61,838 nucleotides of DNA, taken from assembly GCA_035624185.1 (NCBI GenBank), contig DASPRZ010000055.1, positions 1 through 61,838 of the forward strand, given 5' to 3'. A program made the position numbers and the translations under genes. The stretch comes from Candidatus Acidiferrales bacterium. GTDB taxonomy: Archaea; Halobacteriota; Bog-38; Methanoflorentales; Methanoflorentaceae. Position 1 is the first letter of the stretch, and each line of letters starts with the position of its first letter. The notes beneath the pieces were generated by a model, which saw nothing but the letters and a program-made list of their open reading frames with translations, was not told the origin of the DNA and ran no database searches. Shown here one piece after another: positions 1-61,838 of this stretch.

Positions 1-144
1 GTGAACATGGTGCTTCAGAAGCGTGAGGGTACTCACGTGAGATTAGAAGATATCCGTATTTTATAATTGCGATAGTTCTAGTCCATAATGAGAGCTTCTG
101 CACACTTTTATCATTGTCGGTTGAGAAGCACGTAAGCGTAGAAC

Positions 145-903
145 TCAATTGAAAACTACCTCCTCTCGTATCTTCTTGAGCACTTCATTCCTTAGTTGCG
201 TAAACGCAAAGTCTGTACGATCTCTCGGCCTCGGCAGTTCGATTTTTAATATCTCTCTCACATTTTTATTTTGAACTGACATCAGAACGATCTTATCGGC
301 AAGAAACATCGCTTCATCGACACTATGTGTAACGAATAAAATCATTTTGTGCTCTACCCGCCATATTCGTAAGAATTCTTCCTGCATCTGATTTCGCGTC
401 TGAGCATCAAGAGCACCGAACGGCTCATCAGCAAGAATTATAGTGGGATCGTTCGCAAGCGCCCTGGCGATTCCAACCCTCTGCTTCATCCCCCCAGACA
501 GCTCGTTTGGGTAACTGTCTTTGAACTGCGCAAGCCCCACCAGATCGATGTACTTTTCAGCTATCTTTCGCATATCATTTTTTTTCAAGCATTTGAGCTC
601 TAATCCAAATTCTACGTTACCCATAACCGTTCTCCAGGGGAAGAGGGCGTATTCTTGAAATATCATCCCCCTGTCGCTTCCGGGACCTGTAATTACCTTG
701 TTATCCATTTTGATACTTCCACTTGTAGGCTTCTCAAGCCCGGCTATAAGCTTTAGAAGTGTTGTCTTTCCACAGCCGGAAGGCCCTATAATACAAACGA
801 ACTCACCTGCGTCGACCGTAAAGCTGACCCCATCGAGGGCAGAAAACCCGTCGTAGGTTTTGCTCACATTTTCCAAGCAGAAATACTCGCTACTTAGGTC
901 CAT
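145..903 (-). CDS. ABC transporter ATP-binding protein, NitT/TauT (nitrate/sulfonate/bicarbonate) family
   Basis: Walker [10 protein letters not shown], signature LSGGMKQR, Walker B ILADEP. Overlaps the upstream permease by 10 nt. Confidence 0.9.
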
Positions 904-1673
904 CTTAACAACCTCCTCTGCAAATACAGAATCCCTTCGCTCATGATGAAACCAATAATTCCGATCATTATAATTCCCGAGATTATTTCGGGCAGCCTCC
1001 CACCAACCTCATACATCGCCATGATGAAATATCCCAAACCAGTACCACTTCCCCCTACGAGTTCCGCTGCCACTATTGATGCCCATCCGACACCAAGGCC
1101 TACTCTCATACCAGTAATCATCGAAGGAACTATTGCCGGAAAGACAACTTTAGTTAAAATTTGTCTCTCATTTGCTCCAAGAACTTTTGCGACATCGATG
1201 AGGATGGGATCCACTGATTTTACCCCGGTGACTATGTTTAAAACAGTAGGGAAAAATACCCCAAGAGCTACAATAAATATCTGTGCGAGCAACACTGTGT
1301 TACCATATGCACTAAATAATACGTATGTCAGTGGTATCCATGCGAGCGGGGGTATCGGCCTAAATACTTCGATTAAGGTGCTTGCAAAATAGTCAAAGCG
1401 TCGGTACCAACCGATCGCTATCCCCATTGGGACAGCAATGACAAAAGCTATCAAGGCGCTTTCAAGCACTCGAGTAAGACTCGCAAGAGCGTGTTCCTGT
1501 AGTGTTTTCCCAAGCACAGGCTCGCCTTCAAAAATAAGCCTTAAAAATGTCTGGAAAGTTTCGACAGGGGTAGGTATCGACAGTAACTTAAAAATAGCTA
1601 CCACTTGCCATAAAATTAGAAAACAAATAATGGCAGCGGTACCATACATCGCCCGCGTAATTTTATCTTCCAA
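894..1673 (-). CDS. ABC transporter permease, NitT/TauT family
   Basis: Polytopic hydrophobic protein between the binding protein and the ATPase. Paralog of 17029..17838. Confidence 0.85.
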
Positions 1674-1731
1674 TTTGATACTCTCTTCACTCTATGTTAC
1701 GTCGATTTTTTGGGGCTGTATTTTACTCTAT

Positions 1732-2829
1732 CTATTTTACCCGAACGTGTAGGTCATTCTGCTTTGCTGCCATCCTCAGGAGAATATCCTGAACTGTTCC
1801 GGCACCTGGTATTGCAACATTCTTCTCGTCTAGATCCTTCAACGATTTGATGGCATCGTTGTCTTTCATCACAAGAGCAGAACCATCGACATTGGCGCCG
1901 GCAATTATAGTAATGTCGACATTATCATTTATTCTCTTCAATGTTGCAGGTCCTAATCCAAATGATCCGACATCGATCTCGCCCGTCTTGAACCCATCCA
2001 TTAACGCTACGCCATTTGCATACTGTTTTGTCACTACGTTGAGTCCGACCTCTTTGTAGTACCCCTCTTTCTCGGCTGCATAATCAGCGATGTCGTGACT
2101 GTTAGCCGTAAGAGCTCCAAACTTAATTGTTGCGTTAGTACTCGCAGGCATCCAATTCGGATTCTTTGCAAGGTTGTCTTTTACTTCTTTCACATAGTCT
2201 TGAACGACAAAACTGTCAAAGAATTGATCCTCATTTGAGTATCCTATATCTGTCACTTTTTTATTCAAGTATGACGTATTTTTCAGCTCATTATAAAAGC
2301 CCTTTACTGCACTTGCATTCGTTTCATATATATAGCGGATATTTTTTAACGAAGCATTCGCGGCTGCGGTACTTACACCAGTACGCTCCGCAATGTATTG
2401 CACAGTTTTATCGTGGTTTTTCGGATCGTTTACAAAATCTGTCCCCTTGACGTGGGCCCACACCAGCCCAAGAGTAACATTTCTATCAAGCTTCTGAAGT
2501 GAGTTAGTTGAAGCAGCAAGTATGCAGCACGGATGTTCTGGCCATATATCTTTCGAGTACGCAACTACTTTCCCGGTTCCACTTAGTACCGCGCTGGAAC
2601 TGACAGGCTCCCATATCATGAAACCATCAATATTTCCTGTCTTCAGTTGTTCAGTCATATCGCCAACTTTGAGTGATGTTTCGTACACGGTTCCTTTATT
2701 TTGTCCGCTTTGTGTCATGCATCCCGCCGCAAATACTGTGCCTATTAATGATAGTACTACTAAAATGCCCCACGCCCGTTTCATATACATAGACGACCCT
2801 TGTATCCGTTTTAGTATGACAACAATCAT
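1732..2829 (-). CDS. ABC substrate-binding protein (NMT1/SsuA-like)
   Basis: Signal-like N-terminus KRAWGILVVLSLIGTVFAAGC followed by a soluble domain. Operon position supports the call. The true start is probably an internal Met (2790 or 2784). Confidence 0.8.
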   Translation of the reverse strand: MIVVILKRIQGSSMYMKRAWGILVVLSLIGTVFAAGCMTQSGQNKGTVYETSLKVGDMTEQLKTGNIDGFMIWEPVSSSAVLSGTGKVVAYSKDIWPEHPCCILAASTNSLQKLDRNVTLGLVWAHVKGTDFVNDPKNHDKTVQYIAERTGVSTAAANASLKNIRYIYETNASAVKGFYNELKNTSYLNKKVTDIGYSNEDQFFDSFVVQDYVKEVKDNLAKNPNWMPASTNATIKFGALTANSHDIADYAAEKEGYYKEVGLNVVTKQYANGVALMDGFKTGEIDVGSFGLGPATLKRINDNVDITIIAGANVDGSALVMKDNDAIKSLKDLDEKNVAIPGAGTVQDILLRMAAKQNDLHVRVK

Positions 2830-2830
2830 T

Positions 2831-2842
2831 TAACAATTGTTA
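2831..2842. promoter_or_regulatory. TAACAATTGTTA palindrome next to a TATA-like TTTATATA in the ABC operon promoter
   Basis: Perfect 12-bp palindrome with the same core as the sites at 54537, 54606 and 34367. Confidence 0.45.
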
Positions 2843-3003
2843 TATAAATTTTATTACAAATTTTATTGTACTGTAGAATTGTTTATCCTAAAGTGACTAT
2901 TATCTACCTGAATTTTGTCTATTTGTCATAATAAGCAAAAGTCACTAGCGAGAGGTCTCCTCCCGTTTTAGATCGGTAATATCTCGTAAAAGGTAGTTTG
3001 CGA

Positions 3004-4602
3004 TCACCATTCAGTAATCATACGAACCGTTGTAAAAACTGGCCCCCGTAGATCTATTTTCTTATTTTGACTTGTGATGTAGCGCTTTGCGATAGGATCG
3101 ATTCTGATATTGATATCACTGGGAGATCGAGATATCCTTATCCTAACCTCAAGTTCCTTCCTGCCCTCTTTTAAGGCTCTCTCAATTTCATGTGCTGCTT
3201 CTGCAGCGAAAGCAGCAATGTAAGTAATACCGGTTGAAATGCCAGAGGAGATTGTCGCGCCAATGACGTTGTTATCAGTCACGAAAATCTCATTCAAAAA
3301 AGCAGGGCCGCAAAGTTTTGTGTTCTCTTCGGGTTCAATAACTGAAACTTTTACAAACTCACCCAGCATTTCACCCTCCCACGCAACAAACTCAACGGGG
3401 CTCGGATCTTTGCCATGGATCTTGCAGATATCTACTATCGCATTTTGTACTTCTTTCCCCTGATCCGTAAGCGGCTTCAATCTAATTGAGATAAGATTGC
3501 GGATTTCTTCATCACTTAAGGTAAATTTTTCATAAAATTGTGGGTAGACGAGCTCTCTTATATCTCCATAGTCGTAAACGATCATGGCTATCCTTTCAAC
3601 ACCCGGTCCGCAGTTTAATACGGGAACGTCTATGCCGTAGTTTGCGAGTGTTACAGGACTGTACAGTCCAAAGTCAGATACCTCGAGCCATCCGTCACTC
3701 TCACTTGTCCCGAGGTCGAAGTCAGGATGATACGCATATGCTTCATAATGCTTACCTGGAGCATAATATGTGTCTGTTCCTGTTTCAATCCTGTCAAATT
3801 TAAACTCCTCGAACCCAAGTGGATTTAATAGCTCCGTTGTAATCCACTTCCCAACGTCTATGGAAACATCTTCATCCATCACAACGCAGGACGCTGAGTT
3901 ATGAACTTTAAGGTGTGTGGCATCTTCGCGCTGCTCTCTCCGAAAACGAAGACCGATTGAAAAGAGTTTGACGGGGAGTGATTTATAATGTTGCACAGCA
4001 CTTAGCGTGTCAAACCACGCTGACGTCATATGCGATCGGAGGGTGAGATTTGAGGGCAATGGTTTGAGCTTCTTGAATTCTGGAAGCGTTTTTTCAAATA
4101 CCTCAATCGCACGTGCATCGTCAATGTTCAAAACCCTCGCGATTTCTCTTACAAGCTCATCTGCTTCGACCTCACCCGTTTTCAACTTATGGAGCGTCTC
4201 TTGCAGTTCTAGTACTTTCTTCTCCGGTAGTTCGATTCCAAGTGACCGTATTTTGGCTTGCTTCTGAGCGCTCAGTCCCACGTCTGGTCTCGGGAGTGCG
4301 GCGAGGTAGTAGCACCTATCAAGAATAGCGTACCCTGTTGGCCCCCATTGTTTCATCACATCTTCTGCGGGAAAAATCGTCTCATTTATGACTTCATCAA
4401 ACCCCATTTCAAATAGTCGTTCTCTAAGCCTCCCTATAAGGTCATTTACCCTATGGCTTTTCCCGCGCACCCCTTTGGGGAGGATCCTCGACATGTTATA
4501 AGCGCTACCGTCATTTAGTAATTCTCCGCCATATTTCCATGCACTTTCAAAGTCTTTTTGCTCCTTGATCTTCAATAATTCATCTATGGGTATTCTCTTC
4601 AA
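3004..4602 (-). CDS. sepS: O-phosphoserine--tRNA(Cys) ligase (SepRS)
   Basis: Matches remembered SepRS blocks: DRCYYLAALPRPDVGL, LTLRSHMTSAWF, FRREQREDATHL, HNSASCVV, VYSPVTLANYGIDVPVLNCGPGVERIAMI, YPQFY. Confidence 0.93.
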   Translation of the reverse strand: MKRIPIDELLKIKEQKDFESAWKYGGELLNDGSAYNMSRILPKGVRGKSHRVNDLIGRLRERLFEMGFDEVINETIFPAEDVMKQWGPTGYAILDRCYYLAALPRPDVGLSAQKQAKIRSLGIELPEKKVLELQETLHKLKTGEVEADELVREIARVLNIDDARAIEVFEKTLPEFKKLKPLPSNLTLRSHMTSAWFDTLSAVQHYKSLPVKLFSIGLRFRREQREDATHLKVHNSASCVVMDEDVSIDVGKWITTELLNPLGFEEFKFDRIETGTDTYYAPGKHYEAYAYHPDFDLGTSESDGWLEVSDFGLYSPVTLANYGIDVPVLNCGPGVERIAMIVYDYGDIRELVYPQFYEKFTLSDEEIRNLISIRLKPLTDQGKEVQNAIVDICKIHGKDPSPVEFVAWEGEMLGEFVKVSVIEPEENTKLCGPAFLNEIFVTDNNVIGATISSGISTGITYIAAFAAEAAHEIERALKEGRKELEVRIRISRSPSDINIRIDPIAKRYITSQNKKIDLRGPVFTTVRMITEW

Positions 4603-4806
4603 AACAGACGCCTCCGGGCCGAATATAAAAAATGATCAAAATAGGATGATATTGAAATGCTACATCTACAACGTACTTGACACTTTCCTCTTTACTTCTA
4701 GTGCTTACAGTTTTTTGTAAAATCTATGTCAACCTATATCAAATTATTCACGAAATTTTCAAGCCAGATAGAAAGTTATAAAGTTTATTTATAATAGTCA
4801 TCTGCT

Positions 4807-5844
4807 CTAACTTCCAATAAATCTTGAATACACGGATTTAGCTCTGTCTATATCACGTGTGCCCTTTATTATTGCGCGGCCATCTCGGAATAACGTAATT
4901 TCATAATTCGTTTCACTATCTTTAAAAATTAGCACATATTCATTACATTTGACGTCTCCTATTTTATCAAGCCTGTGAGTCATCTGCTCGAGTTTGATAT
5001 TGCTCTCTCTGCGAGGGACAATCTGTATGGCATCACGACCACATAAAGCGGTTATCAAGTCTTCTTTTTTAGCTTCAAGGAATTCGAACTCGAATTTCGA
5101 ACAGCATTTACAAGTAGGATTTTTTGGAACTGTTATTTTCTGTTGCTCCTGATTCCAAGCATCGTAGACGATCAGATTTGAACAAATATCAGTCGTGGCT
5201 CCAAGTAATATTTTTATAGATTCTGTTGAAGCGATTCCGGCCATAATAGAAGGGATTGTATTTAGGACTCCTGCCACGTCACAAGTCTGAAGTGCGCCTG
5301 AAGGAGGTACGTTCGGCAGGAAGCACCTGAAACAAGGAGTAGTGCCGGGCAAGATCACCATTACCATGCCATACGTTCCCACTGCTCCGCAGTAGACCCA
5401 CGGGATACCATACTTTACGCAAACGTCGTTTATTAAAAATCGCGTCTCCATATTGTCTGTTCCGTCTAATACTAAGTCTGAACTTCTGAGCAGATCCTCA
5501 GCATTCGTAGCATTGAGGTCTTTTACTATGGAGTTCAAATGCACCTCAGAATTTATTCTTTTTAATTTTTTAACGACTGCTAGAGCCTTTGGCACCTGTA
5601 GATCATCTTCGTCAAATATAATCTGCCTTTGGAGATTCGTCAATTCAACAAAGTCTCTATCTATGATGTTAAAATTACCAATGCCGGCTCTCACCAACAG
5701 GTTCGAAATATTAGTCCCAGTGGCGCCACATCCTACCACAGATATCTTGCTGACGCTCAACCTTAGTTGTCCTTCGATACCAATTTCAGGGAGTATAACC
5801 TGTCTCGCGTACCTTGGAAGTTTGTCTTCAGAGTTCACTTGCAT
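4807..5844 (-). CDS. ThiF/MoeB/HesA-type E1-like adenylyltransferase with a non-rhodanese C-terminal domain
   Basis: Nucleotide loop VVGCGATGTN and two CxxC pairs (CFRC, CKCC). The ~100-aa C-terminal domain (ITLFRDGRAIIKG) is paralogous to ORF 38473..38769. Confidence 0.85.
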   Translation of the reverse strand: MQVNSEDKLPRYARQVILPEIGIEGQLRLSVSKISVVGCGATGTNISNLLVRAGIGNFNIIDRDFVELTNLQRQIIFDEDDLQVPKALAVVKKLKRINSEVHLNSIVKDLNATNAEDLLRSSDLVLDGTDNMETRFLINDVCVKYGIPWVYCGAVGTYGMVMVILPGTTPCFRCFLPNVPPSGALQTCDVAGVLNTIPSIMAGIASTESIKILLGATTDICSNLIVYDAWNQEQQKITVPKNPTCKCCSKFEFEFLEAKKEDLITALCGRDAIQIVPRRESNIKLEQMTHRLDKIGDVKCNEYVLIFKDSETNYEITLFRDGRAIIKGTRDIDRAKSVYSRFIGS

Positions 5845-6437
5845 ATTAATTTAAACTAATGACGATATATTATGGACTTTTTGTCTAACTTTTACCTAAA
5901 TAAAAAGGTTTAAGTCAGGTATATTCGAGGAGAAGCACTTGTGCGATATTGATTTTGCTATAACCTAACGGTCTTCGCAACGACTCACGGGATCAAGCAG
6001 TTTCTGTGAGGGGTAAATGGTATAATTAATTTATGGGTTCCATAATATTTTAAAGGATGCTATGCGATTTTACTGTAATCCTTTGCCTCACTATAATCAT
6101 CTTTCGATCGCAAAGTATGAAATTAATTACATAACATAGGTTACTAAAAACAATACTGAGTAATAGCTTTGTTGAATACGCGCGTTTGTAGGAGAAATCA
6201 GGCTTGTGCGGATAAAGTAGCTCGGCTTTTGGACGTAATCTACAAAGCCAGTAGTGCTAAATGTGTTAAGAAAGAGACCATTTTTGTAACGATCAATGGA
6301 TATTTGTATTGTTTCGTGCTATTAGTCATTATGTTAATGTACTGTAGTTAAAAAAAGAGAGCGAGAAAGCGAATTAAAAGAAAATTCATCGTGTTTCACT
6401 CCATCTAACTAGATTAAGTTGGTTGCTGCAACAGCGA

Positions 6438-6486
6438 GAGAGTTAGAACTTATTGCATTCTCGTTTCCACCTCGGTTCTAACTCTC
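6438..6486 (-). terminator. Hairpin with a 12-bp perfect stem (GAGAGTTAGAAC / GTTCTAACTCTC) downstream of ORF 6513..6794
   Basis: Inverted repeat read directly from the sequence, with a 25-nt loop. Terminator function is inferred. Confidence 0.3.
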
Positions 6487-6512
6487 ACGCGTACAATGTT
6501 ACGATTTGGATG

Positions 6513-6794
6513 CTACATCAGTTGTTCGCGGTCTAAATTCTCTATGTACTTAACACCATACGGGGTAATTTTTATAGCTGTTACCGGGTGATCTTTTGTG
6601 CCCCTCACATTGACGTATCCCTTATCTTTGAAGTAATCAGCGAATCTAAGGAGTTCATCATCGCTGTATCCTAAATCGTTCGCAAGCGAATTGATGCCCG
6701 ATACCCATTTATCCGGAACCCTATGTGCATAGTTGTAAACTTTACAAAGAAATGCATCTCGTCGTTCTTCTTCAGTTTCGTTCAAAATTGTCAC
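6513..6794 (-). CDS. hypothetical small protein
   Basis: 93-aa ORF with a GAAGGTG-like RBS context. No recognised motif. Confidence 0.4.
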   Translation of the reverse strand: MTILNETEEERRDAFLCKVYNYAHRVPDKWVSGINSLANDLGYSDDELLRFADYFKDKGYVNVRGTKDHPVTAIKITPYGVKYIENLDREQLM

Positions 6795-7622
6795 CTTCTG
6801 TTTCTGATATACCTTCTATATCGTTCGTACCGCTTCAAAGTCTTTGTCTTATTTGCTGATCATGCGTTGCATGGATAACTATCACGATTGCGAATGCATT
6901 TGTATGCTTAGGCAACATCGTCTTGTGGTCCAAGGATTATGATTCTGTTAACGTTCGATGTTTCAGAAAAAGAAACAAAATGGTTCATTTTAGTAGTTAC
7001 TAAATTTTAGGTAGCAGTGAAACGTATTTATAATCTTTACCCTTTTGCGCTATCGATGGCATTTAACTTCTTGGGTGGCAAATGTTACTATATTACAAAA
7101 TAAGTTCCAAGTTTTTGGAAACGGTAACCGTAAAGTTATTACAAGTACCAGCACACTGTGTGCCAAATTGGAGGCTTATGAGTGGAGTCGGACAGATATT
7201 TGTCGCGCTGCATGTGGATTCGTAATCGTCCGCTTCGTTGACATTCGTAGTGTCGACACACTCTTTACATGCCCGGCGCATAATAAACTTTGTATCGCAA
7301 CTACATTTGTTTACACTCGGTGTTACTCTCAAATTGTGCGATATTGTCACCATGGATAACGCACGACGTACATAATAGCCCACCTTGTGTTTAGTCCTTT
7401 CAGACGGTGGCTCTTGAGCCTGTAACGATATCGTTTGGCAACGTGCCGTCGATGGATCTATTTTTCTTATGTGTAGAGACAATCCTTGACGCCAACCCAA
7501 GGTATAACAGTGGGCACCGCTATTGATTCTGTTGTAACGTTTACGGAGCAGCGTAGGTGGGGTTGCTTGTAAAAAATTGCATATTTGATTTGATGACATG
7601 CGATATACTGACATCAATGAAA

Positions 7623-7639
7623 TTTACGCTAACCGTAAA
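7623..7639. promoter_or_regulatory. TTTAC-N7-GTAAA operator-like palindrome (TTTACGCTAACCGTAAA)
   Basis: Exact member of the 5-site set, 54 nt upstream of the micro-ORF start. Followed by hairpin 7642..7666. Confidence 0.55.
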
Positions 7640-7692
7640 GCATGTAGCCTTCTGAAAAGGCTGCATATTAAAACTCGAGGAGGTGAAAACAA

Positions 7693-7806
7693 GTGGTCTT
7701 AGCAATATTGTTGTTAGTCGCATTGGCGGTTGGGGCAGTCGGCCTTGTAGCCACGGCATTCTTCCCATTGTTATCGCCGGTGATTGCCTTACTTACTCTA
7801 GCATAA
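7693..7806 (+). CDS. 37-aa hydrophobic micro-protein (MVLAILLLVALAVGAVGLVATAFFPLLSPVIALLTLA)
   Basis: GTG start 6 nt after GGAGGTGA. Paralog at 57830..57940 has identical RBS spacing. Differences between the copies are mostly third-codon-position in this frame. Absent from the ORF track (<60 aa); track ORF 7683..7865 is a different frame. Confidence 0.55.
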   Translation: MVLAILLLVALAVGAVGLVATAFFPLLSPVIALLTLA

Positions 7807-7811
7807 CTATT

Positions 7812-7936
7812 GGGGTGCAGTGGGATACTGCAGGTAAAGAGCATGGTAGCTGTGTCGGTGAATGAAATTGTCTCTAGAAGTTAAACGCTAAAATATATAC
7901 AGCTGTTAAAAATAGTAGCAAATCTCACTGTTACCC
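7812..7936 (+). ncRNA. Conserved ~125-nt element downstream of the micro-ORF (candidate structured RNA or antisense RNA locus)
   Basis: About 80-85% identical by eye to 57966..58095. The ends GGGGTGCAGTG and CACTGTTACCC can pair in both copies. No conserved ORF. Confidence 0.3.
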
Positions 7937-8381
7937 TTTTATCTTTTTCTCTCTCAATATAGTTTTTATTTATATTTGTTCTCTATAACCTCAGAATGAA
8001 AAGCAGCAGTCAAGCATCTCTATGCATTTAAAGAAGACTGGGCTGAGCTGTGCCTGACGATCTACATTCCTCTATGGGCTGGATATTCTGAGGGATAAAC
8101 ACGCGAAGTAAAAAAAGAGCGTGGCCAATCTAATGCAGTTTCCGTCAAAGGCGATTGTACTTTAAGTAGGGTAAACCTGAGCGATAAAAATCAATATATT
8201 CCAAGCAGCTCGATTGAGAGTAAAGACTCAAACGAAATAAGTTAAACGAGGATTGGAAAATCTCTAAGGTCATTGCGTATCTGCACCTCGTGCGTATCGG
8301 GTGTGACGTGACGGACTATATGCTTTAACATGCTGGCAAACTTTCGTCTGCGTCACGCCGGTCGATACCGGTACCCCAACT

Positions 8382-10775
8382 TCATTTTACCTTGTACTGT
8401 TTCAGTCGCAATGAATTGGCGACCACTGACACGGAACTGAGCGCCATTGCCCCCGCGGCAAATTCGGGCCGGAGGAATCCCAGTGCAGCAATGGGGATCC
8501 CTACTGTATTGTAGACGAGTGCCCACCCGAAATTCTGCCGTATTGTATTCATGGTCTTCTTAGAAAGCCTGATGCTCGCGATGACATCACGTAGATCATC
8601 CTTTATGAGTGTGATGTCTGACGCTTCTATGGCAACGTCCGTTCCGGTTCCCATGGCAATTCCTATGTCTGCCTGCGCTAACGCTGCCGCATCGTTGATG
8701 CCGTCGCCCACCATCGCCACCGAATGCCCCCCCTCCCGAAAGAGTTCGATTTCGGCTGATTTGCCCGGTGGAAGGACGTTGGAACGCACCGTGTTAATTC
8801 CTATCTGTCGCGCGATGGCAAGGGCGGCTGTGCGATTGTCGCCTGTGAGCATCGCCGTATTAATCCCCATATCCTGCAATGCCGCGATCACCCCCGCCGC
8901 CTCTTCTCGCACCGTGTCAGCAAGGGCGATGGCCCCTTCCAGTTTGTTATTCACCGCCAGCAGCATGACGGTTTTCCCATCAGCTTCCAGTTCCCGGACC
9001 TTCAGTTCGAGGCTAACGTGCACCCCGTGAGCGCTCATAAGCTCTCTATTGCCGAGGAGGACCTCCGTGCCATCGAGGGAGGCTATGATTCCCTGCCCCA
9101 CCACTGCTTTAAACTCTCGGGGCTCACCGAGTTGTACCCCCCGTTCATACGCGTGGTGAACCACTGCCAAAGCAAGAGGGTGCTCGGATCCCCGCTCTGC
9201 ACTCGCGGCAAGGCGGAGAATGTCCGCTTCTGAAAAGGATTCATTCCCCACGATATCAGTTACCACTAATTCACCCTTGGTGAGAGTCCCGGTCTTGTCA
9301 AACACTATTGTGTCAATGTGCTCGGCGTTCTCGAGGTACTCGCCGCCCTTTATGAGGATGCCGTTTTCTGCGCCCAGGCCGGTCCCGACCATGACAGCGG
9401 TCGGCGTCGCAAGTCCCAAGGCACATGGACACGCGATGACGAGCACGGCAACCGTTCTCAGGAGCATAAGGTTGAACGGAAGGCCTACAATGCTCCATAG
9501 CACAAAGGTGAACAGTGCTGCCGCGATCACGCCGGGGACAAAGTAATTTGAGGCCCTATCGGCGAACCGCTGTATGGGCGCTTTCGACGTTTGCGCCATA
9601 TCGACCAGTCGAATGATCTGTGATAACGCTGTTTCCGCTCCCACTTTCGTTGCCTGCACCTTCAACAGCCCCTCCTGGTTGATCGTCGCCCCAATTACTT
9701 CATCACTTGGTTGTTTATCGACCGGAATGGGTTCACCCGTGAGCATAGCTTCGTCAATCGCAGAATGTCCCTCAACAATGACGCCATCGACGGGTATCTT
9801 CTCACCGGGCCGTATGAGGAGGGTATCCCCTACTCGGACATCATCTGTGGGTATTTGATTTTCTCCTCCGTCCCGCACCACTGTCGCATATTCTGCTTTT
9901 AACTTCAGGAGCTTTCGAATCGCCTCAGAGGTTCCACCTTTCGCCCGCGCTTCAAGGTAACGGCCGAACAACACAAACGCGAAGATAAAGACAGACGTGT
10001 CATAATACGTGTCACCGTGAATGACAAAGGTTGCTGCAACGCTGTACGCGTAGGCGGCTATGGTCCCCAATGAGATGAGGACGTCCATGTTTGCCCCTTT
10101 ATGGATAAGCGAGATGATCGCCCGCTTGTAGAAGCCATAGCCGATGATGATCATGACCGGGGTGGTCACCGCAAACTGGAACACGCTGTCCATGAGGATC
10201 ATCGGGATAAACGGAAGATAGGGTGCAAGCATCGCGAGCAAGAGCGGTATCCCAAAAATGAGGGTGAAAATAAGCTGATTGCGGTAGCCCGTAATCTCAC
10301 GTTCTCGAAACGCCTTCTCTCTATCTAAACGGACCGTTTCGGCTTCGACATCCGGAACTTCCACCACGTCATAGCCCGTGTCTCGTATCGTTTGAATAAT
10401 CGTATCTACGGTCACGACTGATGGATCGCGTTCGATTACCGCTTTGGCCGTCACCGGGTTAATGCTCACGTCGATGACGCCGGGCACTCCTTTCAGGGCA
10501 TTTTCGATTGCCGTAATGCAGGCAACGCACGTGATGCCCGCGATGTCAAGTTCCGTCCTTTCGATATCGACATCATACCCCACATCCCGAACCGCCTGTG
10601 CGAGTTGCTTTGGGGCTATTTTATCCGGATCGTAAGCCACAGTTGCCTGTGCTAATGCGAAGTTGATTGTCGCGTGTGTTACGCCCTCTTGATCTAACAG
10701 CTGCTTCTCGATCGTGAGCGCGCACATCGTGCAGGTCATGCCGAGGACTTTAAACGTGATGGTAGTTTCTGCCAT
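8382..10775 (-). CDS. copA: Cu(I)-exporting P1B-type ATPase CopA
   Basis: Two N-terminal HMA domains (GMTCTMC, GITCVAC), CPC motif [25 protein letters not shown]. Confidence 0.95.
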
Positions 10776-10936
10776 TCGAAAGCCTAGTTAGTTTAGTAAC
10801 GCATTTATTTATGCTAAATCATGATAGATAACGATTTGAAGCTACCGTCATCAACATTTTTTACCTTAATTACCTACTTCGGCACTCCGCTGGCGCTGTT
10901 CAGCTCCGTCTCGATCTGATACGCGCTCCAGTCACT

Positions 10937-11122
10937 TCACACTTGCCAGAATGCCACTACTCTTTCGACGTTTATGTAATCTCTACGGTTATCGTGCTCA
11001 AGAATTATCACGCCGTCAGCGCTTCCAACCACTTTCCCTTTAAGAGTTTCATTCGGTCTTCCCCCGAAATATACCTCAATCTCCTTGCCGTAGAAATGCT
11101 CGGAAACAGTTTTGTCCAGCAC
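10937..11122 (-). CDS. 61-aa conserved small protein upstream of copA (Sm-like/beta-barrel-like, function unknown)
   Basis: GTG start 7 nt after AGGAGGTG; the track's longer start is unlikely. 61-aa paralog at 51068..51253 sits upstream of the copA pseudogene. Confidence 0.65.
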   Translation of the reverse strand: MLDKTVSEHFYGKEIEVYFGGRPNETLKGKVVGSADGVIILEHDNRRDYINVERVVAFWQV

Positions 11123-11322
11123 GGGGCAGCACCTCCTCATAAAATTACCAATAATTTCTTGTTAACTGCACATGTGGTATTAGCTTTTCTTGTGCTCGTG
11201 AAAGACAGCGGTTCGGAGCACGAGGATGGTGTCAGTATACAAGGGGATTAAATGTTGATTACTCTCACTTAATTGGGTGCAGATAGCGATACAAACGAAG
11301 TGAAATTGAAAGAGGTATTAAA

Positions 11323-11574
11323 ATGACTGAGAAAATAAACGTGGAGGGGCTTCAATTAAGAATTTTGCAACTTGAGGGGGAACTGGAAACCATACATGAG
11401 CGGATAAGTCAAAGGGGACTTAAGGAAATTTTCGAAACGACGCTCGAAGTCGAGGATAGTGACCGGCTCACAGGACAAGTTGTCGCCACGGTCGACGCAT
11501 GGAGAACCTGCCTGCTTCAGTTTAGAATAAAGTTATCGAAGCTGCAAAAAGAGGCAGAATCGGAATTCTTCTAA
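11323..11574 (+). CDS. hypothetical coiled-coil-like small protein
   Basis: 83-aa ORF with an AGAGGT RBS. A decayed copy of its 3' end lies at ~25850..25940. Confidence 0.45.
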   Translation: MTEKINVEGLQLRILQLEGELETIHERISQRGLKEIFETTLEVEDSDRLTGQVVATVDAWRTCLLQFRIKLSKLQKEAESEFF

Positions 11575-11725
11575 GTTTGGATCTGCATGTACCACCATAG
11601 CAGTGACGCTCAGAAAGAGTTTAATGTCATGGTGTAGCGTGAACGCTTTCCACCGTGACATAGCTGCCAGAGTTCACGCAACTCCTGAACGCAGCACAGA
11701 TATTGGTAGTTCCTTTGTTATCTGC

Positions 11726-12067
11726 CTATGACTGCACTTGTAGGCGTCGCATCCTCAGCTTCTGTGCTCTGTTTCCATAGATCGCGTTGCACCGGATTGC
11801 TGCGTCCCATGCATCTGTTTCTGTGAAATAGGCTTTTAAAAACTTCTCACAGTAGAATATGGGAACATCATTGCATGTTATGTGCGCGAAATTATCGCTG
11901 CTCAGTAATTCTAATTCGCACCTGCCACACGTAGTGTCTTGGACCCGTTTGATGAGTATACCGAACAGCTCATTAAAATCATCAGTTCGGGTCTCTTGTG
12001 GTGGATAGTTATCCATTGCTATTGTCCGCAGTTTTGGTCCCTGTTTGATGTGGTCACTCATTGTCAT
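11726..12067 (-). CDS. hypothetical Cys-containing protein
   Basis: 113-aa ORF. A decayed copy of its 3' end lies at ~23390..23470. Confidence 0.4.
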   Translation of the reverse strand: MTMSDHIKQGPKLRTIAMDNYPPQETRTDDFNELFGILIKRVQDTTCGRCELELLSSDNFAHITCNDVPIFYCEKFLKAYFTETDAWDAAIRCNAIYGNRAQKLRMRRLQVQS

Positions 12068-12195
12068 TGCTCTTCATTGTCAATAAAAGAGCGCCAGCAG
12101 GTTAAGCAGACATTGCGCCCGGTCCGACTTCTTCAAGCGCAACATCAGCACTCCCAGGAGGGTTAAATGGGATAAGCTTAAGCGTGTGCTGGATT

Positions 12196-12247
12196 ATACC
12201 ACCACACTGAGAACGCGGATGTCGGATGATACCACCACACTGAGAAC
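12196..12247. repeat. Direct repeat ATACCACCACACTGAGAAC x2 (33-bp period)
   Basis: Two exact 19-bp copies at 12196..12214 and 12229..12247, upstream of ORF 11726..12067. Confidence 0.85.
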
Positions 12248-12316
12248 ATCGTGGGTAACCTTGGAATGATGTTAGAATTGATTCCATCTACTGGTATCTG
12301 CTTGTTAAAACCTATG

Positions 12317-12517
12317 TCAACAAAGACCCCTCCCTGCAGAGTCATACGCATGATTCACATTCCTAAATTCAAGTCCGACTTTCTCGCCAGCTCCCAGAGA
12401 TGTCGTCAGTAGAACTGTGGCCACTGATGTTGCTGAAAGAACTGACATGACGCTCATCAAGAGTCCCGATTTATGCTTCGAGGTTGTTGGTTTGGGTATT
12501 TTGGTTTTGGCAAACAT
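12317..12517 (-). CDS. hypothetical small membrane/secreted protein
   Basis: 66 aa with one hydrophobic segment. Divergent from the BlaI-like gene and shares the operator-bearing intergenic region. Confidence 0.35.
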   Translation of the reverse strand: MFAKTKIPKPTTSKHKSGLLMSVMSVLSATSVATVLLTTSLGAGEKVGLEFRNVNHAYDSAGRGLC

Positions 12518-12558
12518 TGGTTTACACCAACTGTAAATTATATCACTCGCATATAAAC

Positions 12559-12575
12559 TTTACGTTTAGTGTAAA
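12559..12575. promoter_or_regulatory. TTTAC-N7-GTAAA operator-like palindrome
   Basis: TTTACGTTTAGTGTAAA in the divergent promoter region. Confidence 0.55.
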
Positions 12576-12624
12576 TATAGTCTACATGGTAAAGTGGCGT
12601 TGCGAAATATTGAAATAGAATAAC

Positions 12625-12641
12625 TTTACAATATATGTAAA
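12625..12641. promoter_or_regulatory. TTTAC-N7-GTAAA operator-like palindrome (extended ACTTTACAatataTGTAAAGT)
   Basis: Ends 10 nt before the ATG of the BlaI-like gene. Longest perfect palindrome of the set. Confidence 0.6.
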
Positions 12642-12650
12642 GTGTAAAAG

Positions 12651-13016
12651 ATGGTAAAACTCGAGCGTATTAGCCTCCGAAATGAAGGGCTTAAAAAGTT
12701 CTTCAGCTCTAACGAAGTCAGGATACTGGAGTTGCTCTGGAAGAAGCAACCACTAACCTCAGCGCAGATACAAAGGGAATGTGAGGATCTTTCCCTCGCC
12801 TGTGTAGCGGGTACCCTTGACAGACTAGTGAAGAGTGGTTTCGTGGAAAGAAAAGTCGACGAGAGCGAAACAAGAGTGCGCTACATCTACTCCCCGACGT
12901 GCACCCAGGATGAACTCGGCGTGAGGATATCAGAGCACGTAGTCGACTGCCTCATCGACACTTTTGGCACTGCTGTTGTGAGCAGCATCGGAAAAGCTCG
13001 GGGGAAACGCAGCTGA
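12651..13016 (+). CDS. BlaI/MecI/CopY-family winged-helix transcriptional repressor
   Basis: 121 aa. The N-terminal pattern FSSNEVRILELLWKKQPLTSAQI is typical of the penicillinase-repressor family. Followed by an M56-type protease gene. Confidence 0.85.
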   Translation: MVKLERISLRNEGLKKFFSSNEVRILELLWKKQPLTSAQIQRECEDLSLACVAGTLDRLVKSGFVERKVDESETRVRYIYSPTCTQDELGVRISEHVVDCLIDTFGTAVVSSIGKARGKRS

Positions 13017-13153
13017 CTGCGCTGGATTGCTTCTTACGTTGTCTCACCCAACTTAACATACTGCTCCCATTTTCTCTCATCATAGCCTCATCGCTCTCTC
13101 TTTTCGTCCTCTTTTTCAAACTGAGGAAATATGAATTCCTCCTCGGGGGCCAG

Positions 13154-13684
13154 ATGGCAGTTACGGTGTCAATAGTGTTTGGTCTAATTTCAATGACGTG
13201 CCCTATGTATCAGTGGATATGGATTTATTCTGGGAGCGTCTCTTCAGGTATACTTGCGCTTACGCTGGTCAGGTACTGGGTGGCAAAAGAAGCTCGCAAG
13301 AACACAGTACCCCTCACCTCTTATGTCTTGCCGCTGGAAAAAGAATTTGGGGTACCGGTGCGGGTAATTGACACTCAGAAGATGCGGGCATTTGTCCACG
13401 GGGAGGCTGCCTATCTCTCGGTGGGGCTCCTAGAACATCTTAATTGGGATGAAGTGAGGGCTGTGGTGGCGCACGAAGTGTACCATTTAAAGCACAGCCC
13501 AGACAAGTTAATCTCTTCATTGCTGGCGCTGACTTCCTTAACCTTTAAGCCATATGATGACGAGCATCTGGCTGATAAGTACGCGGCAAAGGTCGCAGGA
13601 GAAGATAACCTTGCGAGGGCCCTCGAGAAACTGGAAATAGCAGGTAATGTACAGCGGATTAAAGATATTTTCAAAAGCAATTGA
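13154..13684 (+). CDS. M56 (BlaR1-like)/M48 zinc metalloprotease, short membrane-anchored form
   Basis: Two N-terminal hydrophobic segments and the motif VAHEVYHLKHSPD (HExxHxxxxD). The frame stays open and hydrophobic upstream to ~12914 without an ATG/GTG/TTG, so the start is uncertain. Confidence 0.75.
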   Translation: MAVTVSIVFGLISMTCPMYQWIWIYSGSVSSGILALTLVRYWVAKEARKNTVPLTSYVLPLEKEFGVPVRVIDTQKMRAFVHGEAAYLSVGLLEHLNWDEVRAVVAHEVYHLKHSPDKLISSLLALTSLTFKPYDDEHLADKYAAKVAGEDNLARALEKLEIAGNVQRIKDIFKSN

Positions 13685-13826
13685 TGTGTGACTTTACGCT
13701 CTCGATTGGGATTGAGATTTGTAACCATCCATTGACGCACGTCAGGACCGAATTCACGCCTAACTAAAAGGTGCCAGCGCGTGTTGAATTTGCCCAGATG
13801 AAACGTAATATATAGTTATTAATGAC

Positions 13827-13843
13827 TTTACACTAACCGTAAA
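13827..13843. promoter_or_regulatory. TTTAC-N7-GTAAA operator-like palindrome (TTTACACTAACCGTAAA)
   Basis: Upstream of the Cys-pair peptide gene. Its core is nearly identical to site 7623. Confidence 0.55.
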
Positions 13844-13863
13844 TTATATATTCTGTCACTGAC

Positions 13864-13880
13864 TTTACAGTCATTGTAAA
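13864..13880. promoter_or_regulatory. TTTAC-N7-GTAAA operator-like palindrome (TTTACAGTCATTGTAAA)
   Basis: Second site upstream of 13942. Followed by hairpin 13881..13907, which begins ATGTAG. Confidence 0.55.
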
Positions 13881-13941
13881 TATGTAGACTTGTCCGAAGA
13901 CTACATATTACAAACTCCTACAAACTCTAAGAGGTGAAAAC

Positions 13942-14202
13942 ATGAAAAACAGAGTAAAAATGTTCCTTACAGCATTTCTCGTCTTGAGTGTGTTTGGCAT
14001 AATGATAGCACAGACAGCAAGCGCTGCTGTCCCGCCAGCAAGCACTTCGGCGGCCTGCTGTCCCGGTGGCCCATGCTGTCCCGGTGGCGCTTGTTGCGGT
14101 GTAAAGGTAACGAGTTCTATTGCCGCCCCAACAATCATTTCGACGCTCTGCTGTCCCGGTGGCCCATGCTGTCCCGGTGGCGCCTGTTGCCACGTAAAGT
14201 AA
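13942..14202 (+). CDS. secreted peptide with two CCPGGPCCPGGACC repeats (12 Cys in six vicinal pairs)
   Basis: GAGGTGA RBS. Signal peptide MKNRVKMFLTAFLVLSVFGIMIAQTASA. 93-bp internal duplication (14055.. and 14148..). Confidence 0.7.
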   Translation: MKNRVKMFLTAFLVLSVFGIMIAQTASAAVPPASTSAACCPGGPCCPGGACCGVKVTSSIAAPTIISTLCCPGGPCCPGGACCHVK

Positions 14203-14324
14203 ACGAGCACCATAGCGGGTTGTAAAACAGTTGAACCCACTTGTTGTGCATCGTACTTTTTCTTTTTTTAGCGTTAGGGAAACCTTAAGTAGTCGTAAAC
14301 TTCGAGACCGCATTTAGTGTTAGC

Positions 14325-14660
14325 GTGATGCCAACATTGATAGCGTGGACACGGTCTACAACAGTAAGCGATAAGATCCAGAGGCGGGCAACGGAAGGTT
14401 ACGTGCTCAGTGCACTCCATGATATCCTTCAAGAAGGTGTGAAAGGCGAAACGTCCCGTCGTGTCATGCGCGAGAAATTTGATGAAGAGCTATATCGTCG
14501 GAGGAACCTGGTAGAAACGGTGTTCTCTGTGTGACAGAGAAGCGGGTATTCGGTGAGGTGAATCACAGCAAGAGTGACCGGTTGGGGAGCAAGGAGAGCC
14601 GGTTGAGAGATGTCTGCTCTGTTATACTCTCTACTGGTATTGTAGAAAGGTTATGGTAGT
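14325..14660 (+). pseudogene. IS5/IS4-type DDE transposase C-terminal remnant (frameshifted)
   Basis: YRRRNLVETVFSV, then after a shift TEKRVFGEVNHSKSDRLGSKESRL. No N-terminal catalytic part is present. Confidence 0.55.
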
Positions 14661-14825
14661 TGTTGTGAAGGATTTCTACAGAGCCACCAACTCTTCTATA
14701 TCTTTACAATCTCTTACCCCGTTTTCCTCGGCATCGATAAAAGTAGACGCCCATAAAGAGCGGCCAACAGTTTTAAACTTGTAGTATTTAATGCCCATTA
14801 AAACTGTAAAGGAGGTGATAGCACC

Positions 14826-15047
14826 ATGATGAAAGTTCCTATGAACCAAGATACGAAGACGATGTGCGTCTGCCCGAGCTGTCCCACATTTATGGGAAAC
14901 AATCTCATGACTGGGGTGTTTTGCTCGACAGGTGAGACTGACAAAATGCAACACATGAAGGGATGTAATTGCCCGGGATGTAAAGTGCATGATATGTACG
15001 AGCTCAATGGAGGCAAACACACGTGTGGGTGTTGCTGGTGCGGCTGA
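14826..15047 (+). CDS. DUF2769-like Cys-rich small protein
   Basis: AGGAGGTGA RBS. Motifs CVCPSCPTF, FCSTGE and CNCPGCKVH match the remembered family pattern. Confidence 0.75.
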   Translation: MMKVPMNQDTKTMCVCPSCPTFMGNNLMTGVFCSTGETDKMQHMKGCNCPGCKVHDMYELNGGKHTCGCCWCG

Positions 15048-15119
15048 CGAACGTCAAGTGTATGCTTCCAACGAGCTCAATGGAGCATAGACTTATACGA
15101 TGAACGCCCATAACTGCAA

Positions 15120-15188
15120 GCCAGTAAGAGGAGTCGAACCGGGATACTCGCTCTTCAGGGGGCTGCTTAGCCATCTCATCCTGCTGGC
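15120..15188 (-). pseudogene. degenerate tRNA-Cys-like copy (anticodon position reads GAA; D, anticodon and T stems broken)
   Basis: Aligns over its full length with the tRNA at 30782..30852. About 115 bp of upstream sequence (to ~15305) is also homologous to 30853..30975. Confidence 0.6.
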
Positions 15189-15576
15189 ATCTTTTCACTA
15201 TCAATACGTCTCCTTCTATGTCCGGTACATAATAATACGTCTTATTACGACAAAATTTGTTTACAACTCGCTATTATCTTCAATTCATGCGGTGTCGTAC
15301 AGCACTTGATAATGTACGGTACGTTATAACCTGTTTTTTGTTTGGCTCTACGCGGGAAGAGGCTCTTGCGCTTTTACTGATGTCGCTTAACAATCTACCA
15401 TAGGTTGGTCTTATTATTGGTTGATCTACTTTCTTATGTATAGTCAAGGATTGCCGCTACGCCAAAGTATAACAGTGGGCATGGCTATAGATCCTGTTAT
15501 GACTCTGTTATGGAGGCAAGCGTAGATGTTTCTAGTAAATGAGGTCGCATTTATTGATGGCGTAAGGATCAATGAG

Positions 15577-15685
15577 AGTTCAATCCTTGTTCTAATGAAT
15601 ACTGCTTGTAAATTCATTGTTACTCGCATCCCCATCGGTAGTGAAAGTTCCAATCCTTGTTCTGGTGGATGCTGCTTTTAAATTC
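15577..15685. repeat. Imperfect tandem duplication (~69-bp period, 2 copies) containing AATCCTTGTTCT
   Basis: AGTTCAATCCTTGTTCTAATGAATACTGCTTGTAAATTC versus AGTTCCAATCCTTGTTCTGGTGGATGCTGCTTTTAAATTC. Confidence 0.6.
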
Positions 15686-15989
15686 GGTTTTTTAACGTGA
15701 TAGGCTTCGTAGATCAAGTGCTTCTTGTAGAAATAGTCGGGTTTGCGTAGAAAAAATGGCCCTGTTCTTAGACTTAATGTACAAAGCCATTTGTTTGGAT
15801 TTTTGTTAAAAAAGTCCAACGTGTTCAAAAATCGGCTTTTTCTTATTTAACAAAACCGCTCCAAGGAACAAATGACCGGGACTGGGATGAATGACATCAT
15901 CAAAGTGCTCAGATAACTTCGGCAACAAATGCTAAAGACAATAACTTCAAGTTGTATCTATGCAATTTATTCTGAATAAACTTGCTTGA

Positions 15990-16135
15990 ATGGCAGAAAC
16001 CACTATCACGTTTAAAGTCCTCGGCATGACCTGCACGATGTGCACGCTCACGATTGAGAAGCAGCTGTCAGACCAAGTGGGAGTAACACACGCGACGGTC
16101 AGTTTGCATTAGCGCAAGCTATTGATTACGCAACA
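15990..16135 (+). pseudogene. copA 5' remnant (first HMA domain only)
   Basis: [26 protein letters not shown]... is nearly identical to the copA N-terminus, then a stop/frameshift. Its upstream ~70 bp also resembles the copA promoter region. Confidence 0.8.
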
Positions 16136-16218
16136 CAGCCTAATGTTACATAAAAATAGGGTGTGTATCAAAACCTTTAAAATGTTGTATAATCGGGTCA
16201 ACGAAAATTTTAAAAATC

Positions 16219-17016
16219 CTAAACGTTCACATCAGGTGCTTGTGGTGTGCCGGATTTCAAGCCAAATTCCTGATAGATGCGGTCCCTTATCAAGCCGAAA
16301 TCTCTGCCGGTTCTTCCGCGAGGTCTCTTAAGCGATACAGTGAGTATTGTACTTATACGCCCCGGAGGGGGGGTCATGATAACTATCCTGTCTGCTAGAG
16401 AGATCGCCTCGTCGATATTATGGGTAACGAATATGAACGTTCGTTTCTTTTCTTGCCACAGACTTACGACCTCTTCCTGCATTTTCATGCGGGTTATTGG
16501 ATCCAGCGCTGCGAAAGGCTCGTCCATGAAGAGTACATCCGGGTCTACAGCCATAGCTCTAGCGATCGCAACCCGCTGCTTCATCCCGCCCGAGAGTTTT
16601 GGTGGGTGGCAATTGGCGAATTTCTCAAGCCCTACCAGTTGGATATATTTCTGGGCTATTGCTTCTCGTTCTTTTGTAGGGATTCCTTTCGCTTCAAGAC
16701 CATACTCGACGTTTTCCTGGACAGTTCTCCATGGAAATAAACTATATTCTTGGAAGATGGTGATAAATTTTGGATTGGTGTCTTTCACTACTTGGCCGTC
16801 GATTGTGATCTCTCCTCTGGACGGCTGCTCAAAGCCAGCAATCAAGTTAATCAAAGTAGTTTTACCACAGCCGCTTGGTCCTACTAGGCACAAAAACTCG
16901 CCTTCCATGATGTCTAGATTAATACCTATAAGGGCAGTTTGAGCTGTCCCATTACCATTTGTATAATTTTTTTCTACTCGATGAACCCGGATCTTTATAG
17001 TTGACATAATGATCAC
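16219..17016 (-). CDS. ABC transporter ATP-binding protein, NitT/TauT family
   Basis: [23 protein letters not shown]. Last gene of the cooS-led gene string. Confidence 0.9.
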   Translation of the reverse strand: MIIMSTIKIRVHRVEKNYTNGNGTAQTALIGINLDIMEGEFLCLVGPSGCGKTTLINLIAGFEQPSRGEITIDGQVVKDTNPKFITIFQEYSLFPWRTVQENVEYGLEAKGIPTKEREAIAQKYIQLVGLEKFANCHPPKLSGGMKQRVAIARAMAVDPDVLFMDEPFAALDPITRMKMQEEVVSLWQEKKRTFIFVTHNIDEAISLADRIVIMTPPPGRISTILTVSLKRPRGRTGRDFGLIRDRIYQEFGLKSGTPQAPDVNV

Positions 17017-17028
17017 TGAATTGAAGCT

Positions 17029-17838
17029 TTAATTAACGATCCCCCACTGTTTTTTCACATATCTTTCAGCCGCACCGACTACTCGATCGATGAGTAATCC
17101 CATAATGCCTATAAAGACGATGCCTACTAAGACTAGGTCAGTACGTAAATAGTTCCTGCTATCGACGATCAGGTAGCCGAGCCCAGAACGAACTCCCATC
17201 ATTTCACCCGCCACTAGGAATACCCAAGCCGAGCCGATGGCTACATGCAACCCCATGGTAATATGTGGGAATGCGGCGGGAATCACTACTTTGATCAGGA
17301 TGTCCCTCTTGCTTGAACCAAAGTTTTGGGCCACCTTCAGGTATACCGGATCCACATTGTGCACCGCTGATATCGTCGAGAGCAAGATGGGATAAAACGC
17401 GGCAAGGAATATGATGACTATTGCCGGCAGGTCGCCGATGCCGAACCACAAACCTATGAAAGGAAGCCAAGCGATCGGGGAGATGGGCCGTAAGACCTGT
17501 ACTAACGGATCCAGCGCGGTCCATACCCTGTTATACCATCCAAGAACCAGCCCTAAGGGAATCGCAATTAAAGCTGCTGTAAGGAATCCTGATAAAAATC
17601 GAAAAAGACTGGTTCCTAGGTCCGACCAGAGCGTGTATCCTAAAGATAATTCCAGGACACCATTAATCACTTGATGGGGGGACGGAAAAAGATAATCAGC
17701 ATAAAGGCCAGATGAGGCTACAAGTTGCCAGACCATCAGAAGAACTGCAAACGTGGCCATGGGGAGGAGGATCCTTTCAAGACGCCTCATTCGTTCCACC
17801 CCCACCCTTTTGATAAGCCCTGGAAACAAAGGAGTCAT
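17029..17838 (-). CDS. ABC transporter permease, NitT/TauT family
   Basis: Polytopic membrane protein. The likely true start is Met17 (17790), which gives a 14-nt overlap with the binding-protein gene. Confidence 0.85.
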   Translation of the reverse strand: MTPLFPGLIKRVGVERMRRLERILLPMATFAVLLMVWQLVASSGLYADYLFPSPHQVINGVLELSLGYTLWSDLGTSLFRFLSGFLTAALIAIPLGLVLGWYNRVWTALDPLVQVLRPISPIAWLPFIGLWFGIGDLPAIVIIFLAAFYPILLSTISAVHNVDPVYLKVAQNFGSSKRDILIKVVIPAAFPHITMGLHVAIGSAWVFLVAGEMMGVRSGLGYLIVDSRNYLRTDLVLVGIVFIGIMGLLIDRVVGAAERYVKKQWGIVN

Positions 17839-18778
17839 CCAATAACTTATCCATGCTTAACGGGGCTTTAATGAGCTTGAGCTCGACCATGTATTTTTGT
17901 AGCGTATCCAGATCTTCTCGCGTCGGCTTCAGGTCGGAGAACTTTATTCCCCACTCGAATGATTTTTCCCAGACCTTATCGTCCATTTTCATATACTGTT
18001 TGCCAATACCGATGGCTCCGGTACGATTATTATCGATGAATTGCCCTGCATGGACAATGCTATCGATGAATTCCTGCGTGGCATCGGGATATTTTTCTTT
18101 AAAGTCCTTATTCAGAACGTAGCCGCAGCAGCACTCATCTGGCAATACGTCCTGTCCCTTGAACAGTAACTTCCCATAGCCCCCGACCACCGCCTGAGCA
18201 CCAAAATTCTCAGCCACAATATAGCCCTTGATATCCCCATTGGCCAGAGCTGCTGGCATGTCAGGAGGCGGCATCTCGATCCACTGGACATCATCAAGGG
18301 TCATGCCACTATCTTTTAGGGCTTGGAACAGCAGTATATAGTGAACTGACATGCGGTCCGGAATCGCTACCCTCTTACCCTTTAGGTCTTTAATTGTGTT
18401 AATGTCGTTCGCGACCACCATGGCGTTGCCGTCACGATGGCTTAAAGCCATTACCTGAAGGTTCACCCCTTTTTCCATGCTCCCGATAGCGAGCGGAAGC
18501 AATATGGAAGCGCCTTGGATGTGGCCAGAGTTGAGGGCTTCCGACAGCTCGGGCCATGAGCTAAACCTGACCAACTCAAGGTTAAAATTTTTATATTTGC
18601 CTTGGTAAAGCTTGTCGGCCACAACCACGCCAAGCGAATGCGTTATAGGTAGATAGCCTACCTTCAAAGTCGGCTTTTCCGGGCTCTTACCAGCAAACAT
18701 ATCTTTATTCACTATGTATCCTGCTACTAAAGACGATAGAATGATCAAAACAGTTGTTAGTGTCAGTATTTTCTTCAT
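17777..18778 (-). CDS. ABC substrate-binding protein (NMT1/SsuA-like)
   Basis: N-terminal membrane anchor/signal MKKILTLTTVLIILSSLVAG followed by a soluble domain. Lies 13 nt downstream of cooS. Confidence 0.8.
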   Translation of the reverse strand: MKKILTLTTVLIILSSLVAGYIVNKDMFAGKSPEKPTLKVGYLPITHSLGVVVADKLYQGKYKNFNLELVRFSSWPELSEALNSGHIQGASILLPLAIGSMEKGVNLQVMALSHRDGNAMVVANDINTIKDLKGKRVAIPDRMSVHYILLFQALKDSGMTLDDVQWIEMPPPDMPAALANGDIKGYIVAENFGAQAVVGGYGKLLFKGQDVLPDECCCGYVLNKDFKEKYPDATQEFIDSIVHAGQFIDNNRTGAIGIGKQYMKMDDKVWEKSFEWGIKFSDLKPTREDLDTLQKYMVELKLIKAPLSMDKLLDDSFVSRAYQKGGGGTNEAS

Positions 18779-18791
18779 TGTTCATCCTCCC

Positions 18792-20762
18792 CTAGGTCCA
18801 CCCTAGTGCTTTGCGCTTCTGTCGTAAATGAGCCATGATTGTCTTTACGGCGATTTCTGGGTCCGTTCTAGTGTAAACTTTTGCCCCTACTTTTTCGTTC
18901 AGCCCGCTATCATTAAAGAAATCAATGATCGGATTTTTATCAGCACCCATCCATCTCAATTGCCCGGACTGGTCTTTCTGTTCAGGTAATATCACGGGAA
19001 GCGGTGCTGGAAATCCTATAAGGTTTGAAATGCCGTGGCACAGAAATGTCGCCCCCTGTCCCACGGACTTTTCATTTCCGGGTTCGGGGCCGACGAACAT
19101 AAATGGCATCTCTTTTAAAGACGATTTTGCGGCGCCGGCGATCTCGATGAAAAGGCGCAAGCTCCTGATATTGTCTACGCAGCTGCCGACTGCAAAAACG
19201 GGAGGTATTCCTAAGTCCTCGCAAATCTCTCGCAGGCCATGCGAAGCGAACTGGGAAAATTCGGGAGCACACAATCCTGCATTCAATAAAGCATGTGAGC
19301 AGCAGCCCGTAGTGGTGAGCAACACTCCTTCTTTGATCAATCCCGTGGCTATGTTGACATGGTTGCTTTCATATGACACCTTGGGAGTATTGCAGCCCAC
19401 GATAGTGGCAATACCAGTGATAGTGTCGTTCTTAAGCAGCCGCAACAATTTATATTTACCGCCGAATTTTTTCAAGATGCCTTCGATGCTCCAGCCTACC
19501 ATCGCCGACGTCACGTGCTTGGGAATGTACATTTTTGAGTGGTCACGCCTTGCGAACGCCTCGATGGCTTTTTTGACCACGAGCATTGCATCCCCGTTCA
19601 AGGTATCGAGCCTCTCGGGGTCGAACGGTATATGCACAGCCCCAGGTATACGGTTAGAATTGCAGGTCGTGATGACTTCAGTTCCAAAACAGTCAGCTAC
19701 GATCTTCATTCCGGGTATGACGCATTGCATATCCACGATGACCGCGTCCACGGCCCCGGTTCCTAAGACGAGCTCTTGGCCCATGATGTTAGTGACCGCT
19801 GGGATCCCATAACGGGCGAGTAGTTCAGTCCCTGTGCAGCACAGTCCGCCGATCACAATGCCTTTAGCTCCGTGATCCTTCAACAGCTGTTGGACCTCTG
19901 GAGTGATTATTTTTTCAATGATCTTCTCCGCCATTACCGGCGAGTGGCCGTGTATCAGGATGTTGACGTGATTCTCCTTCAGTATTCCGTAGTTTACGAT
20001 GGTAGTTTTAGGCTTTGGAACATCATACAAGATCTCGGTAGATAGGGACGCGGCGAAAAGAGTACCATAGCAGTAAGCGAGAGCAGATCTTAGCTCTTGT
20101 ATAGCCAAAGCGTTCCAATCAGAGCAGCCGCCTAGCGTTGTCATGTGGAGAGATTCCATCGTCTCATATGAAGCCGACCTTGGAAGTATCCCCAATTTTT
20201 TCCAAGCATTTTTGCGCTCCAGTGGAGCATATGCTTCCAGCATGCGCATAGGCTCGTCCGTCAAACGTCCAAGGTCCTCAAGCAGGACATGCGCGACATC
20301 TTTTGCCACTTCCTGAAAAGTCCTGTCTTTGGCGTTGATTTTTAATTTTTTCGCCAGCTCCATGATGCGTTTTTTACCCTTCAGCTCAATATCGGCTTTT
20401 CTATCCGAGGCGGCGATGACCGCCATAATGACCTCATGTGCATGCCTACCGTGTGCCGCCATGCCAGATGCTAGAGCACGCAATAGATTGGCAATGACAA
20501 TCGTCTCCATGTCCCTCCCGCAGATGCCTAGCTGGCTTTTCGGGCTTATACGGCACGGACCCCATTGGCACATCCGGCAGCAGCTTCCTCTGAGACCAAA
20601 GCCGCATTGAGGCTGCTGGGCCTCAAAGCGATCGAAAATCGTTTCCACTCCTTGTTCTTCTAGGTATCCTATGAGCTCTTTCGTCGCCGGATTAGGGGTC
20701 ATATTTTTAACATCCTCTTTTCCTGGTGCTAGAGCATTTATTGATGAATAAAAATACTTCAT
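18792..20762 (-). CDS. cooS: anaerobic Ni-dependent carbon-monoxide dehydrogenase catalytic subunit CooS
   Basis: N-terminal CGFGLRGSCCRMCQWGPCR cluster motif. Sequence contexts of all C-cluster ligands are present (HGH, CCTG, MQC, GCN, GCC, GSCVDN). Confidence 0.92.
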   Translation of the reverse strand: MKYFYSSINALAPGKEDVKNMTPNPATKELIGYLEEQGVETIFDRFEAQQPQCGFGLRGSCCRMCQWGPCRISPKSQLGICGRDMETIVIANLLRALASGMAAHGRHAHEVIMAVIAASDRKADIELKGKKRIMELAKKLKINAKDRTFQEVAKDVAHVLLEDLGRLTDEPMRMLEAYAPLERKNAWKKLGILPRSASYETMESLHMTTLGGCSDWNALAIQELRSALAYCYGTLFAASLSTEILYDVPKPKTTIVNYGILKENHVNILIHGHSPVMAEKIIEKIITPEVQQLLKDHGAKGIVIGGLCCTGTELLARYGIPAVTNIMGQELVLGTGAVDAVIVDMQCVIPGMKIVADCFGTEVITTCNSNRIPGAVHIPFDPERLDTLNGDAMLVVKKAIEAFARRDHSKMYIPKHVTSAMVGWSIEGILKKFGGKYKLLRLLKNDTITGIATIVGCNTPKVSYESNHVNIATGLIKEGVLLTTTGCCSHALLNAGLCAPEFSQFASHGLREICEDLGIPPVFAVGSCVDNIRSLRLFIEIAGAAKSSLKEMPFMFVGPEPGNEKSVGQGATFLCHGISNLIGFPAPLPVILPEQKDQSGQLRWMGADKNPIIDFFNDSGLNEKVGAKVYTRTDPEIAVKTIMAHLRQKRKALGWT

Positions 20763-21200
20763 TTTTGATAATTGTTAAATTAATTGTGCAGAAGTATTTA
20801 TTCTCGGTTCTTGACAAATTTTGCCATAGACTCTAGTGGATGTTGCATATTTTGGACCACGATGCTTTGTGCAGACGGTAGCGTTTGCCAGTTGGCACTC
20901 CGTGTGGAGCAAACAGCATGATCCCTTTGTCGTTGCGCCTACTTTCGGGACGCAAAAGAGCCCGTGGAAAATTTAATGAAAAGCGGTACCAAACGAAAGT
21001 GGATGTCGTGTTAGAAGCTCTTCAACAGCAAGTTTATGCATCGTTGCAGCTGTTGCAGCCTCATCGCCATCCCTCTCTGCCTGCACATGTGACGGCATCA
21101 GTCGTATTATGCTTAACATACGTTATGAACGCGCACATGATTGGTGTGATATTTCACGGATGCAGCGATGCGGGCGTGCCACCAGCACCTATTATCCTCT

Positions 21201-21773
21201 CTAAAGCATCTCCAGTGCCTCTTCTGCTGCTTCCCGAACAAATTTATCGTCATCCTTCAGCACCTTTTCGAGGACTGGTATCGCTCGTGAGTCACCTATT
21301 CTCCCGAGGGCGAGGGCTGCTTCATCTCGGACATTTGACGTGACGTCGAGCAACACCTCGCTAATTGGTTCGACTGCTTTTGGATCTCCTATCTTTCCCA
21401 AAGCGGTGACCACTTCTCTCGGCACAGCGCAGCGCTCTTCCCTGAGAATCTGGATGAGTGATAAAGCTGCCCGTGCATCTCCTATCTCACCAAGGGCATA
21501 CGCGACGGCCCATTCAACACGCTTGTCTTCATCTTTTAAAACCTGAATAAGTGGATCTACTGCTCGAGCGTCTCGTATCCTTCCAAGTGCTACTGCTGCT
21601 CGCTCTCGAACGCTCCACCTTTTATCTTTTAACGCAAGAATAAGGGCATCTACAGTAGACTCCCCGAGCTTTACAAGGGATTCAAGTGCTTCTTTTTGTG
21701 TTAACGGCTCTCTCTTTTCCCCTAGTGCCTCGATTAAACCGTATATATCTCGTCCATCTTTACTTGATTTCAT
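21201..21773 (-). CDS. HEAT/PBS-lyase-like repeat protein
   Basis: Five or six repeats of the type VRxxAAxALGxIGDxRAVxPLIxxLKD. Confidence 0.8.
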   Translation of the reverse strand: MKSSKDGRDIYGLIEALGEKREPLTQKEALESLVKLGESTVDALILALKDKRWSVRERAAVALGRIRDARAVDPLIQVLKDEDKRVEWAVAYALGEIGDARAALSLIQILREERCAVPREVVTALGKIGDPKAVEPISEVLLDVTSNVRDEAALALGRIGDSRAIPVLEKVLKDDDKFVREAAEEALEML

Positions 21774-22132
21774 CCTTCACCCTCCTTGCTGAACATGTTG
21801 CAGTGATCAATAAATAAAAACATTCCTCAAGATGCTTTGTTCTTGGTTCTGTGAATATTACTCTCGTCGGCTACAGGATTAGGCACCATATCGCATAACT
21901 CACCCTCTTCTTAGTGGGGGATCTTAAGTTTAAGATAGTGCTGAGGTACGAGCGCCGCATCTGCTGCCAGAGTCTAAGTGAGGGGTATGAGTTAGGATAA
22001 AGAGGGGACTAACAGCATTTATTTCAGTAGACTCATCACGATTAAAGGTACCCAGTCTCATGAGTGAGCGAGTGCACGAAAGATCAAAGGCCTGAGAGGG
22101 CGAAGATAAATATTGAAACATATAAGAATTTT

Positions 22133-22831
22133 GAGGATGTCAACTTAAGAGTATAATAGTGTGAACACTCTTCTGTTTGAGGTGAAAAAGACATGTTCAC
22201 ACAGTTAACAGAACTCCTTGAAGCTCATAACGTTTTCGTTCGGGAACGGAAGCCCACTTCACTCCGTGCCATGGGAATCGCGCTGCTGTACTTCGGTCTG
22301 TCGTGCCGGCAGACGGCAGAGGCACTCTCGTTCTCCGACGAGGCTTCCCATGAAGCGGTGCGGCAGTGGTACCATCGGGCTCAGAAGCTGCTCTGTGATC
22401 CGTCGAAGCGGTACAGGCCGACGATAGCGATCGACGAGACGAAGTTCAAGGTGGAAAAACGGTGGTACTTTCTCTGGGCGGTCGATACGGAGAGGAGAGA
22501 GCTGCTTTGCGTCGAAATCACGCCGACGAGGGGTGGTCACGATGCCTCCCGGTTTATACGACGGGTGCTGAAAACGTGCACGAACACGCCGACGGTGCTG
22601 GTGGACGGTGGCCCGTGGTATCCAAGGGCTTTAACACGACTGAGAGTACCGTGGGAATGGGTCACGTTCGGGAAACGGAACGTAGTGGAGCAATGGTTTA
22701 GCATCTTCAAACAGCGAGTGAAGCGGTTTTATCGGCGGTGGCCGCATAATGCGCGGGCGGAGACGGCGACATCGTGGTGTGAGGCATTTGTAGCACTGTA
22801 TAATCTCAAGAGGGCTTAAGTTGACATCCTC
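22133..22831 (+). mobile_element. IS6-family-like insertion sequence (699 bp)
   Basis: 17-bp perfect terminal inverted repeats GAGGATGTCAACTTAAG. 8-bp direct target duplication AGAATTTT (22125..22132 and 22832..22839). Single transposase ORF. Confidence 0.85.
22193..22819 (+). CDS. DDE transposase (IS6-like)
   Basis: 208 aa with IAIDETKFKV, VLVDGGPWY and VVEQWFSIFKQRVKRF. The stop codon lies inside the right IR. Confidence 0.85.
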   Translation: MFTQLTELLEAHNVFVRERKPTSLRAMGIALLYFGLSCRQTAEALSFSDEASHEAVRQWYHRAQKLLCDPSKRYRPTIAIDETKFKVEKRWYFLWAVDTERRELLCVEITPTRGGHDASRFIRRVLKTCTNTPTVLVDGGPWYPRALTRLRVPWEWVTFGKRNVVEQWFSIFKQRVKRFYRRWPHNARAETATSWCEAFVALYNLKRA

Positions 22832-22960
22832 AGAATTTTAGACCTTACTAGCGGGATGAAAACAGCGTATTTTTATCCACAAGTAAAAGCAAAGGTCTCG
22901 TAAATTAGCGTTTTCTAAACCGTATTGCCTGGGTACAGGCGTTCTCACGCATGACTCTCT
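22832..22960. repeat. ~130-bp dispersed repeat, copy a (interrupted at its left end by the IS)
   Basis: About 80% identical by eye to 26171..26295. Both begin AGAATTTTAGACCTTACTAG. Confidence 0.7.
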
Positions 22961-23489
22961 TAATAATTCGTGTTTTTAACGTGATAGTTTTTGTAGGAAA
23001 AAGTCGGGTTTGCGTAGGAAAAATGCCCCACCTTAAACTTAATGTATAAAGCTATTTATTTGAGAATTTGTTAAAAAAAGTCTAACTCAAAGACTGGAAC
23101 TAGTAATGGGTATAACAATGCGGAATTCTAGCCTGCAGTATCTTGCTCTAGCCCGCAGTGCATGTATTACCCCCCATGAAAATTTGCCAATTACTTTGGG
23201 CACTTGCACATGTGGCATTAGCTCCTCTAAACTTGCGAAAAACAGCGGTTCATAACGTGAAGTATCCTTGCAGTAATTATGCTGAGAGTGAGTTTAATGT
23301 CAAAGTGCAGCGTGAATGTTTTCCAGTATGACACGATTGAAAATTCACGCAATTCCCGTATATAGCGTAAATATCGGTGGTTTCCTTTGTGTCCACCTAT
23401 GAATGAATAAGTGTCGTGTCAGGCCTCCCCACATCTGTGCTCTCTTCCATTTTTGATATTTAAGCCAACTGTCTTGTTGTACCAGCTAT

Positions 23490-25571
23490 TTAAATCTTCA
23501 AAAACCGTGAATTGATCGCCACGATCACCGTGCTGACGGACATCAATATTGCACCAGCTGCGGGGGACAACAAGATGCCAGAGGGGTAGAGGATCCCGGC
23601 TGCCAGCGGGATAGCGAAAGTGTTATACCCCGTCGCCCACGAAAGGTTCTGCATCATCTTCCTGTACGTCGCACGGGAGAGCCCCACGATTGCCACCGCA
23701 TCGAGGGGATTGCTCCTTACGAGGATGATATCTCCCGTCTCCACCGCAACGTCGGTACCTGCACCAATGGCAATCCCGACGTCCGCCTGGGCCAAGGCCG
23801 GCGCATCATTCACTCCATCACCCGTCATGGCAACGACTAAGCCCCTCGACTGGACCTCTCTTACCTTCGCTACTTTTTCCTGCGGGAGCACTTCTGCGAG
23901 GTACTCATCAAGCCCGATTTCCTCTGCCACCCACTGTGCCACTTGACGGTTGTCGCCAGTGAGCATCATTGTGCGAATGCCCATCTCCTTAAGGGCGGCA
24001 ATCGCATGCTTCGACTCAGGCCTGATGATATCGGCAAGAGCGATTGCGCCAGCTACTGCGCCATTAACCATCACGAATACCACCGTTTTTCCCTGAGAAT
24101 AAAAGTGTTCAACGCGTTCGTCAGCAACGCCTAGGTTCTTCTCTTTCAGGTACCCGGGGCTTACTACCCACACCTCTGTGCCGTTTACCCTCCCCTTAAC
24201 TCCCTTTCCTGGAAGCGCCTTAAACGCCTCAACTTGAAGCGGCGTGCTGGCTGATGCCACCACTGCTTGTGCAATGGGATGTTCAGAATGACCCTCGACG
24301 GCTGCAGCATAGTTCAAGAGCGTTTGCGTATCTAGTGTTGGATCGTCAGTAAAAGTAATGACGTCAGTCACGCCAAACCGTCCCTTGGTAAGGGTGCCCG
24401 TCTTGTCAAAGATGATCGCTTGGATATTCCTCGCACGCTCGAAGGCGCAACGGTTCCGTATTAGCAGGCCATTTTGAGCCCCAAGCGCAGTCGAAACCGC
24501 AACGACTAATGGGATGGCAAGACCAAGGGCGTGAGGACACGCGATGACCATCACCGTCACCGCCCGCTCAAGGCCGAAGTCGACGCTTCGGTTGATGAGC
24601 ACTTGCCATATGAAAAATGTAATGCCCCCTCCTGCAAGGGCGATGATAACGAGCGCAAGAGCCGCTCGGTCTGCCAAATCCTGTGTCCGTGACTTGCTCT
24701 CTTGAGCCTTCTTCACAAGTTCGATCACCTGCGAAAGGAACGAATCTTTGCCCGTCTTTCTTATTGCAATCGTCACTGACCCGTCACCGTTGATCGCGCC
24801 ACCGATGACCATTGTGCCGGGCTTTTTAAACACGGGTTTCGACTCGCCAGTAAGCAAAGATTCATTCACTGAGGTTTCGCCCTCGACGACCTCACCGTCA
24901 GCAGGAACCTTCTCGCCTGGTTTTACTAGAACGCGATCTCCCTCCACCAGCGTGTCTATAGGGGTGTCCTGCACACTCCCATCAGGCATAAGCTTGTGAG
25001 CTTCTGACGGCATCAACCGTGCCAAATCTTCGAGCGCTCGTGATGCCCCCATGACCGAACGCATCTCAATCCAATGGCCTAAGAGCATGATGTCGATCAA
25101 CGTCGTGAGCTCCCAGAAAAGGACGCTACCACGCAATCCAAACACAATCGCAGTGCTATAGAGGTACGCGGTCGTGATTGCGACGGCGACAAGCGTCATC
25201 ATGCCCGGCAAACGTGCCTTGATCTCACTGACGATGCCCTTCAGGAACGGATATCCGCCGTAGAAATACACAAAAGAGGCTAACACAAAGAGCAGATATT
25301 GATCACCCGGGAAGCTAAGGACCGCGCTAATACCGACGAGCTCTTGAATCGACGGGGAGAGGATGATGATCGGGATAGTGATGATGAGAGATACCCAGAA
25401 GCGCCTCCTAAAGTCAGCGACGCTGTGGCCGAGATGGTGGGGTACTCCCCGCCATTCAGCAGGGGGATGAACGGGATGCTCATAGACATGCTCTTGTTCT
25501 GCAGCGTCATGAGATATGGGAGCGTGCATTTCATCGTAACCCTCGTCTCCTTCATGACCGTTGTGATTCAT
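23490..25571 (-). CDS. copB: P1B-3-type copper ATPase CopB (His-rich N-terminus, CPH motif)
   Basis: N-terminus MNHNGHEGDEGYDEMHAPISHD..., IACPHALGLAIP, DKTGTLT, GDGVNDAPAL. Confidence 0.92.
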   Translation of the reverse strand: MNHNGHEGDEGYDEMHAPISHDAAEQEHVYEHPVHPPAEWRGVPHHLGHSVADFRRRFWVSLIITIPIIILSPSIQELVGISAVLSFPGDQYLLFVLASFVYFYGGYPFLKGIVSEIKARLPGMMTLVAVAITTAYLYSTAIVFGLRGSVLFWELTTLIDIMLLGHWIEMRSVMGASRALEDLARLMPSEAHKLMPDGSVQDTPIDTLVEGDRVLVKPGEKVPADGEVVEGETSVNESLLTGESKPVFKKPGTMVIGGAINGDGSVTIAIRKTGKDSFLSQVIELVKKAQESKSRTQDLADRAALALVIIALAGGGITFFIWQVLINRSVDFGLERAVTVMVIACPHALGLAIPLVVAVSTALGAQNGLLIRNRCAFERARNIQAIIFDKTGTLTKGRFGVTDVITFTDDPTLDTQTLLNYAAAVEGHSEHPIAQAVVASASTPLQVEAFKALPGKGVKGRVNGTEVWVVSPGYLKEKNLGVADERVEHFYSQGKTVVFVMVNGAVAGAIALADIIRPESKHAIAALKEMGIRTMMLTGDNRQVAQWVAEEIGLDEYLAEVLPQEKVAKVREVQSRGLVVAMTGDGVNDAPALAQADVGIAIGAGTDVAVETGDIILVRSNPLDAVAIVGLSRATYRKMMQNLSWATGYNTFAIPLAAGILYPSGILLSPAAGAILMSVSTVIVAINSRFLKI

Positions 25572-25989
25572 ATCTCCTCCACATAGTCATCGTTTGTGTC
25601 TACTCAATACAGCACAAACTCTTATGACAAAGTTTTCCCTGTTTTGTAGGGCCACCCTTCTCTTTGGCTGTATATGGCGTTTCGTGATGCTTTGTCTCTT
25701 TGGTATTTGTGATTGTGAAAGGGTCAACATGATCAAATCGGGATAGATATTCGGAAGGATACAACTTGTCCTCGGGCGCAACAACCTCAATATGACTTCG
25801 ACTTACTTAAGATTTAAAGAAGTTAATCTGTTACAAATCTATACTTAAATTGAAACTCCAATTTATAATGAGGTTATCGCGACTGCAAAAAGAGGTAGAA
25901 AAAGGAGATTTCTAGGCTCGGATCTATGTACTCGTGTTGTACGTCACACAGGTTGAGTTAGCTCGAAGGCAACAGGCGCATTTTTCTAG

Positions 25990-26165
25990 AGCTTATCACA
26001 ATCAAATTATTTTTAAATCTTTAAAAAATACAAACTGATTGCTGCTCTCCATACGCACAGACAACAATATTGGCCCAGCTGCCCGGGTTAACAGTATAAT
26101 CTACTGGTAGAGGATCTCGGCGGTGGACCGGAAAGCGTAGGTGTTGCACCCTGTCGCAAACTAGA
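25990..26165 (-). pseudogene. remnant of a copB-like 3' end
   Basis: 26050..26160 aligns with 23521..23640, and the downstream flank aligns with 23461..23520. Confidence 0.55.
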
Positions 26166-26170
26166 CTATA

Positions 26171-26295
26171 AGAATTTTAGACCTTACTAGAGGAATGAAA
26201 GCAGGAATTTGCCTACGAGTAAAATAACAGCCTCGTAAATTAGCGTTTTCTAAGCCTTATTGGCTAAATACAGGCGTTCTTACGCAGGATCCTCT
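26171..26295. repeat. ~130-bp dispersed repeat, copy b (uninterrupted; carries the empty IS target AGAATTTT)
   Basis: See 22832..22960. Confidence 0.7.
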
Positions 26296-26333
26296 TGAGG
26301 TACTAGTAACTACAGGTGTGCTCCTAAAACACC

Positions 26334-27194
26334 TTACACAAGAGGGCGTGGCTGCTCATCATCAGGCACAACAGGGAGGTCTGTTGTATTTATCAGAATC
26401 GGGCTCGAAACCTCTTTTGCTCTTTCCAGCAAAAGTTCTTTTCCTCTCTGAGTCATTGCAAAAAGTGGCACCGCGGTACCCACTTGCGCTAGCGCCTTGC
26501 CTTTTACAGCCACTCGTATGCTAAGTGAGGCGCAGCCAGTGGTGATATCAACAACATCTACAAACTTGGCTGCCGCATCTTTGTCTATCCCTGTCATATG
26601 CACGCCGATAATGGTTACCTCTGTGTTGGTGTTTGCTTCAACTTCACGACATTTTGTCGCGTCCTCAACAGTAGTTACAGTAACAGCGACTCTCTTATTT
26701 CCTAGTTCAACAGCCTTAATAACCCCGAGAGGTTGGTTTATAAGTGCTTGTTTACTGTCAAGGGTCACCCCTCCTTTGTCTTCGACTCGTTTTACTAGGT
26801 TCGGGATTACTGTGGTCTCTATCACTCCTGAAATTCTGGCTCCAATTCCTTGAGCTAAAGCTGGATTCGACGTAATAACGGTTCCTACACCTTCACACAC
26901 AGTAACGCTGGCATCTAGCATACCCCGCCGTAGTCCACTCATCATCACCTCAGAAGCACCAAACCCGACAAAGACTTGCATTTCAATCGATCTGTCTTCT
27001 GTGCACATTCCAAAATCTTTAATTCTGAATTCAATATTCTTTCTTATTGATTCAGGCGTTATTTCGCTAATTCCTCTGGCCTTCGCGAATATAGGGCACC
27101 AGTTGATTAGAGGCTCACCAACTTCTACAACGTTACCATCTTCGATTACTATGTAAGTCTTTCCAAGGGCCTCTACCACATGTTTTTCTGTCAT
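26334..27194 (-). CDS. conserved archaeal Cys-containing protein of unknown function (possibly DUF2099/methanogenesis-marker-8-like; from memory, unverified)
   Basis: 286-aa ORF with coherent composition and no strong competing ORF. The family assignment is uncertain. Confidence 0.6.
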   Translation of the reverse strand: MTEKHVVEALGKTYIVIEDGNVVEVGEPLINWCPIFAKARGISEITPESIRKNIEFRIKDFGMCTEDRSIEMQVFVGFGASEVMMSGLRRGMLDASVTVCEGVGTVITSNPALAQGIGARISGVIETTVIPNLVKRVEDKGGVTLDSKQALINQPLGVIKAVELGNKRVAVTVTTVEDATKCREVEANTNTEVTIIGVHMTGIDKDAAAKFVDVVDITTGCASLSIRVAVKGKALAQVGTAVPLFAMTQRGKELLLERAKEVSSPILINTTDLPVVPDDEQPRPLV

Positions 27195-27646
27195 TTATTG
27201 CCTCATTGCAACAATCACTTGTTCTAACTTCAAATTTCCATGGATTAATGCAATATTTGTCACAATCTTAGCAGTAAATTTTCTATTTGCAACAGCAACA
27301 TTTTCACGTCTTTTTGACAAAATTGTTGAGTTATTACGCTGTATCGAAGCTGAAAAAATACTTTAAACTATCTCTAGGATAAACAAAGCGCTCTAACGCA
27401 AATTATTGTAAGCGTTTGTGATTGTTCGCACAGACAAAAAATGAAGAATAAATAAAGCCAATACGTCACGTATTAAAAATTTGATGAAATATTCCCGTCG
27501 TGAATACAAAAACAATATAGCATGTGTTTATAAGCGTTATGTTATGGTTTATCTATTATACGAATAGGATAGAAATTTAAATAATCAGACGATTTGTTTA
27601 TACGTTGCATTCAGCCAGCTAAGCGGGACAATAACATACAGATTCA

Positions 27647-28870
27647 TTATTTAAATTCACCAAAACATTCTAAGACCCATCGGTAGTTTTTGTCCGGATC
27701 GATGCGCTCCCATTTGACTGTATCTATAACGTCTCTACTTAATTCATCTATGTCTATTCGAGACTCAGCGGTTAGCACTGATGTTAAGTCTGCGTTTGTG
27801 CTCGGATGTTTGGGCGCTGCTTTACAAGATGTTTGCCCTCCTGCAGTCGATAATTTATACGTGCCAATAGACCGTGCAATGCGCATGATATCGGTTTTGT
27901 CCATGCCTACAAGTGGTCTAAACACGGGAACCCCGGCTGCATCATTTATTGCAAGCAGATTTGGCGTTGTTTGGCTTGCGACTTGTCCGATACTTTCGCC
28001 GGTAACAATCCCGTGTGCCCCTCCTTCTCGTGCAAGTTCCGTTGCTGACCTATACATCATACGTTTGCACAATAGACATGTTAGTCTTCGATTTGATTGC
28101 GTAGCCTTATGTAGAGTTTTTTCGTGCGTAATACGCACCATGTGCAGTGGTCTTCCTGCCCACACTGCAAGAGCTTTGATACAATCAACTGCTCTTTTTC
28201 TAGCTGTATCCCCCATGTACGATCCGCAATCGTAAAATAGTGGGATTATTTCGCAACCTCGTTTCATCATCATCCACGAAGCGACTGGAGAGTCTATGCC
28301 GCCTGAAATTAACGCTACTATCTTACCCTGTGTTCCTAGCGGCATGCCCCCGACTCCGCGAATAACTTCGGTATACAAATATGACTTTTGATCTCGTATC
28401 TCAATAAATAGTTCAACATTTGGATTGGTCAAATTGACAGACGCCTTTGTTGTATCGGCTATCGCATTTCCTACGATGACACCAACATCCCGACTTGAAT
28501 ATTCGTGTCCCCCCATTCTCCGGACTCTTAATGCAAAGGAGCTCTCTCTCGAAACAAGCGGAACAAGGATTTTAACAGCAAGCAACTCAATATCTCCAAG
28601 ATCGGCACTTGTGGTATATGCGGGGCTTGTTGAAACCACTCCAAATACCTTCGCTGCGATATTTGCGGCTTTTGCATCATTGGTAATTATAAAAATTCTC
28701 CCGAAATCCCGTTTTATCGTTTCGAAGGATATCTCGGCAAACTCCAACATAGTTTTCAAATTTTTAACAAGTGTTTGCTCACATCTTCTCCTTACCTCAT
28801 CGCTTTTAATCCCGATCTCGCCATATCTTACTAAAACCGAGTCCATACTTTTTAAGTCTCTGTCATTCAT
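27647..28870 (-). CDS. thiI: tRNA 4-thiouridine synthase ThiI (THUMP + PP-loop, no rhodanese domain)
   Basis: PP-loop ALISGGIDSPVASW. CxxC (CLLC), as in methanogen-type ThiI. Confidence 0.9.
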   Translation of the reverse strand: MNDRDLKSMDSVLVRYGEIGIKSDEVRRRCEQTLVKNLKTMLEFAEISFETIKRDFGRIFIITNDAKAANIAAKVFGVVSTSPAYTTSADLGDIELLAVKILVPLVSRESSFALRVRRMGGHEYSSRDVGVIVGNAIADTTKASVNLTNPNVELFIEIRDQKSYLYTEVIRGVGGMPLGTQGKIVALISGGIDSPVASWMMMKRGCEIIPLFYDCGSYMGDTARKRAVDCIKALAVWAGRPLHMVRITHEKTLHKATQSNRRLTCLLCKRMMYRSATELAREGGAHGIVTGESIGQVASQTTPNLLAINDAAGVPVFRPLVGMDKTDIMRIARSIGTYKLSTAGGQTSCKAAPKHPSTNADLTSVLTAESRIDIDELSRDVIDTVKWERIDPDKNYRWVLECFGEFK

Positions 28871-29341
28871 TATTGTGCTTTTAATGTTTTATCTCTATGC
28901 GTATTCAATAACCTATATTAGAGCTCACAGTTGGGGATTTTTTACTTAAATGATATTATTAATATGCATCTAGGTAAATTCTATCAAAATGCTATGATTT
29001 AATAACACGGTCCCTTTACTTAGTTTTAGTTCAATACTAAAAAGTATTTAATTTTCACGCATATGAAAAGGTTTTAACATACAGTGGAGAAGAACTCAAA
29101 AAACTACGCGTTTTTATATTAAGTGCCAATCATGTATAGAGTAAATTGATTTTGAAAGTCCTTCACCAAGTGCCGTGAAATTGTTTATCCATCAAACAAT
29201 AGAAAAGCTTCACACGCAGCTTCACCATCTTTAGAAATTATATAAAATTCCTCTGTGGCCTGAGATCAGATCGATAGTTGTAATGATTGCCCTACTAGAA
29301 TTCAGGAAGCCTCAGATACGCGTCTGGATTTGTGTGACCAT

Positions 29342-29677
29342 TCATAAATGGGTGATTATTACGCTACTTGATATTAACATCAACAGAACGAAGATGCTTA
29401 ATACGATATAATTTCTGTCTCGCTCTCCTACGAAACTAACTAAAACTGTCAGCAGCCACATAACGGGAGAAATTATGAGTAAAATAATTCCAAAGTTCAT
29501 AATCGCGAGAGGATTGCCCATTTTTATGCCAGAGAAAAGTTGTGCAGGTACTAGAGTCAAATCTGTCACAGTTTCCGGCTGTAGCGCAAGGACAACAACC
29601 CCAAACGAACTAATGACTATGCTTGTACAGATGCCTGAGATTATTACCCGATTCAGATTTGTCTCCATTCGTGTCAT
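29342..29677 (-). CDS. small membrane protein (DUF1634-like) downstream of TauE
   Basis: 111 aa with 3 hydrophobic segments. This is the usual partner position next to TauE/SafE genes. Confidence 0.6.
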   Translation of the reverse strand: MTRMETNLNRVIISGICTSIVISSFGVVVLALQPETVTDLTLVPAQLFSGIKMGNPLAIMNFGIILLIISPVMWLLTVLVSFVGERDRNYIVLSIFVLLMLISSSVIITHL

Positions 29678-29692
29678 AATTGACCTGAAGTA

Positions 29693-30523
29693 TTAACCAA
29701 AAAGTTTCGCTACAATTAAAAATGCAACAACGACTAAAACTACCGCAAATCCGGTATTTAACGCCTCACTTTTAAGTCTCCCTTGCACTTTTGGGCCTAT
29801 AATGGCCCCGAGGAAAATTCCCTCTAGTACAGTAACAGCAAGCAACGGATGGATATACCCGTATGAGTAATAAATAGCAGCACTTGTAGCTGCAGTTATC
29901 CCAATTATGAATGCACTCGTAGTAGTCGCTACCTTTACAGGTACATTCATAAAAAGATTCATTACTGGCACATTAACGATTCCGCCACCCACCCCTAGCA
30001 GTCCAGCGGCATTTCCCGATAAAAATCCTCCAACAAATCCTAAAAGCGGGTGCTTTACACGATAATTGACTTTTTGTTTTATCTCATCATCATAATAGCT
30101 GCTATTCAGCTTAAAGGGGTCAGCATCATTGTCATATAGCTTTACGGACGGTACTTTTTTACGTCGCATAATCATAAAATAAGCTGTTACAATAAGGGCG
30201 ATAGCAAAAATTTCACTTAAAAGTGTACGATCCATCCTTAGCGCGATTAACGCTCCTGTAGTGCCCCCAACAGTTGATGTAGCTGCAAACCACAGCGCGA
30301 GTCTTACGTTCGTTTTTCTTTCTTTAATATAAGCAGAGGATGCCGTGGCAGACACAGTTATGGCGTCCACGAGACTTGTAGCGATTGCAACCTTTATCGG
30401 AACCCCAATGACGAAAGTTAGAAAAGGTACTAACATAACTCCCGCACCTATACCGAGCATCGATACGATTATCCCCGCGAGGATAGAGAAAAGAAATATT
30501 ACACACAGAGCAAGAAAATCCAT
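29693..30523 (-). CDS. TauE/SafE-family sulfite/organosulfonate exporter-like membrane protein
   Basis: 276 aa with ~8 TM segments and internally duplicated G-rich helices typical of the family. Confidence 0.8.
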   Translation of the reverse strand: MDFLALCVIFLFSILAGIIVSMLGIGAGVMLVPFLTFVIGVPIKVAIATSLVDAITVSATASSAYIKERKTNVRLALWFAATSTVGGTTGALIALRMDRTLLSEIFAIALIVTAYFMIMRRKKVPSVKLYDNDADPFKLNSSYYDDEIKQKVNYRVKHPLLGFVGGFLSGNAAGLLGVGGGIVNVPVMNLFMNVPVKVATTTSAFIIGITAATSAAIYYSYGYIHPLLAVTVLEGIFLGAIIGPKVQGRLKSEALNTGFAVVLVVVAFLIVAKLFG

Positions 30524-30737
30524 ATCGGCATCCCTGTTTCACGTACCCTTCACATAGGGCATATGCTACGCTTTTCCATGGATGCGATATATTATTTGTG
30601 TTGTCTCTTCGACAAATTGATAGTGCACAGGAGGCTCTATACTTACCCACAAAGCGAAAAGAAGATGATCAATAATTGAACGATTGATGGTTCGTCCTTC
30701 CATCTACCCTAAATGTATAACGGTATTAGTTACGATC

Positions 30738-30782
30738 ACAGAATTTATAAGAACAGAATTTATAAGAACAGAATTTATAAGA
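30738..30782. repeat. Perfect tandem repeat ACAGAATTTATAAGA x3 abutting the tRNA-Cys 3' end
   Basis: Read directly from the sequence. Each unit contains a TATA-like TTTATAA. Confidence 0.95.
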
Positions 30783-30852
30783 GCCAGCCCCCGGAGTCGG
30801 ACCGGGATATGCCGCTCTGCAGGCGGCTGCGTAGCCATTCCGCCAGACTGGC
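30782..30852 (-). tRNA. tRNA-Cys (GCA)
   Basis: Hand-folded cloverleaf with a 7-bp acceptor stem (one G-U), 3-bp D stem, 5-bp anticodon stem, loop CUGCAGA (G37), 5-bp T stem and discriminator U73. CCA is not encoded. The T-loop reads UCCGACU (C at position 55). Confidence 0.9.
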
Positions 30853-31068
30853 ATTGTTAGTGCTGTCAATACTCTATTGACATTAATATATTTGCACGTA
30901 GTGCATAATAACACTTTTTATTGCGACAAAATTTGGTTCAGCTCTTCTTATTGCTCGCACGTGCTGCACAACAAAATTGTAACGATCTGATCTGATTTTT
31001 TGTGTGCTTTATGCCAGTTGACATATGGGGGTGTGAGCTAACAGTAAGATGTAATATTCACAAAAGAG

Positions 31069-31818
31069 TTACTCTATTCGTTCCCTATGTGAATAGACAG
31101 AGAATTGCTCAACACCTGCAAAACAAACTAACGTGACACCAGTTTGAAGCGCCGATTCTATTCCGGTATTTATCGGCGCAGCTTTAGATACAATTAGTGG
31201 TATACCAGCACGAGCCGCTTTTAGGACCATGCCTGCAGGCTGTCTGCCTGATGATAATAAAAACGTGTAAGAGAAGTCGTTTCCTGCGAAAGCACCGATT
31301 ACTTTATCAACCGCACTATGCCTTCCAACATCAACTGCTTGAGCCTGCAACTCTCCTTTTCTGCTGAAGAGCGCTGCAGTATGGACACCATGGGTTTTCT
31401 GCCGCGTATACGTATTTAGGAACTGCAAACTCTCTTTTATAATCTGTTTGCCAAAACGTGCATCGGAAACGACTCTTATGTCCTCGTTTGTCCACCACTT
31501 AACGCCAATGCAACCAGAGGATCTAATTTCGTGCCAGAGTTCTACCTGATCAAAAGAAGAGACCTTCGAGTACGCCTCCATTTTGTTTTCGTCGATTACC
31601 ACTTCTTGGATATCATAGAAGTTAGTAACCACCCCTTCCGATAGCAAATAGCCGATGCAAAGCTCTCTAAGCATATCTGGAGACGCTACGAGCGTAGCAA
31701 TCCGTATGTCATTTACAAACAAGGTAATGCTGTCTTCTACAGCAACATCATCATAGTCCGAATACTCGGCGCCGTCGTATCGTATGTTTGTCCGCGAGAA
31801 AGCTTTGATATAGTCCAT
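31069..31818 (-). CDS. fdhD: FdhD-family sulfurtransferase (formate dehydrogenase accessory protein)
   Basis: HGVHTAALF, GRHSAVDKVIG, SGRQPAGMVLKAARAGIPLIVSKAAP. Confidence 0.85.
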   Translation of the reverse strand: MDYIKAFSRTNIRYDGAEYSDYDDVAVEDSITLFVNDIRIATLVASPDMLRELCIGYLLSEGVVTNFYDIQEVVIDENKMEAYSKVSSFDQVELWHEIRSSGCIGVKWWTNEDIRVVSDARFGKQIIKESLQFLNTYTRQKTHGVHTAALFSRKGELQAQAVDVGRHSAVDKVIGAFAGNDFSYTFLLSSGRQPAGMVLKAARAGIPLIVSKAAPINTGIESALQTGVTLVCFAGVEQFSVYSHRERIE

Positions 31819-32155
31819 ACTTAGCTATTATCTTATAATCTAAAATATATTTGCTAGCTGCTAATCTCAACGTCGTCTTACCTTCAAAAAATTTAGGCGT
31901 ATCATTTTTCTTTTAATTTTGATATAAGCTGTGAATTATCAGTTGCGTCTTAAAGGAGACTTAGTACTCTTGTAGCAGCCCCAAAGGCAGTGAAATGGCT
32001 TTCAATGAGATGGCAGTTGACATAAAATTCATCGTCGAAGATGCCTTTATTGATTAGCTCCCTTTTATTAGAAAGCGCACTACATACGATCTTCAAGAAA
32101 GACTGAGTTCACTAAGCTGAATGTTGCGCTGACTGATATACTAACGGTGATATGA

Positions 32156-32565
32156 ATGAAGTTATTGATGTTCGATACGAACGAGTTCTGGTATAAAACG
32201 TTTGGCAAAACCCTCGATCACGTCGATACCGTAGACACGGAAGATCTGTAGAGGACGCACTGGTCATCTTTATAAATGTTGAGAAAGAGGACGAGGCTCA
32301 ACGAGATAAGGTCGTTAAAAAAGCTGTTGAAAATATCTCCTGGCTGGCGAAAAAAACGAGTAGAAACAGAGTGGTTCTGCACTCCTTTGCCCACCTCTCA
32401 GACAGTAAGTTGAGCGTTATGTTCGCCGAAGAGGTATTTCGGCTGATCATGGAGAAGCTCAACGCAAAAGGGCTTGAAACCAACATGACCACATTCGGCT
32501 ATTTCCTCGAATTTAAGATTCATGTAAGAGGGGAATCCTTAGCTAAGGTATGGAAATCCATTTGA
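32156..32565 (+). pseudogene. frameshifted paralog of the free-standing ThrRS-editing-domain protein
   Basis: MKLLMFDTNEFWYKTF...DTEDL stops at 32249. The other frame (open from 32197) then continues ...EDALVIFINVEKED...VVLHSFAHLSDS...FGYFLEFKIHVRG. This aligns with 40430..40972. Confidence 0.7.
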
Positions 32566-32625
32566 TTTAAAGACATCCTATCGAACAAAAGGTGTACGAC
32601 TCTGATGCCTCGCGCATAGGCCTTT

Positions 32626-33348
32626 TTATGGTTTCGGCTTTGAAAAGACAAACCCATAATGATAAGGCCTGAGATCGTGCGCGCTCACGAAGGTAAATCC
32701 TACATCGAGTGTACACTCACAGACCTGGTCCGGCTTCGGCCGGATTTCCATCGGCGGACCTCGCGGGGTGCTGCTATCATACTTCCAATGAATGATACCT
32801 ACTCTCCCTCCTGGCGTTAAAATACGATAGGCTTCTCTAAGGATGCGCTTGGGCCTCTCATCGTGCAGTATATTAAAAAGCATTACGTAATCAACGCTCG
32901 CATCAGCAAGCCCCGTACCGTCAGCGATAAAGTCGCGGTGCACTGCTACCACGTTGGTAAGCCCACTGCTCTGCGCGTGTTTTTTTACGGCATTGACCAT
33001 CCCTAGTTCTATGTCGACTGCATGTATCTTACCGGAAATCATCTTCGCTGCAGGAATAGTGAACGTACCGTAGCCGCACCCAAACTCAGCCGCGTCGATG
33101 ACTGTTGGAGTAACTCCAAGAGCACTAAGAATTTCAAATGGCTTGAAAAAACTCTCCCATAGCTCTTCAGAAGGCATACCGCTCTCTCTTACTTTCATAA
33201 TGACTGTCCGATGTTTACAAAAGCAACTATTAAGTTGGTCTGCCTTAATCCTGACCTCGTTATAACCGTAGCTATGTGTTCCTACAGACAGGATACACTC
33301 TCTATTCCTCGGCTTGTAACCTAACGAACGTTGATAATGCTGCCGCAC
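32626..33348 (-). CDS. class I SAM-dependent methyltransferase
   Basis: Motif I AAEFGCGYGTFT. The likely true start is Met51 (33198). Confidence 0.8.
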   Translation of the reverse strand: MRQHYQRSLGYKPRNRECILSVGTHSYGYNEVRIKADQLNSCFCKHRTVIMKVRESGMPSEELWESFFKPFEILSALGVTPTVIDAAEFGCGYGTFTIPAAKMISGKIHAVDIELGMVNAVKKHAQSSGLTNVVAVHRDFIADGTGLADASVDYVMLFNILHDERPKRILREAYRILTPGGRVGIIHWKYDSSTPRGPPMEIRPKPDQVCECTLDVGFTFVSAHDLRPYHYGFVFSKPKP

Positions 33349-33384
33349 GACTTGCTGTGGCAGTGCGTAGCTTGTCTATGTTAG

Positions 33385-33576
33385 TTAATCTGAGAGCTCC
33401 TCAAGGTCTTCCGACTGACAGGAGGGACACATTACGTTCTCACCTATCCCCTTGAACTTCTTCCCACAGCTGTTACAGCGGTAGTTCTTGGGCCACACGA
33501 TCTCTTCATCTCCGAATGGGCCACCCACTGAACACATAGCTCTATGCCTCCATGTTAGTATATATCTTGAGCTCAT
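33385..33576 (-). CDS. small zinc-ribbon protein
   Basis: CNSC...CPSC pair. The start is possibly the internal Met. Confidence 0.45.
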   Translation of the reverse strand: MSSRYILTWRHRAMCSVGGPFGDEEIVWPKNYRCNSCGKKFKGIGENVMCPSCQSEDLEELSD

Positions 33577-33639
33577 AAATACTTATTTCAATCTTTTTTA
33601 GCATTTTAGTGGCGCCCTATCTGATTTCGTCATCGAATA

Positions 33640-34330
33640 GATTTTAAAGACATTTTTGTGTAAGTCAAAGCCACTCTGTCTCACAGCTGCGACATCTCAT
33701 AAGTCTCTATGAGGTATCAGGTCACACCCGGTGCATGGCACACACATTGTCTGTGCTACGTCACATCTCAGACCGTACCGATCTAGTATCTCCGCGCTCT
33801 TTTTCAGCTAGTCATAGGAGTCGTTCTGCATCAGGCCGTTTAATGCCGACTTGAGCCCTCAACGGATGCTCAACAGCAGCTCTAAGGATGGGAATCACCC
33901 CAATTTTGGCAAGTTCGGCCATGCCATCTATCACGATCTTATCACTCTCTCCAAGACCTATGATGATGTTCGAAAACACTTTGTTTCTGCCGAATACCTG
34001 CACTGCATCTTTAAGCGCATCGATGATGAAATTCGAGGAGAGACTAGAGCACATCTTCTCAAAGAGGTCGCGGTCCATGGTCTCAACGTTGTACTTGATC
34101 TCGTCAGCATCGGCGTCTTTTAAAATCCTATTAAATCAGCAGTAGGGTACACGGACACGCCAATAGAGGGGTTGTATTTTTTTAACCTCTTGGCATTGAA
34201 CCTTAGGAAAAATGACGTCAACCCGCATCAGGGGCCGAGGCGGGTGTGGTGACTCGGCCGAGCAATTTTTCATCTATGTCTGCCCCGCCCACGGCAATTA
34301 AAAGAGCTTTAATCTCCGCATATTTGTGCA
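33640..34330 (-). pseudogene. multiply disrupted radical-SAM-like (BioB/HydE-type barrel, C-terminal half) gene remnant
   Basis: Pieces lie in three frames: ...SIGVSVYPTADLIGF / KDADADEIKYNVETMDRD...IIIGLGESDK... / LKKSAEILDRYGLRCD...CVPCTGC. No CxxxCxxC N-terminus in any frame. Confidence 0.45.
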
Positions 34331-34366
34331 TAGTTTGACCCCTAGCCAGCTTATTCTTTATATGTA

Positions 34367-34376
34367 TTAATTTCAA
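34367..34376. promoter_or_regulatory. AACAATTGTT palindrome upstream of the radical-SAM remnant
   Basis: Same core as the sites at 54537, 54606 and 2831. Confidence 0.35.
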
Positions 34377-35050
34377 CAATTGTTAATTTAAGCCCTCTCA
34401 ACTAGGCAACTTTTTCCGTGATGTTATACATATGAAGAGCTATGTTTGTTCCCAGCGAATTGAAGACGCTGTTGAAACTTATGTCATCACCAATGTTGGC
34501 AATACTTGGATAAAGGGATTGATGATCACAACTGGTTCAAACGGTTTGAATTCATACAAGAAAAGGAGAGTCCTAAGCGCCCGGTTTTGCTTGGAAATGG
34601 AACTGTGTCCTTTGACGAAAAATGGATCGAAGATGCCTACACGATGAGCGCCCCTATATCTCTTTGCTAACGTTTGCCATGAAAGAGAACATATTGGCGT
34701 ACCCGGTACATCTAGGGATGTTCTGTATTGCAGGTAAAATACAATCAAGCGCACTGCCTCGTACCTCTGATCGAGAAATTCTTTAGGACGGTTTCTATTT
34801 TTTGAGCTATTGTGCGAAAATAGAGGTCGTTGTAAAAATTCGTTTGGGCTCCGCCGGAGTACTCTCCGTATGATTTGTCACCATTGTCATTATACCAAAA
34901 TAATTATATCAAATATTCCTATAATATAATAATAATAGATAAATTATTCAGAAAAAGTCCTATAAAATCCTTAAAAGGAAACTATATCGAAACTTTTTGT
35001 ATAAGTAAAGTCAAGCTTTAGTGTAAGCTCAAAAATATTGGGGAATCATC

Positions 35051-36082
35051 ATGAAGTACGAGGATCTCGTTGATCGAGTAAAGAGCGTGATACGGCCGGT
35101 GGAAGGGGCATGCGGGATCTGTCATGCTGTGGCAGAGGAGATCTGTAACCTGGGCGGAAAGGTTGTGGCGCATGAACGACCGGATGGGATCTTGGCAAGG
35201 GTAATAGATGATCAAGGCACGGTTCTCGGTGAAGGGTCCGGGGTGGTCTGGCCTCCAGCAGTGCTCTCAGCCGAGATCGATGCAGGGCTTTTTCCTCCGG
35301 AGATCGCAGAGGCCCTCACAAGAGGGGGTACTAGCACCCAGGAAGATATGGCGCGTGTCGCTGACCTGCACGGATTCGGGCGGGTACTGACCCCGGCAGC
35401 TGTTGCCCTCATGACAATCACAGAGATGGGCGGGCGGACCATCATCCGAAGAGAGGGGCTTGGAGTTATCGCGAGATTCTTTGACGCCACCGGCGAAGTA
35501 ATATCAACATCGCCCCCGTCTTATTGCCCTACGTGTGCAGTCGTGATCGGGGCGGCGAGAACACCATTTCTCGCAGAAAAAGTAAAAAACGCATTGAGGA
35601 CCGCAGAGAATCCCGGGAAACTGAAGTACGAGCGTGGGATTGAAAATCGTTATATCGTGAAGGGCGGTAGCGTTCGTGTAACCCTTGCTCAGAACGACGA
35701 GGTTCTTGCAAACCGTGTGATCGGATGCTGCATGGCGTACGGAACCGTAAAGGCCGAGATCGTCGCCGGACTCATTCCAGAAGCAAACGCGAGTCTCTTC
35801 AAGGCGTATTGTAATATGTGTCCATACAAGCACTGTTGGCTTGAGAAGTCCATGGGCGCGACGGGAAATCTCTTGCTCCACCGGTTGACCGAGATCGGGA
35901 CAGAGATCGAGATCACCGCTCAAGAAGGGATTGTTGCCCGTATACCAGGTCCAGAAGGCCAGGTGATCCAAGGGCGTGGCACCCTCTGCTCGCTTTCTGC
36001 ACTCACTAACATGCTCCTGCGAAGTGATGCGCAAAAAATTTTGAAACCCTCACCAGTGAAACGATGGGAGGAAAGAGCGTAG
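35051..36082 (+). CDS. GC-rich orphan protein with four ~80-aa internal repeats
   Basis: Repeat cores GILARVIDDQGTVLGEG, GVIARFFDATGEVISTS, EVLANRVIGCCMAYG and GIVARIPGPEGQVIQGRG, each followed by a Cys- or Ser-containing helix. The many antisense ORFs here are GC artefacts. Confidence 0.7.
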   Translation: MKYEDLVDRVKSVIRPVEGACGICHAVAEEICNLGGKVVAHERPDGILARVIDDQGTVLGEGSGVVWPPAVLSAEIDAGLFPPEIAEALTRGGTSTQEDMARVADLHGFGRVLTPAAVALMTITEMGGRTIIRREGLGVIARFFDATGEVISTSPPSYCPTCAVVIGAARTPFLAEKVKNALRTAENPGKLKYERGIENRYIVKGGSVRVTLAQNDEVLANRVIGCCMAYGTVKAEIVAGLIPEANASLFKAYCNMCPYKHCWLEKSMGATGNLLLHRLTEIGTEIEITAQEGIVARIPGPEGQVIQGRGTLCSLSALTNMLLRSDAQKILKPSPVKRWEERA

Positions 36083-36270
36083 AGTTCTATCGGGGTGCGA
36101 AATCTCTCTGACTCTAACTCTTCACTCTCAGAAGGTGGCGATGACGAGTCGTCTACCATCCGGAGTTGGCGGGAGGGCATTGCATTATTAGTTAATGAGG
36201 CGCAAGATCCTCTCGATTCATCCACCTGATCGTCACGCGTTAATTAGATAGATTGACGTCCTCCTTCTTT

Positions 36271-36528
36271 TTACCACGTTATCTCAATTGCTTCTTCAAG
36301 CGGCAGTGCAGGGGCGATATGGGCCACGCCCAAGGAGCTGAATGGTCCCGTAATCTTGAGCAATGTTTCTTCATCAGGCGCGTCGAAGATTGCAACAGAC
36401 ATGTGCCTGCCAATAAGAACGTAACGGCCTATCACTTTCACCTTTTCGGGATACTTGAAGTGCTTCCACAATTCTCGCACCCGAGTGGTGTGATCGGGAT
36501 CGAATTTGAACCACAGAACGAAAAGCAT
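36271..36528 (-). CDS. DUF3303-like small protein
   Basis: 85 aa. Close paralog at 51815..52072, with homologous downstream flank. Confidence 0.6.
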   Translation of the reverse strand: MLFVLWFKFDPDHTTRVRELWKHFKYPEKVKVIGRYVLIGRHMSVAIFDAPDEETLLKITGPFSSLGVAHIAPALPLEEAIEITW

Positions 36529-36979
36529 TCTCTCTCATTCTCCCATAATTAGTTAATTTAGTTATGCCCGGTTGAGCACTTCTGCTCTTGATCTCAAGAT
36601 GCCCCGATGTCAGATGTTATTTATCTCGCACATCAGGCCTTCTCGGAATAGAGCATTAAAAATAAATGGTAATCTCGAACGATAACGCTTTCACCCTTTT
36701 TTCGAGTGTGAGGTTTATCAGCATTGAACATGCCACTGCCGTATTACGACGTGTTAAATATCAGAGTAAAATGACAAAATAAATTAAATCCTTATAAGTG
36801 CTTTTCGCTTGGTCTTATAATCCAGCTCGTCGGAGGTTTTGTGGTGTTTTTACTTTTGATGTTGTAAGCTCCGCACTATTGCCAAGACATATGGCAAAAT
36901 AACAGCTCGGACATTTATCATCCTTACGCAAATTTCTCCCTACATGCTATTGATAGATGGTTCCAGATAGGAAAACACG

Positions 36980-38224
36980 TTAAAAAAAAGTAGTCGCTAG
37001 CTGATTTACCGATTCCACTAACACATCGACCTCCTCAATCGTATTGTAAGGTCCAAACGATGCTCTTACTGTCCCTTGCACGTCTAAGAACTGTAGCGCG
37101 GGCATAGCGCAGTGATATCCGCTTCTTGTACATATTTTATTCGTCTCATCGAGGATCAAGCTGACGTCGTGTGGGTTTAGTTCCCCGACGTTAAACGAGA
37201 CTAATCCAGCCCTATCAGGTGGACCATAAACCTTAACCCCTTGTATATCTGATAAGTCTTTTGCAGCAAGCCTAGAGATCATGTTCACGTGATTATGTAT
37301 GTTCATAAGCCCGAGATCTTGAACGTACTCAACTGATCGTCCTAACCCGATGACTCCTGGAATGTTGGGGGTTCCTGCTTCGAATCGGTTAGGTGGTTCA
37401 AGGAGTTCATATTCACAGCCCCTTACAGATTCTACAGCCCCCCCTCCAAGCACTGATGGAGCTAAACTCGCGGGATCGTCTGCAATGAGTACCCCCGTTC
37501 CCTGGGGTCCAAGAAGTCCTTTATGTCCTGGCATAGCGAGAAAGTCGCATCCGATCTCTCGGAAAGAGAGTTCTGAGTGCCCTGCCGACTGTGCCGCGTC
37601 AATGAGTACTTTAACATCATTTTTGTGCCCTATCTTCACTATCTTCATGATATCTTGTACTGATCCAAAAACATTTGAAATGTGAGAAATCGCTATGAGT
37701 TTCGTCCTCTCTGTAATTGCATCTTCAATGTTTTTGGGGTCAATAATTCCCTCACGATCAGACTCAATCAAATCAAGTTTAACGCCGTATTTTCTCAGCG
37801 CGATCCAAGGGAGGTAGTTCGAATGATGCTCAATAACAGATGTTATAATCCTGTCTCCAGAGAACCATTCCAGACCATTTGCCACAATATTTATGCCTTC
37901 AGTAGTATTTTTGGTAAAAATAACTTTTTCAGCTTTAGCATTAAAGAAATTTGCGACTACCTCACGAGCTATTTCAAATTGTTCTGTTGTTTTCCGCGCT
38001 AGTCTATGTGCTCCCCTTCCATAGTTAGCAGCATAGGTAAAAAAGAACTCATTCATAGCTTCTACAGATTGTCTCGGCGTCTGACTTGTTGCCGCATTAT
38101 CGAGGTAGATTACCTCGTTGAGAACCGGGAAGTCTCTCCTGATGGAATAAATGTCATACATATATTTTTCGTATAATCTGTCTTCAGAGTTGAAGTTTAG
38201 ATCGTAATTGCTTCTTTGTGCCAA
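36980..38224 (-). CDS. class II (SufS/CsdA-like) cysteine desulfurase
   Basis: PLP-Lys context PGHKGLLGP. Catalytic Cys context RSGYHCAMP. Confidence 0.88.
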   Translation of the reverse strand: MAQRSNYDLNFNSEDRLYEKYMYDIYSIRRDFPVLNEVIYLDNAATSQTPRQSVEAMNEFFFTYAANYGRGAHRLARKTTEQFEIAREVVANFFNAKAEKVIFTKNTTEGINIVANGLEWFSGDRIITSVIEHHSNYLPWIALRKYGVKLDLIESDREGIIDPKNIEDAITERTKLIAISHISNVFGSVQDIMKIVKIGHKNDVKVLIDAAQSAGHSELSFREIGCDFLAMPGHKGLLGPQGTGVLIADDPASLAPSVLGGGAVESVRGCEYELLEPPNRFEAGTPNIPGVIGLGRSVEYVQDLGLMNIHNHVNMISRLAAKDLSDIQGVKVYGPPDRAGLVSFNVGELNPHDVSLILDETNKICTRSGYHCAMPALQFLDVQGTVRASFGPYNTIEEVDVLVESVNQLATTFF

Positions 38225-38472
38225 TACAGTCTAAATCGATTTGTCTTTAAACAGCCCAGATGCACAAAGGTAGTCTCGCTAGACTTTTATAAGTATCTGT
38301 TTTTGGCGCAATATATATTTTAGACGCCGTAGATCTATGCTGAATTTGAACTCTGTCTGAGATGAAAAAACTTTATGAAAAGCAGTTTTTGCTCAAGGAT
38401 GGCAGTATCTTTAAGTTTATAGCACTCTAAGTTTACAAGGGCATAAAATCTCACGGAGCTACTGAAATAACT

Positions 38473-38769
38473 ATGGCCGAGAAAAAGTATAATGCAAAAG
38501 CTGTGAGACCTTGCAAGGGTGGAGGCATCCTCGTAGAGGGTGACTTTGGTAGGCCGCTTTCTATGCAAGTGCTATGCGAAATGTTGAAAGAGATGGGAAG
38601 ATGCTCCGAGAAATTAGGAGTTGCGAGGATTTTTTATGAAGAATGCGGAATCACGTTGTACAAAAACGGCAGGGTTGATGTTCACCGTGTCGACTCCGAA
38701 GAAAGGGCGATCGAGCTTTTGGATGAGATAAAAATGATCGTTGATAAGGCGTTTATCCGCGACTCGTGA
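38473..38769 (+). CDS. stand-alone paralog of the E1-like enzyme's C-terminal domain
   Basis: Aligns with residues ~265-345 of ORF 4807..5844 (RPCKGG vs ALCGRD; ITLYKNGRVDV vs ITLFRDGRAII; ERAIELL vs DRAKSVY). Confidence 0.6.
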   Translation: MAEKKYNAKAVRPCKGGGILVEGDFGRPLSMQVLCEMLKEMGRCSEKLGVARIFYEECGITLYKNGRVDVHRVDSEERAIELLDEIKMIVDKAFIRDS

Positions 38770-38773
38770 AACA

Positions 38774-39163
38774 CTACGCGGCTTCTTTCGTTTTTCCCTT
38801 CATTTTGGCCTTGTAGTCCTCAATTGCTGCGTGCAACGCATCTGCAGCCAAATTCGAGCAGTGCATTTTTATTGGTGGTAGCCCTTCGAGGCTCTCAGCC
38901 ACATCATTCCTTGTAATCTTCAACGCTTCTTCTATAGTCTTTCCCCGTGCAAGATCAGTTATCATGCTGCTCGTAGCGATTGCTGCACCGCAGCCAAATG
39001 TTTTAAACTTTATGTCAACGATGATATTATTTTCAACTTTTATCATGATTTGCATCAAATCTCCGCACACGGGATTTCCCACGGTTCCAACCCCGCTCGG
39101 GTTTTCTATTTCCCCCATGTTATGGGGATTCATAAAGTGCAGCATTACTTTGTCGCTATACAT
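38774..39163 (-). CDS. iscU: IscU/NifU-like Fe-S scaffold
   Basis: GNPVCGD, FGCGAAIA, HCSNLA. Confidence 0.92.
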   Translation of the reverse strand: MYSDKVMLHFMNPHNMGEIENPSGVGTVGNPVCGDLMQIMIKVENNIIVDIKFKTFGCGAAIATSSMITDLARGKTIEEALKITRNDVAESLEGLPPIKMHCSNLAADALHAAIEDYKAKMKGKTKEAA

Positions 39164-39178
39164 TGTTCCTCCAGTTAT

Positions 39179-40375
39179 TCACTCAGGTTTTCCGTAACCT
39201 GCGTCATTACATTTATAAAGCGGTGACATAAGTCGTAGCCTATGTACCACATCGGGAAGCACTTCTAGGACATAATTTATGTCATCTTCTGTGTTATCTC
39301 TCCCAAGTGTTAGCCTCAAAGAACCGTGCGCATCTACAGGATCCAATCCAATTGCAAGGAGAACGTGTGAAGGTTCAAGCTTCTTTGAGGAGCACGCAGA
39401 TCCAGTCGAGGCTGCTATGCCTTTTGCACTGAGACTCAAGACTAACGACTCGCCTTCGATAAAACTGAAACTGAAGTTAGCATTATTAGGGAGTCTTCTC
39501 TCTCTTCCGCCATTTAACCGCACGTGCTCCATAGTGCTCAGAACCGTGTCTATTAGTTTGTCTCTCAGTTTCTTGATTCGTTCATTGTCGTAGAAGTCTT
39601 CTATTGTTAGCTTTATAGCTTCTGCGAATCCAATGATTCCTGAAACGTTTTCGGTTCCACTCCGTAAACCTTTTTCATGTCCCCCCCCAAACAGTAATGG
39701 TTGTAACTTGGTCCCTTTGCGCACGTAGAGACATCCAACACCCTTTGGTCCATAGATTTTGTGTGATGACATCGAAAGCATGTCTACATTCAAGGTATCT
39801 ACATCAACAGGGATTTTCCCGACACTTTGCACTGCATCAGTGTGCAAGTGAACATTATGCGCTTTCGCTATCTCCCCGATCTCTGAAATCGGCTGAATCG
39901 ACCCTATTTCATTATTTGCATGCATAATCGAAATTAACACAGTGTTATCTTTTATCGCAGTTTCAACATCACCCAGATTGACTATGCCATCACGGTTGAC
40001 AGGAACGTACGTGACCTCATGTCCGTCCTTTTCTATGTTCTTGCACGTCTCAAGGATGGCAGGGTGTTCTATTGCGGAAGTGATAATATGGCTTCTTTTT
40101 TTAAGCAAGCCGCGTAACGCCATATTGTCGGATTCGGTTCCACCAGACGTGAAAATGATGTCAGTAGCATTGGCCCCAATTGTACGTGCAATGGTTTCCC
40201 GTGCTTCTTCAATAGCACGCCTTGCTTCAAGCCCATAGGCGTGTAGGCTCGAAGGGTTCCCAAACTTCTCAAAAAAATAGGGCATCATCACATCGAGAAC
40301 TTCCCGGCGCATCGGAGTCGTAGCGGAATGATCGAGATAAATCATGTCACCATCTCGCTGTTCAATTCGTACCAT
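39179..40375 (-). CDS. iscS: class I cysteine desulfurase IscS/NifS
   Basis: SSHKIYGPKG (PLP Lys) and GSACSS (catalytic Cys loop). Confidence 0.92.
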   Translation of the reverse strand: MVRIEQRDGDMIYLDHSATTPMRREVLDVMMPYFFEKFGNPSSLHAYGLEARRAIEEARETIARTIGANATDIIFTSGGTESDNMALRGLLKKRSHIITSAIEHPAILETCKNIEKDGHEVTYVPVNRDGIVNLGDVETAIKDNTVLISIMHANNEIGSIQPISEIGEIAKAHNVHLHTDAVQSVGKIPVDVDTLNVDMLSMSSHKIYGPKGVGCLYVRKGTKLQPLLFGGGHEKGLRSGTENVSGIIGFAEAIKLTIEDFYDNERIKKLRDKLIDTVLSTMEHVRLNGGRERRLPNNANFSFSFIEGESLVLSLSAKGIAASTGSACSSKKLEPSHVLLAIGLDPVDAHGSLRLTLGRDNTEDDINYVLEVLPDVVHRLRLMSPLYKCNDAGYGKPE

Positions 40376-40429
40376 GTAAATGTACCTAACATTATTTTAA
40401 TCCAGTTAAAGTTACCTACAAAAAATCTG

Positions 40430-40972
40430 TCAAATTTTCTGCAAATCGTGGAGACTTCTCTGTAATTCCGCTACATCATGTAGCTTTATAGGATTCGTAC
40501 AGTACGGGCATATAAAGTCGCATTCTGTCTTTCCGTATGGGCAAATAATCTTTGATAACACTGCCATCGGGTGGCCTTTGCTTTTCACGTCAAACTCTTT
40601 GTTCCAGCCAAAGGGGGCCCTTTTCACATCAAACCCTTCATGTTTCAAGGAATTTTCAAGCAAATTCAAGATCAACAAGGCAACTTCGGGAGAACCAAGC
40701 GTGCTGGTGAGGTGGGCGAACGGAAATATCATAATTTTGTTTTCCTTAAGCTTTCCCATAACATCAACTATGCCTTTTTTGGCAGCATCGACTATGCCTT
40801 CTGGGTTGATTTCATCGAGCTTTTCAACGCATGAGAATACCACGAGACAATCTTCCATGGCGTCACTTTTTGCTTCGATTTTTTCAGCCATTTTAGTCTT
40901 TTTAGTGACCTTATAGTTGATCCTATCTGCATGAATTAAAAGAAGTCTAATATACCTCCCTCCGTCGAACAA
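40430..40972 (-). CDS. free-standing archaeal ThrRS-editing-domain (tRNA-Thr_ED, DTD-like) protein with C-terminal Cys4 zinc ribbon
   Basis: IMIFPFAHLTSTLGSPEVA...KRAPFGWNKEFDVKSKGHPMA matches the archaeal ThrRS N-terminal editing-domain pattern. The tail reads CPYGKTECDFICPYC. Confidence 0.8.
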   Translation of the reverse strand: MFDGGRYIRLLLIHADRINYKVTKKTKMAEKIEAKSDAMEDCLVVFSCVEKLDEINPEGIVDAAKKGIVDVMGKLKENKIMIFPFAHLTSTLGSPEVALLILNLLENSLKHEGFDVKRAPFGWNKEFDVKSKGHPMAVLSKIICPYGKTECDFICPYCTNPIKLHDVAELQRSLHDLQKI

Positions 40973-41219
40973 TTTAAATCACATGCTTTAGGTGAGCTGC
41001 GCGCTTAGCATGAAAAGTTTTGTCTACTTACTCCCTTTTAAAGGTTAACCTTTATTATACAATTAGTTTTGGTTTACGGACATATTTTGTCCGTTTGTAA
41101 ATGTTAAATACACTTATATGCTTAATTATCATACGGATATTATAATATGGACCAATTTGATAATCGGCTCTAAGAAAGTCTCTTGATTTATGTATACTAA
41201 ACATAATTAAGGTGCAAAT

Positions 41220-41393
41220 ATGGATGAACGAATTAATAATTTATTTGAAGCTTTATTCGCATTGACAGATTTACGAGTATTGTTCAGGGAAACAGCACCG
41301 TTACACAAGTTTAGCGAAGAGCAAAAGGATAACGCGAGAGATATTCTTAACCGCGCAAAAGATGCCCTAAATAAGCTCGAGGAGGCGCTTTAA
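41220..41393 (+). CDS. 57-aa helical protein translationally coupled to SepCysS (candidate SepCysSn / truncated SepCysE-like helper)
   Basis: AAGGTG RBS. ORF MDERINNLFEALFALTDLRVLFRETAPLHKFSEEQKDNARDILNRAKDALNKLEEAL. Its stop lies 2 nt before the SepCysS ATG. Not in the ORF track (<60 aa). Confidence 0.5.
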   Translation: MDERINNLFEALFALTDLRVLFRETAPLHKFSEEQKDNARDILNRAKDALNKLEEAL

Positions 41394-41395
41394 AA

Positions 41396-42568
41396 ATGAA
41401 GATAGCAGATAGCATACCTGTTCGTGAAGTCGAAGAGACGTATGTTAACATACATCCGATCCAGGCGGCAGGGCGTTTGACCGCAGAGGCTATGAAAGCA
41501 TTAATTGCATTTGGTGACGGATATTCTACGTGCGATCAGTGCAGAAAACCATTCAGACTTGACAAGATTACAAAACCTCCCATTGCGGAGTTTCACGATA
41601 ACTTGGCGAAATTCGTCAATATGGACCATGCACGGGTTACGCCAGGTGCGCGAAGAGCGTTTCAAGCGGTGTGTCAATCACTCGCGGAAAAAGGAGATTC
41701 AATAATAGTAACGGCCGTTGCGCATTATACTGAATTCTTAGCAGTAGAGAGTGCCAAGGCAGTAGTGAAGGAAGTCCCATTGGACAATAAAAATATTATA
41801 ACTGGCGATGCAGTAGCTCAAAAAATAGAGGATGTCACTCGAGAGTCTGGTAAACCACCTGTACTCGTTTTGCTAGATGCTTTTGACTATTCATTTGCCA
41901 ATGAACATGATGTTAAAGGAGCTGTTAAGTCTGCCCACCAGTATGATGTACCTCTATTGTACAATGGAGCATACACTGTAGGTGTGAAGCCGGTCGATGG
42001 AAAAGCGTTGGGAGCCGATTTCGTAGTAGGTTCTGGACACAAATCGATGGCTTCTCCAGCGCCGAGCGGAGTTTTGGCCACAACAGACGAATATGCGAGC
42101 AAGGTACTTCGAACAACACAGATGATGGGTGACGTGACGAGCAGAAAATTTGGTATAAAAGAAGTCGAAATGCTCGGCTGCACACTCATGGGCGGTAACA
42201 TACTCGGTATGATGGCATCATTTCCCACTTTAAAACAGCGTATTAGCGAGTGGGATGAATACGTGAAGAAATCAAACTACGTCATAGATGCAATTTTGAG
42301 TATAAAAGGAAACAGAAGCCTAAGTGAATATCCCCGCAAACATACACTTACAAAAGTAGACACTACTGATAGCTTTGACGTTGTTGCACGAACACATAAA
42401 AGGCGCGGTTTCTTTTTTAGTGATGAATTAAAAGAACGGGGAATTGTGGGCGAATTTGCAGGAGCAACGCGCACTTGGAAATTAAACACCTACGGTTTAA
42501 GCTGGGATCAGACGAAATATGTAGCGGACGCATTTAAAGAAATAGCGAATAAATACAGTCTGTCGTAA
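41396..42568 (+). CDS. pscS: Sep-tRNA:Cys-tRNA synthase (SepCysS)
   Basis: Blocks match remembered SepCysS: FGDGYSTCDQC, GSGHKSMASPAPSGVLA, EVEMLGCT, KRRGFFFSDELKERGI. Confidence 0.93.
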   Translation: MKIADSIPVREVEETYVNIHPIQAAGRLTAEAMKALIAFGDGYSTCDQCRKPFRLDKITKPPIAEFHDNLAKFVNMDHARVTPGARRAFQAVCQSLAEKGDSIIVTAVAHYTEFLAVESAKAVVKEVPLDNKNIITGDAVAQKIEDVTRESGKPPVLVLLDAFDYSFANEHDVKGAVKSAHQYDVPLLYNGAYTVGVKPVDGKALGADFVVGSGHKSMASPAPSGVLATTDEYASKVLRTTQMMGDVTSRKFGIKEVEMLGCTLMGGNILGMMASFPTLKQRISEWDEYVKKSNYVIDAILSIKGNRSLSEYPRKHTLTKVDTTDSFDVVARTHKRRGFFFSDELKERGIVGEFAGATRTWKLNTYGLSWDQTKYVADAFKEIANKYSLS

Positions 42569-42622
42569 ATATATGGACTATGAATATAACAAATAAAAAT
42601 AAATATAGACCACTCATAAAAT

Positions 42623-43009
42623 ATGAAGACAAATGAAATGCAATCGAATATGAGACCCCGATGTGAAATTATTGTGCAGTACGTCCTTCCAGCAATAAGG
42701 GCTGAGATGGCTATACAGATGCAAAAACAGGGGATAAGTCAAATTAACATAGCGAAAGCACTTGGAGTAACTCCTGCAGCGGTAAATCAGTATTTGAGGA
42801 GTAAGAGGGGAGCGGCAGAACAGGACAATGAAATTTTAAAGATCATCGATGAGTTCATTGAGGAGTATAAAACTAATCCAGACGCGCTTGGCGAACACTT
42901 ATGTGAAGTCTGTAACAGAATCAAACTGTTATTAGATAGACCTAAGAATACGCCTACGAATACGGAATCAGAGCACGACTATCACTGCTACAACTTTTGC
43001 TGCTCCTGA
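42623..43009 (+). CDS. HTH transcriptional regulator with conserved Cys residues (paralog of 54180..54506)
   Basis: The shared pattern is CEI-x4-VLP-x-IRAE, then an HTH (ALGVTPAAVNQYL), then CxxC (CEVC). Confidence 0.7.
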   Translation: MKTNEMQSNMRPRCEIIVQYVLPAIRAEMAIQMQKQGISQINIAKALGVTPAAVNQYLRSKRGAAEQDNEILKIIDEFIEEYKTNPDALGEHLCEVCNRIKLLLDRPKNTPTNTESEHDYHCYNFCCS

Positions 43010-43048
43010 TTGGGGTGGATAATATAGTTGGTTGTAACGCTCTTGAAA

Positions 43049-43306
43049 TTAACCGGCTAGCCTATAGAGACTTTTCCGAGCATCTTTTATATAAAAGATT
43101 TTAAGTATAATTCCTTCAGCCTTTAGCCTGTTAATGGCATATCTAACTGTTCTGTAAGGCAAGTAAGTCTCTCTTTCGATCTCACTCAAGGTCATGGTAC
43201 CATTTCTTTCAAGAGTTTTAAACACAAGCTTTACGCTGGGGGGAAGCTCTCTTACTCTATCGAAAATGTTCAAATCATTATGGTCTATTTCGATAAGACT
43301 GCTCAC
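43049..43306 (-). CDS. small winged-helix DNA-binding protein
   Basis: 85 aa. The LSEIERETYLPYRTVRYAINRLKAEGI pattern resembles MarR/TrmB-type wHTH domains. Confidence 0.65.
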   Translation of the reverse strand: MSSLIEIDHNDLNIFDRVRELPPSVKLVFKTLERNGTMTLSEIERETYLPYRTVRYAINRLKAEGIILKIFYIKDARKSLYRLAG

Positions 43307-43322
43307 TTAAATCACCATGTTT

Positions 43323-43361
43323 ATTAACGCCGTTAACATATAAAAAATTAACGGCGTTAAT
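43323..43361. other. Perfect 14-bp-stem inverted repeat ATTAACGCCGTTAA / TTAACGGCGTTAAT
   Basis: Read directly from the sequence, with an 11-nt A-rich loop. Possibly a relic bidirectional terminator. Confidence 0.5.
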
Positions 43362-43380
43362 CAAACTACTTTAAAATCAT

Positions 43381-43560
43381 ATTTCTAAATCTCAAGCATC
43401 TTATTGAAAGACAGTCTTGTCTACACTTTTGTCTTCAGCGATCATAATTTTGCATCCACATTTTAAAGCGATTTAACGATCTTAAACGGTGGTAAGTTTC
43501 ATATGTGGACATACTGCTAATTCTAATTATGAATAACTCCTCATCTGGGTTTTCTTTTCG
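43381..43560 (-). pseudogene. nadA 3' remnant
   Basis: Nucleotide alignment with 53285..53470. The translation retains KENPDEE..F and CPHMKLTT but carries several stops. Confidence 0.7.
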
Positions 43561-43735
43561 CAGATTTTTCAAGGTCGATGAAACTCAGCAAAGGTAGATG
43601 ACGAGAGAGGAGGACTCTATTGCGCAAGTGAGAGCTGCGAGTCGACAGATGTGTGTGCGTTCCACTATGTTAATCCTGCATTTGTCTCGGTAGCGACAAG
43701 ACCAGAAATGATCCTAGGGAGATGGGTGGAGATCT

Positions 43736-44245
43736 TTGATAACAAGGTTTAATTTTTTTCTTAAACCGAAACCTCTCTTACAACGAACGTTTATTATGCA
43801 TGATATAGCAACATATGAAGCAGAAATTACTGAAGAAGTGGAAGAAGAGAAGATGCAGGATGTTGACGTTGAGCTTCACAACATGAGGCAATTGCTACAA
43901 GAGAGTAGCAACATTGCTGAGAGACTCGCGGCGCTATCGAAAGAGCGCAGGAGCTTGAACCCCCTTCCTGGCTCGCTGCGGAAACGTCGAATGCGTTGCG
44001 GGAAGCAGAGCTGCCGCTGTAAGGCGGGCTATTTGCACGGCCCTTACTACTATTTTGAGCCCTCTCGACAACACGGGAAGTGGCACTATGTCTCCAAAGT
44101 GCGGCTTGCAGAGGTGAAACGGGGCATCTCCGATTGGAAGAAACAGCAGGACATCGATAAGGCGATGCAAACGCTTGAAGAGCAGCTTGAAACAGTGCTT
44201 AAAGAGATACAGCGCGGGGTCGCCTCACTTATGCCTGATCGGTAA
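43736..44245 (+). CDS. hypothetical protein with CGKQSCRCKAGYLHGPYYYF motif (resembles the family I recall as DUF6788; unverified)
   Basis: ORF of 169 aa with a likely start at Met21 (43796). A decayed paralog lies at 48840..49223. Confidence 0.6.
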   Translation: MITRFNFFLKPKPLLQRTFIMHDIATYEAEITEEVEEEKMQDVDVELHNMRQLLQESSNIAERLAALSKERRSLNPLPGSLRKRRMRCGKQSCRCKAGYLHGPYYYFEPSRQHGKWHYVSKVRLAEVKRGISDWKKQQDIDKAMQTLEEQLETVLKEIQRGVASLMPDR

Positions 44246-44368
44246 AGGATCTGCGAGAGATATAAACGCAGTTGACATCGTGTGCCTCGCTGTTATAATT
44301 ATAGGGTAAAGCGGAGCAGAAGTAAGTAAAACAAGCAAATAATACAGTGGTGAGTTTTGCCAGAGGAA

Positions 44369-44935
44369 TTAATAAAGAGTGAAATAACTGTAACAGTTCG
44401 AGGGAACATACAGCTCACAATAACTCGAAAGAGGGCTTAAAGCGACATAACACCCCCACCAGACATGCGGGATGAGACGATATCTCACCCGATCCATATA
44501 GACGCTATGGCCTTTGAGCCTCTTCTGCAGCATACGTCCCTCCTGCATCGCCCGTCTCGCGAATACATCCTTGAGGAATAGCCTTAGGAGTACTCCGCTC
44601 CACGATCCTAGCAGAAAGGTAGATCCTACACAAAAGAGGATCACGCTCATATACAGGGGGGCGGACGTAGTGTTATGGTCCTGTCAATACCGTCGTATAT
44701 CCTCAATCTTCCTTAATGCCACTACTGACGACAGGTACTCATTCTCTCGATAAACGAGATATATGAGGTAAAATGAGGATAGGAGGATAATTACTCCTGC
44801 TAGGTGGAGCCATGTGGGCATCCATGAACAGCGAAATCTGAAGGCATCGAGTGGCATAGAAACCCACCAGGCACCAAAGGAGACGGCCAGCAGGCCTGTT
44901 ATAAATATTTTTGCACCAATAACGCTCGTATCCAC
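44369..44935 (-). pseudogene. disrupted isoprenylcysteine carboxyl methyltransferase (ICMT)-family membrane methyltransferase
   Basis: The C-terminal half carries LGSW...EGRML...YRLIPHVW. The expected TGPYxYVRHPLY block at ~44650..44690 has an in-frame TAA and a shift in a C-run. Confidence 0.65.
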
Positions 44936-45816
44936 GCATATACTGATGTGCAGTCTAGGGCGGATTTATGTATAGCTCATGTGTAAATTTTGGCGAAAAT
45001 AAAACTATGTGTGCTTCACAATTAGCTTCTTGACTCATTTTGCTGCTTTTTTTCTTGGAGCTTCAAGAGAGAACAAGCGATAACTATTACGACTTCCGTT
45101 CTAGTTTCTCTATGCGCTCTCCCATCGGGCCCTTACACGCTCTGAACTCTTCACAACATTTCTCCAACTTATTTATACGCTTCTTTAAATCGTTTATTTC
45201 GCTCTCATAATCCATTATTAAACCTCGTTACCTATGAAGCTGTTTGCTGGTTTTTAACGGCTGCCCTCTTTGTGTTCTCGTTCACACTTTCGACGAACTG
45301 ACTCTAGAATGATGGTAAATATGCTGTGAGGGCGACATCGAGCACCGTTTTACATTACCTCATCTAAATAACGCACCATTTGCTAATACTGATAAAAAGG
45401 GCTGCTTATTCAACCAATATCTCTTTAGATATATTTGCATATTTTGATACTGTCAAATATTGACCCTCTTTCCATAAAGTATGTCTTCGAAGGACGAATC
45501 TTGTCAAAATCGCAACCTTATTGAAAAATTCAATCTTTTTATTGATCTTAAAAAAATCGAACATCTGTCCTTTTGTTCACCACCAAAACCTTTTGTTTAC
45601 TAACAATAAATCGACAGATTTATAGCAGTTAAGCACGACTACGACGACAGATTTGCAGGAGTTTTTTCAGAAGAGCACGTCAGTCGAGGGCTCCCACTTG
45701 TGATTGATTAAGTTTTTAATGGAATGATGTGACGTGTTGAGTCATCACCAATTGCCTTTTCCCTACTCTGTAATTAGTCGAAAAATTTATATCTGAGAGT
45801 AGGATATGTCCGATTA

Positions 45817-46698
45817 TCATGTCTCATATTCACTTACCAGAACGAAGTTTTTGATTCTTGGAGTGATGAACCTGACAAACAAGTAAAAAAAGAAGACGAT
45901 GGTTGTTATAAAGAAGCTCACTGGGTACGGCTCAAAAAAACCAATAAAGAGCCCTAACCACGTTGCTATCAGAGCAATGACTGTAGAAATAATTATGACT
46001 CGCCCCGGTCGTTTTGCCAATAGCTGAGCCGTCGCAGCTGGCGTGACCATCAATGAGAAAATGAGGAGGACACCAACTACTTGAACCGCAAACGACGTTG
46101 CTACCGCGACTAGGAGCATGAAAATTATGCCGAGCAAAACCACGGGCAATCCTTTTGCTTCCGCCACATCTTCATCGAGCGATGCAAACAACAGAGGTCG
46201 ATAAACAAACGAAATGAAAACGATAACTATCACGCCGGCAATAAGTGTTAAAAGGACATTGCTGAAACTGACGCCTAATATTTCTCCAAATAAGATGGAG
46301 TACGCTTCAGTTGCATAGCCGGTGTAGAGGCTGAGGAACAACACACCTAGGCCAAGCATGAGTGCGAGGACTATTCCGATTTCGACGTCGCGATTAGCTG
46401 CACGTCGGCCAAGCATAGCTATCCCAAGTCCGCCCACGCTTGTGAAGAGGAGAAGACCGTAAACTGGGCTGACCCCGACTAATACGGCCGCCGCTGCCCC
46501 AGAGAAACCGATGTGGGAGAGCGCATGCGCTGCGAATGAAGAACGGCGCAACACTACGAAGTAGCCAACAATGCCCGCTATGATTGCGACTACTGTTCCT
46601 GCCTCGAAGGCGTGCTGCATGAACTGGTACTGAAACATCTGTTGCAGGTCGATCAATGGATTAATGCTGAAAGTCATTCTGTTCGACATCCGTGGCAA
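45817..46698 (-). CDS. metal (Zn/Mn/Fe) ABC transporter permease, ABC-3 family
   Basis: Polytopic membrane protein in an operon with a TroA/ZnuA-like binding protein and an ATPase. Confidence 0.85.
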   Translation of the reverse strand: MPRMSNRMTFSINPLIDLQQMFQYQFMQHAFEAGTVVAIIAGIVGYFVVLRRSSFAAHALSHIGFSGAAAAVLVGVSPVYGLLLFTSVGGLGIAMLGRRAANRDVEIGIVLALMLGLGVLFLSLYTGYATEAYSILFGEILGVSFSNVLLTLIAGVIVIVFISFVYRPLLFASLDEDVAEAKGLPVVLLGIIFMLLVAVATSFAVQVVGVLLIFSLMVTPAATAQLLAKRPGRVIIISTVIALIATWLGLFIGFFEPYPVSFFITTIVFFFYLFVRFITPRIKNFVLVSEYET

Positions 46699-47471
46699 TC
46701 TTCAATGCCTACAACTGCAATGTTACCCCTAGAGTCTTGAAGAACCTCAACTTGAACCCCGAACAAAGCCGAGAGACTTGCTGATGTCAGGACCTCTTTC
46801 GGCGTCCCGGTCGCCACCTTGCCGTTAGCGATGTAAATCACTTTATCGAGATACGGCAAAAGAGGGTTGATGTTATGGGCTATCAGAAGTACGGTCACGT
46901 TGCGCGATCGAACTACACTGTTTATAAGCTGAAGCAACTCTCTTTCGCGCCTCATGTCAAGATTCGATAAAGGTTCATCGAGCAAAAGGAGAGTAGGTTT
47001 GCTTACCAGCGCTTCTGCCAGAAATATCCTCTGCAGTTCTCCGCCCGACAATACGCCGAGAGACCGGTGGGCAAAGTCTGTAGCTCCAACGTCTTCCAGC
47101 ACGTCAAGAGCAGCTTTGCGGTCTTCGTGGGAAAACAGGCCCAGACCCCATTTTTTGCCGGAGAATCCCAGTCGCACAAGTTCAAGGGATTCAACATTTG
47201 CGTCACTGTCGAATATGTGACGCTGAGGTACGTAAGAAATCTGTGGATTGCCACGTTTGGGCGCTGCACCGAATATCTTGATCGTCCCGCTGACGGGTTG
47301 CTGCAAACCAAGTAGCAAACGAAACAGAGTCGTCTTGCCTGCTCCGTTAGGGCCGATAACCGCTACAAACTCGCCTCGATTGATTGAGAGACTGGCGTCT
47401 CGCCAAACTATTTTGCCTGGATATCCGGCCACTAGATTCTTGGACGTGATGATCTCGTACTGTGTACTCAT
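46674..47471 (-). CDS. metal ABC transporter ATP-binding protein (ZnuC/TroB-like)
   Basis: GPNGAGKTT, LSGGELQR, LLLDEP. Confidence 0.88.
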   Translation of the reverse strand: MSTQYEIITSKNLVAGYPGKIVWRDASLSINRGEFVAVIGPNGAGKTTLFRLLLGLQQPVSGTIKIFGAAPKRGNPQISYVPQRHIFDSDANVESLELVRLGFSGKKWGLGLFSHEDRKAALDVLEDVGATDFAHRSLGVLSGGELQRIFLAEALVSKPTLLLLDEPLSNLDMRRERELLQLINSVVRSRNVTVLLIAHNINPLLPYLDKVIYIANGKVATGTPKEVLTSASLSALFGVQVEVLQDSRGNIAVVGIEDCHGCRTE

Positions 47472-47474
47472 TCG

Positions 47475-48410
47475 TTATTTCAAAAGGGCTTCTTGGTTAA
47501 GTGCATTCTGAAGAATGATTAGCTGCGCATTCATCCAGTCTTGGAACGAGACATCTGGTGGTTGGATAGTCTCCGTCACTGGAACGATCGGAATGTTATG
47601 TTGAGAGGCCAATGTTTTGATGCTCTGAGTGAGCGGCGTCACCGTTTGCTCATTGTAGACCAGCACTTTAACAGTTCCGTTCGTAATAAGCTGATCGAAC
47701 TGCACGACGCTCTGCGCTGGGGGGTCATTTCCTTCGGCGACAGCTTCCATGAATGCAGGAGGAGACAAAAGGTCAAGACCAGTGGCGTTCGCCAGATACA
47801 CGAAGATGCTCTCTGTCGATGCTACTTTCGCGCCTCCAAACTGTTGCTTTATCGCAGCGATACGCTCGTTGTATGCCGCAAGCGATGCGTTCAACTTATC
47901 ATACTGCTGTGCATAGTATGAAGCTTGAGAGGGATCTATCGAAACAAGATCCTGATACATAGCCTTCACTGTTTCATTCACATAAGTAGGACTGTACCAG
48001 AAGTGAGGATTGGCACCTTCCGTCTGGTTTATGAGTTTCTGTACGTTTAAGACTTCTCGATTTGGACTACTGCTTGCATCTATAAGCTTTTGAGCCCAAG
48101 TGTCATATCCGGCTCCGTTAATAATTACGAGCTGGGCATCCGCTATTGATCTGGCGTCAGCGGTATTGCTTTCGTATTCGTGAGGGTCAACATTGGGGTC
48201 TGTAACGATACTCGTCACACTAACCCGTGTTCCGCCAAGCTGAGTTATCAGACTGCCCCAGAAATTTTCGGCGGCAACTACGTGTATCACTCCACTAGAA
48301 CTTGTGGAGCTGGAAGTTGTATGGTTTAAGAGATAAAAACCTGCGAAGGCTCCGGAGACAATTAACAGAACCAAAACGGTTGCAATAATTACATAATTAG
48401 TTCTCTTCAT
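47475..48410 (-). CDS. metal ABC transporter substrate-binding protein (TroA/ZnuA cluster-9 family)
   Basis: N-terminal anchor followed by a Ser/Thr linker. DPHEYE and NPHFWYSP motifs are typical of the family. Confidence 0.85.
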   Translation of the reverse strand: MKRTNYVIIATVLVLLIVSGAFAGFYLLNHTTSSSTSSSGVIHVVAAENFWGSLITQLGGTRVSVTSIVTDPNVDPHEYESNTADARSIADAQLVIINGAGYDTWAQKLIDASSSPNREVLNVQKLINQTEGANPHFWYSPTYVNETVKAMYQDLVSIDPSQASYYAQQYDKLNASLAAYNERIAAIKQQFGGAKVASTESIFVYLANATGLDLLSPPAFMEAVAEGNDPPAQSVVQFDQLITNGTVKVLVYNEQTVTPLTQSIKTLASQHNIPIVPVTETIQPPDVSFQDWMNAQLIILQNALNQEALLK

Positions 48411-48453
48411 TGTCTTACCTTCTTGTATGTGTATTGTAATCAGCTACGTCTCT

Positions 48454-48497
48454 GCCGGCTAAGGGCAGGCCGGCTAAGGGCAGGCCGGCTAAGGGCA
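48454..48497. repeat. Tandem repeat GCCGGCTAAGGGCAG x3 just upstream of the metal ABC operon
   Basis: Read directly from the sequence. It generates the low-complexity track ORF 48423..48668. Confidence 0.9.
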
Positions 48498-48839
48498 CGT
48501 TTAGCTGAAATATCGCAAACGACTGCTGCCACCATCGCCGCAGTCGCGAGCCGTTGCGTTGTTATGGTTTGGTGGTGCGTAATAATGAGGGTGATCGAAA
48601 TGAGCACGACTGCCAGCACCTACCAAGAGATTATCCACTGGATCGAAAAGACGCCATTTGACAAATGAATATGCGCCATCGACAATTCCCCACGTGATTT
48701 AGTGTAGTACAGTACACAACACCACCCTACATGTGCATGCATCCTACTCTACATATATAAATACATTTGGATCCATTAGGATAGGAATAAGAGCCTTACG
48801 CGAAATAGCCAGCGCGCCGCTTGTACGAGCAATTTGACT

Positions 48840-49223
48840 TCCTCCCGTAGCGCTTTCAGAGCTTTGTCAAGCCGTGCTGCACACGCTTGAAGGATTTCAT
48901 CGATTTCGCGCTGCTTTTTCCATCTGCGATGCCCTGCCGCACTTCACTGAGCCATTCGTTGGGTACGCAGCGCCACTTCCCATGCTGCCGCGAGAGCTTA
49001 AAATAGTAGTTGGGGCCGTGCAGCGGCTCTCCGTCGCAGCACTATAGACGCAGCATTGTTTGCGATATTTCAGGTGGAGCTTCCGTTTGCCGCTGGGGTG
49101 CATAAGAACTTCACTCAACTCATCGGCATTCTCACAGATCCATCTATTGGGTCGTTGATTGCGTTTATTGTCCATATCTTGAGTGTCTCCATCGGCAACG
49201 GATAGGGGATGATAGGGCCACAC
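48840..49223 (-). pseudogene. frameshifted paralog of ORF 43736..44245
   Basis: Pieces HGPNYYFKLSRQHGKW and DWKKQREIDEILQ.. (after a shift) parallel HGPYYYFEPSRQHGKW and DWKKQQDIDKAMQ. Confidence 0.55.
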
Positions 49224-49839
49224 ACCTTCGTCAACGCCAGCGAGGTAATCAGCGCATATTACCTCTTTACTTTTGCGACCCGCCGATTTGAGCTCTTCAC
49301 ATCAGGGCTGTATCTGTGTTTGGTGGATTGCTCGTCGGGAACGTACTATCAGCACGCACCATTCTAATTTCAGGAATACAAGGGAGCACACTGAGGGGAA
49401 CTGAACTATTCATGTACTTGCTCCAAACCCCTATATTGAGTCTATTCGTCGCCGAGTCGAAGCGATTGTGACGGGATCTATCGGTATAATGTTTGGGCAA
49501 GGTATGGAAAGACCTAATCGTTGAAGTGGCCGTGACTTAAATGAAGTGGCAATAAATCGTGCTTGCAGTACTTCTCATCGGAGCTGTTGCATTGCGTTCC
49601 CTCTGTGAATGGCCACTCGCATCAGCATGGAGGACATTGAGAACTGCCTGACTAATACCTCAGAGGGAAAGCAAGGGCACCTTCTATCCTGATCCATTAA
49701 ACATTAACCGAACCTCAACCGTCATTTACCACATCTGTCATAATTAACTGCACCTCGTGCTTGTAGAATATGGTATCACGCACAGACTATCTGCCTGAAC
49801 ATGATAACAAACTTCGCCATACTCTCGGTTGCCGATATT

Positions 49840-50938
49840 TTACTTCACCTTATACCTCTTCAATCGCAACGAATTGGCGACAACAGATACGGAACTAAGA
49901 GCCATAGCTCCTGCGGCAAATTCGGGACGGAGAAGTCCTAATGCCGCAACAGGGATTCCGACGGTGTTATAGATAAGCGCCCACCCGAAATTTTGCCGAA
50001 TTGTATTCATAGTCTTTTTCGAAAGCTTTATACTTGCCACTACGTCCCTTAAGTCACCCTTTACAAGTGTTATGTCGGACGCCTCTATTGCAATATCAGT
50101 ACCAGTCCCGATTGCTATCCCAATATCAGCTTGAGTTAACGCTGGGGCGTCGTTCATTCCATCGCCCACCATGGCCACTATGCGGCCTCCTTCTCGTAAT
50201 AGCCTCACTTCGGGATTTGTCTTGTGGAAGAACTTCCGAGAACACCTTGTCTATTTTCACTTGTCTCGCAGTGGCATTAGCTGTCATCTGGTTATCGCCC
50301 GTTATCATTGCTGTTTTGATCTCCATGTCTCGCAATTCCGTGATAACGCCCGACGCCTCCTCTCGTACTGTGTCAGCGAGCGCTATGGCCCCTTCCAATA
50401 CATTGTTGACCGCTAGCAGCATGACAGTTTTTCCTAGCTGATTCCGATATCCGATAATCTCCTGTTCTCTAAGTGTCCTCTCTCGGTCAACTCTCGCCGC
50501 TTTGGCTTCGACGGGCGGAACTTCCGACACGTCGTAACCAGTATTTTGAATGGTTTGTATAATGGTATTAATGGTCGCTATGGATGGATCATAGTCGATC
50601 ACCGCCTTGGCGGTGACTGGATTAATGCTTGCATCAATAACTCCAGGCACTTCTTTAAGGGTATTTTCGATTGCAGTAGTGCACGCAACGCATATAATGC
50701 CCGTGATATCAAACTCAGTTCTCTCTATATCGACATCGTACCCGGAGTCTCGTATTGCCTGCGCGAGTTGTTTGGACGCTATTTTATCCGGCTTATACGT
50801 TACCGTGGCCCACGCTAAAGCAAAGTTGACAGTCGCATGTGTCACTCCCTCTAGGTTCGAGAGTTGTTTCTCGATAGTGAGGGCGCACATCGTGCACGTC
50901 ATTCCAAGGATCTTAAACGTGACGGTAGTTTCTGTCAT
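49840..50938 (-). pseudogene. copA pseudogene (internal ~1.3-kb deletion plus frameshift)
   Basis: Both HMA domains run up to GYRNQL and then jump directly to [11 protein letters not shown], so the TM/actuator/phosphorylation region is missing. A frameshift lies near 50208. The flanks are also homologous to the copA locus. Confidence 0.85.
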
Positions 50939-51067
50939 TCGAAAGCCTAATAAAGCGTCTCTCCATAATAGATTGTAACGGATATCAATTTACAGGGGTC
51001 ATCATAAGTTTATTGCCGTAGTTATAATGGGAACGGTGGCACCTCTCGTTTATGGTAAGGGCTCTTG

Positions 51068-51253
51068 TTATATTTGCCAGAAGGCTGCTACTCTATCAGC
51101 ATTTACGTAGTCTCTACGGTTATCGTGCTCAAGAATTATCACGCCGTCTGCACTCCCAACTACTTTCCCTTTGAGGGTTTCATTTGGCCTCCCCCCAAAG
51201 TATACCTCTATCTCTTTGTCGTAGAAGTGCTCGGAAACAGTTTTATCCATCAT
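51068..51253 (-). CDS. 61-aa paralog of the copA-upstream small protein
   Basis: AGGAGGTGA RBS. About 85% identical to 10937..11122. Confidence 0.6.
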   Translation of the reverse strand: MMDKTVSEHFYDKEIEVYFGGRPNETLKGKVVGSADGVIILEHDNRRDYVNADRVAAFWQI

Positions 51254-51814
51254 AGTGTATCACCTCCTGGAAAAATTGCCATTAACTTTTTTTTGAATTG
51301 CATATTTGTTAATAGTTTCCTTGTGCAGTCGAAAAACTGCCAATTGAGGAACATGTGAGTGTAGACACCATACGGTATATATATTAAACTTAAGCCGTCA
51401 CTCAGATAAACTCGTACATTGAAGGAGCGCGTTATGATCTAAAGATGGCAAGGGAAAGGCCGAACTGCATTGCTAGTTTTTACCTAGGTGCACGTAGATA
51501 CGCGCTGGAATCCTTGGCATCAATACAAGTCAACCTGCTGTTCAAGAACGGCGATCTGCTGGAACTGTATGCCGAAAATAAACAAGCTGAAATGGCCGCG
51601 GATGCTTCGTTGACATTTTTTCAACTGTTTAATAAATAAGAACGTGCTTTCGTGTTATCAGTGTAATATTATTATTCGCAGGAGCTCACCGATTTCTGCG
51701 TCTTCATGTTCACATGCCCTACCATGACAAATCATTTAATACCGTATATTTACTTGATTCTCTTCCTCCATTTATTCTTCAAATGGTAAATTGTTTAGGA
51801 TGATGTACTCTCTC

Positions 51815-52072
51815 TCACCACGTCACTTGAATCGCTTCTTCGAGCGGCATAGCAGGTGCGATATGAGCCACGCCCAAGGATCTGAATGGTCCCGTAATCT
51901 TGAGCAGTGTTTCTTCATCAGGCGCGTCGAAGATTGCGACAGACATATGTCTGCCGATAAGAACGTAACGTCCTATCACGTTCACATTTTCGGGATACCT
52001 GAAGTGCTTCCACAATTCGACCACCCGATTGGCATGATCGGGATCAAATTTGTACCATAAAACGAACAACAT
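51815..52072 (-). CDS. DUF3303-like small protein (paralog of 36271..36528)
   Basis: 85 aa, about 85% identical. Confidence 0.6.
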   Translation of the reverse strand: MLFVLWYKFDPDHANRVVELWKHFRYPENVNVIGRYVLIGRHMSVAIFDAPDEETLLKITGPFRSLGVAHIAPAMPLEEAIQVTW

Positions 52073-52422
52073 TCTTCCTCACTTTCCAATAATTGATTAA
52101 TTTAGGGACGCTCGAACAGAGCTTGCCTGTTCTTGACTTCAAGAAAAGAAAATCTTATGTTAAGGTGCCATTTGTCATGGCACTTTCTCTTCTTGAGGTA
52201 GAACATTAAAGAAAATGACCAGTTTGGCAATAACACTTTCACCCTTTTTTCTGGTTCCAGCTTTATCAGTGTGCGGCTGCCTCTATTGTGAGTAGTTACT
52301 GCCGCAATAGAAATGAAAAACAAATAAACAATATTTTAGTGCTTTTACTCTAAAACGGAAAGATGCTCATATTACTATTAACCTGATTTGATACTTTCAA
52401 TTTCTCAAAACTACTTAAAGTA

Positions 52423-52890
52423 ATGCACAATATTGCTTCTAACAAAGAATTTAATATTATAAATAACATAATATATAAAATAAAAAACAATTTGTCACGG
52501 AATAAACTGATTAACCTCGAATTGATGGGAAAAGCGTTTCGAGTGCAAATTTTGCAAATTGTTATGACAACTCCTAAAATTCTTATACTCGATGCCAATG
52601 ATCGTACGATCTACACTATCGCGATGCAACAACTGAGACGTATCGATCGCGAAATATGCAGACAGAAACAAAGTTTTCGAAATAAGCATAAAACGCATGT
52701 AAAGTCGATGCTGCATTTTATTCTGCCAGACATTCATGAAGTTGAGATTCGGGCCAAAGAGATCAAAGACAAAAATCTAAGACTCGAGCTTCGAGAAGAA
52801 ATAGTCGAGCGGAAGAGGAAATACTACGAACTGTATGATGAAGTACAGGATACGATTTTTTTGAACCGAGGTTTTTGTGGTCATCACTAA
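52423..52890 (+). CDS. hypothetical protein (AT-rich region)
   Basis: ORF only, with no recognised motif. Confidence 0.3.
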   Translation: MHNIASNKEFNIINNIIYKIKNNLSRNKLINLELMGKAFRVQILQIVMTTPKILILDANDRTIYTIAMQQLRRIDREICRQKQSFRNKHKTHVKSMLHFILPDIHEVEIRAKEIKDKNLRLELREEIVERKRKYYELYDEVQDTIFLNRGFCGHH

Positions 52891-53094
52891 CGCAGAGAAA
52901 ACCTCCATTTAAGGTCAGGACGTTTCGAGGATCATGTTCAAGTCGTGCGGAGTTAATTCCCTCAAGCTAAACGAAACTACCCCCCAACCCTGTCACGCGG
53001 ACAGTAAACCGCAACCCCCTATATGCCCGAAACTTGCTTTTTGCAGCGAGGCTAGAGAGTGCTTTCACGTGATTGTGTTTGTTCTTGAGATTAA

Positions 53095-53205
53095 GGCTTG
53101 GTGCCATCTCTTTCACGAGTTTTATCCACGAGCTCTACACTCAGGGCAAGCTCTCTTACTCTCCCAAAAATGTTCAAATAACTTTAATTTGTTTCGATAA
53201 GACTA
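53095..53205 (-). pseudogene. remnant of the small wHTH gene (N-terminal ~37 codons)
   Basis: SSLIETN*SYLNIFGRVRELALSVELV parallels MSSLIEIDHNDLNIFDRVRELPPSVKLV of 43049..43306. Confidence 0.55.
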
Positions 53206-53232
53206 CTCGGTTGCGTAACGATAATTATTGAC

Positions 53233-53272
53233 GGAGTTAGTGTGTCACTTAAGGAGTTAGTGTGTCACTTAA
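53233..53272. repeat. Tandem repeat GGAGTTAGTGTGTCACTTAA x2 just downstream of nadA
   Basis: Two exact 20-bp copies. Confidence 0.9.
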
Positions 53273-53284
53273 GTTATCATATCT

Positions 53285-54190
53285 CTAAATCTCAAGCATC
53301 TTATCAAGAGCCTTTTTTGCCTGCACTCTCACGTCTTCAGCGACGGTTATTTTATACTCCATATTATTAAGTGCATCAACAACTTTCTGAAGGGTCGTAA
53401 GTTTCATGTTTGGACATACTGCATGCTCTGAGGGAGAATAAAACTCTTTGTCTGGGTTTTCTTTTTGTAGTCTGTAAAGTAGCCCAACTTCTGTTCCTAT
53501 GAGCATCCTCTTTGCATTACTAATTTTCGCGTGTCGTAGCATCCCTCCAGTGCCATACACGTAATCAGCAACTTCAATGACCTCTGGCCGGCACTCAGGG
53601 TGCACCACTACTTCAATATCAGGAATCTCGTGCTTTTTCATAAGGATATCACCGAGGGTAATGTTCTCATGCGTAGGGCAGAAGCCGTTCCAAGCTATAA
53701 TCTCCTTATCAGTCTTGGACTGCACGAAGTATGCGAGGTTTATGTCTGGCACAAATATGACTTGGTCGCTATCAACCGAGTTTATCACGTTTATTACGTT
53801 TGCTGACGTGCAACAAATATCGCTTTTAGCCTTGACGTCAGCCGGCGTATTTACGTAGCACACCACTGTTGCTTGGGGATGTTCCCGCCTTAATGCCTGA
53901 ACATCCGCGGCAGTTATCATGTGAGACATTGGGCACGTAGCGTTCTTCACTGGTAGGAGCACGGTCTTCTCAGGAGACAAAATATACGCACTCTCTGCCA
54001 TAAAGTCGACCCCGCAAAATACGACGATGTCACAATCTATCTGAGAGGCAATTCGAGAGAGCTCAAATGAGTCTCCAACATAATCGGCCGCTTCTTGTAT
54101 TTCTCCTATTTGGTAATTATGGGCAAGAATTATAGCGTTTTGATCATTTTTTAATTCTTTTAAACGGTTGCCCATGTTTTCACTTGTCAA
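53285..54190 (-). CDS. nadA: quinolinate synthase NadA
   Basis: ILAHNYQ, ATCPMSHM, VVHPECRPEV, AVCPNMKLTT. Confidence 0.92.
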   Translation of the reverse strand: MTSENMGNRLKELKNDQNAIILAHNYQIGEIQEAADYVGDSFELSRIASQIDCDIVVFCGVDFMAESAYILSPEKTVLLPVKNATCPMSHMITAADVQALRREHPQATVVCYVNTPADVKAKSDICCTSANVINVINSVDSDQVIFVPDINLAYFVQSKTDKEIIAWNGFCPTHENITLGDILMKKHEIPDIEVVVHPECRPEVIEVADYVYGTGGMLRHAKISNAKRMLIGTEVGLLYRLQKENPDKEFYSPSEHAVCPNMKLTTLQKVVDALNNMEYKITVAEDVRVQAKKALDKMLEI

Positions 54191-54506
54191 GTGGTTTGCA
54201 GACGCCCCCTTCTCCCTTTATGATGCGGCAAATTTCACAGATTTTTTCACTAATGTCAACATCCTTGTTCTCAATAATATCTCGAGATAAAGTTTTGATT
54301 GAACCTTGGACTTCATCGCTTATAGGGATAGCGCTCCCGCGTTTGCTATTCACATAATAGCTCACTGCCGATTGCGTTATTCCCAGGCATCCTGAGACCT
54401 CCTTTTGAGGGAGACCTAGTTTCACGAGTTCTTTTGCGATTTCAGCGCGGATTTTTGGAAGAACATACCAGACAGCTATCTCACAAGGCGACTTTTGTTC
54501 TTTCAT
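54180..54506 (-). CDS. HTH transcriptional regulator with conserved Cys residues (paralog of 42623..43009)
   Basis: PCEIAVWYVLPKIRAE, HTH CLGITQSAVSYYV, CEIC. Overlaps the nadA start by 11 nt. Confidence 0.7.
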   Translation of the reverse strand: MKEQKSPCEIAVWYVLPKIRAEIAKELVKLGLPQKEVSGCLGITQSAVSYYVNSKRGSAIPISDEVQGSIKTLSRDIIENKDVDISEKICEICRIIKGEGGVCKPLDK

Positions 54507-54536
54507 TGTCTATAAAAGTAAGTATGGCTAGAGTTA

Positions 54537-54552
54537 TATAACAATTGTTATA
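54537..54552. promoter_or_regulatory. Perfect 16-bp palindrome TATAACAATTGTTATA (site 1)
   Basis: Lies in the divergent regulator-nadA / metY intergenic region. Confidence 0.6.
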
Positions 54553-54605
54553 ATAATAGGAGCAGTTTCTGTCACTTCCCAAAGATTTAAGAGCGACATT
54601 TTAAG

Positions 54606-54621
54606 TATAACAATTGTTATA
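54606..54621. promoter_or_regulatory. Perfect 16-bp palindrome TATAACAATTGTTATA (site 2)
   Basis: Identical to site 1. Ends 30 nt upstream of the metY ATG. Confidence 0.6.
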
Positions 54622-54651
54622 TTTGAATTGTAAATTGATACAGGTGAAATC

Positions 54652-55920
54652 ATGCCAGGACAAGGAACGAAAGCTCTACATGGGGGACAAATACCAGACC
54701 CCTCAACAAAGGCACGAGCGGTACCGATTTACCAAACGACGTCGTTTGTATTTGACAGCACGGAACACGCTGCGAATCTATTTGCCTTGAAAGAACTCGG
54801 CAATATTTACTCGAGGATCATGAACCCGACGTGTGACGTTCTCGAGCAGAGAATAGCGCAGCTTGAAGGGGGCAAGGCAAGTCTTGCGGTTGCAAGTGGC
54901 CAATCAGCTACCACATTGTCACTTCTGAACATTGCGAGGCCAGGGGATGAGATTGTATCTTCGTCGCTGCTTTATGGTGGGACGTACACGCTATTTTCCT
55001 CAACTCTTGCAAAAATGGGCATTAAAATACATCTGATAGATTCACGGAATCCTGAGAATTTCAACAGCTACGTCAACAACAAGACGAAAGCATTTTTCGG
55101 CGAGACCATTGGCAATCCGAGCTTAGATGTACTAGACATTGAAACGGTGGCTAGCATAGCGCATGATAACGGGGTGCCGCTTATCGTTGACAACACTGCC
55201 GCGTCTCCTATTTTAAGCAGACCGATAGAGCTTGGGGCGGACATAGTTGTGCACAGTCTCACTAAATTCCTCGGTGGGCACGGAACATCCATTGGCGGTA
55301 TCATCGTAGATGGTGGAAATTTTGATTGGACCAACGGAAAATTCCCTGATTTTACCGAACCTGATCCGACGTATAACGGCATTAAATATTCAGAAGCGTT
55401 TGGGGACCTAGCATTTATCGTGAAGGCACGAGTTCATCTGCTTCGAGATATTGGCCCAGCACTAAGTCCATTTAACGCTTTTCTCACCCTCCAAGGAGTT
55501 GAAACACTCCACTTGCGGATGGAAAAACACTCTTCCAACGCACTCGAAGTAGCAAAGTTCCTTCAAGGGCACGATAAAGTTTCGTGGGTGAGCTATCCAG
55601 GGCTTGAAGGGCATCCCTCTTATGAGCTATCCAAGAAATATTTGTCAAAAGGGGCAAGTGCCTTGGTAGGATTCGGGGTGAAAGGTGGATACGAGGCAGC
55701 AGTAAAAGTTATTGAAAGTGTAAAGCTCTTCAGCCATCTCGTTAACATTGGAGATTCGAAATCTTTAATTGTACATCCAGCGAGTACTACCCACCAACAG
55801 CTGAGTGGTGAGGAGAAAATAAGCGCAGGGGTAACTGATGATTTCATACGGTTATCAATCGGAATAGAAGATGTTGAGGATATCCTAGAGGACTTGAACC
55901 AAGCGTTATCATGCGTGTAA
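54652..55920 (+). CDS. metY: O-acetylhomoserine (thiol)-lyase / sulfhydrylase
   Basis: PLP fold type [12 protein letters not shown] Lys context and C-terminal IRLSIGIED. Confidence 0.9.
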
Positions 55921-57002
55921 TAGAACATGTTGTGAGCACCGAATATTACACATTCGAAGAACTTGAGTTAGACTGTAAGCGAACGCTTTCACCGGTAACA
56001 ATTGCCTACGAGACGTACGGGGACCTCAATTCCGCAAAGGACAATGCCATCCTTGTGCAGCACGCCCTTTCAGGAGACGCCCACGCGACATTTACAAATG
56101 AACGGGGAGAGAAAGGGTGGTGGTATGACTTCATAGGCCCGGGTAAAGCAATCAATACTGAAGAATATTTTGTAATTTGCTCTAACTTCATAGGTGGCTG
56201 TGGCGGGTCAACTGGTCCGAGTAGCCTTGATCCTGAAACAGGAAGGCCTTACGGGCTTCGTTTTCCTGTCATTACTACTGGCGACATGGTTAGAGCTCAA
56301 AAATGCCTCATAGACCATCTCGGTATCGAGCGGCTCCTGAACGTTATTGGCGGCTCAATTGGGGGGATGCAAGCTCTACAATGGGTGGTCGACTATCCTG
56401 AAAATGTAACTTCAGCAATAATTATTGCTTCAACTAACAGGCTTTCAGCTCAGAGTATTGCGTTTAATGTGGTTGGACGTCAGGCAATTATGTCTGATCC
56501 TTATTGGTTGGGTGGAGATTATTACGATGTCGCAGTTCCCAGTAATGGTCTCTCATTGGCGCGAATGATAGGACATATTACTTACTTAAGCGAGGAGAAA
56601 ATGCACGAAAAGTTTGGCCGCGAGCTGAAAGGAGCGCCTATCTATAAGTATGGCTTTTCAGAAGAATTTCAAGTCGAGAGTTATCTCCATTATAAAGGCA
56701 ACCACTTTGTAGGACGTTTTGACGCGAACTCGTACCTTTACATAACAAAAGCGATGGATTACTTCGATATTTCTGATTTTTCATCTGTACAGTCAAAAAT
56801 GCTTGTCATATCATTTTCATCTGACTGGTTATTCCCGCCTGCGCAATCAAAAGCAATTGTAAGGGCACTACGGAGGAAAGGAGTCGATGTATCTTATTGC
56901 GAAGTGCAATCATTACATGGCCACGATGCGTTTTTACTCGAAGTGCCCCCGCTGACGGAATTAATCTCTAGCTTTTTGAACAACGTTTTCAATGGAAGTT
57001 GA
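55911..57002 (+). CDS. metX: homoserine O-acetyltransferase
   Basis: HALSGDAH, nucleophile elbow [14 protein letters not shown]. Confidence 0.9.
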
Positions 57003-57005
57003 GAT

Positions 57006-57602
57006 ATGCAGAGATTTGATCACGAGATTATCATAAGTGTCATAGAAAATGGATCCCGAGTACTCGATTTGGGCTGTGGAAATGGAGAATTCCTGAGTAA
57101 GCTAAAACAGAGACGCAACATCGATGCAAGGGGGGTAGAGCTTGATGATCGTTGCGTAACTGAATGCATACACAAAGGTCTCACGGTATTCCAAGGTGAC
57201 ATTGACGAAGGGCTTGGGGGTTATGATGATAAGTCCTTCGATTACGTGGTACTAAACCAGACTATTCAAGTCGTACATAAACCAACACTTGTCATAGAAG
57301 AGATGCTCCGCGTTGGAAAAAGGGCAATTGTGAGCTTTCCCAACTTTGGGTATTTCCGCATACGGTGGTATCTACTCACAAAGGGGCGGATGCCAAAGGT
57401 TGATTTTTTGCCCTGCGACTGGTATAACACACCCAACATTCATCTGCTTACCATTAATGACTTTATAACATTTTGTGGCGTGATGAACGTAACGATAGAG
57501 CGATTTATCGGTTTAAAAAGCAATTCCACAGGCAAAACATCGAGGCATTTTCAAAATCTATTATCTCAAATAGGTATATTTGTGATTAAATCCCATGAAT
57601 GA
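57006..57602 (+). CDS. metW: methionine biosynthesis protein MetW
   Basis: VLDLGCGNGEFL, RGVELD. Located directly after metX. Confidence 0.85.
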   Translation: MQRFDHEIIISVIENGSRVLDLGCGNGEFLSKLKQRRNIDARGVELDDRCVTECIHKGLTVFQGDIDEGLGGYDDKSFDYVVLNQTIQVVHKPTLVIEEMLRVGKRAIVSFPNFGYFRIRWYLLTKGRMPKVDFLPCDWYNTPNIHLLTINDFITFCGVMNVTIERFIGLKSNSTGKTSRHFQNLLSQIGIFVIKSHE

Positions 57603-57829
57603 CGCTTTTTTAGTTTTGTTCAAAAATTTTCTGTGACAAAGCTTTTTATGATTTACAGGTTAAGGTAATACATAGTGTTCAAACGCTGTGAACATGCATC
57701 GACCCGGTGAAACGCCTGTAATGTTGTGTTTCGCATCGTGCGCTATACCCGGTGCAGTGTATGTAGGAACAATACATCAGTTCTATCTTCATGTTTGAAC
57801 TGACATAGTAAAAGAGGAGGTGAAGGAAC

Positions 57830-57940
57830 ATGTTGCTATTCTTACTATTAGGAGCAATAGCAGTCGCGGCACTTGGCCTCGTAGGCACCGCGTTCTGCCC
57901 ATTGTTAGCGCCGCTGATTGCCGTGCTTACTCTGGCGTGA
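57830..57940 (+). CDS. 36-aa hydrophobic micro-protein (MLLFLLLGAIAVAALGLVGTAFCPLLAPLIAVLTLA), paralog of 7693..7806
   Basis: ATG 6 nt after GGAGGTGA. The C-terminal 20 aa are nearly identical to the paralog. The track ORF 57820..58005 is another frame. Confidence 0.55.
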   Translation: MLLFLLLGAIAVAALGLVGTAFCPLLAPLIAVLTLA

Positions 57941-57965
57941 AAAAGATATTAACATTAATTTTATT

Positions 57966-58095
57966 GGGGTACAGTGAAATACTGCGAGTAATGAGAGCAT
58001 GGTAGCCGGGTTGCACGAATAAAGTGGTCTCTAGAAGTTAAACGCTAAAATTTGGATAGCTGTTTAAAAATCGTAGCAGATTTCACTGTTACCCC
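57966..58095 (+). ncRNA. Second copy of the conserved micro-ORF-downstream element
   Basis: Aligns with 7812..7936. The ends GGGGTACAGTG and CACTGTTACCCC can pair. Confidence 0.3.
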
Positions 58096-58525
58096 GTTTA
58101 TCTCCTTCAATTTTCAAGATGGCTTTTATATTGTACTTGTTTTCAATAACTCAAGAGTGGACATTTTCAATAAGCTTTCCTTTGATAAGAACACGATGAT
58201 GCCTCTATGTACTTCTTTTTAATGAATGCAAAAACCGTTATAATGCCGTGATTGAATTTCGAAGCTACATTAAAACTGAGTGCTGAATACTTACATAGCC
58301 AGATACAAAAAAGTTGCAAAGTCTGCATTTGTGCATCTTAGGAAATAAAAATAGAGTAATCACGAGAGAGTTATCTGGTTAAAACCCGGGAAACGTTCAA
58401 TTTTATCTCACAACGTTGAAAGCAGACCATATAAAGAGCGCGTCTCAGTTCTCAATGCGGTCCGCACATACTGGGCACTCGTGTTATCGGAAAGCTCATT
58501 ATCTTGCACCATACTAATAACCCGT

Positions 58526-59111
58526 GTGAAAACACCATCTTCTCCCTATTGCCCATAATGTGGAACGTGGAATCCTCCCAGTGCTCAATTTTGTATGCGC
58601 TGCGGAACGCCATTAGACAGTCCATCTACAGATCCGACAACCATGGATTAACAGTTTCTCGGGCTCACCATATCAAGGAGTAGCGGTTTGGTTTGTGGCG
58701 TTGTTCATTGATAAGCTCATCATCTCTCTCATCAGCTTCTCTCCTGTGTTTGCAGGCGCAGTTCCCCTCATATTTAGTGCGACGGCTAGTGAACGTTCAC
58801 TACCACCCGTATTTTGGGTGCTCCTCGCGTTCAACGTGGTGGTTACGTTTATGTACTTCACGTCTCTCGAGGGGTGATCTGGCCAAACTATTGGTAAAAA
58901 AGCAGTATATATAAGAGTCGTACAGATGGGCAACTGGCATGGGGATGGAGAGCGGGCGTGTATCGGCTACACACAAGCTGCAAGGCGCACCATCCTTCGC
59001 CTCCTCGATGGACAGTTGTGCTACCTCCTTGGAGCACTACTCATCAGGTCACCGGGCAAAAAACAGTGTCTTGGTGATATAGTCGCACAAACAGTTGTTG
59101 TACGCGAATGA
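58526..59111 (+). pseudogene. disrupted zinc-ribbon + RDD-family membrane protein
   Basis: YCP*CGTWNPPSAQFCMRCGTPLD (in-frame TAA), then a frame change, then ...MYFTSLEG*SGQTIGKK...KKQCLGDIVAQTVVV (in-frame TGA at 58875). Confidence 0.65.
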
Positions 59112-59287
59112 TGTACCCACCTCCTATTCGTAATGCATGTTAGTCTAGCGATTTTTAAAGGTAAACATGTTGCGAATCTTCATTCAGATGCAGGGTGATG
59201 CAAATGACGGTAAAAAAAGTTATATACTGTTCATTAATTTTCACCATGCAGTTTGAAGACAAATTAGTACCAAACTAAATATTAATC

Positions 59288-60148
59288 ATGAATAGATATG
59301 TATTCGCAATTTTACTTTTAATAGCAGTAAGTAGGCCAGTGGGCTGGACTACATTTCCTGCATTTTTTTTAATGGGGTCTGTATCTTCAGGTGTTACGAC
59401 AATAACTCCTTTATTCATTTTACAAGTCTTGCTATTATCATTTCCGTTTTGTATTGCTGGTTACGGTTTGAATGATATTTATGATTATGAGTCAGATAAG
59501 CTAAATCCTAGAAAAGGACTTATAGAAGGAATTAAATTAGAACCAGAATATCATTCTTTTGTCAAAAATGTTTCATTTTTTGTTATTTTACTTTTGCTTT
59601 TAACGTCTTTTTTAACTTTAAGCCTTAGTAACATTTTTGGAATGACGTTATTAGGATTTTTAGGTTATTTTTATTCTGCTCCACCTCTACGATTTAAAGA
59701 AAAACCGCCCCTAGATTCTTTCGTTAATGGAATAATATATTTTTTTGCACCTTTTTTACTTGGATTTAGTTTTAGCAGTTCTATTTTTTTTAATGCTGGA
59801 ACGAATGTTTTGATAGGCGTTTGTCTAATGACTGCTATGGTTATGGGATTTCATGCTTATAGCACAATAATGGATTATAGTATCGATAAGAAAATAGGTG
59901 TTAAAACCTTTGCCACTATTTTTGGCAAAAGAAGTGCTTCATTTTTTGCTTTGCTTGTGTCTATTTTAACTTTATTTTTTGCTAACGCTTCGATATTGTT
60001 TAAACCAGTCACGTATTATTTTTTTGGATTTTGTAGTTTATTGTTTGTTATCACATTGGTATTTCCTTCCGAGAAGTTGGCGAGAAGGGGTTTTTATTTG
60101 CTTTGGGCTGGATTTGTTTTTTGGCCGATAATTTGGTTGTTGACTTGA
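59288..60148 (+). CDS. UbiA-family prenyltransferase (lycopene-elongase/LyeJ-like or related)
   Basis: NDIYDYESD (NDxxDxxxD) and a second Asp-rich motif MDYSIDKK, with 8-9 TM segments. The gene is visibly more AT-rich than its neighbours. Confidence 0.8.
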   Translation: MNRYVFAILLLIAVSRPVGWTTFPAFFLMGSVSSGVTTITPLFILQVLLLSFPFCIAGYGLNDIYDYESDKLNPRKGLIEGIKLEPEYHSFVKNVSFFVILLLLLTSFLTLSLSNIFGMTLLGFLGYFYSAPPLRFKEKPPLDSFVNGIIYFFAPFLLGFSFSSSIFFNAGTNVLIGVCLMTAMVMGFHAYSTIMDYSIDKKIGVKTFATIFGKRSASFFALLVSILTLFFANASILFKPVTYYFFGFCSLLFVITLVFPSEKLARRGFYLLWAGFVFWPIIWLLT

Positions 60149-60325
60149 GCGCTTCTTACATTGTGCAAAGCAACAAGAGAAGCCCCCCCACATTGAAATC
60201 TCATCGCGCGCAGTGTGTGACGCCGGTTCACAGAACTGTTTTTTAATATTTTACTATCACGCAAACTTTGTGTAGTGATTAGCGCAGAATTTTGCGCCAC
60301 ATCGAAGGTGAAATTCACATCCGAA

Positions 60326-60378
60326 GAGGCACTGCAAAAAAGGTGATTTAGACGATAGAGGCAAAATCGGTCGTGAAT
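60326..60378. repeat. Left copy of a perfect 53-bp inverted repeat
   Basis: GAGGCACTGCAAAAAAGGTGATTTAGACGATAGAGGCAAAATCGGTCGTGAAT is the exact reverse complement of 61304..61356. Confidence 0.97.
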
Positions 60379-60424
60379 CGTCAGAAATTTTAGATAGTTA
60401 AAAAAGTTAAAATATCTACTTTCA

Positions 60425-61309
60425 TCAGTCAACCTCTTCTGTGTCGCACGGCCTACTACGGCTTGCGACGGCCCTGAGGACGGATGAAAGATGTGCTTTG
60501 GATTTCTTTAATCGATATGAGAGTGTGGCGATGGCTATAAAGGGGAACATGACAGAGATCCCGATTACCGCATACTCAATGTGTCCAATTACGTGGGACA
60601 GAATTCCGTACTTGACAATTCCCATTATTGCGTACGCTATTACAGGAGCTAAGTAATAGAGGTCAACCTCTATTTCGTATGGTTTATTAAGAGAGTATAT
60701 TCGAAATATGAGTGTTGCAGCAAATGCCACAAAAAACCAACCTAAGAAATTGGATATCGGTACGCCAAAATATGCGCCGCCCTCTGGCCAAACCCACGCT
60801 CCAAATCCCACATATATCGGATCTAGAATCAAATCAAGGTTCATAGCCAAAAAACCATCGAGAGTTGACAAAAGAAGCACGTACGCAAAAGAGTGAACAT
60901 TGAGTGTTTTTTTTAAAGAAAAGAAGTTTGCCGGATCTATAATATTCGTTATACTGTAGGCAAGCATGATTATTATTGTCCACAACAACAAAATACTAAA
61001 TGGAACCCGCCCAAACACTTTGTAACCTAGAAATGAAGCAGTATAATAATATCGCTGACCATATATCCACCCATATGTAGTGCCAAGCAGTTCTGAAAGA
61101 CCACCGGCAGCGAATGCGATTCCAAGAAGAAGGAAGACCCTGAATTTCAAAACTGTGGATGCATAAAATATAGTAAAAATGAGCAGTGTAAGGAGTATAT
61201 ACCCAAATTGCTCAGCAAATGTCATTTGAAACTGAAAATGCGTGGGCAAAAAAGCCGCAATTTCGCTAAGGGTTAATACTATGAGGGCTAGAGCAGTTAA
61301 ACCATTCAC
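60425..61309 (-). CDS. carotenoid-biosynthesis-type membrane protein (DUF422/CruF-like)
   Basis: Polytopic 294-aa protein with WVWPEGGAYFGVPISNFLGW. Adjacent to a UbiA prenyltransferase, as in C50-carotenoid loci. The GTG start lies inside the right IR. Confidence 0.6.
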   Translation of the reverse strand: MNGLTALALIVLTLSEIAAFLPTHFQFQMTFAEQFGYILLTLLIFTIFYASTVLKFRVFLLLGIAFAAGGLSELLGTTYGWIYGQRYYYTASFLGYKVFGRVPFSILLLWTIIIMLAYSITNIIDPANFFSLKKTLNVHSFAYVLLLSTLDGFLAMNLDLILDPIYVGFGAWVWPEGGAYFGVPISNFLGWFFVAFAATLIFRIYSLNKPYEIEVDLYYLAPVIAYAIMGIVKYGILSHVIGHIEYAVIGISVMFPFIAIATLSYRLKKSKAHLSSVLRAVASRSRPCDTEEVD

Positions 61310-61356
61310 GACCGATTTTGCCTCTATCGTCTAAATCACCTTTTTTGCAGTGCCTC
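61304..61356. repeat. Right copy of the perfect 53-bp inverted repeat
   Basis: See 60326..60378. Confidence 0.97.
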
Positions 61357-61638
61357 ATTCTGGCGTGATATTATTTAAGTTGTGCCTCAGAATGCTGTCC
61401 GTTGACATTTATGCTGCGCTGTTGTCACAAGAGATGCGTCATTGCCTTCTTTATTGGATATCTTCTGAAGGGGGTTTCGATAACTTTATAAATTCTTTGA
61501 CTCAATTACTCTGGGGGCACGTTCATTCCATTCCAAAATTTGATAGAGTTTTATCTTCGGTTTTTATAGATGCATGGCAAGTAACCAACAGAATGGCAAT
61601 CTTCCCGGTTTAAAGCAGTAGAAGCACAGCGTGATGAC

Positions 61639-61838
61639 ATGGTATCGATAGCGCGAAAAAATTTATTCCAGGATAAAAGACGTTTTTTGATTACCATAAG
61701 CGGTATAGGTGCATCATTAACGCTGGTTTTCCTAACTATGGGCGTATTAGTTGGGGCTGTTAATAATAGCGTCATCATCGTAGATCATACCCACGCAGAT
61801 ATATGGGTGACACAAAAAGGAGTCAGCGATCTTCTCGG
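61639..61838 (+). CDS. ABC transporter permease, FtsX/MacB-like (5' part, truncated by window end)
   Basis: MVSIARKNLFQDKRRFLITISGIGASLTLVF... is the typical N-terminus of the family. The ORF stays open to the end of the window. Confidence 0.6.
   Translation, partial: MVSIARKNLFQDKRRFLITISGIGASLTLVFLTMGVLVGAVNNSVIIVDHTHADIWVTQKGVSDLL

What the first reader, a model, noticed from the sequence alone, without database searches (positions are those of the whole stretch)
7693..7806. Two paralogous 36/37-aa hydrophobic micro-ORFs missed by the ORF track
Seen: 7693-7806 (GTG) and 57830-57940 (ATG) each start 6 nt after a perfect GGAGGTGA. They encode MVLAILLLVALAVGAVGLVATAFFPLLSPVIALLTLA and MLLFLLLGAIAVAALGLVGTAFCPLLAPLIAVLTLA. 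In the conserved 3' half, roughly half of the nucleotide differences (5 of 10 differing sense codons) are third-position synonymous changes in this frame. That argues for selection on the peptide rather than on the overlapping 60-aa track ORFs. Copy 1 carries the regulon operator and a leader hairpin. Inference, as alternatives: a small membrane subunit or modulator linked to metal stress, or a type-I-toxin-like membrane peptide. The second idea is attractive because of the conserved non-coding partner element downstream.
Basis: partly seen in the sequence, partly recalled or inferred. Interest (0 to 1): 0.65.

Follow-up and report, generated by a model that had tools for sequence, protein, structure and literature searches.

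The report
Unannotated hydrophobic 36-residue archaeal micro-protein family
The two tiny ORFs are real, strongly expressed genes for an entirely hydrophobic 36/37-residue membrane peptide. They belong to a multi-copy family in uncultured peat methanogen-type archaea that gene finders and protein databases have missed, and what the peptide does is still unknown.

Summary
Both micro-ORFs (7693-7806 and 57830-57940) exist as described, each 6 nt after GGAGGTGA.

Related loci gave 19 distinct coding sequences of this family. All encode 36/37 residues with a GGAGGTG/GAGGTGA Shine-Dalgarno core 6-7 nt before the start.
- Variable columns by codon position are 18/9/35.
- All 17 invariant residues are encoded by more than one codon.
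- pN/pS is 0.21 in frame, against 0.99 and 5.69 in the other two frames.
- The ORF plus SD stays 83-89% identical between paralogs whose flanks are unrelated.

Selection therefore acts on the peptide, not on the overlapping 60-aa ORFs.

Peat metatranscriptomes hold discrete RNAs of about 400 nt (7546-7932 and 57682-58095). The copy-2 RNA is the deepest feature in 20 kb.

The downstream "partner element" is a folded domain of about 130 nt. It is most likely the mRNA's own 3' UTR, and most paralogs lack it.

Copy 1 carries one of six exact TTTAC-N7-GTAAA operators of a BlaI/CopY-type regulon.

No Pfam, NCBIfam, PDB or 1.84-billion-protein match exists.

The function is unresolved. I favour an abundant, oligomerising membrane micro-protein wired to stress regulons. 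A type-I-toxin-like role is not excluded.

The parts
7455..7533 (+). Upstream block of copy 1. It is 77% identical to 15423-15498, which lies upstream of an orphan two-repeat CRISPR-like element. It may be the promoter region of the longer transcript seen in situ.
   Evidence: metatranscriptome contigs start at 7546/7552
7546..7932 (+). Extent of the copy-1 RNA seen in two peat metatranscriptomes, as contigs at depth about 3. The ends are contig ends, not proven RNA ends.
7623..7639 (+). Palindromic operator TTTACGCTAACCGTAAA of the BlaI/CopY-type regulon, in the copy-1 leader.
   Evidence: 6 exact sites, 0.08 expected; leader homologous to that of the Cys-rich gene
7642..7666 (+). Leader hairpin (ATGTAGCCTT / AAGGCTGCAT, loop CTGAA) between the operator and the SD. 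An equivalent hairpin sits in the Cys-rich gene leader.
7679..7686 (+). Shine-Dalgarno GGAGGTGA of copy 1, with a 6-nt spacer.
   Evidence: a GGAGGTG/GAGGTGA core with a 6-7 nt spacer precedes every family member
7693..7806 (+). Micro-ORF copy 1 (GTG start, 37 aa, MVLAILLLVALAVGAVGLVATAFFPLLSPVIALLTLA).
   Evidence: identical ORF in strain variants L001/L006, whose flanks do vary
7812..7937 (+). Structured 3' domain of copy 1. A closing stem of about 15 bp (GGGGTGCAGTGGGAT / ATCTCACTGTTACCC) encloses two hairpins and the invariant 25-mer GTCTCTAGAAGTTAAACGCTAAAAT.
7938..7990 (+). T-rich tail, about 72% identical to the copy-2 tail. It is probably a set of oligo-T termination signals. On the minus strand it contains an ATATAAA TATA-like motif.
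   Evidence: sequence reading
57643..57651 (+). TATA-like TTTTTATGA, preceded by AAAGC, about 25-35 nt upstream of the observed RNA 5' end of copy 2 (inferred promoter).
   Evidence: conserved in L002, L009 and L010
57682..58095 (+). Copy-2 RNA as seen in three peat metatranscriptomes. Sequencing adapters abut both ends, so these are real fragment ends. Depth is 17-78, against 5 or less for most neighbouring genes.
57816..57823 (+). Shine-Dalgarno GGAGGTGA of copy 2, with a 6-nt spacer.
57830..57940 (+). Micro-ORF copy 2 (ATG start, 36 aa, MLLFLLLGAIAVAALGLVGTAFCPLLAPLIAVLTLA).
   Evidence: in metatranscriptome variants 14 of 20 SNPs fall at third codon positions
57966..58095 (+). Structured 3' domain of copy 2 (fold z = -3.5). 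The RNA 3' end lies exactly at the base of the closing stem.
58096..58150 (+). Conserved T-rich tail of copy 2.
12651..13016 (+). BlaI/MecI/CopY-family winged-helix repressor with three operators upstream (12521, 12559, 12625). It is the presumed regulator of copy 1.
13942..14202 (+). Secreted Cys-rich (CCPGGPCCPGGACC x2) protein. Its leader (two operators, hairpin, SD) is homologous to the copy-1 leader, so it is a member of the same regulon.

Best explanation
What is shown:
- These are two members of a lineage-restricted, multi-copy family of genuine protein-coding micro-genes in uncultured methanogen-type archaea ('Methanomicrobia') from peat.
- Copies 1 and 2 are each transcribed as a stand-alone RNA of about 400 nt. 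The RNA has a long 5' leader, a perfect Shine-Dalgarno 6 nt before the start, a 36/37-codon ORF, and in these two lineages a 3' UTR of about 130 nt.
- The product is a 36-residue peptide with no charged residue (GRAVY about 2.4), predicted as one continuous helix.
- Its core pattern of small residues and prolines, GLVgtA..PL..PlIavLTLA, is conserved or invariant across the family.
- Copy 1 has acquired the promoter and leader of a BlaI/CopY-type repressor regulon, which it shares with a secreted Cys-rich protein, and it lies next to CopA. Other copies sit behind different leaders.

What is inferred:
- The 3' UTR folds into a stem-closed domain that defines and probably protects the RNA 3' end. 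This would account for the very high steady-state level.
- The peptide inserts into the membrane and acts there as an abundant, self-associating or hetero-associating (A plus B type) micro-protein that modulates or protects a membrane function under stress. I do not think it acts primarily as a killing toxin.
- Copy 1 is switched on with the metal or thiol stress response.
For: Coding:
- 19 distinct CDS give variable columns by codon position of 18/9/35. All 17 invariant residues are encoded by more than one codon. pN/pS is 0.21, against 0.99 and 5.69 in the other frames (first set).
- Ortholog pair win2/L002 shows 10 synonymous changes and 1 non-synonymous change.
- The only ORF length difference is one whole codon. 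The stop position is fixed although the stop codon itself varies between TAA, TAG and TGA.
- Every copy has a GGAGGTG/GAGGTGA core 6-7 nt before the start.
- ORF identity is 83-89% between paralogs whose 150-nt flanks are mostly near background. Flank identity is 5-57%, and unrelated 150-mers average 37%.

Expression:
- Metatranscriptome contigs cover only 7546-7932 and 57682-58095.
- Adapters abut 57682 and 58095.
- The copy-2 RNA is the deepest feature in 20 kb.

Sense polarity of the 3' domain:
- Three adapter junctions all place read 2 on the plus strand.
- There are 19 G.U cells against 4 A.C cells in the consensus structure.
- The RNA ends at the base of the closing stem.
- The 3' UTR is 93-97% identical between orthologs whose ORFs are 86-89% identical.

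Membrane peptide:
- No charged residues, and GRAVY 2.3-2.5.
- AlphaFold gives a single helix over residues 2-35 with pLDDT 85.

Association and dosage:
- Five copies lie within 1.8 kb.
- Tandem pairs have 28-30-nt spacers.
- A diverged B-type peptide is always second in an A-B pair, in two organisms.

Regulon:
- Six exact operators against 0.08 expected.
- The repressor matches Pfam Penicillinase_R at 9e-11.
- The copy-1 leader is homologous to the Cys-rich gene leader.

Precedent:
- M. mazei spRNAs encode small membrane proteins that help under stress (bioRxiv 10.1101/2025.10.28.685009).
Against: - There is no direct evidence of translation (no Ribo-seq or peptide data) and none of membrane localisation.
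- The strand of the RNA is inferred only from adapter orientation. That inference assumes dUTP-type stranded libraries. Logan contigs themselves carry no direction.
- Covariation support for the 3' domain is weak. Only 5 sequences were available, there is 1 compensatory pair, and 129 of 500 shuffles reach the observed score.
- High copy number, tandem arrays, narrow distribution, structured UTRs and a stress operator are also the classic signature of type I toxins.
- A specific protein partner would more usually go with a single copy next to the partner's gene.
- No partner complex has been identified.
Confidence: 0.5

Rival explanations
1. Type-I-toxin-like system. The peptide is a membrane-damaging toxin whose synthesis is held in check by an RNA. 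For copies 1 and 2 that RNA would be an antisense transcript started from the conserved tail downstream of the 3' domain and complementary to the mRNA's 3' end, as in txpA/RatA or bsrG/SR4. Stress operators would release bursts of toxin, as LexA does for tisB.
For: - The peptide is small and hydrophobic.
- The family is multi-copy, with tandem arrays.
- Annotators missed it.
- The UTRs are long and structured.
- The SD is partly paired, with P(unpaired) about 0.3.
- Conservation extends about 55 nt beyond the RNA 3' end. On the minus strand this stretch contains an ATATAAA TATA-like motif about 30 nt upstream of the domain, in both copies.
- Copy 1 carries a stress-regulon operator.
Against: - All three adapter junctions indicate plus-strand RNA, and no contig runs past 58095.
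- G.U pairs favour the plus strand.
- The 3' element is absent from 11 of the 19 distinct copies, so it cannot be the family's general antitoxin.
- Tandem ORFs separated by 28-30 nt look co-transcribed. To my knowledge type I toxin genes are usually monocistronic.
- The peptide has no charged or polar tail of the kind most type I toxins carry. Sequence-specific conservation of G/T/P/A positions suggests defined helix packing.
- There is no Pfam or NCBIfam match to any toxin family.
- To my knowledge no type I system has been established in archaea.
Confidence: 0.2
2. Dual-function RNA. The main product of copies 1 and 2 is the structured 3' domain, acting as a 3'-UTR-borne or processed riboregulator or protein-binding RNA. 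Its invariant 25-nt stretch would be the working surface, and the peptide would be a co-expressed passenger.
For: - The 3' domain is more conserved than the ORF between orthologs (93-97% against 86-89%).
- It has a 25-nt invariant, partly unpaired core.
- Its fold is independent of the rest of the RNA.
- Copy 2 has a fold z-score of -3.5.
Against: - The peptide is under strong purifying selection, and it is the only part shared by all 19 copies.
- There is no Rfam match.
- No complementary target was found in the window.
- Depth is even across leader, ORF and 3' domain, which gives no sign of a separately accumulating fragment.
- Covariation is not significant.

This reading is compatible with the main explanation for these two lineages rather than opposed to it.
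Confidence: 0.15
3. A dedicated small subunit or regulator of the neighbouring copper P-type ATPase, in the manner of KdpF, sarcolipin or MgtR/MgtS.
For: - Copy 1 lies 575 nt from the 3' end of copA (8382-10775), in a metal island, and carries the island's operator.
- There is a faint CcoS-like hit (E 0.26).
Against: - The gene is convergent with copA and not in its operon.
- Copy 2 and all the other distinct copies found have no P-type ATPase gene adjacent.
- Copy number is far above the number of pumps.
- The CcoS score of 11 bits is well below the 28.35 cutoff.
Confidence: 0.07
4. Non-coding conservation. The ORF is fortuitous, and the block is conserved as DNA or RNA only.
For: - Conservation continues without a break into non-coding sequence.
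- Hydrophobic codon runs tend to stay open in several frames.
Against: - Codon-position pattern of 18/9/35.
- pN/pS of 0.21 in this frame only.
- A fixed ORF length of 36 codons across 18 of the 19 copies, with one extra codon in the remaining copy.
- An SD core with a 6-7 nt spacer before every copy.
- ORF conservation with unrelated flanks.
Confidence: 0.02

Closest known systems
spRNA-encoded small proteins of Methanosarcina mazei (for example sP24 from spRNA24, with asRNA94)
   Same: - A stand-alone short transcript in a methanoarchaeon carries a small ORF.
- The product is a single-helix membrane protein.
- Expression is linked to stress.
- The family is lineage-specific.
- Standard annotation overlooks it.
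(bioRxiv 10.1101/2025.10.28.685009; Nat Commun 2024 Ribo-seq catalogue, listed.)
   Different: - No sequence relationship has been shown, and the sP24 sequence was not compared.
- Here the peptide has no charged residue at all.
- The family has many paralogs, including tandem A-B pairs.
- Two lineages carry a conserved 130-nt structured 3' UTR.
- No antisense RNA has been detected.
Bacterial type I toxin-antitoxin families (hok/sok, ldr/rdl, ibs/sib, tisB/istR, txpA/RatA, bsrG/SR4)
   Same: - A hydrophobic peptide of fewer than 40 residues.
- Multi-copy and tandem genes.
- A narrow host range.
- Structured UTRs.
- One copy sits behind a stress operator, as tisB and dinQ sit behind LexA.
- Annotation misses them.
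   Different: - The host is an archaeon.
- No antitoxin RNA has been demonstrated, and the candidate element appears to be sense-strand and is missing from most copies.
- Some copies look bicistronic.
- The peptide has no charged tail.
- There is no homology to any toxin model.
Small single-helix modulators of P-type ATPases and other membrane complexes (KdpF, sarcolipin/phospholamban, MgtR/MgtS, AcrZ, CcoS; M. mazei MtrI/MtrR and sP36)
   Same: - The size and the single hydrophobic helix.
- Copy 1 lies in a metal-pump island and is co-regulated with it.
   Different: - The gene is not in a pump operon.
- Most copies are unlinked to any pump.
- Copy number is very high.
- No homology was found.
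Multi-copy tandem alpha/beta light-harvesting peptide genes of purple bacteria (pufBA/pucBA), as an analogy only
   Same: - Pairs of different short hydrophobic peptides are encoded in tandem.
- There are several paralogous pairs per genome.
- mRNA levels are very high and depend on a stabilising 3' stem-loop. This last point is from my own knowledge, not tested here.
   Different: - The organism and function are unrelated.
- There is no pigment-binding His.
- There is no homology.

Membership tests
Protein-coding micro-gene (sORF-encoded small protein) | Purifying selection in the proposed frame only | tested here: met
   pN/pS is 0.21 in frame, against 0.99 and 5.69 in the other frames. Variable columns by codon position are 18/9/35. 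All 17 invariant residues are encoded by more than one codon.
Protein-coding micro-gene (sORF-encoded small protein) | Conserved translation signals and ORF length | tested here: met
   A GGAGGTG/GAGGTGA core lies 6-7 nt before the start in all 19 copies. The length is 36 codons in 18 copies and 37 in one. The stop position is fixed while the stop codon varies.
Protein-coding micro-gene (sORF-encoded small protein) | Transcribed | tested here: met
   Metatranscriptome contigs lie over both loci, and adapters bound the ends of copy 2.
Protein-coding micro-gene (sORF-encoded small protein) | Translated (ribosome footprints or detected peptide) | not testable with these tools
   No Ribo-seq or proteomics data are available for this uncultured organism.
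Type I toxin-antitoxin system | Small hydrophobic membrane peptide | tested here: met
   36/37 aa, GRAVY about 2.4, single predicted helix.
Type I toxin-antitoxin system | Cognate antisense or trans RNA that pairs with the toxin mRNA | tested here: inconclusive
   No stranded reads are available. Adapter orientation at three ends and the G.U bias indicate that the downstream element is on the sense strand. The element is absent from most copies. A minus-strand TATA-like motif in the tail is not excluded.
Type I toxin-antitoxin system | Toxicity on expression | not testable with these tools
   This needs an expression experiment.
Type I toxin-antitoxin system | Homology to a described toxin family | tested here: not met
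   No significant hit in Pfam, NCBIfam or PDB. The best matches are E 0.09-0.4 to unrelated TM/TAT segments.
BlaI/MecI/CopY-type repressor regulon (copy 1 only) | Palindromic TACA/TGTA-type operator in the promoter or leader | tested here: met
   TTTACGCTAACCGTAAA lies at 7623-7639. It is one of 6 exact TTTAC-N7-GTAAA sites, all in three promoter/leader regions, with 0.08 expected.
BlaI/MecI/CopY-type repressor regulon (copy 1 only) | Cognate repressor encoded nearby and autoregulated | tested here: met
   12651-13016 matches Pfam Penicillinase_R at 9e-11 and has three operators upstream. An M48 peptidase fragment lies downstream.
BlaI/MecI/CopY-type repressor regulon (copy 1 only) | Repressor binding and inducer response | not testable with these tools
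   This needs EMSA or reporter assays. In the strain variant L001/L006 the site is weakened to CTTACGCTAACCGTAAG.
Small subunits or regulators of P-type ATPases (KdpF, MgtR/S, sarcolipin, CcoS) | Encoded in or beside the pump operon across homologs | tested here: not met
   Only copy 1 is near a pump, and it is convergent with it rather than in the operon. The other copies are unlinked.
Small subunits or regulators of P-type ATPases (KdpF, MgtR/S, sarcolipin, CcoS) | Sequence match to the family model | tested here: not met
   CcoS TIGR00847 scores E 0.26 and 11 bits, against a cutoff of 28.35. No KdpF or other model was hit.
Known RNA family for the 3' domain | Match to an Rfam covariance model | tested here: not met
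   Nothing at the gathering threshold or at E up to 10, apart from noise.

The most novel reading that the evidence does not exclude
This could be the first type-I-like toxin/RNA-antitoxin family in Archaea. It would be a multi-copy, uncharged 36-residue membrane toxin whose mRNA is controlled through its structured 3' end by an antisense RNA started in the conserved downstream tail. Individual copies would be wired to different stress regulons, including a BlaI/CopY-type metal regulon.
Probability: 0.15. Interest if true: 0.8.

Novelty: new member of a known kind. Interest (0 to 1): 0.55.

Why it matters
- This peptide family is invisible to gene callers and absent from a library representing about 15 billion predicted proteins. 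Yet its RNA is the most abundant feature of a 20-kb stretch of this genome in peat metatranscriptomes.
- Methanogen-type archaea of peat matter for methane budgets. Small membrane proteins are emerging as regulators of their energy and transport complexes.
- The family offers a clean, testable case. It has 19 natural sequence variants, an A/B pairing, a defined stress operator on one copy, and a conserved RNA 3' domain that may explain transcript stability.
- It is also a methodological lesson. The true micro-ORFs were recovered only by searching for the mis-called "shadow" ORFs on the other frame and strand.

Tried and rejected
- Exact look-up of both peptides in the 15-billion-protein collection found neither.
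- An HMMER profile against 1.84 billion representatives gave 0 hits.
- Pfam, NCBIfam and PDB gave only noise.
- blastn against plasmids and phages gave no match. The viral contig scan gave no relative.
- Rfam at the gathering and E-value thresholds gave nothing for either locus.
- The metagenome scan with a 20-mer of the 3' element gave only 5 true loci, all close orthologs, and 1 random hit, L005.
- A CreTA-like idea was dropped. It proposed the micro-ORF as a toxin guarded by the nearby two-repeat CRISPR-like element at 15581-15685. No cas genes lie nearby, the shared block is only upstream sequence, and there is no third peptide copy there.
- The copy-2 leader hairpin TCAGTTC/GAACTGA is not conserved in L002.
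- Whole-mRNA folds were not significant for copy 1 (z = -0.8), and SD sequestration was inconsistent.
- A duplex-energy scan for targets of the invariant 25-mer timed out. A mismatch-tolerant search found only the two self copies.
- Literal peptide strings are absent from the paper library.

Full report
**1. Observation**

The window is archaeal. It encodes O-phosphoseryl-tRNA synthetase, my reading of the 532-aa ORF at 3004-4602. It also encodes MetX/MetW and a CopA-type ATPase. It matches peat metagenomes.

Both micro-ORFs are exactly as described:
- 7693-7806 has a GTG start and encodes VVLAILLLVALAVGAVGLVATAFFPLLSPVIALLTLA, read as M at the start.
- 57830-57940 has an ATG start and encodes MLLFLLLGAIAVAALGLVGTAFCPLLAPLIAVLTLA.
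- Each lies 6 nt after GGAGGTGA.

The conserved block is 7664-7989 against 57804-58150, and it is the only such pair in the window. Gene callers left the interval empty, and neither peptide is in a 15-billion-protein collection.

**2. Is it a gene?**

Three routes gave relatives.
- (a) A 20-mer from the downstream element found strain or species orthologs of both copies in JGI peat metagenomes (L001-L004, L006).
  - The copy-1 ORF is identical in L001/L006, while its leader and 3' region vary.
  - The copy-2 ortholog L002 differs by 10 synonymous changes and 1 non-synonymous change.
- (b) A peptide-pattern scan of GTDB species genomes found four paralogs in one MAG labelled 'uncultured Methanomicrobia archaeon' (L007-L010).
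- (c) The true ORF is never called, so I queried the 'shadow' ORFs on the alternative frame and the opposite strand.
  - The nine mis-called hypothetical proteins led to contigs with eleven more copies.

In total there are 19 distinct CDS and 17 distinct peptides.
- All are 36 codons long, except copy 1 with 37.
- All have a GGAGGTG/GAGGTGA core 6-7 nt before the start.
- The stop position is fixed, though the stop codon varies (TAA, TAG or TGA).
- Variable alignment columns by codon position are 18/9/35.
- All 17 invariant residues are encoded by more than one codon.
- Pooled pN/pS is 0.21 in frame, against 0.99 and 5.69 in the two other frames (first seven sequences).
- The overlapping 60/61-aa ORFs (7683-7865, 57820-58005) lie in the frame with pN/pS above 3.
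- Between paralogs such as L007/L008 and copy 2, the ORF is 88-89% identical while the 150-nt flanks are near background (27-53%; unrelated 150-mers average 37%).

Those criteria were that homologs lack an intact ORF, or that conservation is explained at the DNA or RNA level.

**3. Expression and transcript anatomy**

Four peat metatranscriptomes contain contigs covering only 7546-7932 and 57682-58095.
- Flanking genes are at zero or near zero depth.
- Over 20 kb the copy-2 RNA is the deepest feature, at depth 17-78 against 5 or less for most other genes.

Illumina adapter sequence abuts 57682 and 58095, and it also abuts the equivalent 5' end of an L009-like paralog. These are therefore real fragment ends. 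In all three cases the orientation places read 2 on the plus strand. With the usual dUTP libraries this means the RNA is plus-strand. This step rests on the library type, which I could not verify.

The same data show further paralogs with other leaders and other 3' flanks.

**4. The downstream element**

Positions 7812-7937 and 57966-58095 fold into a domain of about 130 nt.
- It is closed by a stem of about 15 bp (GGGGTGCAGTGGGAT / ATCTCACTGTTACCC).
- It has two inner hairpins and an invariant 25-mer.
- The domain forms independently within the full-length RNA folds.
- In five sequences, 96.9% of pair cells are canonical, against 34-46% for slid controls. There is only one compensatory pair, and the shuffle control is not significant at 129/500.
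- G.U cells outnumber A.C cells by 19 to 4, which favours the plus strand. The structure was predicted on that strand, however.
- The RNA ends exactly at the stem base, followed by T-runs.
- Between orthologs the domain (93-97% identity) is better conserved than the ORF (86-89%), so it is functional in its own right.
- It has no Rfam match.
- It occurs only in the copy-1 and copy-2 lineages, and in truncated form in L009. Cluster copies share a different 3' flank.

My reading is that it is a 3' UTR stability and termination domain. This is inferred. An antisense promoter (ATATAAA on the minus strand of the conserved tail) cannot be excluded.

**5. Regulation and context**

TTTAC-N7-GTAAA occurs six times in the window, against 0.08 expected:
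- once in the copy-1 leader (7623-7639);
- three times upstream of a BlaI/MecI/CopY-family repressor (12651-13016, Pfam 9e-11);
- twice upstream of a secreted Cys-rich protein (13942-14202).

The copy-1 leader, from the operator through the hairpin to the SD, aligns with the leader of the Cys-rich gene.

The surrounding 7-26 kb is a metal island. It contains:
- CopA;
- a second P-type ATPase;
- a Cys-rich DUF2769 protein;
- the M48 peptidase fragment downstream of the repressor gene.

In L007/L008 the micro-ORF is divergent from a very highly expressed secreted HWWGGHPGYG-repeat protein. Copy 2, L009 and L010 lie beside housekeeping genes.

In L013-L015, five copies lie within 1.8 kb. They include two tandem pairs with 28-nt spacers. 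A diverged B-type peptide (MIILLLLATIADTALGLVGCALFPLISPLISVLTLA) follows an A-type peptide there, as it also does in L016.

**6. The peptide**

- It has no charged residue, and GRAVY is 2.3-2.5.
- AlphaFold gives one helix over residues 2-35 with pLDDT 85.
- The conserved core is GLVgtA..PL..PlIavLTLA. It is rich in small residues and has two prolines four residues apart.
- It has no match in Pfam, NCBIfam or PDB, none in a profile search of 1.84 billion representatives, and none in the paper library.

**7. Interpretation**

Shown: this is a real, highly transcribed, multi-copy micro-protein family, and one copy carries a BlaI/CopY-type operator.

Inferred: the peptide inserts into the membrane and associates with itself or with the B type. 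I favour an abundant membrane micro-protein serving stress adaptation, by analogy with M. mazei spRNA-encoded sP24.

The type-I-toxin reading keeps real weight, at about 0.2.
- In its favour are the copy number, the tandem arrays, the narrow known range and the structured UTRs.
- Against it are the apparent sense polarity of the element, its absence from most copies, the apparently bicistronic pairs, and the lack of a charged tail.

A dedicated CopA subunit is unlikely. A purely non-coding explanation is excluded for practical purposes.

**8. Novelty**

This is a new, previously unannotated family within the known class of sORF-encoded small membrane proteins. It would be categorically more interesting if shown to be an archaeal type I toxin system.

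Noticed in passing
window 12480-14320: A BlaI/CopY-type regulon. The repressor (12651-13016) has three TTTAC-N7-GTAAA operators upstream and an M48-peptidase (BlaR1-like) fragment downstream (13154-13684). A secreted Cys-rich protein (13942-14202) contains a 93-nt tandem duplication encoding CCPGGPCCPGGACC and has two operators in its promoter.
   Followed up: partly
window 15581-15685 (and 15423-15498 vs 7455-7533): An orphan two-repeat CRISPR-like element matches Rfam CRISPR-DR7 and has one 33-nt spacer. No cas genes lie nearby. The sequence upstream of it is 77% identical to the sequence upstream of micro-ORF copy 1.
   Followed up: partly
window 49840-50938; 15988-16119: A second copA copy is broken into two ORFs (270 aa and 122 aa) and lacks most of the transmembrane core, so it is a pseudogene. 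A third, isolated copA 5' fragment lies at 15988-16119. The copA upstream region is also duplicated (10273-11195 vs 50436-51326).
   Followed up: no
window 10937-11122 (-) and 51068-51253 (-): A conserved 61-aa ORF with a strong SD (MLDKTVSEHFYGKEIEVYFGGRPNETLKGKVVG...) lies immediately upstream of both copA copies. It is probably a co-transcribed small protein of unknown role.
   Followed up: no
window 14826-15047 (+): A 73-aa Cys-rich DUF2769 protein with a perfect SD, in the same metal island.
   Followed up: partly
window 22193-22819 (+); 23490-25571 (-): An IS240-family DDE transposase sits next to a second P-type (heavy-metal type) ATPase. Several intergenic blocks around them are duplicated (15722-15820 vs 22988-23086; 22832-22961 vs 26171-26296; 11608-11734 vs 23281-23405).
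   Followed up: no
L008 24-272 (-); L007 upstream end: A secreted 82-aa protein with HWWGGHPGYG repeats is encoded divergently from the micro-ORF. It is among the most abundant transcripts in one metatranscriptome (depth up to about 200). It may bind metal.
   Followed up: partly
L013 3900-5660 (= L014, L015); L016 700-2330: A cluster holds five micro-ORF copies on both strands, including tandem A-A and A-B pairs. A 90-aa hydrophobic protein ending in GCGCGCH lies at L013 6698-6970 (-). A shared T-rich block of about 100 nt flanks two of the copies.
   Followed up: partly
window 57677-57693 and 57788-57801: Two GTTCA...TGAAC inverted repeats lie in the copy-2-type leader, one at the RNA 5' end and one before the SD. 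Both are conserved in L002, L009 and L010. They may be binding sites for an unknown regulator, or RNA hairpins.
   Followed up: no
window 36273-36561 vs 51817-52105; 43195-43558 vs 53099-53465: Further duplicated segments (86% and 71% identity) are unrelated to the finding. The window is unusually rich in segmental duplications.
   Followed up: no

Follow-up and report, generated by a model that had tools for sequence, protein, structure and literature searches.

Six exact copies of the palindrome TTTAC-N7-GTAAA in the window (the whole stretch of 61,838 nucleotides analysed here) are probably promoter-occluding operators of a BlaI/BlaR-like repressor-protease module, which possibly senses thiophilic metal or thiol stress. 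The palindromes would serve as operators of the 121-aa repressor encoded at 12651-13016, and this repressor, together with the protease encoded by the next gene (~220 aa, three helices, no separate sensor domain), would form a two-gene module that resembles the bacterial BlaI/BlaR signalling switch in archaeal form. Searches of the literature for an archaeal BlaI-like system, for the motif and for an M48 anti-repressor returned no description. The sites are as follows, with the TATA-like element that precedes the first of them:

7603-7608: TATA-like ATATAC, upstream of the operator at 7623-7639
7623-7639, no strand: single operator TTTACGCTAACCGTAAA, exact match, 20.3 bits; 5' of the 37-aa peptide gene and 3' of ATATAC
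12521-12537, no strand: operator A, TTTACACCAACTGTAAA, exact match, 24.5 bits, the top weight-matrix score; 3 nt from the ATG of a 66-codon gene stub
12559-12575, no strand: operator B, TTTACGTTTAGTGTAAA, exact match, 22.5 bits
12625-12641, no strand: proximal operator, TTTACAATATATGTAAA, exact match, 22.8 bits; ends 9 nt ahead of the repressor ATG
13827-13843, no strand: operator A2, TTTACACTAACCGTAAA, exact match, 22.0 bits; its GTAAA half abuts a TATA box, at the BRE position
13864-13880, no strand: operator B2, TTTACAGTCATTGTAAA, exact match, 19.8 bits; over the predicted transcription start

The original prediction held that such a palindrome is expected well under once in ~62 kb, and dinucleotide shuffles agree: 0.08 matches are expected, and none of 100 shuffles reached six. 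All five sites that it listed are exact and lie where it placed them, but it overlooked the sixth, at 12521-12537, 3 nt from the ATG of the minus-strand 66-aa ORF. It was right to place one site next to the repressor ATG and another upstream of the 37-aa ORF, although the first gap measures 9 nt and not 10, and the second site ends 53 nt and not 54 before the GTG. A search allowing one mismatch added a single site in the window, at 31712, which is within chance. When the window was scored with a weight matrix trained solely on sites of other genomes, the six sites received 19.8-24.5 bits, the next best position 5.3 bits and the best shuffled sequence 18.8 bits; a clean gap thus separates the six from all other positions of the window. 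With scores of -0.1 bits (7118-7134) and -6.5 bits (57652-57669), the two weaker relatives proposed earlier are noise. The counterpart of site 7623-7639 in a close relative (L060) has mutated outer bases (cTTAC..GTAAg), which makes this site the least conserved of the operators.

The motif recurs at the same positions in related archaea. The comparison comprised 30 orthologous loci from Halobacteriota, Thermoplasmatota and Bathyarchaeia (298 kb, 28-60% GC), with the complete relatives OY969924.1, CP070724.1, CP070798.1, CP070712.1, CP070739.1 and CP070751.1 covered as 12-kb pieces. These loci hold 84 exact sites, where 0.79 (about 0.8 per 298 kb) would be expected, and the positions are fixed near start codons. 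In 25 of the 30 loci an exact site precedes the repressor ATG by no more than 40 nt, with a gap of 2-3 nt in 20 of them. The permease ATG of the divergent operon has a type-A site at a distance of 1-4 nt in 24 of 25 loci, including those in which the permease is 3-4 kb away from the repressor. Type-B sites (TTTACGnT...) keep a distance from A of 42-45 bp in Thermoplasmatota; in the lineage of the window this distance is 36-38 bp. The arms of the palindrome are invariant and its loop is variable; the consensus reads TTTAC[A/G]-N5-[T/C]GTAAA, with A at position 6 in 56 and T at position 12 in 69 of 83 sites. At the repressor gene of three distant loci (L027, L029 and L030) an exact site is missing. 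The same placement beside an orthologous repressor and divergent target in three archaeal phyla agrees with the earlier proposal that the palindromes are the operator set of the adjacent repressor and define a small archaeal regulon, and on this comparative evidence their role as putative operators of the 121-aa protein is well supported.

One could assume that another transcription factor, encoded elsewhere, binds the palindromes and that the adjacent repressor is merely one of its targets. Two contigs, L134 and L067, bear many sites without a repressor gene on the contig, and a metagenome scan for operator pairs returned 120 loci that are mostly unrelated (tandem repeats, phage, bacterial and organellar DNA). 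In terabase-scale data the pair pattern by itself is not diagnostic. However, the two largest gene families that recur beside the metagenome pairs are the repressor itself and the Cys-peptide discussed below; a site abuts the repressor's own start in the 25 loci mentioned, and motif and repressor gene stay together in different phyla and at different GC contents. The recognition helix of the repressor and the half-site are moreover both invariant, which we count as a match between the two. We consider a factor encoded elsewhere very improbable.

The putative operators appear to be placed for promoter occlusion. Between A and B lies the following element:

12538-12558, + TTATAT and - TTTATATG: inter-operator spacer with back-to-back TATA-like boxes, read from the sequence

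As judged from positions in the sequence, every operator would cover an element of a core promoter. The A/B pair would flank the back-to-back TATA boxes in such a way that the GTAAA half of one falls on a BRE and the other site falls on the predicted transcription start, and the proximal operator, between a TATA-like box and the repressor start, would provide autoregulation. The back-to-back layout is likewise found in Thermoplasmatota loci. The reverse complement of operator A contains GGTGT, which is probably the Shine-Dalgarno sequence of the divergent gene. Because the operators lie on BRE/TATA and start, a bound dimer would exclude TFB/TBP or RNA polymerase. Archaeal promoter-occluding repressors such as MDR1, Phr and those of the TrmB type bind dyads at BRE/TATA, either overlapping it or a short way downstream, and so prevent recruitment of TBP/TFB or polymerase; these are one-component regulators, and none is known to be paired with a dedicated membrane protease.

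It is scarcely credible that the palindromes act instead at the RNA level, as 5'-UTR hairpins that affect translation or stability, or that they are chance or repeat-derived sequence. In many loci the sites are 1-4 nt from start codons, and five leaders have a distinct hairpin behind operator B, as would suit an RNA element; however, not all sites are transcribed, since for one direction A, A2 and B precede or span the TATA boxes, and an A/T-rich stem of 5 bp closing a 7-nt loop would be weak. Invariant arms with a variable loop are what one expects of a protein-bound dyad. The site counts exclude chance, the operator region has no match in Rfam, and Rfam and tRNA scans gave nothing relevant.

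The two genes of the module are:

12651-13016, + strand: 121-aa winged-helix repressor (Pfam Penicillinase_R / MarR)
13013-13684, + strand: ~223-aa membrane zinc protease with three TM helices and HExxH...ExxAD (PF01435, M48)

The original prediction called the repressor BlaI/CopY-like. It does pass the threshold of PF03965 (E 9e-11, 42.6 bits against a cut-off of 22.6, residues 19-112); however, it lacks the CxC motif of CopY and is equally near to MarR and AF2008, and fold and sequence searches place it as close to these two as to BlaI/MecI. Against the NCBIfam models for BlaI, MecI and CopY/TcrY it scores 15-21 bits, with cut-offs of 122-250, and its best NCBIfam matches are archaeal Sta1 and Lrs14, far below their cut-offs. 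Profile alignment to S. aureus BlaI covers only residues 19-101 versus 9-90, with 43% probability, and stops before the cleavage and dimerisation region of BlaI; the archaeal protein ends ~20 residues later. In BlaI the protease cleaves between Asn101 and Phe102, within the C-terminal helical dimerisation domain. We found 164 homologues of the repressor, and all of those with a source name are archaeal. The recognition helix GTLDRLVKS is invariant, as is an L..TFG motif (L101, T104, F105 and G106; position 103 varies between D and E).

These properties are also consistent with a different reading of the same binding, namely that the repressor is a one-component MarR-type protein that senses a ligand or oxidation directly, while the M48 protease is a co-regulated, HtpX-like quality-control target. 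The repressor matches MarR PF01047 (E 1e-7, 32.2 bits against a cut-off of 24.6), and MarR structures, which rank with its best fold matches, fit it as well as MecI/BlaI do. MarR proteins are ~140-150 aa long, and their N- and C-terminal helices form the dimer interface; the archaeal protein has only 121 aa, and its structural model shows one short helix at the N-terminus and two at the C-terminus. The half-site centres of the palindrome are 12 bp apart, a spacing typical for MarR-type dimers, and the cleavage region of BlaI is not alignable in the repressor. On the other hand, direct sensing of oxidation finds no invariant cysteine anywhere in the repressor family. The CopY-type CxC-x4-CxC is likewise absent (the C-terminus reads ...DTFGTAVVSSIGKARGKRS, without CxC), and CopY-like direct copper sensing by the repressor was ruled out for want of either feature.

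The membrane protease also bears on this choice. Its gene lies directly downstream of the repressor gene, co-oriented and with a gap of a few bases or an overlap, in 30 of 30 loci from three phyla, so that the module is present in Halobacteriota, Thermoplasmatota and Bathyarchaeia alike. The BlaI-like character of the system rests mainly on this invariant pairing with a membrane zinc protease, which was absent from the original prediction. About 96% of bacterial M56 gluzincins adjoin a BlaI-like repressor (PMC13492132). By Pfam and NCBIfam the protein is M48/HtpX-like, as the quality-control reading would have it: Pfam gives PF01435 only, with no match to M56 (PF05569), and a profile search of the PDB found HtpX, Ste24 and MJ1213 and did not find BlaR1. 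Foldseek does retrieve BlaR1 (8exs, E 0.014, probability 0.97; 8exr, E 0.028, probability 0.85), ranked behind the M48 entries 3c37 (3.5e-4) and ZMPSTE24, with TM-scores of about 0.4; the structure and profile searches did not separate M56 from M48 for the protease, nor BlaI from MarR for the repressor. The protein is, however, far smaller than HtpX, and it carries invariant Cys and Met residues, predicted to face outward, for which a housekeeping protease would have no need. Taken with the pairing, this makes the MarR-type alternative rather unlikely in our judgement, and we continue with the BlaI/BlaR-like module as the preferred reading.

In the model of the protease (pLDDT 77) three predicted helices precede the protease domain, with which the protein ends at about 220 aa; there is no extracellular C-terminal sensor domain. 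The gluzincin site (HExxH plus a downstream Glu) falls in a predicted cytoplasmic domain after the TM helices, with the topology assigned by the positive-inside rule. Residues C10, M61, C63, H154, E155 and H158 are invariant, and ExxAD is at 184-188. An outward orientation is predicted for the invariant N-terminal CxxxC and for the MxC turn that joins helices 2 and 3, and these residues likely form a sensor for a thiophilic metal, e.g., Cu(I), or for extracytoplasmic thiol oxidation; the protease would then presumably be the signal transducer of the module. In the window the protease frame has CTG at the place where relatives show TTG or ATG, and the first canonical start is ATG 13154, upstream of which the frame is open and conserved. 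Both candidate full-length starts in the window (13013 and 13022) are CTG, so that in this genome the function of the module may be reduced.

If the system works like BlaI/BlaR1, the protease would be activated by a signal, the repressor would be cut or otherwise inactivated, and the regulon would be derepressed; we infer both the proteolytic signalling and the nature of the signal. The likeness to BlaI/BlaR1 and MecI/MecR1 of Staphylococcus and Bacillus extends to a small winged-helix PF03965 repressor followed by the gene of a multi-pass membrane HExxH gluzincin, to several TACA/TGTA dyads over the promoters of the regulator operon and the divergent target, and to autoregulation. That the half-sites recall the TACA/TGTA logic with another spacing had been anticipated: the BlaI/MecI dyad is TACANNTGTA, extended to RNYKACANNTGTMRNY, or TACA-N2-TGTA (PMC7253601), whereas the archaeal dyads often show TACA-N5-TGTA, with a spacer of 5 bp and not 2 bp. 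The archaeal operators would overlie BRE/TATA and the transcription start, as opposed to -35/-10 in BlaI/MecI. The archaeal repressor differs in having no alignable C-terminal cleavage and dimerisation region; the ~220-aa protease is M48 and not M56, without a penicillin-binding or other extracellular sensor; and in place of beta-lactamase or PBP2a the targets comprise an ABC transporter and Cys-rich peptides. Most bacterial BlaR-like proteins also lack the beta-lactam (penicillin-binding) domain and adjoin a BlaI-like gene, and the non-canonical systems CenIR of C. difficile and the mycobacterial BlaI/BlaR (Rv1846c/Rv1845c) resemble the archaeal module in that their regulons concern the cell envelope or exported proteins, but their proteases are M56 enzymes with C-terminal tails, and they are bacterial (PMC13492132). 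The text of that survey, which searched by PF05569, mentions neither archaea nor M48 (PMC13492132).

The ancestral target would be the divergent operon, which is conserved among the loci and encodes an FtsX/MacB-type ABC permease (FtsX + MacB_PCD), an ATPase (ABC_tran) and an FtrD/DUF2318-like Cys-rich membrane protein. In the window only a remnant is left:

12317-12517, - strand: 66-codon stub of an FtsX/MacB-type ABC permease gene (tblastn)

The original prediction had treated this 66-aa ORF as the divergent gene. The ORF with operators beside it exists, but it is a permease stub and not its own kind of gene: in tblastn it matches the N-termini of ~418-aa permeases at 18 loci (E down to 3e-9), and permease residues ~4-50 alone survive. 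The comparison suggests that the operon decayed in the window to this stub. In C. jejuni, DUF2318, FtsX-type ABC and thioredoxin genes have a joint redox role, and the archaeal permease, ATPase and DUF2318/FtrD-like set resembles FetA (DUF2318)-FetBCD (FtsX-type ABC)-FetEF (thioredoxins), for which an extracytoplasmic redox role has been proposed (PMC10783030). The archaeal operon differs in its single permease gene and in an entirely different regulation, and the examined loci showed no FetM/FetP (Ftr1/P19) partner.

Sequence comparison further suggests that the operator cassette was recruited in the window to two peptide genes. The elements concerned are:

7642-7666, + strand: leader hairpin ATGTAGCCTT...AAGGCTGCAT, directly 3' of the operator; -14.0 kcal/mol, z -2.5
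7693-7806, + strand: ORF of a 37-aa hydrophobic peptide; GTG start, RBS GGAGGTGA
13844-13851, + strand: TATA-like box TTATATAT between A2 and B2, read from the sequence
13881-13907, + strand: leader hairpin ATGTAGACTT...AAGACTACAT; -11.3 kcal/mol, z -2.0; aligns with the other leaders
13942-14202, + strand: ORF encoding a secreted peptide of 86 aa that contains two CCPGGPCCPGGACC blocks; candidate member of the regulon, specific to the lineage

A cassette of operator, TATA box, operator, hairpin and Shine-Dalgarno sequence would now drive the CCPGxCC peptide gene, and a single operator would precede the 37-aa gene; the leaders of the two genes are paralogous copies of one cassette. The operator-pair DNA scan led to homologues of the 86-aa peptide that this operator pair likewise precedes in L046 (E 2e-11), L060 (3e-18) and L101 (8e-6), with GTATATAT or GTGTATAT at the position of the TATA-like box, and in L101 the cassette occupies the permease's place, divergent from the repressor. 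A search of 5.8 billion proteins yielded only one distantly related protein, P0121, which has CCPDGSCC repeats. The 37-aa peptide has no family match; because it has a 36-aa paralogue in the window (57830-57940) and a homologue in L060, the ORF is probably a real gene. No operator is present at the 57.8-kb paralogue. Both leader hairpins fold as described earlier, and the same element stands behind operator B in the leaders of the Cys-peptide genes, both in the window and in L046, L060 and L101. Compensatory change in 2 of 11 pairs among the five closely related leaders is weakly suggestive of a conserved RNA.

In the window, and likewise in L046 and L060, P1B-type ATPase genes adjoin those of the Cys-peptides. 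The six sites on the metagenome contig L134 stand amid thioredoxin, PCYCGC, rhodanese, Ccm, DsbD and cupredoxin genes, which suits a role in thiol or metal stress. CopA was rejected as a member of the regulon: no site is near its promoter, and its cassette (8269-11353) is a recent indel relative to L060, so that its adjacency is a weak pointer to copper. CopY/CopR of Firmicutes share with the archaeal system the Pfam family of the repressor, two dyads per promoter and a possible link to copper (Cys-rich secreted peptides and nearby Cu-ATPase genes), but the operator spacing differs and the CopA gene of the window has no operator. With no C-terminal CxC...CxC, metal could not act on the archaeal repressor itself as it does in CopY.

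We put forward tentatively, and with some doubt, that the module may be the first archaeal case of BlaI/BlaR-type regulated proteolysis, in which a three-helix M48-like protease would sense metal or thiol oxidation via its own CxxxC and MxC, destroy the repressor and induce an extracytoplasmic thiol/metal regulon (a FetA/FetBCD-like transporter and, in some lineages, metallothionein-like CCPGxCC peptides). Few routes of transmembrane signalling to transcription are understood in archaea, and what archaeal M48/HtpX-like proteases do is given as unknown in a review (PMC9263693). The system is compact and testable, with a 121-aa repressor, a defined 17-bp operator, a clear promoter layout and a 220-aa protease whose sole sensor candidates are a handful of invariant Cys and Met residues. 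With it, the recent recognition of BlaIR-type systems as general environmental sensors, beyond antibiotics, would cover a second domain of life as well as the M48 side of the protease clan. It would also provide a regulatory handle on the DUF2318/FtsX transporter set, the secreted CCPGxCC peptides and the tiny hydrophobic peptides, and the invariant operator is directly usable for regulon prediction in the genomes of uncultured archaea.

An exact search of the 61.8 kb for the palindrome TTTAC-N7-GTAAA returns six sites (starting at 7623, 12521, 12559, 12625, 13827 and 13864), against an expected count of 0.08; none of 100 dinucleotide shuffles gave six. The original prediction had listed five of these, each of them an exact match, and had overlooked the one at 12521-12537. 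When one mismatch is tolerated, only one more site turns up, and it is unrelated. A weight matrix trained solely on sites from other genomes and then applied to the window gives the six sites 19.8-24.5 bits, and the best position outside them 5.3 bits, lower than scores attained by shuffled sequence; two positions put forward earlier as weaker relatives score -0.1 and -6.5 bits and drop out of the set. All six sites are intergenic, and the features around them are as follows.

7623-7639: single operator
7693-7806 (+): gene for a hydrophobic peptide of 37 aa
8382-10775 (-): Cu-type P1B ATPase gene (CopA)
12317-12517 (-): 66-codon ORF, permease stub
12521-12537, 12559-12575: operators A and B
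12625-12641: proximal operator
12651-13016 (+): repressor gene, 121-aa winged-helix protein above the Pfam cut-offs for Penicillinase_R (E 9e-11) and MarR
13013-13684 (+), directly behind the repressor gene: protease gene, membrane HExxH protein with a Peptidase_M48 match
13827-13843, 13864-13880: operator pair of the Cys-peptide gene
13942-14202 (+): Cys-peptide gene, 86 aa, signal peptide, two CCPGGPCCPGGACC blocks

The repressor has 164 homologues, and all those with a source name come from archaeal metagenome-assembled genomes. One genome per species yields 30 loci under the labels Halobacteriota/Methanomicrobia, Thermoplasmatota, Bathyarchaeia and Archaeoglobaceae; protein identity ranges over 41-93% and GC content over 28-60%. 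In the 298 kb of these loci, 84 exact sites occur where base composition predicts 0.79, and their positions are tied to start codons. The repressor ATG has an exact site at most 40 nt upstream of it in 25 of the 30 loci, usually with a gap of 2-3 nt. A divergent gene of ~418 aa is present in 25 loci, and in 24 of them an exact site lies 1-4 nt from its ATG, even where that gene is 3-4 kb away (L009, L015, L023, L027 and L029). The operator arms are invariant and the spacer is variable, as expected for a dyad bound by a dimer, and the recognition helix GTLDRLVKS is invariant throughout the family. Given the fixed positions, the invariant arms and the invariant helix, which we regard as strong evidence, the palindromes are probably operators of the 121-aa repressor, as the idea of an operator set serving the adjacent repressor had it. 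The most distant homologue, from Archaeoglobaceae (L030, 41% identity), keeps the recognition helix; its locus contains no TTTAC-N7-GTAAA site, and upstream of its repressor gene, at 1470-1502, we find CCTGTTGTAAAAATTTCACAGG, in which half-sites of a similar kind stand in everted order.

The product of the divergent gene is an FtsX/MacB_PCD permease; the next genes code for an ABC ATPase and for a protein containing the FtrD-like domain, formerly DUF2318. In C. jejuni, DUF2318, FtsX-type ABC and thioredoxin genes cooperate, and a role in envelope redox has been proposed (PMC10783030). The 66-codon ORF of the window is interpreted as a permease stub because it aligns to only the first ~50 residues of the permeases; it keeps an intact promoter and both operators. 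The direct DNA repeat ccaccacactgagaac, present twice at 31 bp start to start (~12200-12250), encodes SQCGGII twice inside a 61-codon ORF, 12102-12287 (-), just beyond the stub, and is also found in L060, a metagenome contig from a close relative.

Read from the sequence, two TATA-like boxes in opposite orientations lie between operators A and B. The archaeal BRE consensus is RNWAAW, and the GTAAA arm adjoining each box is compatible with it; the other operator of the pair lies ~25-27 bp downstream, at the predicted transcription start. Because of this arrangement, each operator would block both promoters, one at its BRE and the other at its start site. Where a Shine-Dalgarno sequence would be expected, 7 nt ahead of the permease ATG, stands GGTGT (type-A reverse complement). 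The start-to-start spacing from A to B is 42-45 bp in Thermoplasmatota versus 36-38 bp in the lineage of the window. Both TATA boxes are present in the pair 12521/12559 and the + strand box only in the pair 13827/13864, and the single operator at 7623 lies downstream of ATATAC. In Thermoplasmatota, the proximal operator is preceded by AAATTTTATATA and ends 2-3 nt before the ATG; it is therefore predicted to lie between the TATA box and the 5' end of an mRNA with little or no leader. Many Thermoplasmatota loci have two operator pairs (L007, L008, L010, L012, L013, L014, L017 and L019). Upstream of their repressor-proximal pair a long-range inverted repeat, GGGGAGTTTGATC and GATCAAACTCCCC separated by 45-55 nt, is conserved within ~115 nt before operator A' and ends exactly at it (e.g., L013 5765-5879). 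It shows apparent compensatory changes (GACC/GGTC in L019, GGGGG/CCCCC in L017), and in most loci both strands fold, at ~-18 to -30 kcal/mol (only -9.9 for the + strand of L007). This element, which is absent from the window, could be a leader RNA, a non-coding RNA or a tiny ORF.

The repressor had been described as BlaI/CopY-like. The Penicillinase_R match agrees with this; the CxC motif of CopY is missing, and the alignment with verified S. aureus BlaI is limited to residues 19-101 against 9-90, with no clear counterpart of the BlaI cleavage/dimerisation region. A profile search against PDB sequences finds AF2008 (6e-7), a MarR-type protein (3e-4), MecI (5e-4) and BlaI (1e-3), and a fold search with the predicted structure (pLDDT 78.5) returns the same mixture. 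Membership in the BlaI/MecI/CopY group is thus nominal and derives from the Pfam match.

A protease homologue follows the repressor gene in all 30 loci, its start usually a few bases past the repressor stop codon. In the alignments the protease domain comes after three hydrophobic helices, with C10, Q47, M61, C63, W70, Y72, H154, E155, H158 and an ExxAD motif invariant. Positive charge is found in the loop after helix 1 and in the segment after helix 3, and the domain must be cytoplasmic to reach the repressor; on these grounds the CxxxC helix at the N terminus and the MxC turn are predicted to be on the outer side. The closest structural matches to the AlphaFold model (mean pLDDT 77) are an M48 peptidase and ZMPSTE24, followed by S. 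aureus BlaR1 (probability 0.85-0.97) and then selecase, a minimal gluzincin. The profile search against PDB sequences finds HtpX, Ste24 and MJ1213, and BlaR1 is not among its matches. By these structural and profile matches the protein is a minimal gluzincin of the M48/M56 group that lacks a sensor domain. In a review on membrane proteases of archaea, the functions of HtpX/M48 are listed as unknown (PMC9263693).

In the window the repressor-protease locus is under remodelling, as seen from the permease stub, the protease starts and the extra sequence at 6888-12602. The latter is absent beside the repressor in L001, which is the closest genome, and the CopA + DUF6897 cassette within it (8269-11353) is missing from L060, where the flanks are contiguous; this region is an insertion/deletion hotspot. 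An IS240-family DDE transposase gene at 22193-22819 (+), from the Pfam annotation of the source contig, is consistent with rearrangements in the region. Both protease start positions used by relatives (TTG in L001 and L060; ATG elsewhere, in Thermoplasmatota) are CTG in the window, and the first CTG overlaps the TGA stop of the repressor. The first canonical start is ATG 13154; ahead of it, 47 further codons (13013-13153) are open in frame and conserved, and they specify helix 1 with the conserved CxxxC. The window protease may use non-canonical or coupled initiation, or else be truncated at its N terminus.

A scan of metagenome DNA for operator pairs gave 120 loci, most of them unrelated and three informative. 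The close relative L060 shares 97% DNA identity over 5.1 kb of flank and 89% over the repressor-protease region. There, and in the more distant L046, a CCPGxCC peptide gene follows a window-type cassette; in L101, also more distant, the Cys-peptide gene is divergent from the repressor and occupies the position of the permease. Because the same order, operator-TATA-operator-hairpin-GAGGTGA, precedes the gene in all three, the Cys peptide appears to be a recurrent regulon member within the lineage of the window. The leaders of the 37-aa and Cys-peptide genes in the window are paralogous. The leader hairpins noted originally are recovered downstream of operator B and fold in five of five leaders, with stems that partly differ; compensatory change affects only 2 of 11 pairs, and our guess is a stabilising 5' stem-loop. 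The 37-aa ORF is probably a real gene and probably a recent, weak regulon member; the counterpart of its operator in L060 is degraded. Its 36-aa paralogue at 57830-57940 (+), MLLFLLLGAIAVAALGLVGTAFCPLLAPLIAVLTLA, lacks an operator but has GGAGGTGA as a strong ribosome-binding site; the two may belong to a small family of very short membrane peptides. Also downstream of the Cys-peptide gene are a 73-aa Cys-rich DUF2769 protein (14826-15047, +; ~620 nt) and a 40-codon ORF (15990-16112, +; ~1.8 kb) near-identical to the CopA N-terminus, a duplicated, truncated Cu-ATPase gene fragment. One match to the Rfam CRISPR-DR7 repeat model lies at 15647-15683 (-; 39.9 bits, gathering score 37), and we noticed no surrounding CRISPR array.

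Among known systems, the nearest to this one are BlaI/BlaR1 and MecI/MecR1, the non-canonical BlaIR systems (CenIR, mycobacterial BlaIR) and CopY. Roughly 96% of bacterial M56 proteases are linked with BlaI-like genes, which the archaeal pairing parallels (PMC13492132). The half-sites do recall TACA/TGTA with different spacing, as had been suggested, the spacer being 5 bp here versus 2 bp in the known system (PMC7253601). Compared with these systems, the promoter logic is archaeal, the repressor is shorter, the protease is an M48-type mini-protease without a sensor domain, and the regulon comprises a transporter and Cys peptides. Our literature searches found no description of such an archaeal system or of the TTTAC-N7-GTAAA motif.

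The invariant repressor-protease pairing argues for a BlaI/BlaR-like mode of action, in which the protease would pass the signal on by inactivating the repressor; by analogy, we regard such a relay as an evenly balanced proposition. A tentative candidate for the signal is a thiophilic metal or extracytoplasmic thiol stress. Pointing this way are the protease's invariant Cys and Met residues with their predicted outward orientation, the target operon with its DUF2318 and FtsX genes, the CCPGxCC peptides, which are secreted, and the P1B ATPase genes that adjoin the Cys-peptide genes in the window, L046 and L060. A simple copper signal is disfavoured, since the weight-matrix scan finds no operator at CopA and the CopA cassette is missing from L060. 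Two metagenome contigs that carry no repressor gene also point to thiol or metal stress: L134 (13.5 kb) has six exact sites (1330, 4206, 4245, 5183, 6372 and 12646) and L067 has five, placed in front of, or between, genes whose products are thioredoxin-like, polyferredoxin, PCYCGC-motif, rhodanese, Met-rich secreted, CcmE/F/H, DsbD-like and cupredoxin-like proteins. These contigs may represent a larger regulon, for thiols, metals and cytochrome maturation, that is under a related regulator.

Follow-up and report, generated by a model that had tools for sequence, protein, structure and literature searches.

A predicted secreted CC-repeat peptide encoded next to a BlaI-like repressor and an M48/M56-like protease in an uncultured archaeon, with a candidate role in soft-metal buffering

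The vertebrate metallothionein alpha-domain carries its cysteines in the arrangement ...CCSCCPVGC.... A peptide encoded in the 61,838-nt stretch of archaeal DNA analysed here, referred to in full as the window, resembles metallothioneins in its very high cysteine content, its CC pairs beside P-x-G, its lack of aromatic residues, the placement of lysines near cysteines, and the absence of a fold without metal (predicted, in the case of the peptide). Metallothioneins are, however, cytosolic proteins that lack a signal peptide and mix CxC with CxxC motifs, whereas the window peptide has a signal sequence and CC pairs, and the absence of any Pfam metallothionein match to it indicates no sequence relationship. 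The regular spacing of its CC pairs also recalls granulins and other disulfide-ladder modules; granulins are eukaryotic 12-Cys modules with single cysteines at their ends and longer strands, and no confident structure was predicted for the peptide by AlphaFold2 (AF2).

Two groups of exported metal-binding proteins also bear comparison. First, the SilE and PcoE 'molecular sponges' are likewise small, exported, disordered metal buffers found beside metal-efflux ATPases and induced on demand, but they bind Ag or Cu through Met/His motifs under two-component control in Enterobacteria (PMC5008109), and they share no homology with the CC-repeat peptide. Second, the bufferins (Buf1/DUF2282 and Buf2/Buf_6/12Cys) sequester copper outside the cytoplasm and are also small, with a Sec signal in place of a leader and with 6 or 12 cysteines (PMC12452194). 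They depend on a neighbouring MNIO (DUF692) and DUF2063 partner, which convert cysteines to thiooxazoles (PMC12452194); neither was found among the window ORFs scanned, and the peptide matches neither DUF2282 nor any other Pfam family. A ranthipeptide or SCIFF-type assignment does not suit the locus either, there being no neighbouring radical-SAM maturase and no NCBIfam match.

The regulatory genes upstream recall the CopY-controlled cop operons with the chaperone CupA, BlaI/BlaR1 and MecI/MecR1, all of which combine a BlaI-family repressor with paired TACA/TGTA operators and autoregulation (PMC7253601, PMC5772342, PMC1935004). Half-sites of the TACA/TGTA type are characteristic of BlaI/MecI/CopY operators, which occur in pairs in cop operons (PMC7253601), and BlaI is reported to be inactivated by proteolysis (PMC1935004). 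As in the bla and mec systems, a membrane Zn-protease is encoded together with the repressor. The window locus differs from all of these in that its half-sites are 5 nt apart rather than 2, its repressor lacks a CxC motif, its protease is sensor-less and scores as M48, its host is an archaeon and its cargo is a cysteine-repeat peptide. Our best explanation of the locus, to which we give a probability of about 0.4, is that it encodes a Sec-exported CC-repeat thiolate sponge for soft metals that is derepressible through the BlaI/M48 pair.

The peptide gene and its alleles

The peptide gene (Table 1) encodes a signal part, MKNRVKMFLTAFLVLSVFGIMIAQTASA, and a mature part, AVPPASTSAACCPGGPCCPGGACCGVKVTSSIAAPTIISTLCCPGGPCCPGGACCHVK. 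The N-terminus follows the classical n/h/c order of a Sec-type signal, with MKNRVK, a hydrophobic stretch and then TASA/A, and gave a sub-threshold match to an archaeal signal-peptide model in the NCBIfam scan; on these features the product looks to be exported. All 12 cysteines of the mature part fall within six CC pairs, which make up two six-Cys CCPGGPCCPGGACC units (CC-PGGx-CC-PGGx-CC), and the composition is 21% Cys with no aromatic residues. The ORF, the GAGGTGA ribosome-binding site, the Sec-type signal and the mature part of about 58 residues with 12 cysteines are as described in an earlier note on this DNA. AF2, run with nine and then with 48 sequences, returned a pLDDT of 40-52 for the mature part and no fold outside the signal helix, which spans residues 2-27/29 and is the sole confidently modelled element. 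A scan for bacterial-type terminators found none.

Table 1. Features of the window discussed in the text (positions are those of the 61,838-nt stretch).
Feature	Position	Strand	Remarks
CC-repeat peptide gene	13942..14202	+	ORF, 86 aa
Signal peptide part of peptide gene	13942-14025	+	
Mature part of peptide gene	14026-14199	+	58 aa; stop 14200-14202
93-nt tandem duplication	14028-14120 / 14121-14213	+	source of the two 6-Cys units
Shine-Dalgarno-like GAGGTGA	13931-13937	+	4 nt 5' of ATG; identical in L012
Oligo-T tract TTTTTCTTTTTTT	14257-14269	+	archaeal-type terminator signal; kept in L012
Two operator-like sites TTTACA-N5-TGTAAA, peptide promoter	13827-13843, 13864-13880	+	
Archaeal TATA-like box AAATTATATATT	13841-13852	+	bracketed by the two operator-like sites
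Palindrome / 5'-leader hairpin ATATGTAGACTT-N5-AAGACTACATAT	13879-13909	+	12/13-nt arms
Three copies of operator motif, BlaI-like gene promoter	12521, 12559, 12625 (12521..12641)	+	
BlaI/MecI/CopY-family winged-helix repressor	12651-13016	+	121 aa; PF03965
M48/M56-like membrane Zn-metalloprotease	13013..13684	+	HEVYH ... ExxAD; about three N-terminal TM helices
IS5-like transposase remnant	14325-14534	+	between peptide gene and DUF2769; weak, E = 0.0014; also in L012
DUF2769 Cys-rich small protein	14826-15047	+	PF10967, 5e-9
CopA	8382-10775	-	two HMA domains, CPC motif
copA 5' fragment	15988-16113		89.8% identical to 10651-10777
Second intact Cu-type P1B-ATPase	23490-25571		CPH motif
copA-like remnant	49844-50949		about 75% identity
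ZnuABC	45817-48410		
SepRS	3004-4602		
SepCysS	41396-42568		
Sulfur/cysteine genes, SepRS to O-acetylhomoserine sulfhydrylase	3004-4602, 27647-28870, 36980-40375, 41396-42568, 54652-55920		

The two units are copies with a 93-nt period, which had been described before as near-perfect; this is true of the 43-nt Cys core (14055-14097 against 14148-14190, 97.7% identity) but not of the flanks (66%), and overall identity is 81%. The duplication can be traced beyond the stop codon, where GVKVTSSI aligns with HVK(stop)TSTI, so the stop sits in a former linker, as had been read from the window sequence earlier.

Further alleles came from scanning the metagenome collection for the pattern and from a look-up via the neighbouring repressor. 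One of them, L012, is on a contig of GCA_035625475 that is binned as 'Candidatus Acidoferrum' and is probably mis-binned, since it is syntenic with the archaeal loci; the contigs of L046-L050 bear names from the JGI series of the window's own metagenome contig. The peat-metagenome alleles comprise four distinct protein variants. Every one of the 12 cysteines is kept in L012 and L046-L050, and the alleles differ by spacer substitutions, by the loss of one codon (CCPGPCC) and by an added complete CCPGGA unit, such that unit number and spacing vary while all indels are in frame. With pairwise dN/dS values of 0.17-0.22 at a dS of about 0.3, the sense frame is under purifying selection, and the promoter, TATA-like box, ribosome-binding site and T-tract are conserved in L012. 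The earlier note would have taken unconserved Cys pairs among homologues as a sign of low-complexity drift; the CC pairs are conserved, and the ORF is very probably a real gene.

Within single alleles the Cys cores are more alike than their flanks (in the window, L012, L048 and L050), and one variable residue is common to both units, being P in the window allele and A in L012. Both features suggest gene conversion or slippage between units. Two antisense ORFs over the gene (13908-14240 and 13927-14313) are longer than the sense ORF, and the gene calls for L012 list an antisense ORF of 146 aa (7292-7732, minus strand) at this position; with the antisense ORF chosen in this record, the peptide gene can be missed in annotation.

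A family of CC-repeat peptides and a partner gene in Planctomycetota

With the window peptide as query, a word-indexed search of 5.8 billion proteins returned a single homologue, P0001, which as a query itself returned seven further homologues. A nine-sequence profile scanned exhaustively against 1.84 billion protein representatives gave 72 matches at E values up to 1e-3, from which six long repetitive proteins were taken out (two were inspected, and both are granulin-like), and 69 proteins were kept as the family. The homologue search that the earlier note had proposed has thus turned up a family with some 70 representatives in a set of 1.84 billion proteins.

A signal-like N-terminus is present in 64 of the 69 members, and 89% of all cysteines in the family reside in CC pairs, most often four residues apart (207 cases) and next most often five (100 cases), giving the consensus CC-P-[D/G]-G-x-CC. 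The window peptide has the same make-up, namely a signal and at least two units of the form CC-x4/5-CC-x4/5-CC in which x1 is P and x3 is G. Multi-unit bacterial members have K-containing linkers between units, and a C-terminal lysine is found in 28 members. Where the source names an organism it belongs to the Planctomycetota, Gemmataceae or Gemmatales, and all members are annotated as 'hypothetical'. Against an HMM built from the other members only, the archaeal mature peptide scored 32.3 bits, where 500 shuffles that keep the composition reached at most 2.9 bits and 500 that keep the CC pairs at most 10.7 bits. This places the resemblance, be it due to descent or to convergence of a simple repeat, in the arrangement of the sequence, beyond its Cys content.

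The family appears to be undescribed. Pfam and NCBIfam scans of the window peptide and 10 family members produced weak signal-peptide noise only, a PDB profile search with the family gave insignificant matches only, all to disulfide-rich domains (Dickkopf, spider toxin), and a full-text literature search for CCPGG- and CCPDG-type motifs found no relevant paper; the suspicion that the repeat lies outside described families was thus well placed. A DNA scan of the genome collection turned up no family member in archaeal species-representative genomes and numerous matches due to chance, off-frame and GC-rich or collagen-like, and a scan of viral sequences for the repeat found chance repeats only.

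In Planctomycetota an unannotated Cys-rich ORF of 137-163 aa lies directly upstream of the CC-peptide gene (loci L003, L013-L018, L025, L028, L030 and L034; for example L034:6529-6966). Its product has a hydrophobic N-terminus ending in LALPQGWCC, internal CxxC and CCC motifs and a C-terminal PLHVLxCVWLC. No Pfam or NCBIfam family matched it, and an HMM of this partner matches 12 of the bacterial loci examined (13 fragments), with no match in the window at E values up to 10. By gene order and sequence, the partner and the CC-peptide gene seem to form an undescribed two-gene cassette in Planctomycetota; the archaeal gene has the repeat peptide without this cassette. Besides the partner, no recurrent metal, redox or maturase gene was seen in the neighbourhoods of the bacterial homologues, whose other neighbours are unrelated housekeeping genes. 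One distant member adjoins a thioredoxin-fold (redoxin-fold) gene, which hints at redox chemistry.

The BlaI-like repressor, its candidate operators and the surrounding genes

The repressor scored 42.6 bits (9.1e-11) against PF03965 (Penicillinase_R), above the cut-off of 22.6, and members of its cluster are named as BlaI/MecI/CopY family proteins. It is not a CopY/TcrY equivalog, reaching 20.4 bits against CopY_TcrY (TIGR02698) where the cut-off is 121.95, and its sequence contains neither the CopY CxCxxxxCxC metal site nor any CxC. The membrane protein encoded with it is an HExxH Zn-protease of the BlaR1/MecR1 kind in this respect. An upstream BlaI/M56 module had been proposed previously; the BlaI-family winged helix stands, while the protease matches Pfam M48 (25.8 bits) rather than M56. 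HEVYH and ExxAD are conserved, and in all relatives the protease gene overlaps or abuts the repressor gene. The protease has no sensor (penicillin-binding) domain, ending about 60 aa after its catalytic motifs.

The frame that encodes the first TM helix of the protease (13013-13153) is open and conserved, with no ATG, GTG or TTG in the window; there is a CTG at 13013, the TTG of L012 has been lost, and no canonical start precedes the ATG at 13154. The motif SM(N/T)CPMYQW is conserved in the second TM helix.

With up to one mismatch allowed, the window contains five TTTACA-N5-TGTAAA sites where 0.29 would be expected, and none of 100 shuffles reached five. All five lie in two promoters, three in that of the repressor and two in that of the peptide. 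The peptide-promoter sites are 37 nt apart, the second covering the expected transcription start, and this operator-TATA-operator order recurs in the repressor promoter, where the spacing is 38 nt. L012, L046, L047, L049 and L050 keep the half-sites and differ in the spacers; L012 and L047 have three copies before the repressor gene as in the window, and relatives that lack the peptide have a single site, before the repressor gene. These patterns support the interpretation of the upstream palindromes as repressor-type sites common to the peptide and BlaI-like promoters. The earlier note had counted two palindromes upstream of the gene; the two operator-like sites are there, and with a leader hairpin between the second operator and the ribosome-binding site the symmetric elements total three. 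Compensatory changes preserve the hairpin in L012 and in a copy at 7643-7665.

This copy is part of a truncated paralogue of the peptide-gene promoter and leader at 7623-7810, which retains one operator (TTTACGCTAACCGTAAA), the hairpin with its compensatory changes (TGTAGCCTT...AAGGCTGCA) and GGAGGTGAAAAC, has AAG in place of ATG, and is missing the TATA box and second operator. A hydrophobic ORF of 37 aa could start at the GTG at 7694. The segment may be the relic of a second cargo gene or encode a tiny membrane peptide.

The peptide gene directly follows the BlaI and M48 genes in every archaeal locus for which upstream DNA is present. The repressor-protease pair is also conserved beside ThiF in related genomes without the peptide gene, including on a 2.7-Mb contig, and the peptide appears to be a variable cargo of this module, a role that, like the bacterial family and its conserved partner gene, had escaped the earlier note. 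The shared operators, conserved sites and synteny support, without proving, a regulated cargo of the BlaI/M48 pair, and we regard control of the peptide gene by the BlaI-like repressor as likely. The segment with the peptide and DUF2769 genes lies within a variable island, and related genomes (L004-L011) lack it. The DUF2769 neighbour reported earlier is indeed present, and lies downstream of the peptide gene in five of the six other archaeal peptide loci (L012, L046-L049).

Proximity to copA had been offered as a further clue, and copA is nearby on the opposite strand, but L012, L047 and L049, although syntenic in other respects, lack this gene; its linkage is specific to the window's version of the locus, and we have downgraded it as support for a copper role. 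L046 lacks the second Cu-type P1B-ATPase. The intact and fragmentary copper-ATPase genes of the window (Table 1) read as repeated gain and decay in this region.

The window also contains genes for sulfur and cysteine metabolism, comprising SepRS, ThiI, two class-V aminotransferase/IscS-like genes, SepCysS and O-acetylhomoserine sulfhydrylase, together with TauE and FdhD. SepRS is 67-71% identical to proteins of Halobacteriota MAGs and at most 49% identical to those of named Methanosarcinales; no protein beyond the close cluster of SepRS exceeds 71% identity to it, so the host lineage is poorly sampled. Given SepRS and SepCysS, the host is presumably an anaerobic member of an uncultured, methanogen-like Halobacteriota lineage. 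A Borg or mobile-element origin of the DNA is unlikely, as its flanks are syntenic with the 2.7-Mb contig of a related archaeon.

Candidate functions of the peptide

In the explanation that we prefer, the BlaI-family repressor would bind the paired TTTACA-N5-TGTAAA sites at its own operon and at the peptide gene, where the bound sites would flank TATA box and transcription start in both promoters. An envelope signal would activate the co-encoded, sensor-less M48/M56-type membrane protease, and the activated protease would inactivate the repressor, leaving both promoters derepressed. The unfolded thiol-rich peptide, once outside the membrane, would serve as a metallothionein-like buffer of soft metals, most likely of Cu(I) and possibly of Ag, Cd, Hg or As(III), with each six-Cys module providing the ligand set for a small metal-thiolate cluster.

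Several features favour a role in metal handling. The mature part is thiolate-rich and free of aromatic residues, and has no predicted fold even with 48 sequences, which is what an apo-metallothionein would be expected to give with AF2. The window contains CopA, the CPH-type Cu-ATPase, two copA remnants, ZnuABC and DUF2769, and BlaI-family control of copper export and of extracytoplasmic copper chaperones has precedent. In a host that is presumably anaerobic, exported thiols would stay reduced. Weighing on the other side, the bacterial members of the family lie outside metal-resistance loci, the repressor lacks the CopY metal site and the protease a recognisable sensor domain, and the protease gene of the window has no canonical start for its first TM helix. 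In addition, the regular pattern of CC pairs and turns fits a disulfide ladder equally well, as the granulin cross-matches indicate. Soft-metal buffering as the biochemical function of the peptide is therefore a tentative proposal.

The main rival is that the peptide is a disulfide-laddered, protease-stable mini-protein of granulin or knottin type, with a role as antimicrobial, inhibitor or envelope component, in which PxG turns produce a serpentine with successive CC pairs cross-linked and in which the switch answers envelope stress and not metals. The strict regularity of CC spacing, the turn-forming P-[D/G]-G, the cross-match of the family profile to eukaryotic granulin-like repeats (P0049, seven stretches) and the disulfide-rich nature of all the weak PDB matches are consistent with this structure. 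BlaI-type systems classically respond to cell-wall stress. Most family members, moreover, are from Planctomycetota, one with the thioredoxin-fold neighbour, and Planctomycetes may well oxidise such Cys pairs to periplasmic disulfides. Against a ladder in the archaeon, AF2 did not produce a confident hairpin stack even with 48 sequences, the host looks anaerobic with no oxidase or Dsb-like gene nearby, and no immunity or export genes are present; we judge it unlikely here.

Alternatively, the product could be a multi-core precursor that is cleaved after the lysine ending each unit (GVK/V..., ...HVK), releasing separate six-Cys chelators or signals, possibly modified. The xVK end does lie inside the duplicated unit, the K-containing linkers and terminal lysines of the bacterial members would fit such processing, and Sec-exported, Cys-bearing copper RiPPs exist in the form of bufferins (PMC12452194). 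Lysine-rich linkers are, however, typical of metallothioneins too, and the M48-like gene accompanies the repressor gene also where the genome lacks the peptide. The window ORFs examined include no MNIO (DUF692), DUF2063, radical-SAM, YcaO or lanthipeptide enzyme, the 10 kb to each side of the peptide gene are free of radical-SAM genes, and no maturase genes were seen beside the bacterial homologues. The lack of MNIO, DUF2063 and radical-SAM genes makes a bufferin- or methanobactin-like RiPP route unlikely, leaving the RiPP or chalkophore option of the earlier note without support, and we consider a multi-core precursor improbable.

Slightly more improbable still is an extracellular thiol or persulfide carrier, or redox buffer, tied to the sulfur metabolism of the host. 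The window has SepRS, SepCysS, ThiI, the two IscS-like genes, TauE and O-acetylhomoserine sulfhydrylase, and a redoxin gene adjoins one bacterial homologue, but the sulfur genes are housekeeping genes 10-40 kb away, the peptide is in the variable island apart from them, and there is no adjacent sulfurtransferase. Finally, a non-functional low-complexity ORF born of repeat slippage, or a real gene on the antisense strand, is suggested by the longer antisense ORFs, by the antisense call in L012 and by the similar DNA patterns that off-frame GC-rich repeats give by chance elsewhere, but is largely refuted by the purifying selection, invariant cysteines and exclusively in-frame indels of the sense frame, by the signal peptide, ribosome-binding site, operators and terminator on the sense strand, and by sense-frame homologues across phyla.

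Returning to soft-metal buffering, a bolder version is that CC-x4-CC-x4-CC is a new autonomous extracytoplasmic metal-cluster unit, for example of the Cu4S6 type, that was recruited as a BlaI/BlaR-type output and that in Planctomycetes works with a Cys-rich membrane partner; this we hold to be doubtful. If it were true, the peptides would be a new class of exported metallopeptides, and the archaeal locus a BlaI/BlaR-type switch with an identified cargo and operator.

Should a soft-metal sponge be right, the CC-repeat peptides would stand beside the Met/His periplasmic sponges and the enzyme-modified bufferins as a type built on cysteine, one that needs no maturase and whose short repeat is open to direct synthesis and testing. 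The locus also offers an operator and cargo pair for the study of archaeal BlaI/BlaR-type proteolytic signalling, for which we know of no inducing signals. Beyond the archaea, it points to an unannotated two-gene cassette in Planctomycetes, and the antisense annotation in one related public record indicates that the family may be under-called.

Follow-up and report, generated by a model that had tools for sequence, protein, structure and literature searches.

Editing of Ser-tRNAThr by archaeal threonyl-tRNA synthetase (ThrRS) has been studied on the isolated editing domain, which retains the activity, and mutation of His83 or Lys121 in the P. abyssi enzyme impairs it (PMC4491819). The Y120A/E134A double mutant keeps both its activity and its discrimination between Ser and Thr; these side chains can both be replaced by Ala because specificity rests on main-chain atoms and on the 2'-OH of the tRNA (PMC4491819).

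Closer to the locus described here are the genes named tRNA-Thr-ED, which are coupled to clade VII SepCysS (Sep-tRNA:Cys-tRNA synthase), to a tRNA-Cys gene and to sulfur genes (Mukai et al. 2017, mBio, PMC5424206). The Cys-rich C-terminus of their products was already described in that work (Text S1), and serine editing in cis or in trans was proposed there because dephosphorylation of Sep-tRNACys gives Ser-tRNACys. Later, SepRS (O-phosphoseryl-tRNA synthetase) proteins fused to a tRNA-Thr-ED domain were reported in some bacteria, and the U73 discriminator was noted as common to tRNAThr and tRNACys (Mukai et al. 2022, PMC8762117). The term tRNA-Thr-ED was found in the literature only in these two papers, and our literature search found no experiments on any member of the family.

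A sequence-only reading of the DNA studied here had proposed a trans-acting aminoacyl-tRNA deacylase placed beside the tRNA-dependent cysteine pathway. The stand-alone form, the key residues and the gene context agree with that proposal, but it is not new, since the two descriptions by Mukai et al. had already published both the sequence finding and its interpretation. [quoted passage not shown] We favour, with a probability of roughly 0.45, the reading that ED would be a trans-acting aminoacyl-tRNA deacylase of tRNA-Cys within the SepRS/SepCysS module, with Ser-tRNACys as its leading substrate. The broader reading of a tRNA deacylase connected with the metabolism of cysteine and sulfur may be held with greater confidence.

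Domain architecture and fold

The window, that is, the whole stretch of DNA analysed, comprises 61,838 nucleotides. The genome from which it comes is 2.16 Mb long and 72% complete, and the presence of McrA identifies the organism as a methanogen. The ED gene and the parts of its product are placed as follows.

40430..40972, minus strand: ED gene, stand-alone editing-domain protein, stop codon included (ORF list and translation)
40544..40948, minus strand: tRNA-Thr_ED (DTD-like) domain, residues 9-143 (Pfam, PDB, AlphaFold2, Foldseek)
40499..40543, minus strand: cysteine motif C144-x6-C151-x3-C155-x2-C158 (ICPY..C.DF.CPYC; alignment)
40433..40498, minus strand: C-terminal remainder of the tail, variable (xNPIK followed by a predicted helix; alignment, AlphaFold2)

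The ORF translation starts at a TTG codon and gives a protein of 180 amino acids. Its match to Pfam PF08915 (tRNA-Thr_ED) scored 155.3 bits (E 1.3e-45; gathering cut-off 30.2) and covered positions 2-137 of the 137 in the profile. This was the single Pfam domain, followed by a tail of about 37 amino acids and nothing else, and no synthetase or anticodon-binding domain was found by Pfam in the 180 residues. The NCBIfam model of archaeal ThrRS was matched only over its first ~140 positions, far under its whole-protein cut-off. A free-standing editing domain of the ThrRS type, with neither of the other two domains after it, had been noticed in the sequence-only reading and is borne out by these matches and by the fold. 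The signature motifs named there were all found in the translation, PFAHLTS at residues 84-90, RAPFGWNKEFDVKSKGHP at 118-135 and CPYGKTEC-DFI-CPYC at 144-158.

The best solved relatives were two ThrRS editing domains, 4rrf from M. jannaschii (E 8e-35) and 2hl1 from P. abyssi. Residues 8-134 were confidently modelled by AlphaFold2 with 90 homologues (pLDDT 83-96), and Foldseek superposed the model on both structures with an rmsd of 1.8-1.9 Å and a TM score (target) of 0.82-0.88. More than 236 homologues of 165-190 amino acids were found, the nearest named records being the 'Halobacteriota/Methanomicrobia archaeon SPRUCE' MAGs.

Active site and pocket

The active site was compared in an alignment of 90 family members with 61 ThrRS domains. 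Twelve positions were invariant in both sets (P84, A86, H87, L88, F121, G122, W123, K125, G133, H134, P135 and S140), among them H87 and K125, the equivalents of P. abyssi His83 and Lys121. The adenosine and main-chain pocket (P. abyssi Pro80, Ala82, Phe117, Gly118, residue 119 and His130) is kept throughout the ED family as well. Loss of catalytic residues, a doubt raised in the sequence-only reading, is therefore not the case, and ED is probably still catalytically active.

Unlike the ThrRS domains, the family carries C42, T89, T91, E126 and A137, where ThrRS has Ser at position 89 (61/61), Asp or Glu at 91 and Ala or Ser at 126. At position 131, the Cys that never varies in ThrRS is missing from the stand-alone family, whose first strand is basic and not acidic. 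In the window protein, the pocket side chains Tyr120 and Glu134 are also lacking, with N124 and V138 in their places; as both are dispensable by experiment, this is no argument against activity. The changes in the pocket region (S89T, D/E91T and A/S126E, with Y124N and E138V here) could nevertheless reflect a different substrate.

Y124N and E138V form a clade-specific set with K141 and K148, present in 14-15 of the 90 sequences, and the loss of Tyr and Glu together with the gain of two lysines in a SepRS-only clade would suit a phosphorylated substrate. ED might then be a Sep-tRNACys hydrolase, a safety valve that would free tRNA-Cys when sulfur limits and SepCysS stalls, and the divergent pairing of its gene with that of SepCysS would fit such a role. 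However, other clades of the family keep Tyr, and Glu or Asp, at the two pocket positions, and the reaction would amount to a futile cycle that consumes ATP; we consider this activity highly improbable.

Relation to ThrRS

The ThrRS of the source genome, a protein of 604 amino acids encoded on another contig, has its N-terminal editing domain intact. In a sample of 301 genomes of the phylum, the stand-alone form was confined to a limited set of families, and a full-length ThrRS with its own editor was present in each stand-alone-bearing genome for which a ThrRS was listed. The possibility, mentioned in the sequence-only reading, that ED is simply the canonical editor split off from a ThrRS without one does not apply here; this candidate was rejected because the editor of the genome's ThrRS is intact and both forms co-occur in the ED-bearing genomes listed.

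In a maximum-likelihood tree of the editing domains (147 columns, quick search), the stand-alone proteins formed a group of their own, apart from all 60 ThrRS domains included. These 60 lay on one side of a branch with an SH-aLRT support of 90 and the Cys-tailed stand-alone proteins on one side of another with 96, whereas a stand-alone protein from Hadarchaeota without the tail fell between the two groups. The window protein was not sister to the ThrRS domain of its own genome. The tree was read excluding the row of the second paralogue described below, which had been translated in a wrong frame, and the separation of stand-alone and ThrRS domains is independent of that row. Therefore, as the ThrRS editor is intact and the tree separates the two forms, the ED family is an old paralogue; its descent within Methanomicrobiales, Methanocellales and this peat lineage appears to have been vertical.

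The conservation of all the Ser-editing residues, and the fact that the isolated ThrRS domain acts on Ser-tRNAThr, would also be compatible with a redundant trans-editor of Ser-tRNAThr comparable to the crenarchaeal ThrRS-ed, or with one that removes homoserine, or a different hydroxy-amino acid, mischarged while MetX and MetY are active; the overlap of the metX stop with the ED start in many loci can be adduced as well. Such a role is nevertheless quite unlikely, as ThrRS has its own editor in every genome checked and tRNA-Cys, the tRNA of the preferred reading, is favoured both by the SepRS fusions and by the conserved Cys and sulfur context.

A second, divergent editing-domain paralogue was observed in the window (32156-32565, plus strand), 1.3 kb from the tRNA-Cys gene, and another copy on contig C106 (L004:1501-1710). 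Its motifs (HSFAHLS, TFGYFLEF and RGES) imply that the equivalents of Lys121 and His130 are lost. Compared with the C106 copy, the window copy has lost 1 nt, which breaks it; the C106 copy is identical over about 215 nt, 35 nt of upstream sequence included, then diverges and ends after 69 amino acids. Both copies look damaged, unless there is an assembly problem.

The cysteine-rich tail

Among 90 family members, C155, P156, C158 and P161 were invariant, and C144 and C151 were conserved in at least 98%. The consensus of the tail in the main family, ICPY-x4-C-DF-x-CPYC-x-NP, is essentially invariant in the alignment. The tail as a whole was modelled with a pLDDT of about 40, and the helix at residues 164-179 was predicted with low confidence (AlphaFold2).

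A zinc ribbon was defined by two CxxC/CxxH knuckles on beta-hairpins or by a match to a Zn-ribbon family. The C-x6-C-x3-C-x2-C spacing leaves only one CxxC in the tail, and no significant Pfam match was obtained for the three family tails tested. The tail of the window protein scored best with zf-Di19 (13.4 bits against a cut-off of 27.5, E 0.096); over all three tails the top score was that of Zn_ribbon_RlmA (16.7 bits against a cut-off of 27, E 0.0075). When residues 136-180 were searched for in longer proteins, none turned up. Therefore, with a single CxxC, no family match for three tails and the low pLDDT, the zinc-ribbon assignment was rejected: of the 'Cys4 zinc ribbon' claimed in the sequence-only reading, the four conserved cysteines stand and the ribbon is not supported.

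The spacing of the last three cysteines, CX3CX2C, is known from [4Fe-4S] sites, and CPYC is a glutaredoxin motif as well. The tail likely binds a metal, as Zn or as an Fe-S cluster, and since it starts six residues past position 138, which in solved dimers extends into the pocket of the other subunit, the metal site would be near the active site.

Families f14 and f2 have Cys-rich tails too, in which the number of cysteines is kept and the spacing is different. Their tails, from four f14 loci and one f2 locus, read for example CPFAGGEC..CC......C and CAC.....C....C. The editing domains of both are also variant, with RAAFGWYK against RAPFGWYK, and are still preceded by MetX or SepCysS.

The neighbourhood in the window

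The genes and sites around ED, and the other genes of tRNA-dependent cysteine synthesis in the window, are the following.

3019..4563 (family-match coordinates), minus strand: SepRS (TIGR00470, 582 bits)
30781..30852, minus strand: tRNA-Cys(GCA), discriminator U73 (ARAGORN and reading of the sequence)
38774..39163, minus strand: IscU/NifU scaffold (TIGR03419, 207 bits)
39179..40375, minus strand: NifS/IscS-type cysteine desulfurase, 54 bp downstream of ED (TIGR03402, 542 bits)
41076..41094, no strand: palindrome ACGGACA-N5-TGTCCGT in the divergent ED/SepCysS promoter region (pattern search)
41220..41393, plus strand: 57-aa ORF, SepCysSn-like, coupled to SepCysS and divergent from ED (ORF)
41396..42568, plus strand: SepCysS (NF006810, 603 bits; TIGR02539, 395 bits)
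54658..55911, plus strand: MetY, O-acetylhomoserine sulfhydrylase (60% identity to Methanocella MetY)

The position of ED between iscSU and the SepCysS unit, as first read from the letters, was confirmed by the ORFs and the profile matches. The SepCysS unit diverges from the ED gene at a distance of 247 bp. Its 57-aa ORF had no family match among Pfam and NCBIfam profiles and was also found upstream of SepCysS in five other loci. A SufS-like desulfurase and FdhD are likewise encoded inside the window. Two cysteine desulfurase genes flank the ED locus. The stretch from the stop of ED to the start of iscS contains a run of six T and a TATA-like box, and co-transcription of ED with iscS is therefore not established.

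The palindrome pattern matched once in the window, where 0.03 matches would be expected by chance. It lies in a block of about 45 bp (41050-41100) whose sequence, unlike that of the flanks, is kept in six loci belonging to two genera. This block is probably an operator, perhaps one serving the HTH gene that is always found after SepCysS (42623-43009). It differs from the metY-type operator TATAACAATTGTTATA, which was absent near the ED gene.

At 33700-34215 (minus strand), three short tblastn pieces with 44-66% identity matched a Methanoregula radical-SAM protein. This protein is intact near SepCysS in Methanoregula loci, and the pieces in the window look like a fragmented remnant.

Gene context across relatives

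Synteny was followed by tblastn of reference proteins on about 100 loci. The recurring core was SepCysS-MetY-MetX(CBS)-ED, in which the start of ED frequently overlaps the stop of metX; the operon is kept across at least six families, and the synteny recurred in more than 25 loci. A cluster of sulfur genes was always found around ED, the core being followed either by IscS-IscU or by DUF1890-DUF1894-ThiI. Methanocella, where ThiF and ThiS are also present, and family f24 have the first arrangement, and Methanoregulaceae and other Methanomicrobiales the second. ED followed by IscS-IscU recurred in six loci. In Hadarchaeota, IscS-IscU is divergent and adjoins MetY-ED. The family of the window is rearranged, with the HTH gene, SepCysS and the 57-aa ORF on the other strand, divergent from ED-(IscS)-IscU, and with MetY and MetX 5-14 kb away. 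Therefore, the link of ED to the genes of tRNA-dependent cysteine synthesis holds across several methanogen families, and conservation of the neighbourhood, which the sequence-only reading had left to be checked, is observed.

DUF1890 (MTH0777, PDB 1kjn), DUF1894 (MTH0776, PDB 1z9v) and ThiI followed ED in 15 loci (for example L007:6555-8436). DUF1890 carries an invariant LGCPE(V/A)P motif, and a literature search found no mention of DUF1890 or DUF1894. A predicted complex of ED with DUF1890 scored 0.02, a value that speaks neither for nor against an interaction. In a single complete genome (L106), the reading frame of ED continues without a break into DUF1890; since two genomes of the same genus keep the two genes separate, this fusion is at most weak evidence and may be an assembly error. 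In the same locus and in L105, also from Methanoregulaceae, distances of 1-10 kb separate cysK, cysS (CysRS) and the ED operon, which form a 'cysteine island' that mixes the direct and the tRNA-dependent routes.

The constant company of sulfur-transfer genes (IscS/IscU, ThiI, ThiF/ThiS and DUF1890 with its invariant GCPE motif) and the retention of the cysteine count in f14 and f2 despite different spacing would also suit a role away from tRNA, either as a sulfur relay or carrier through the Cys tail (persulfide or Fe-S) or as an esterase of small-molecule esters, for example O-acetyl-homoserine or O-acetyl-serine. Against it, the invariance of Lys125 and of the adenosine-pocket residues is in keeping with an aminoacyl-A76 substrate, and in the Hadarchaeota relative the gene context is the same even without a Cys tail. 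Such a function is very unlikely in our estimation, and the same invariant residues would be accounted for by the preferred reading, a deacylase of tRNA-Cys.

Cysteine supply in the lineage

Searches for CysRS, CysK and CysE gave no match in the source genome and in two further members of its genus with single-contig assemblies; in the sister genus, two single-contig genomes yielded neither CysRS nor CysE. The genomes searched were 72-91% complete by markers. Among 18 further genomes, all of them ED-bearing, 13 had no match to CysK. The tRNA-dependent synthesis thus seems to be the only recognisable cysteine route in this lineage. Cysteine desulfurases of both the IscS and the SufS type were observed in four genomes that were negative for CysRS, CysK and CysE.

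[quoted passage not shown] ED could be the enzyme in question, freeing the cysteine made on tRNA for IscS, SufS and other consumers, with the tail sensing Fe-S or sulfur status and so setting the split between translation and free cysteine. We know of no enzyme for the regulated deacylation of Cys-tRNACys. Besides the postulate itself and the search results for CysRS, CysK and CysE, the two desulfurase genes flanking the locus, the start of iscS-iscU 54 bp past the ED stop and the recurrence of IscS-IscU beside ED in Methanocella, f24 and Hadarchaeota would agree with this role. However, the pocket looks Ser-specific with no evident thiol-specific feature, Methanoregulaceae have ED without adjacent iscSU and in some cases with CysK and CysRS nearby, the hydrolysis of a cognate aminoacyl-tRNA is costly, and the marker completeness of the genomes limits what the search for CysRS, CysK and CysE can say. 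On balance, we regard a Cys-tRNACys deacylase as unlikely.

Proposed function

In the reading that we prefer, ED would act in trans on Ser-tRNACys that could arise by dephosphorylation of Sep-tRNACys or by mis-serylation under cysteine scarcity and that, if not cleared, would place Ser at Cys codons. By analogy with the solved ThrRS domains, an ED homodimer would bind A76 in the adenosine pocket, the small hydroxy-amino acid would be selected by the main chain, and the ester would be hydrolysed by the tRNA 2'-OH with a water molecule held by Lys125. The four-Cys tail, probably metal-bound (Zn or Fe-S), might add docking, gating or the sensing of sulfur status.

The presence of SepRS, tRNA-Cys (with U73) and SepCysS within one window was counted in favour of tRNA-Cys as the target. 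On the other side, the tightest neighbour of ED in most lineages is metX, through the overlapping stop and start, and DUF1890-DUF1894-thiI, found downstream in some lineages, has no link to tRNA-Cys.

Organisms that make cysteine only on tRNA must avoid Ser or Sep at Cys codons when the pathway stalls, and both Fe-S assembly and the rest of their sulfur chemistry require cysteine in free form. ED, a conserved protein of deacylase type in these operons, is an obvious candidate for one or both of these tasks. Once its substrate is shown, it would represent a new trans-editing step in methanogens or a valve between translation and sulfur metabolism.

Comparison with known systems

The D-aminoacyl-tRNA deacylase-like proteins DTD and ATD share the fold class of ED (Foldseek E ~1e-5, TM ~0.5), but their identity to it is only 13-15%, and the Gly-cisPro motif of chiral selection is not a conserved feature of ED; a separate DTD2 is encoded in the source genome. 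Factors of the YbaK/ProXp type are also small and stand alone, each deacylating one particular mischarged tRNA; the substrate of YbaK is Cys-tRNAPro. They belong to an unrelated fold (the INS/YbaK superfamily), are bacterial and have no Cys-rich tail.

The crenarchaeal ThrRS-ed, a Ser-tRNA(Thr) hydrolase (Korencic et al. 2004; NF011500), is likewise free-standing and acts in trans with the same editing domain, but it keeps the anticodon-binding domain and occurs where the catalytic ThrRS has no editor. NF011500 matched the window protein with 102.8 bits against a cut-off of 362, and only over the editing domain. Assignment to ThrRS-ed was rejected, as ED has no anticodon-binding domain and the genome's ThrRS keeps its own editor.

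[quoted passage not shown] It differs from that domain in being unfused, in forming its own clade, in its four-Cys tail, in Cys42, Thr89, Thr91 and Glu126, and in the loss of Cys131.

[quoted passage not shown] To the picture drawn for that family, the present locus adds a genus in whose searched genomes CysRS, CysK and CysE were not found and in which ED yet lies directly upstream of iscS-iscU, together with the exact tail motif, the family-specific residues, the operon types and the Y-to-N and E-to-V pair of one clade.
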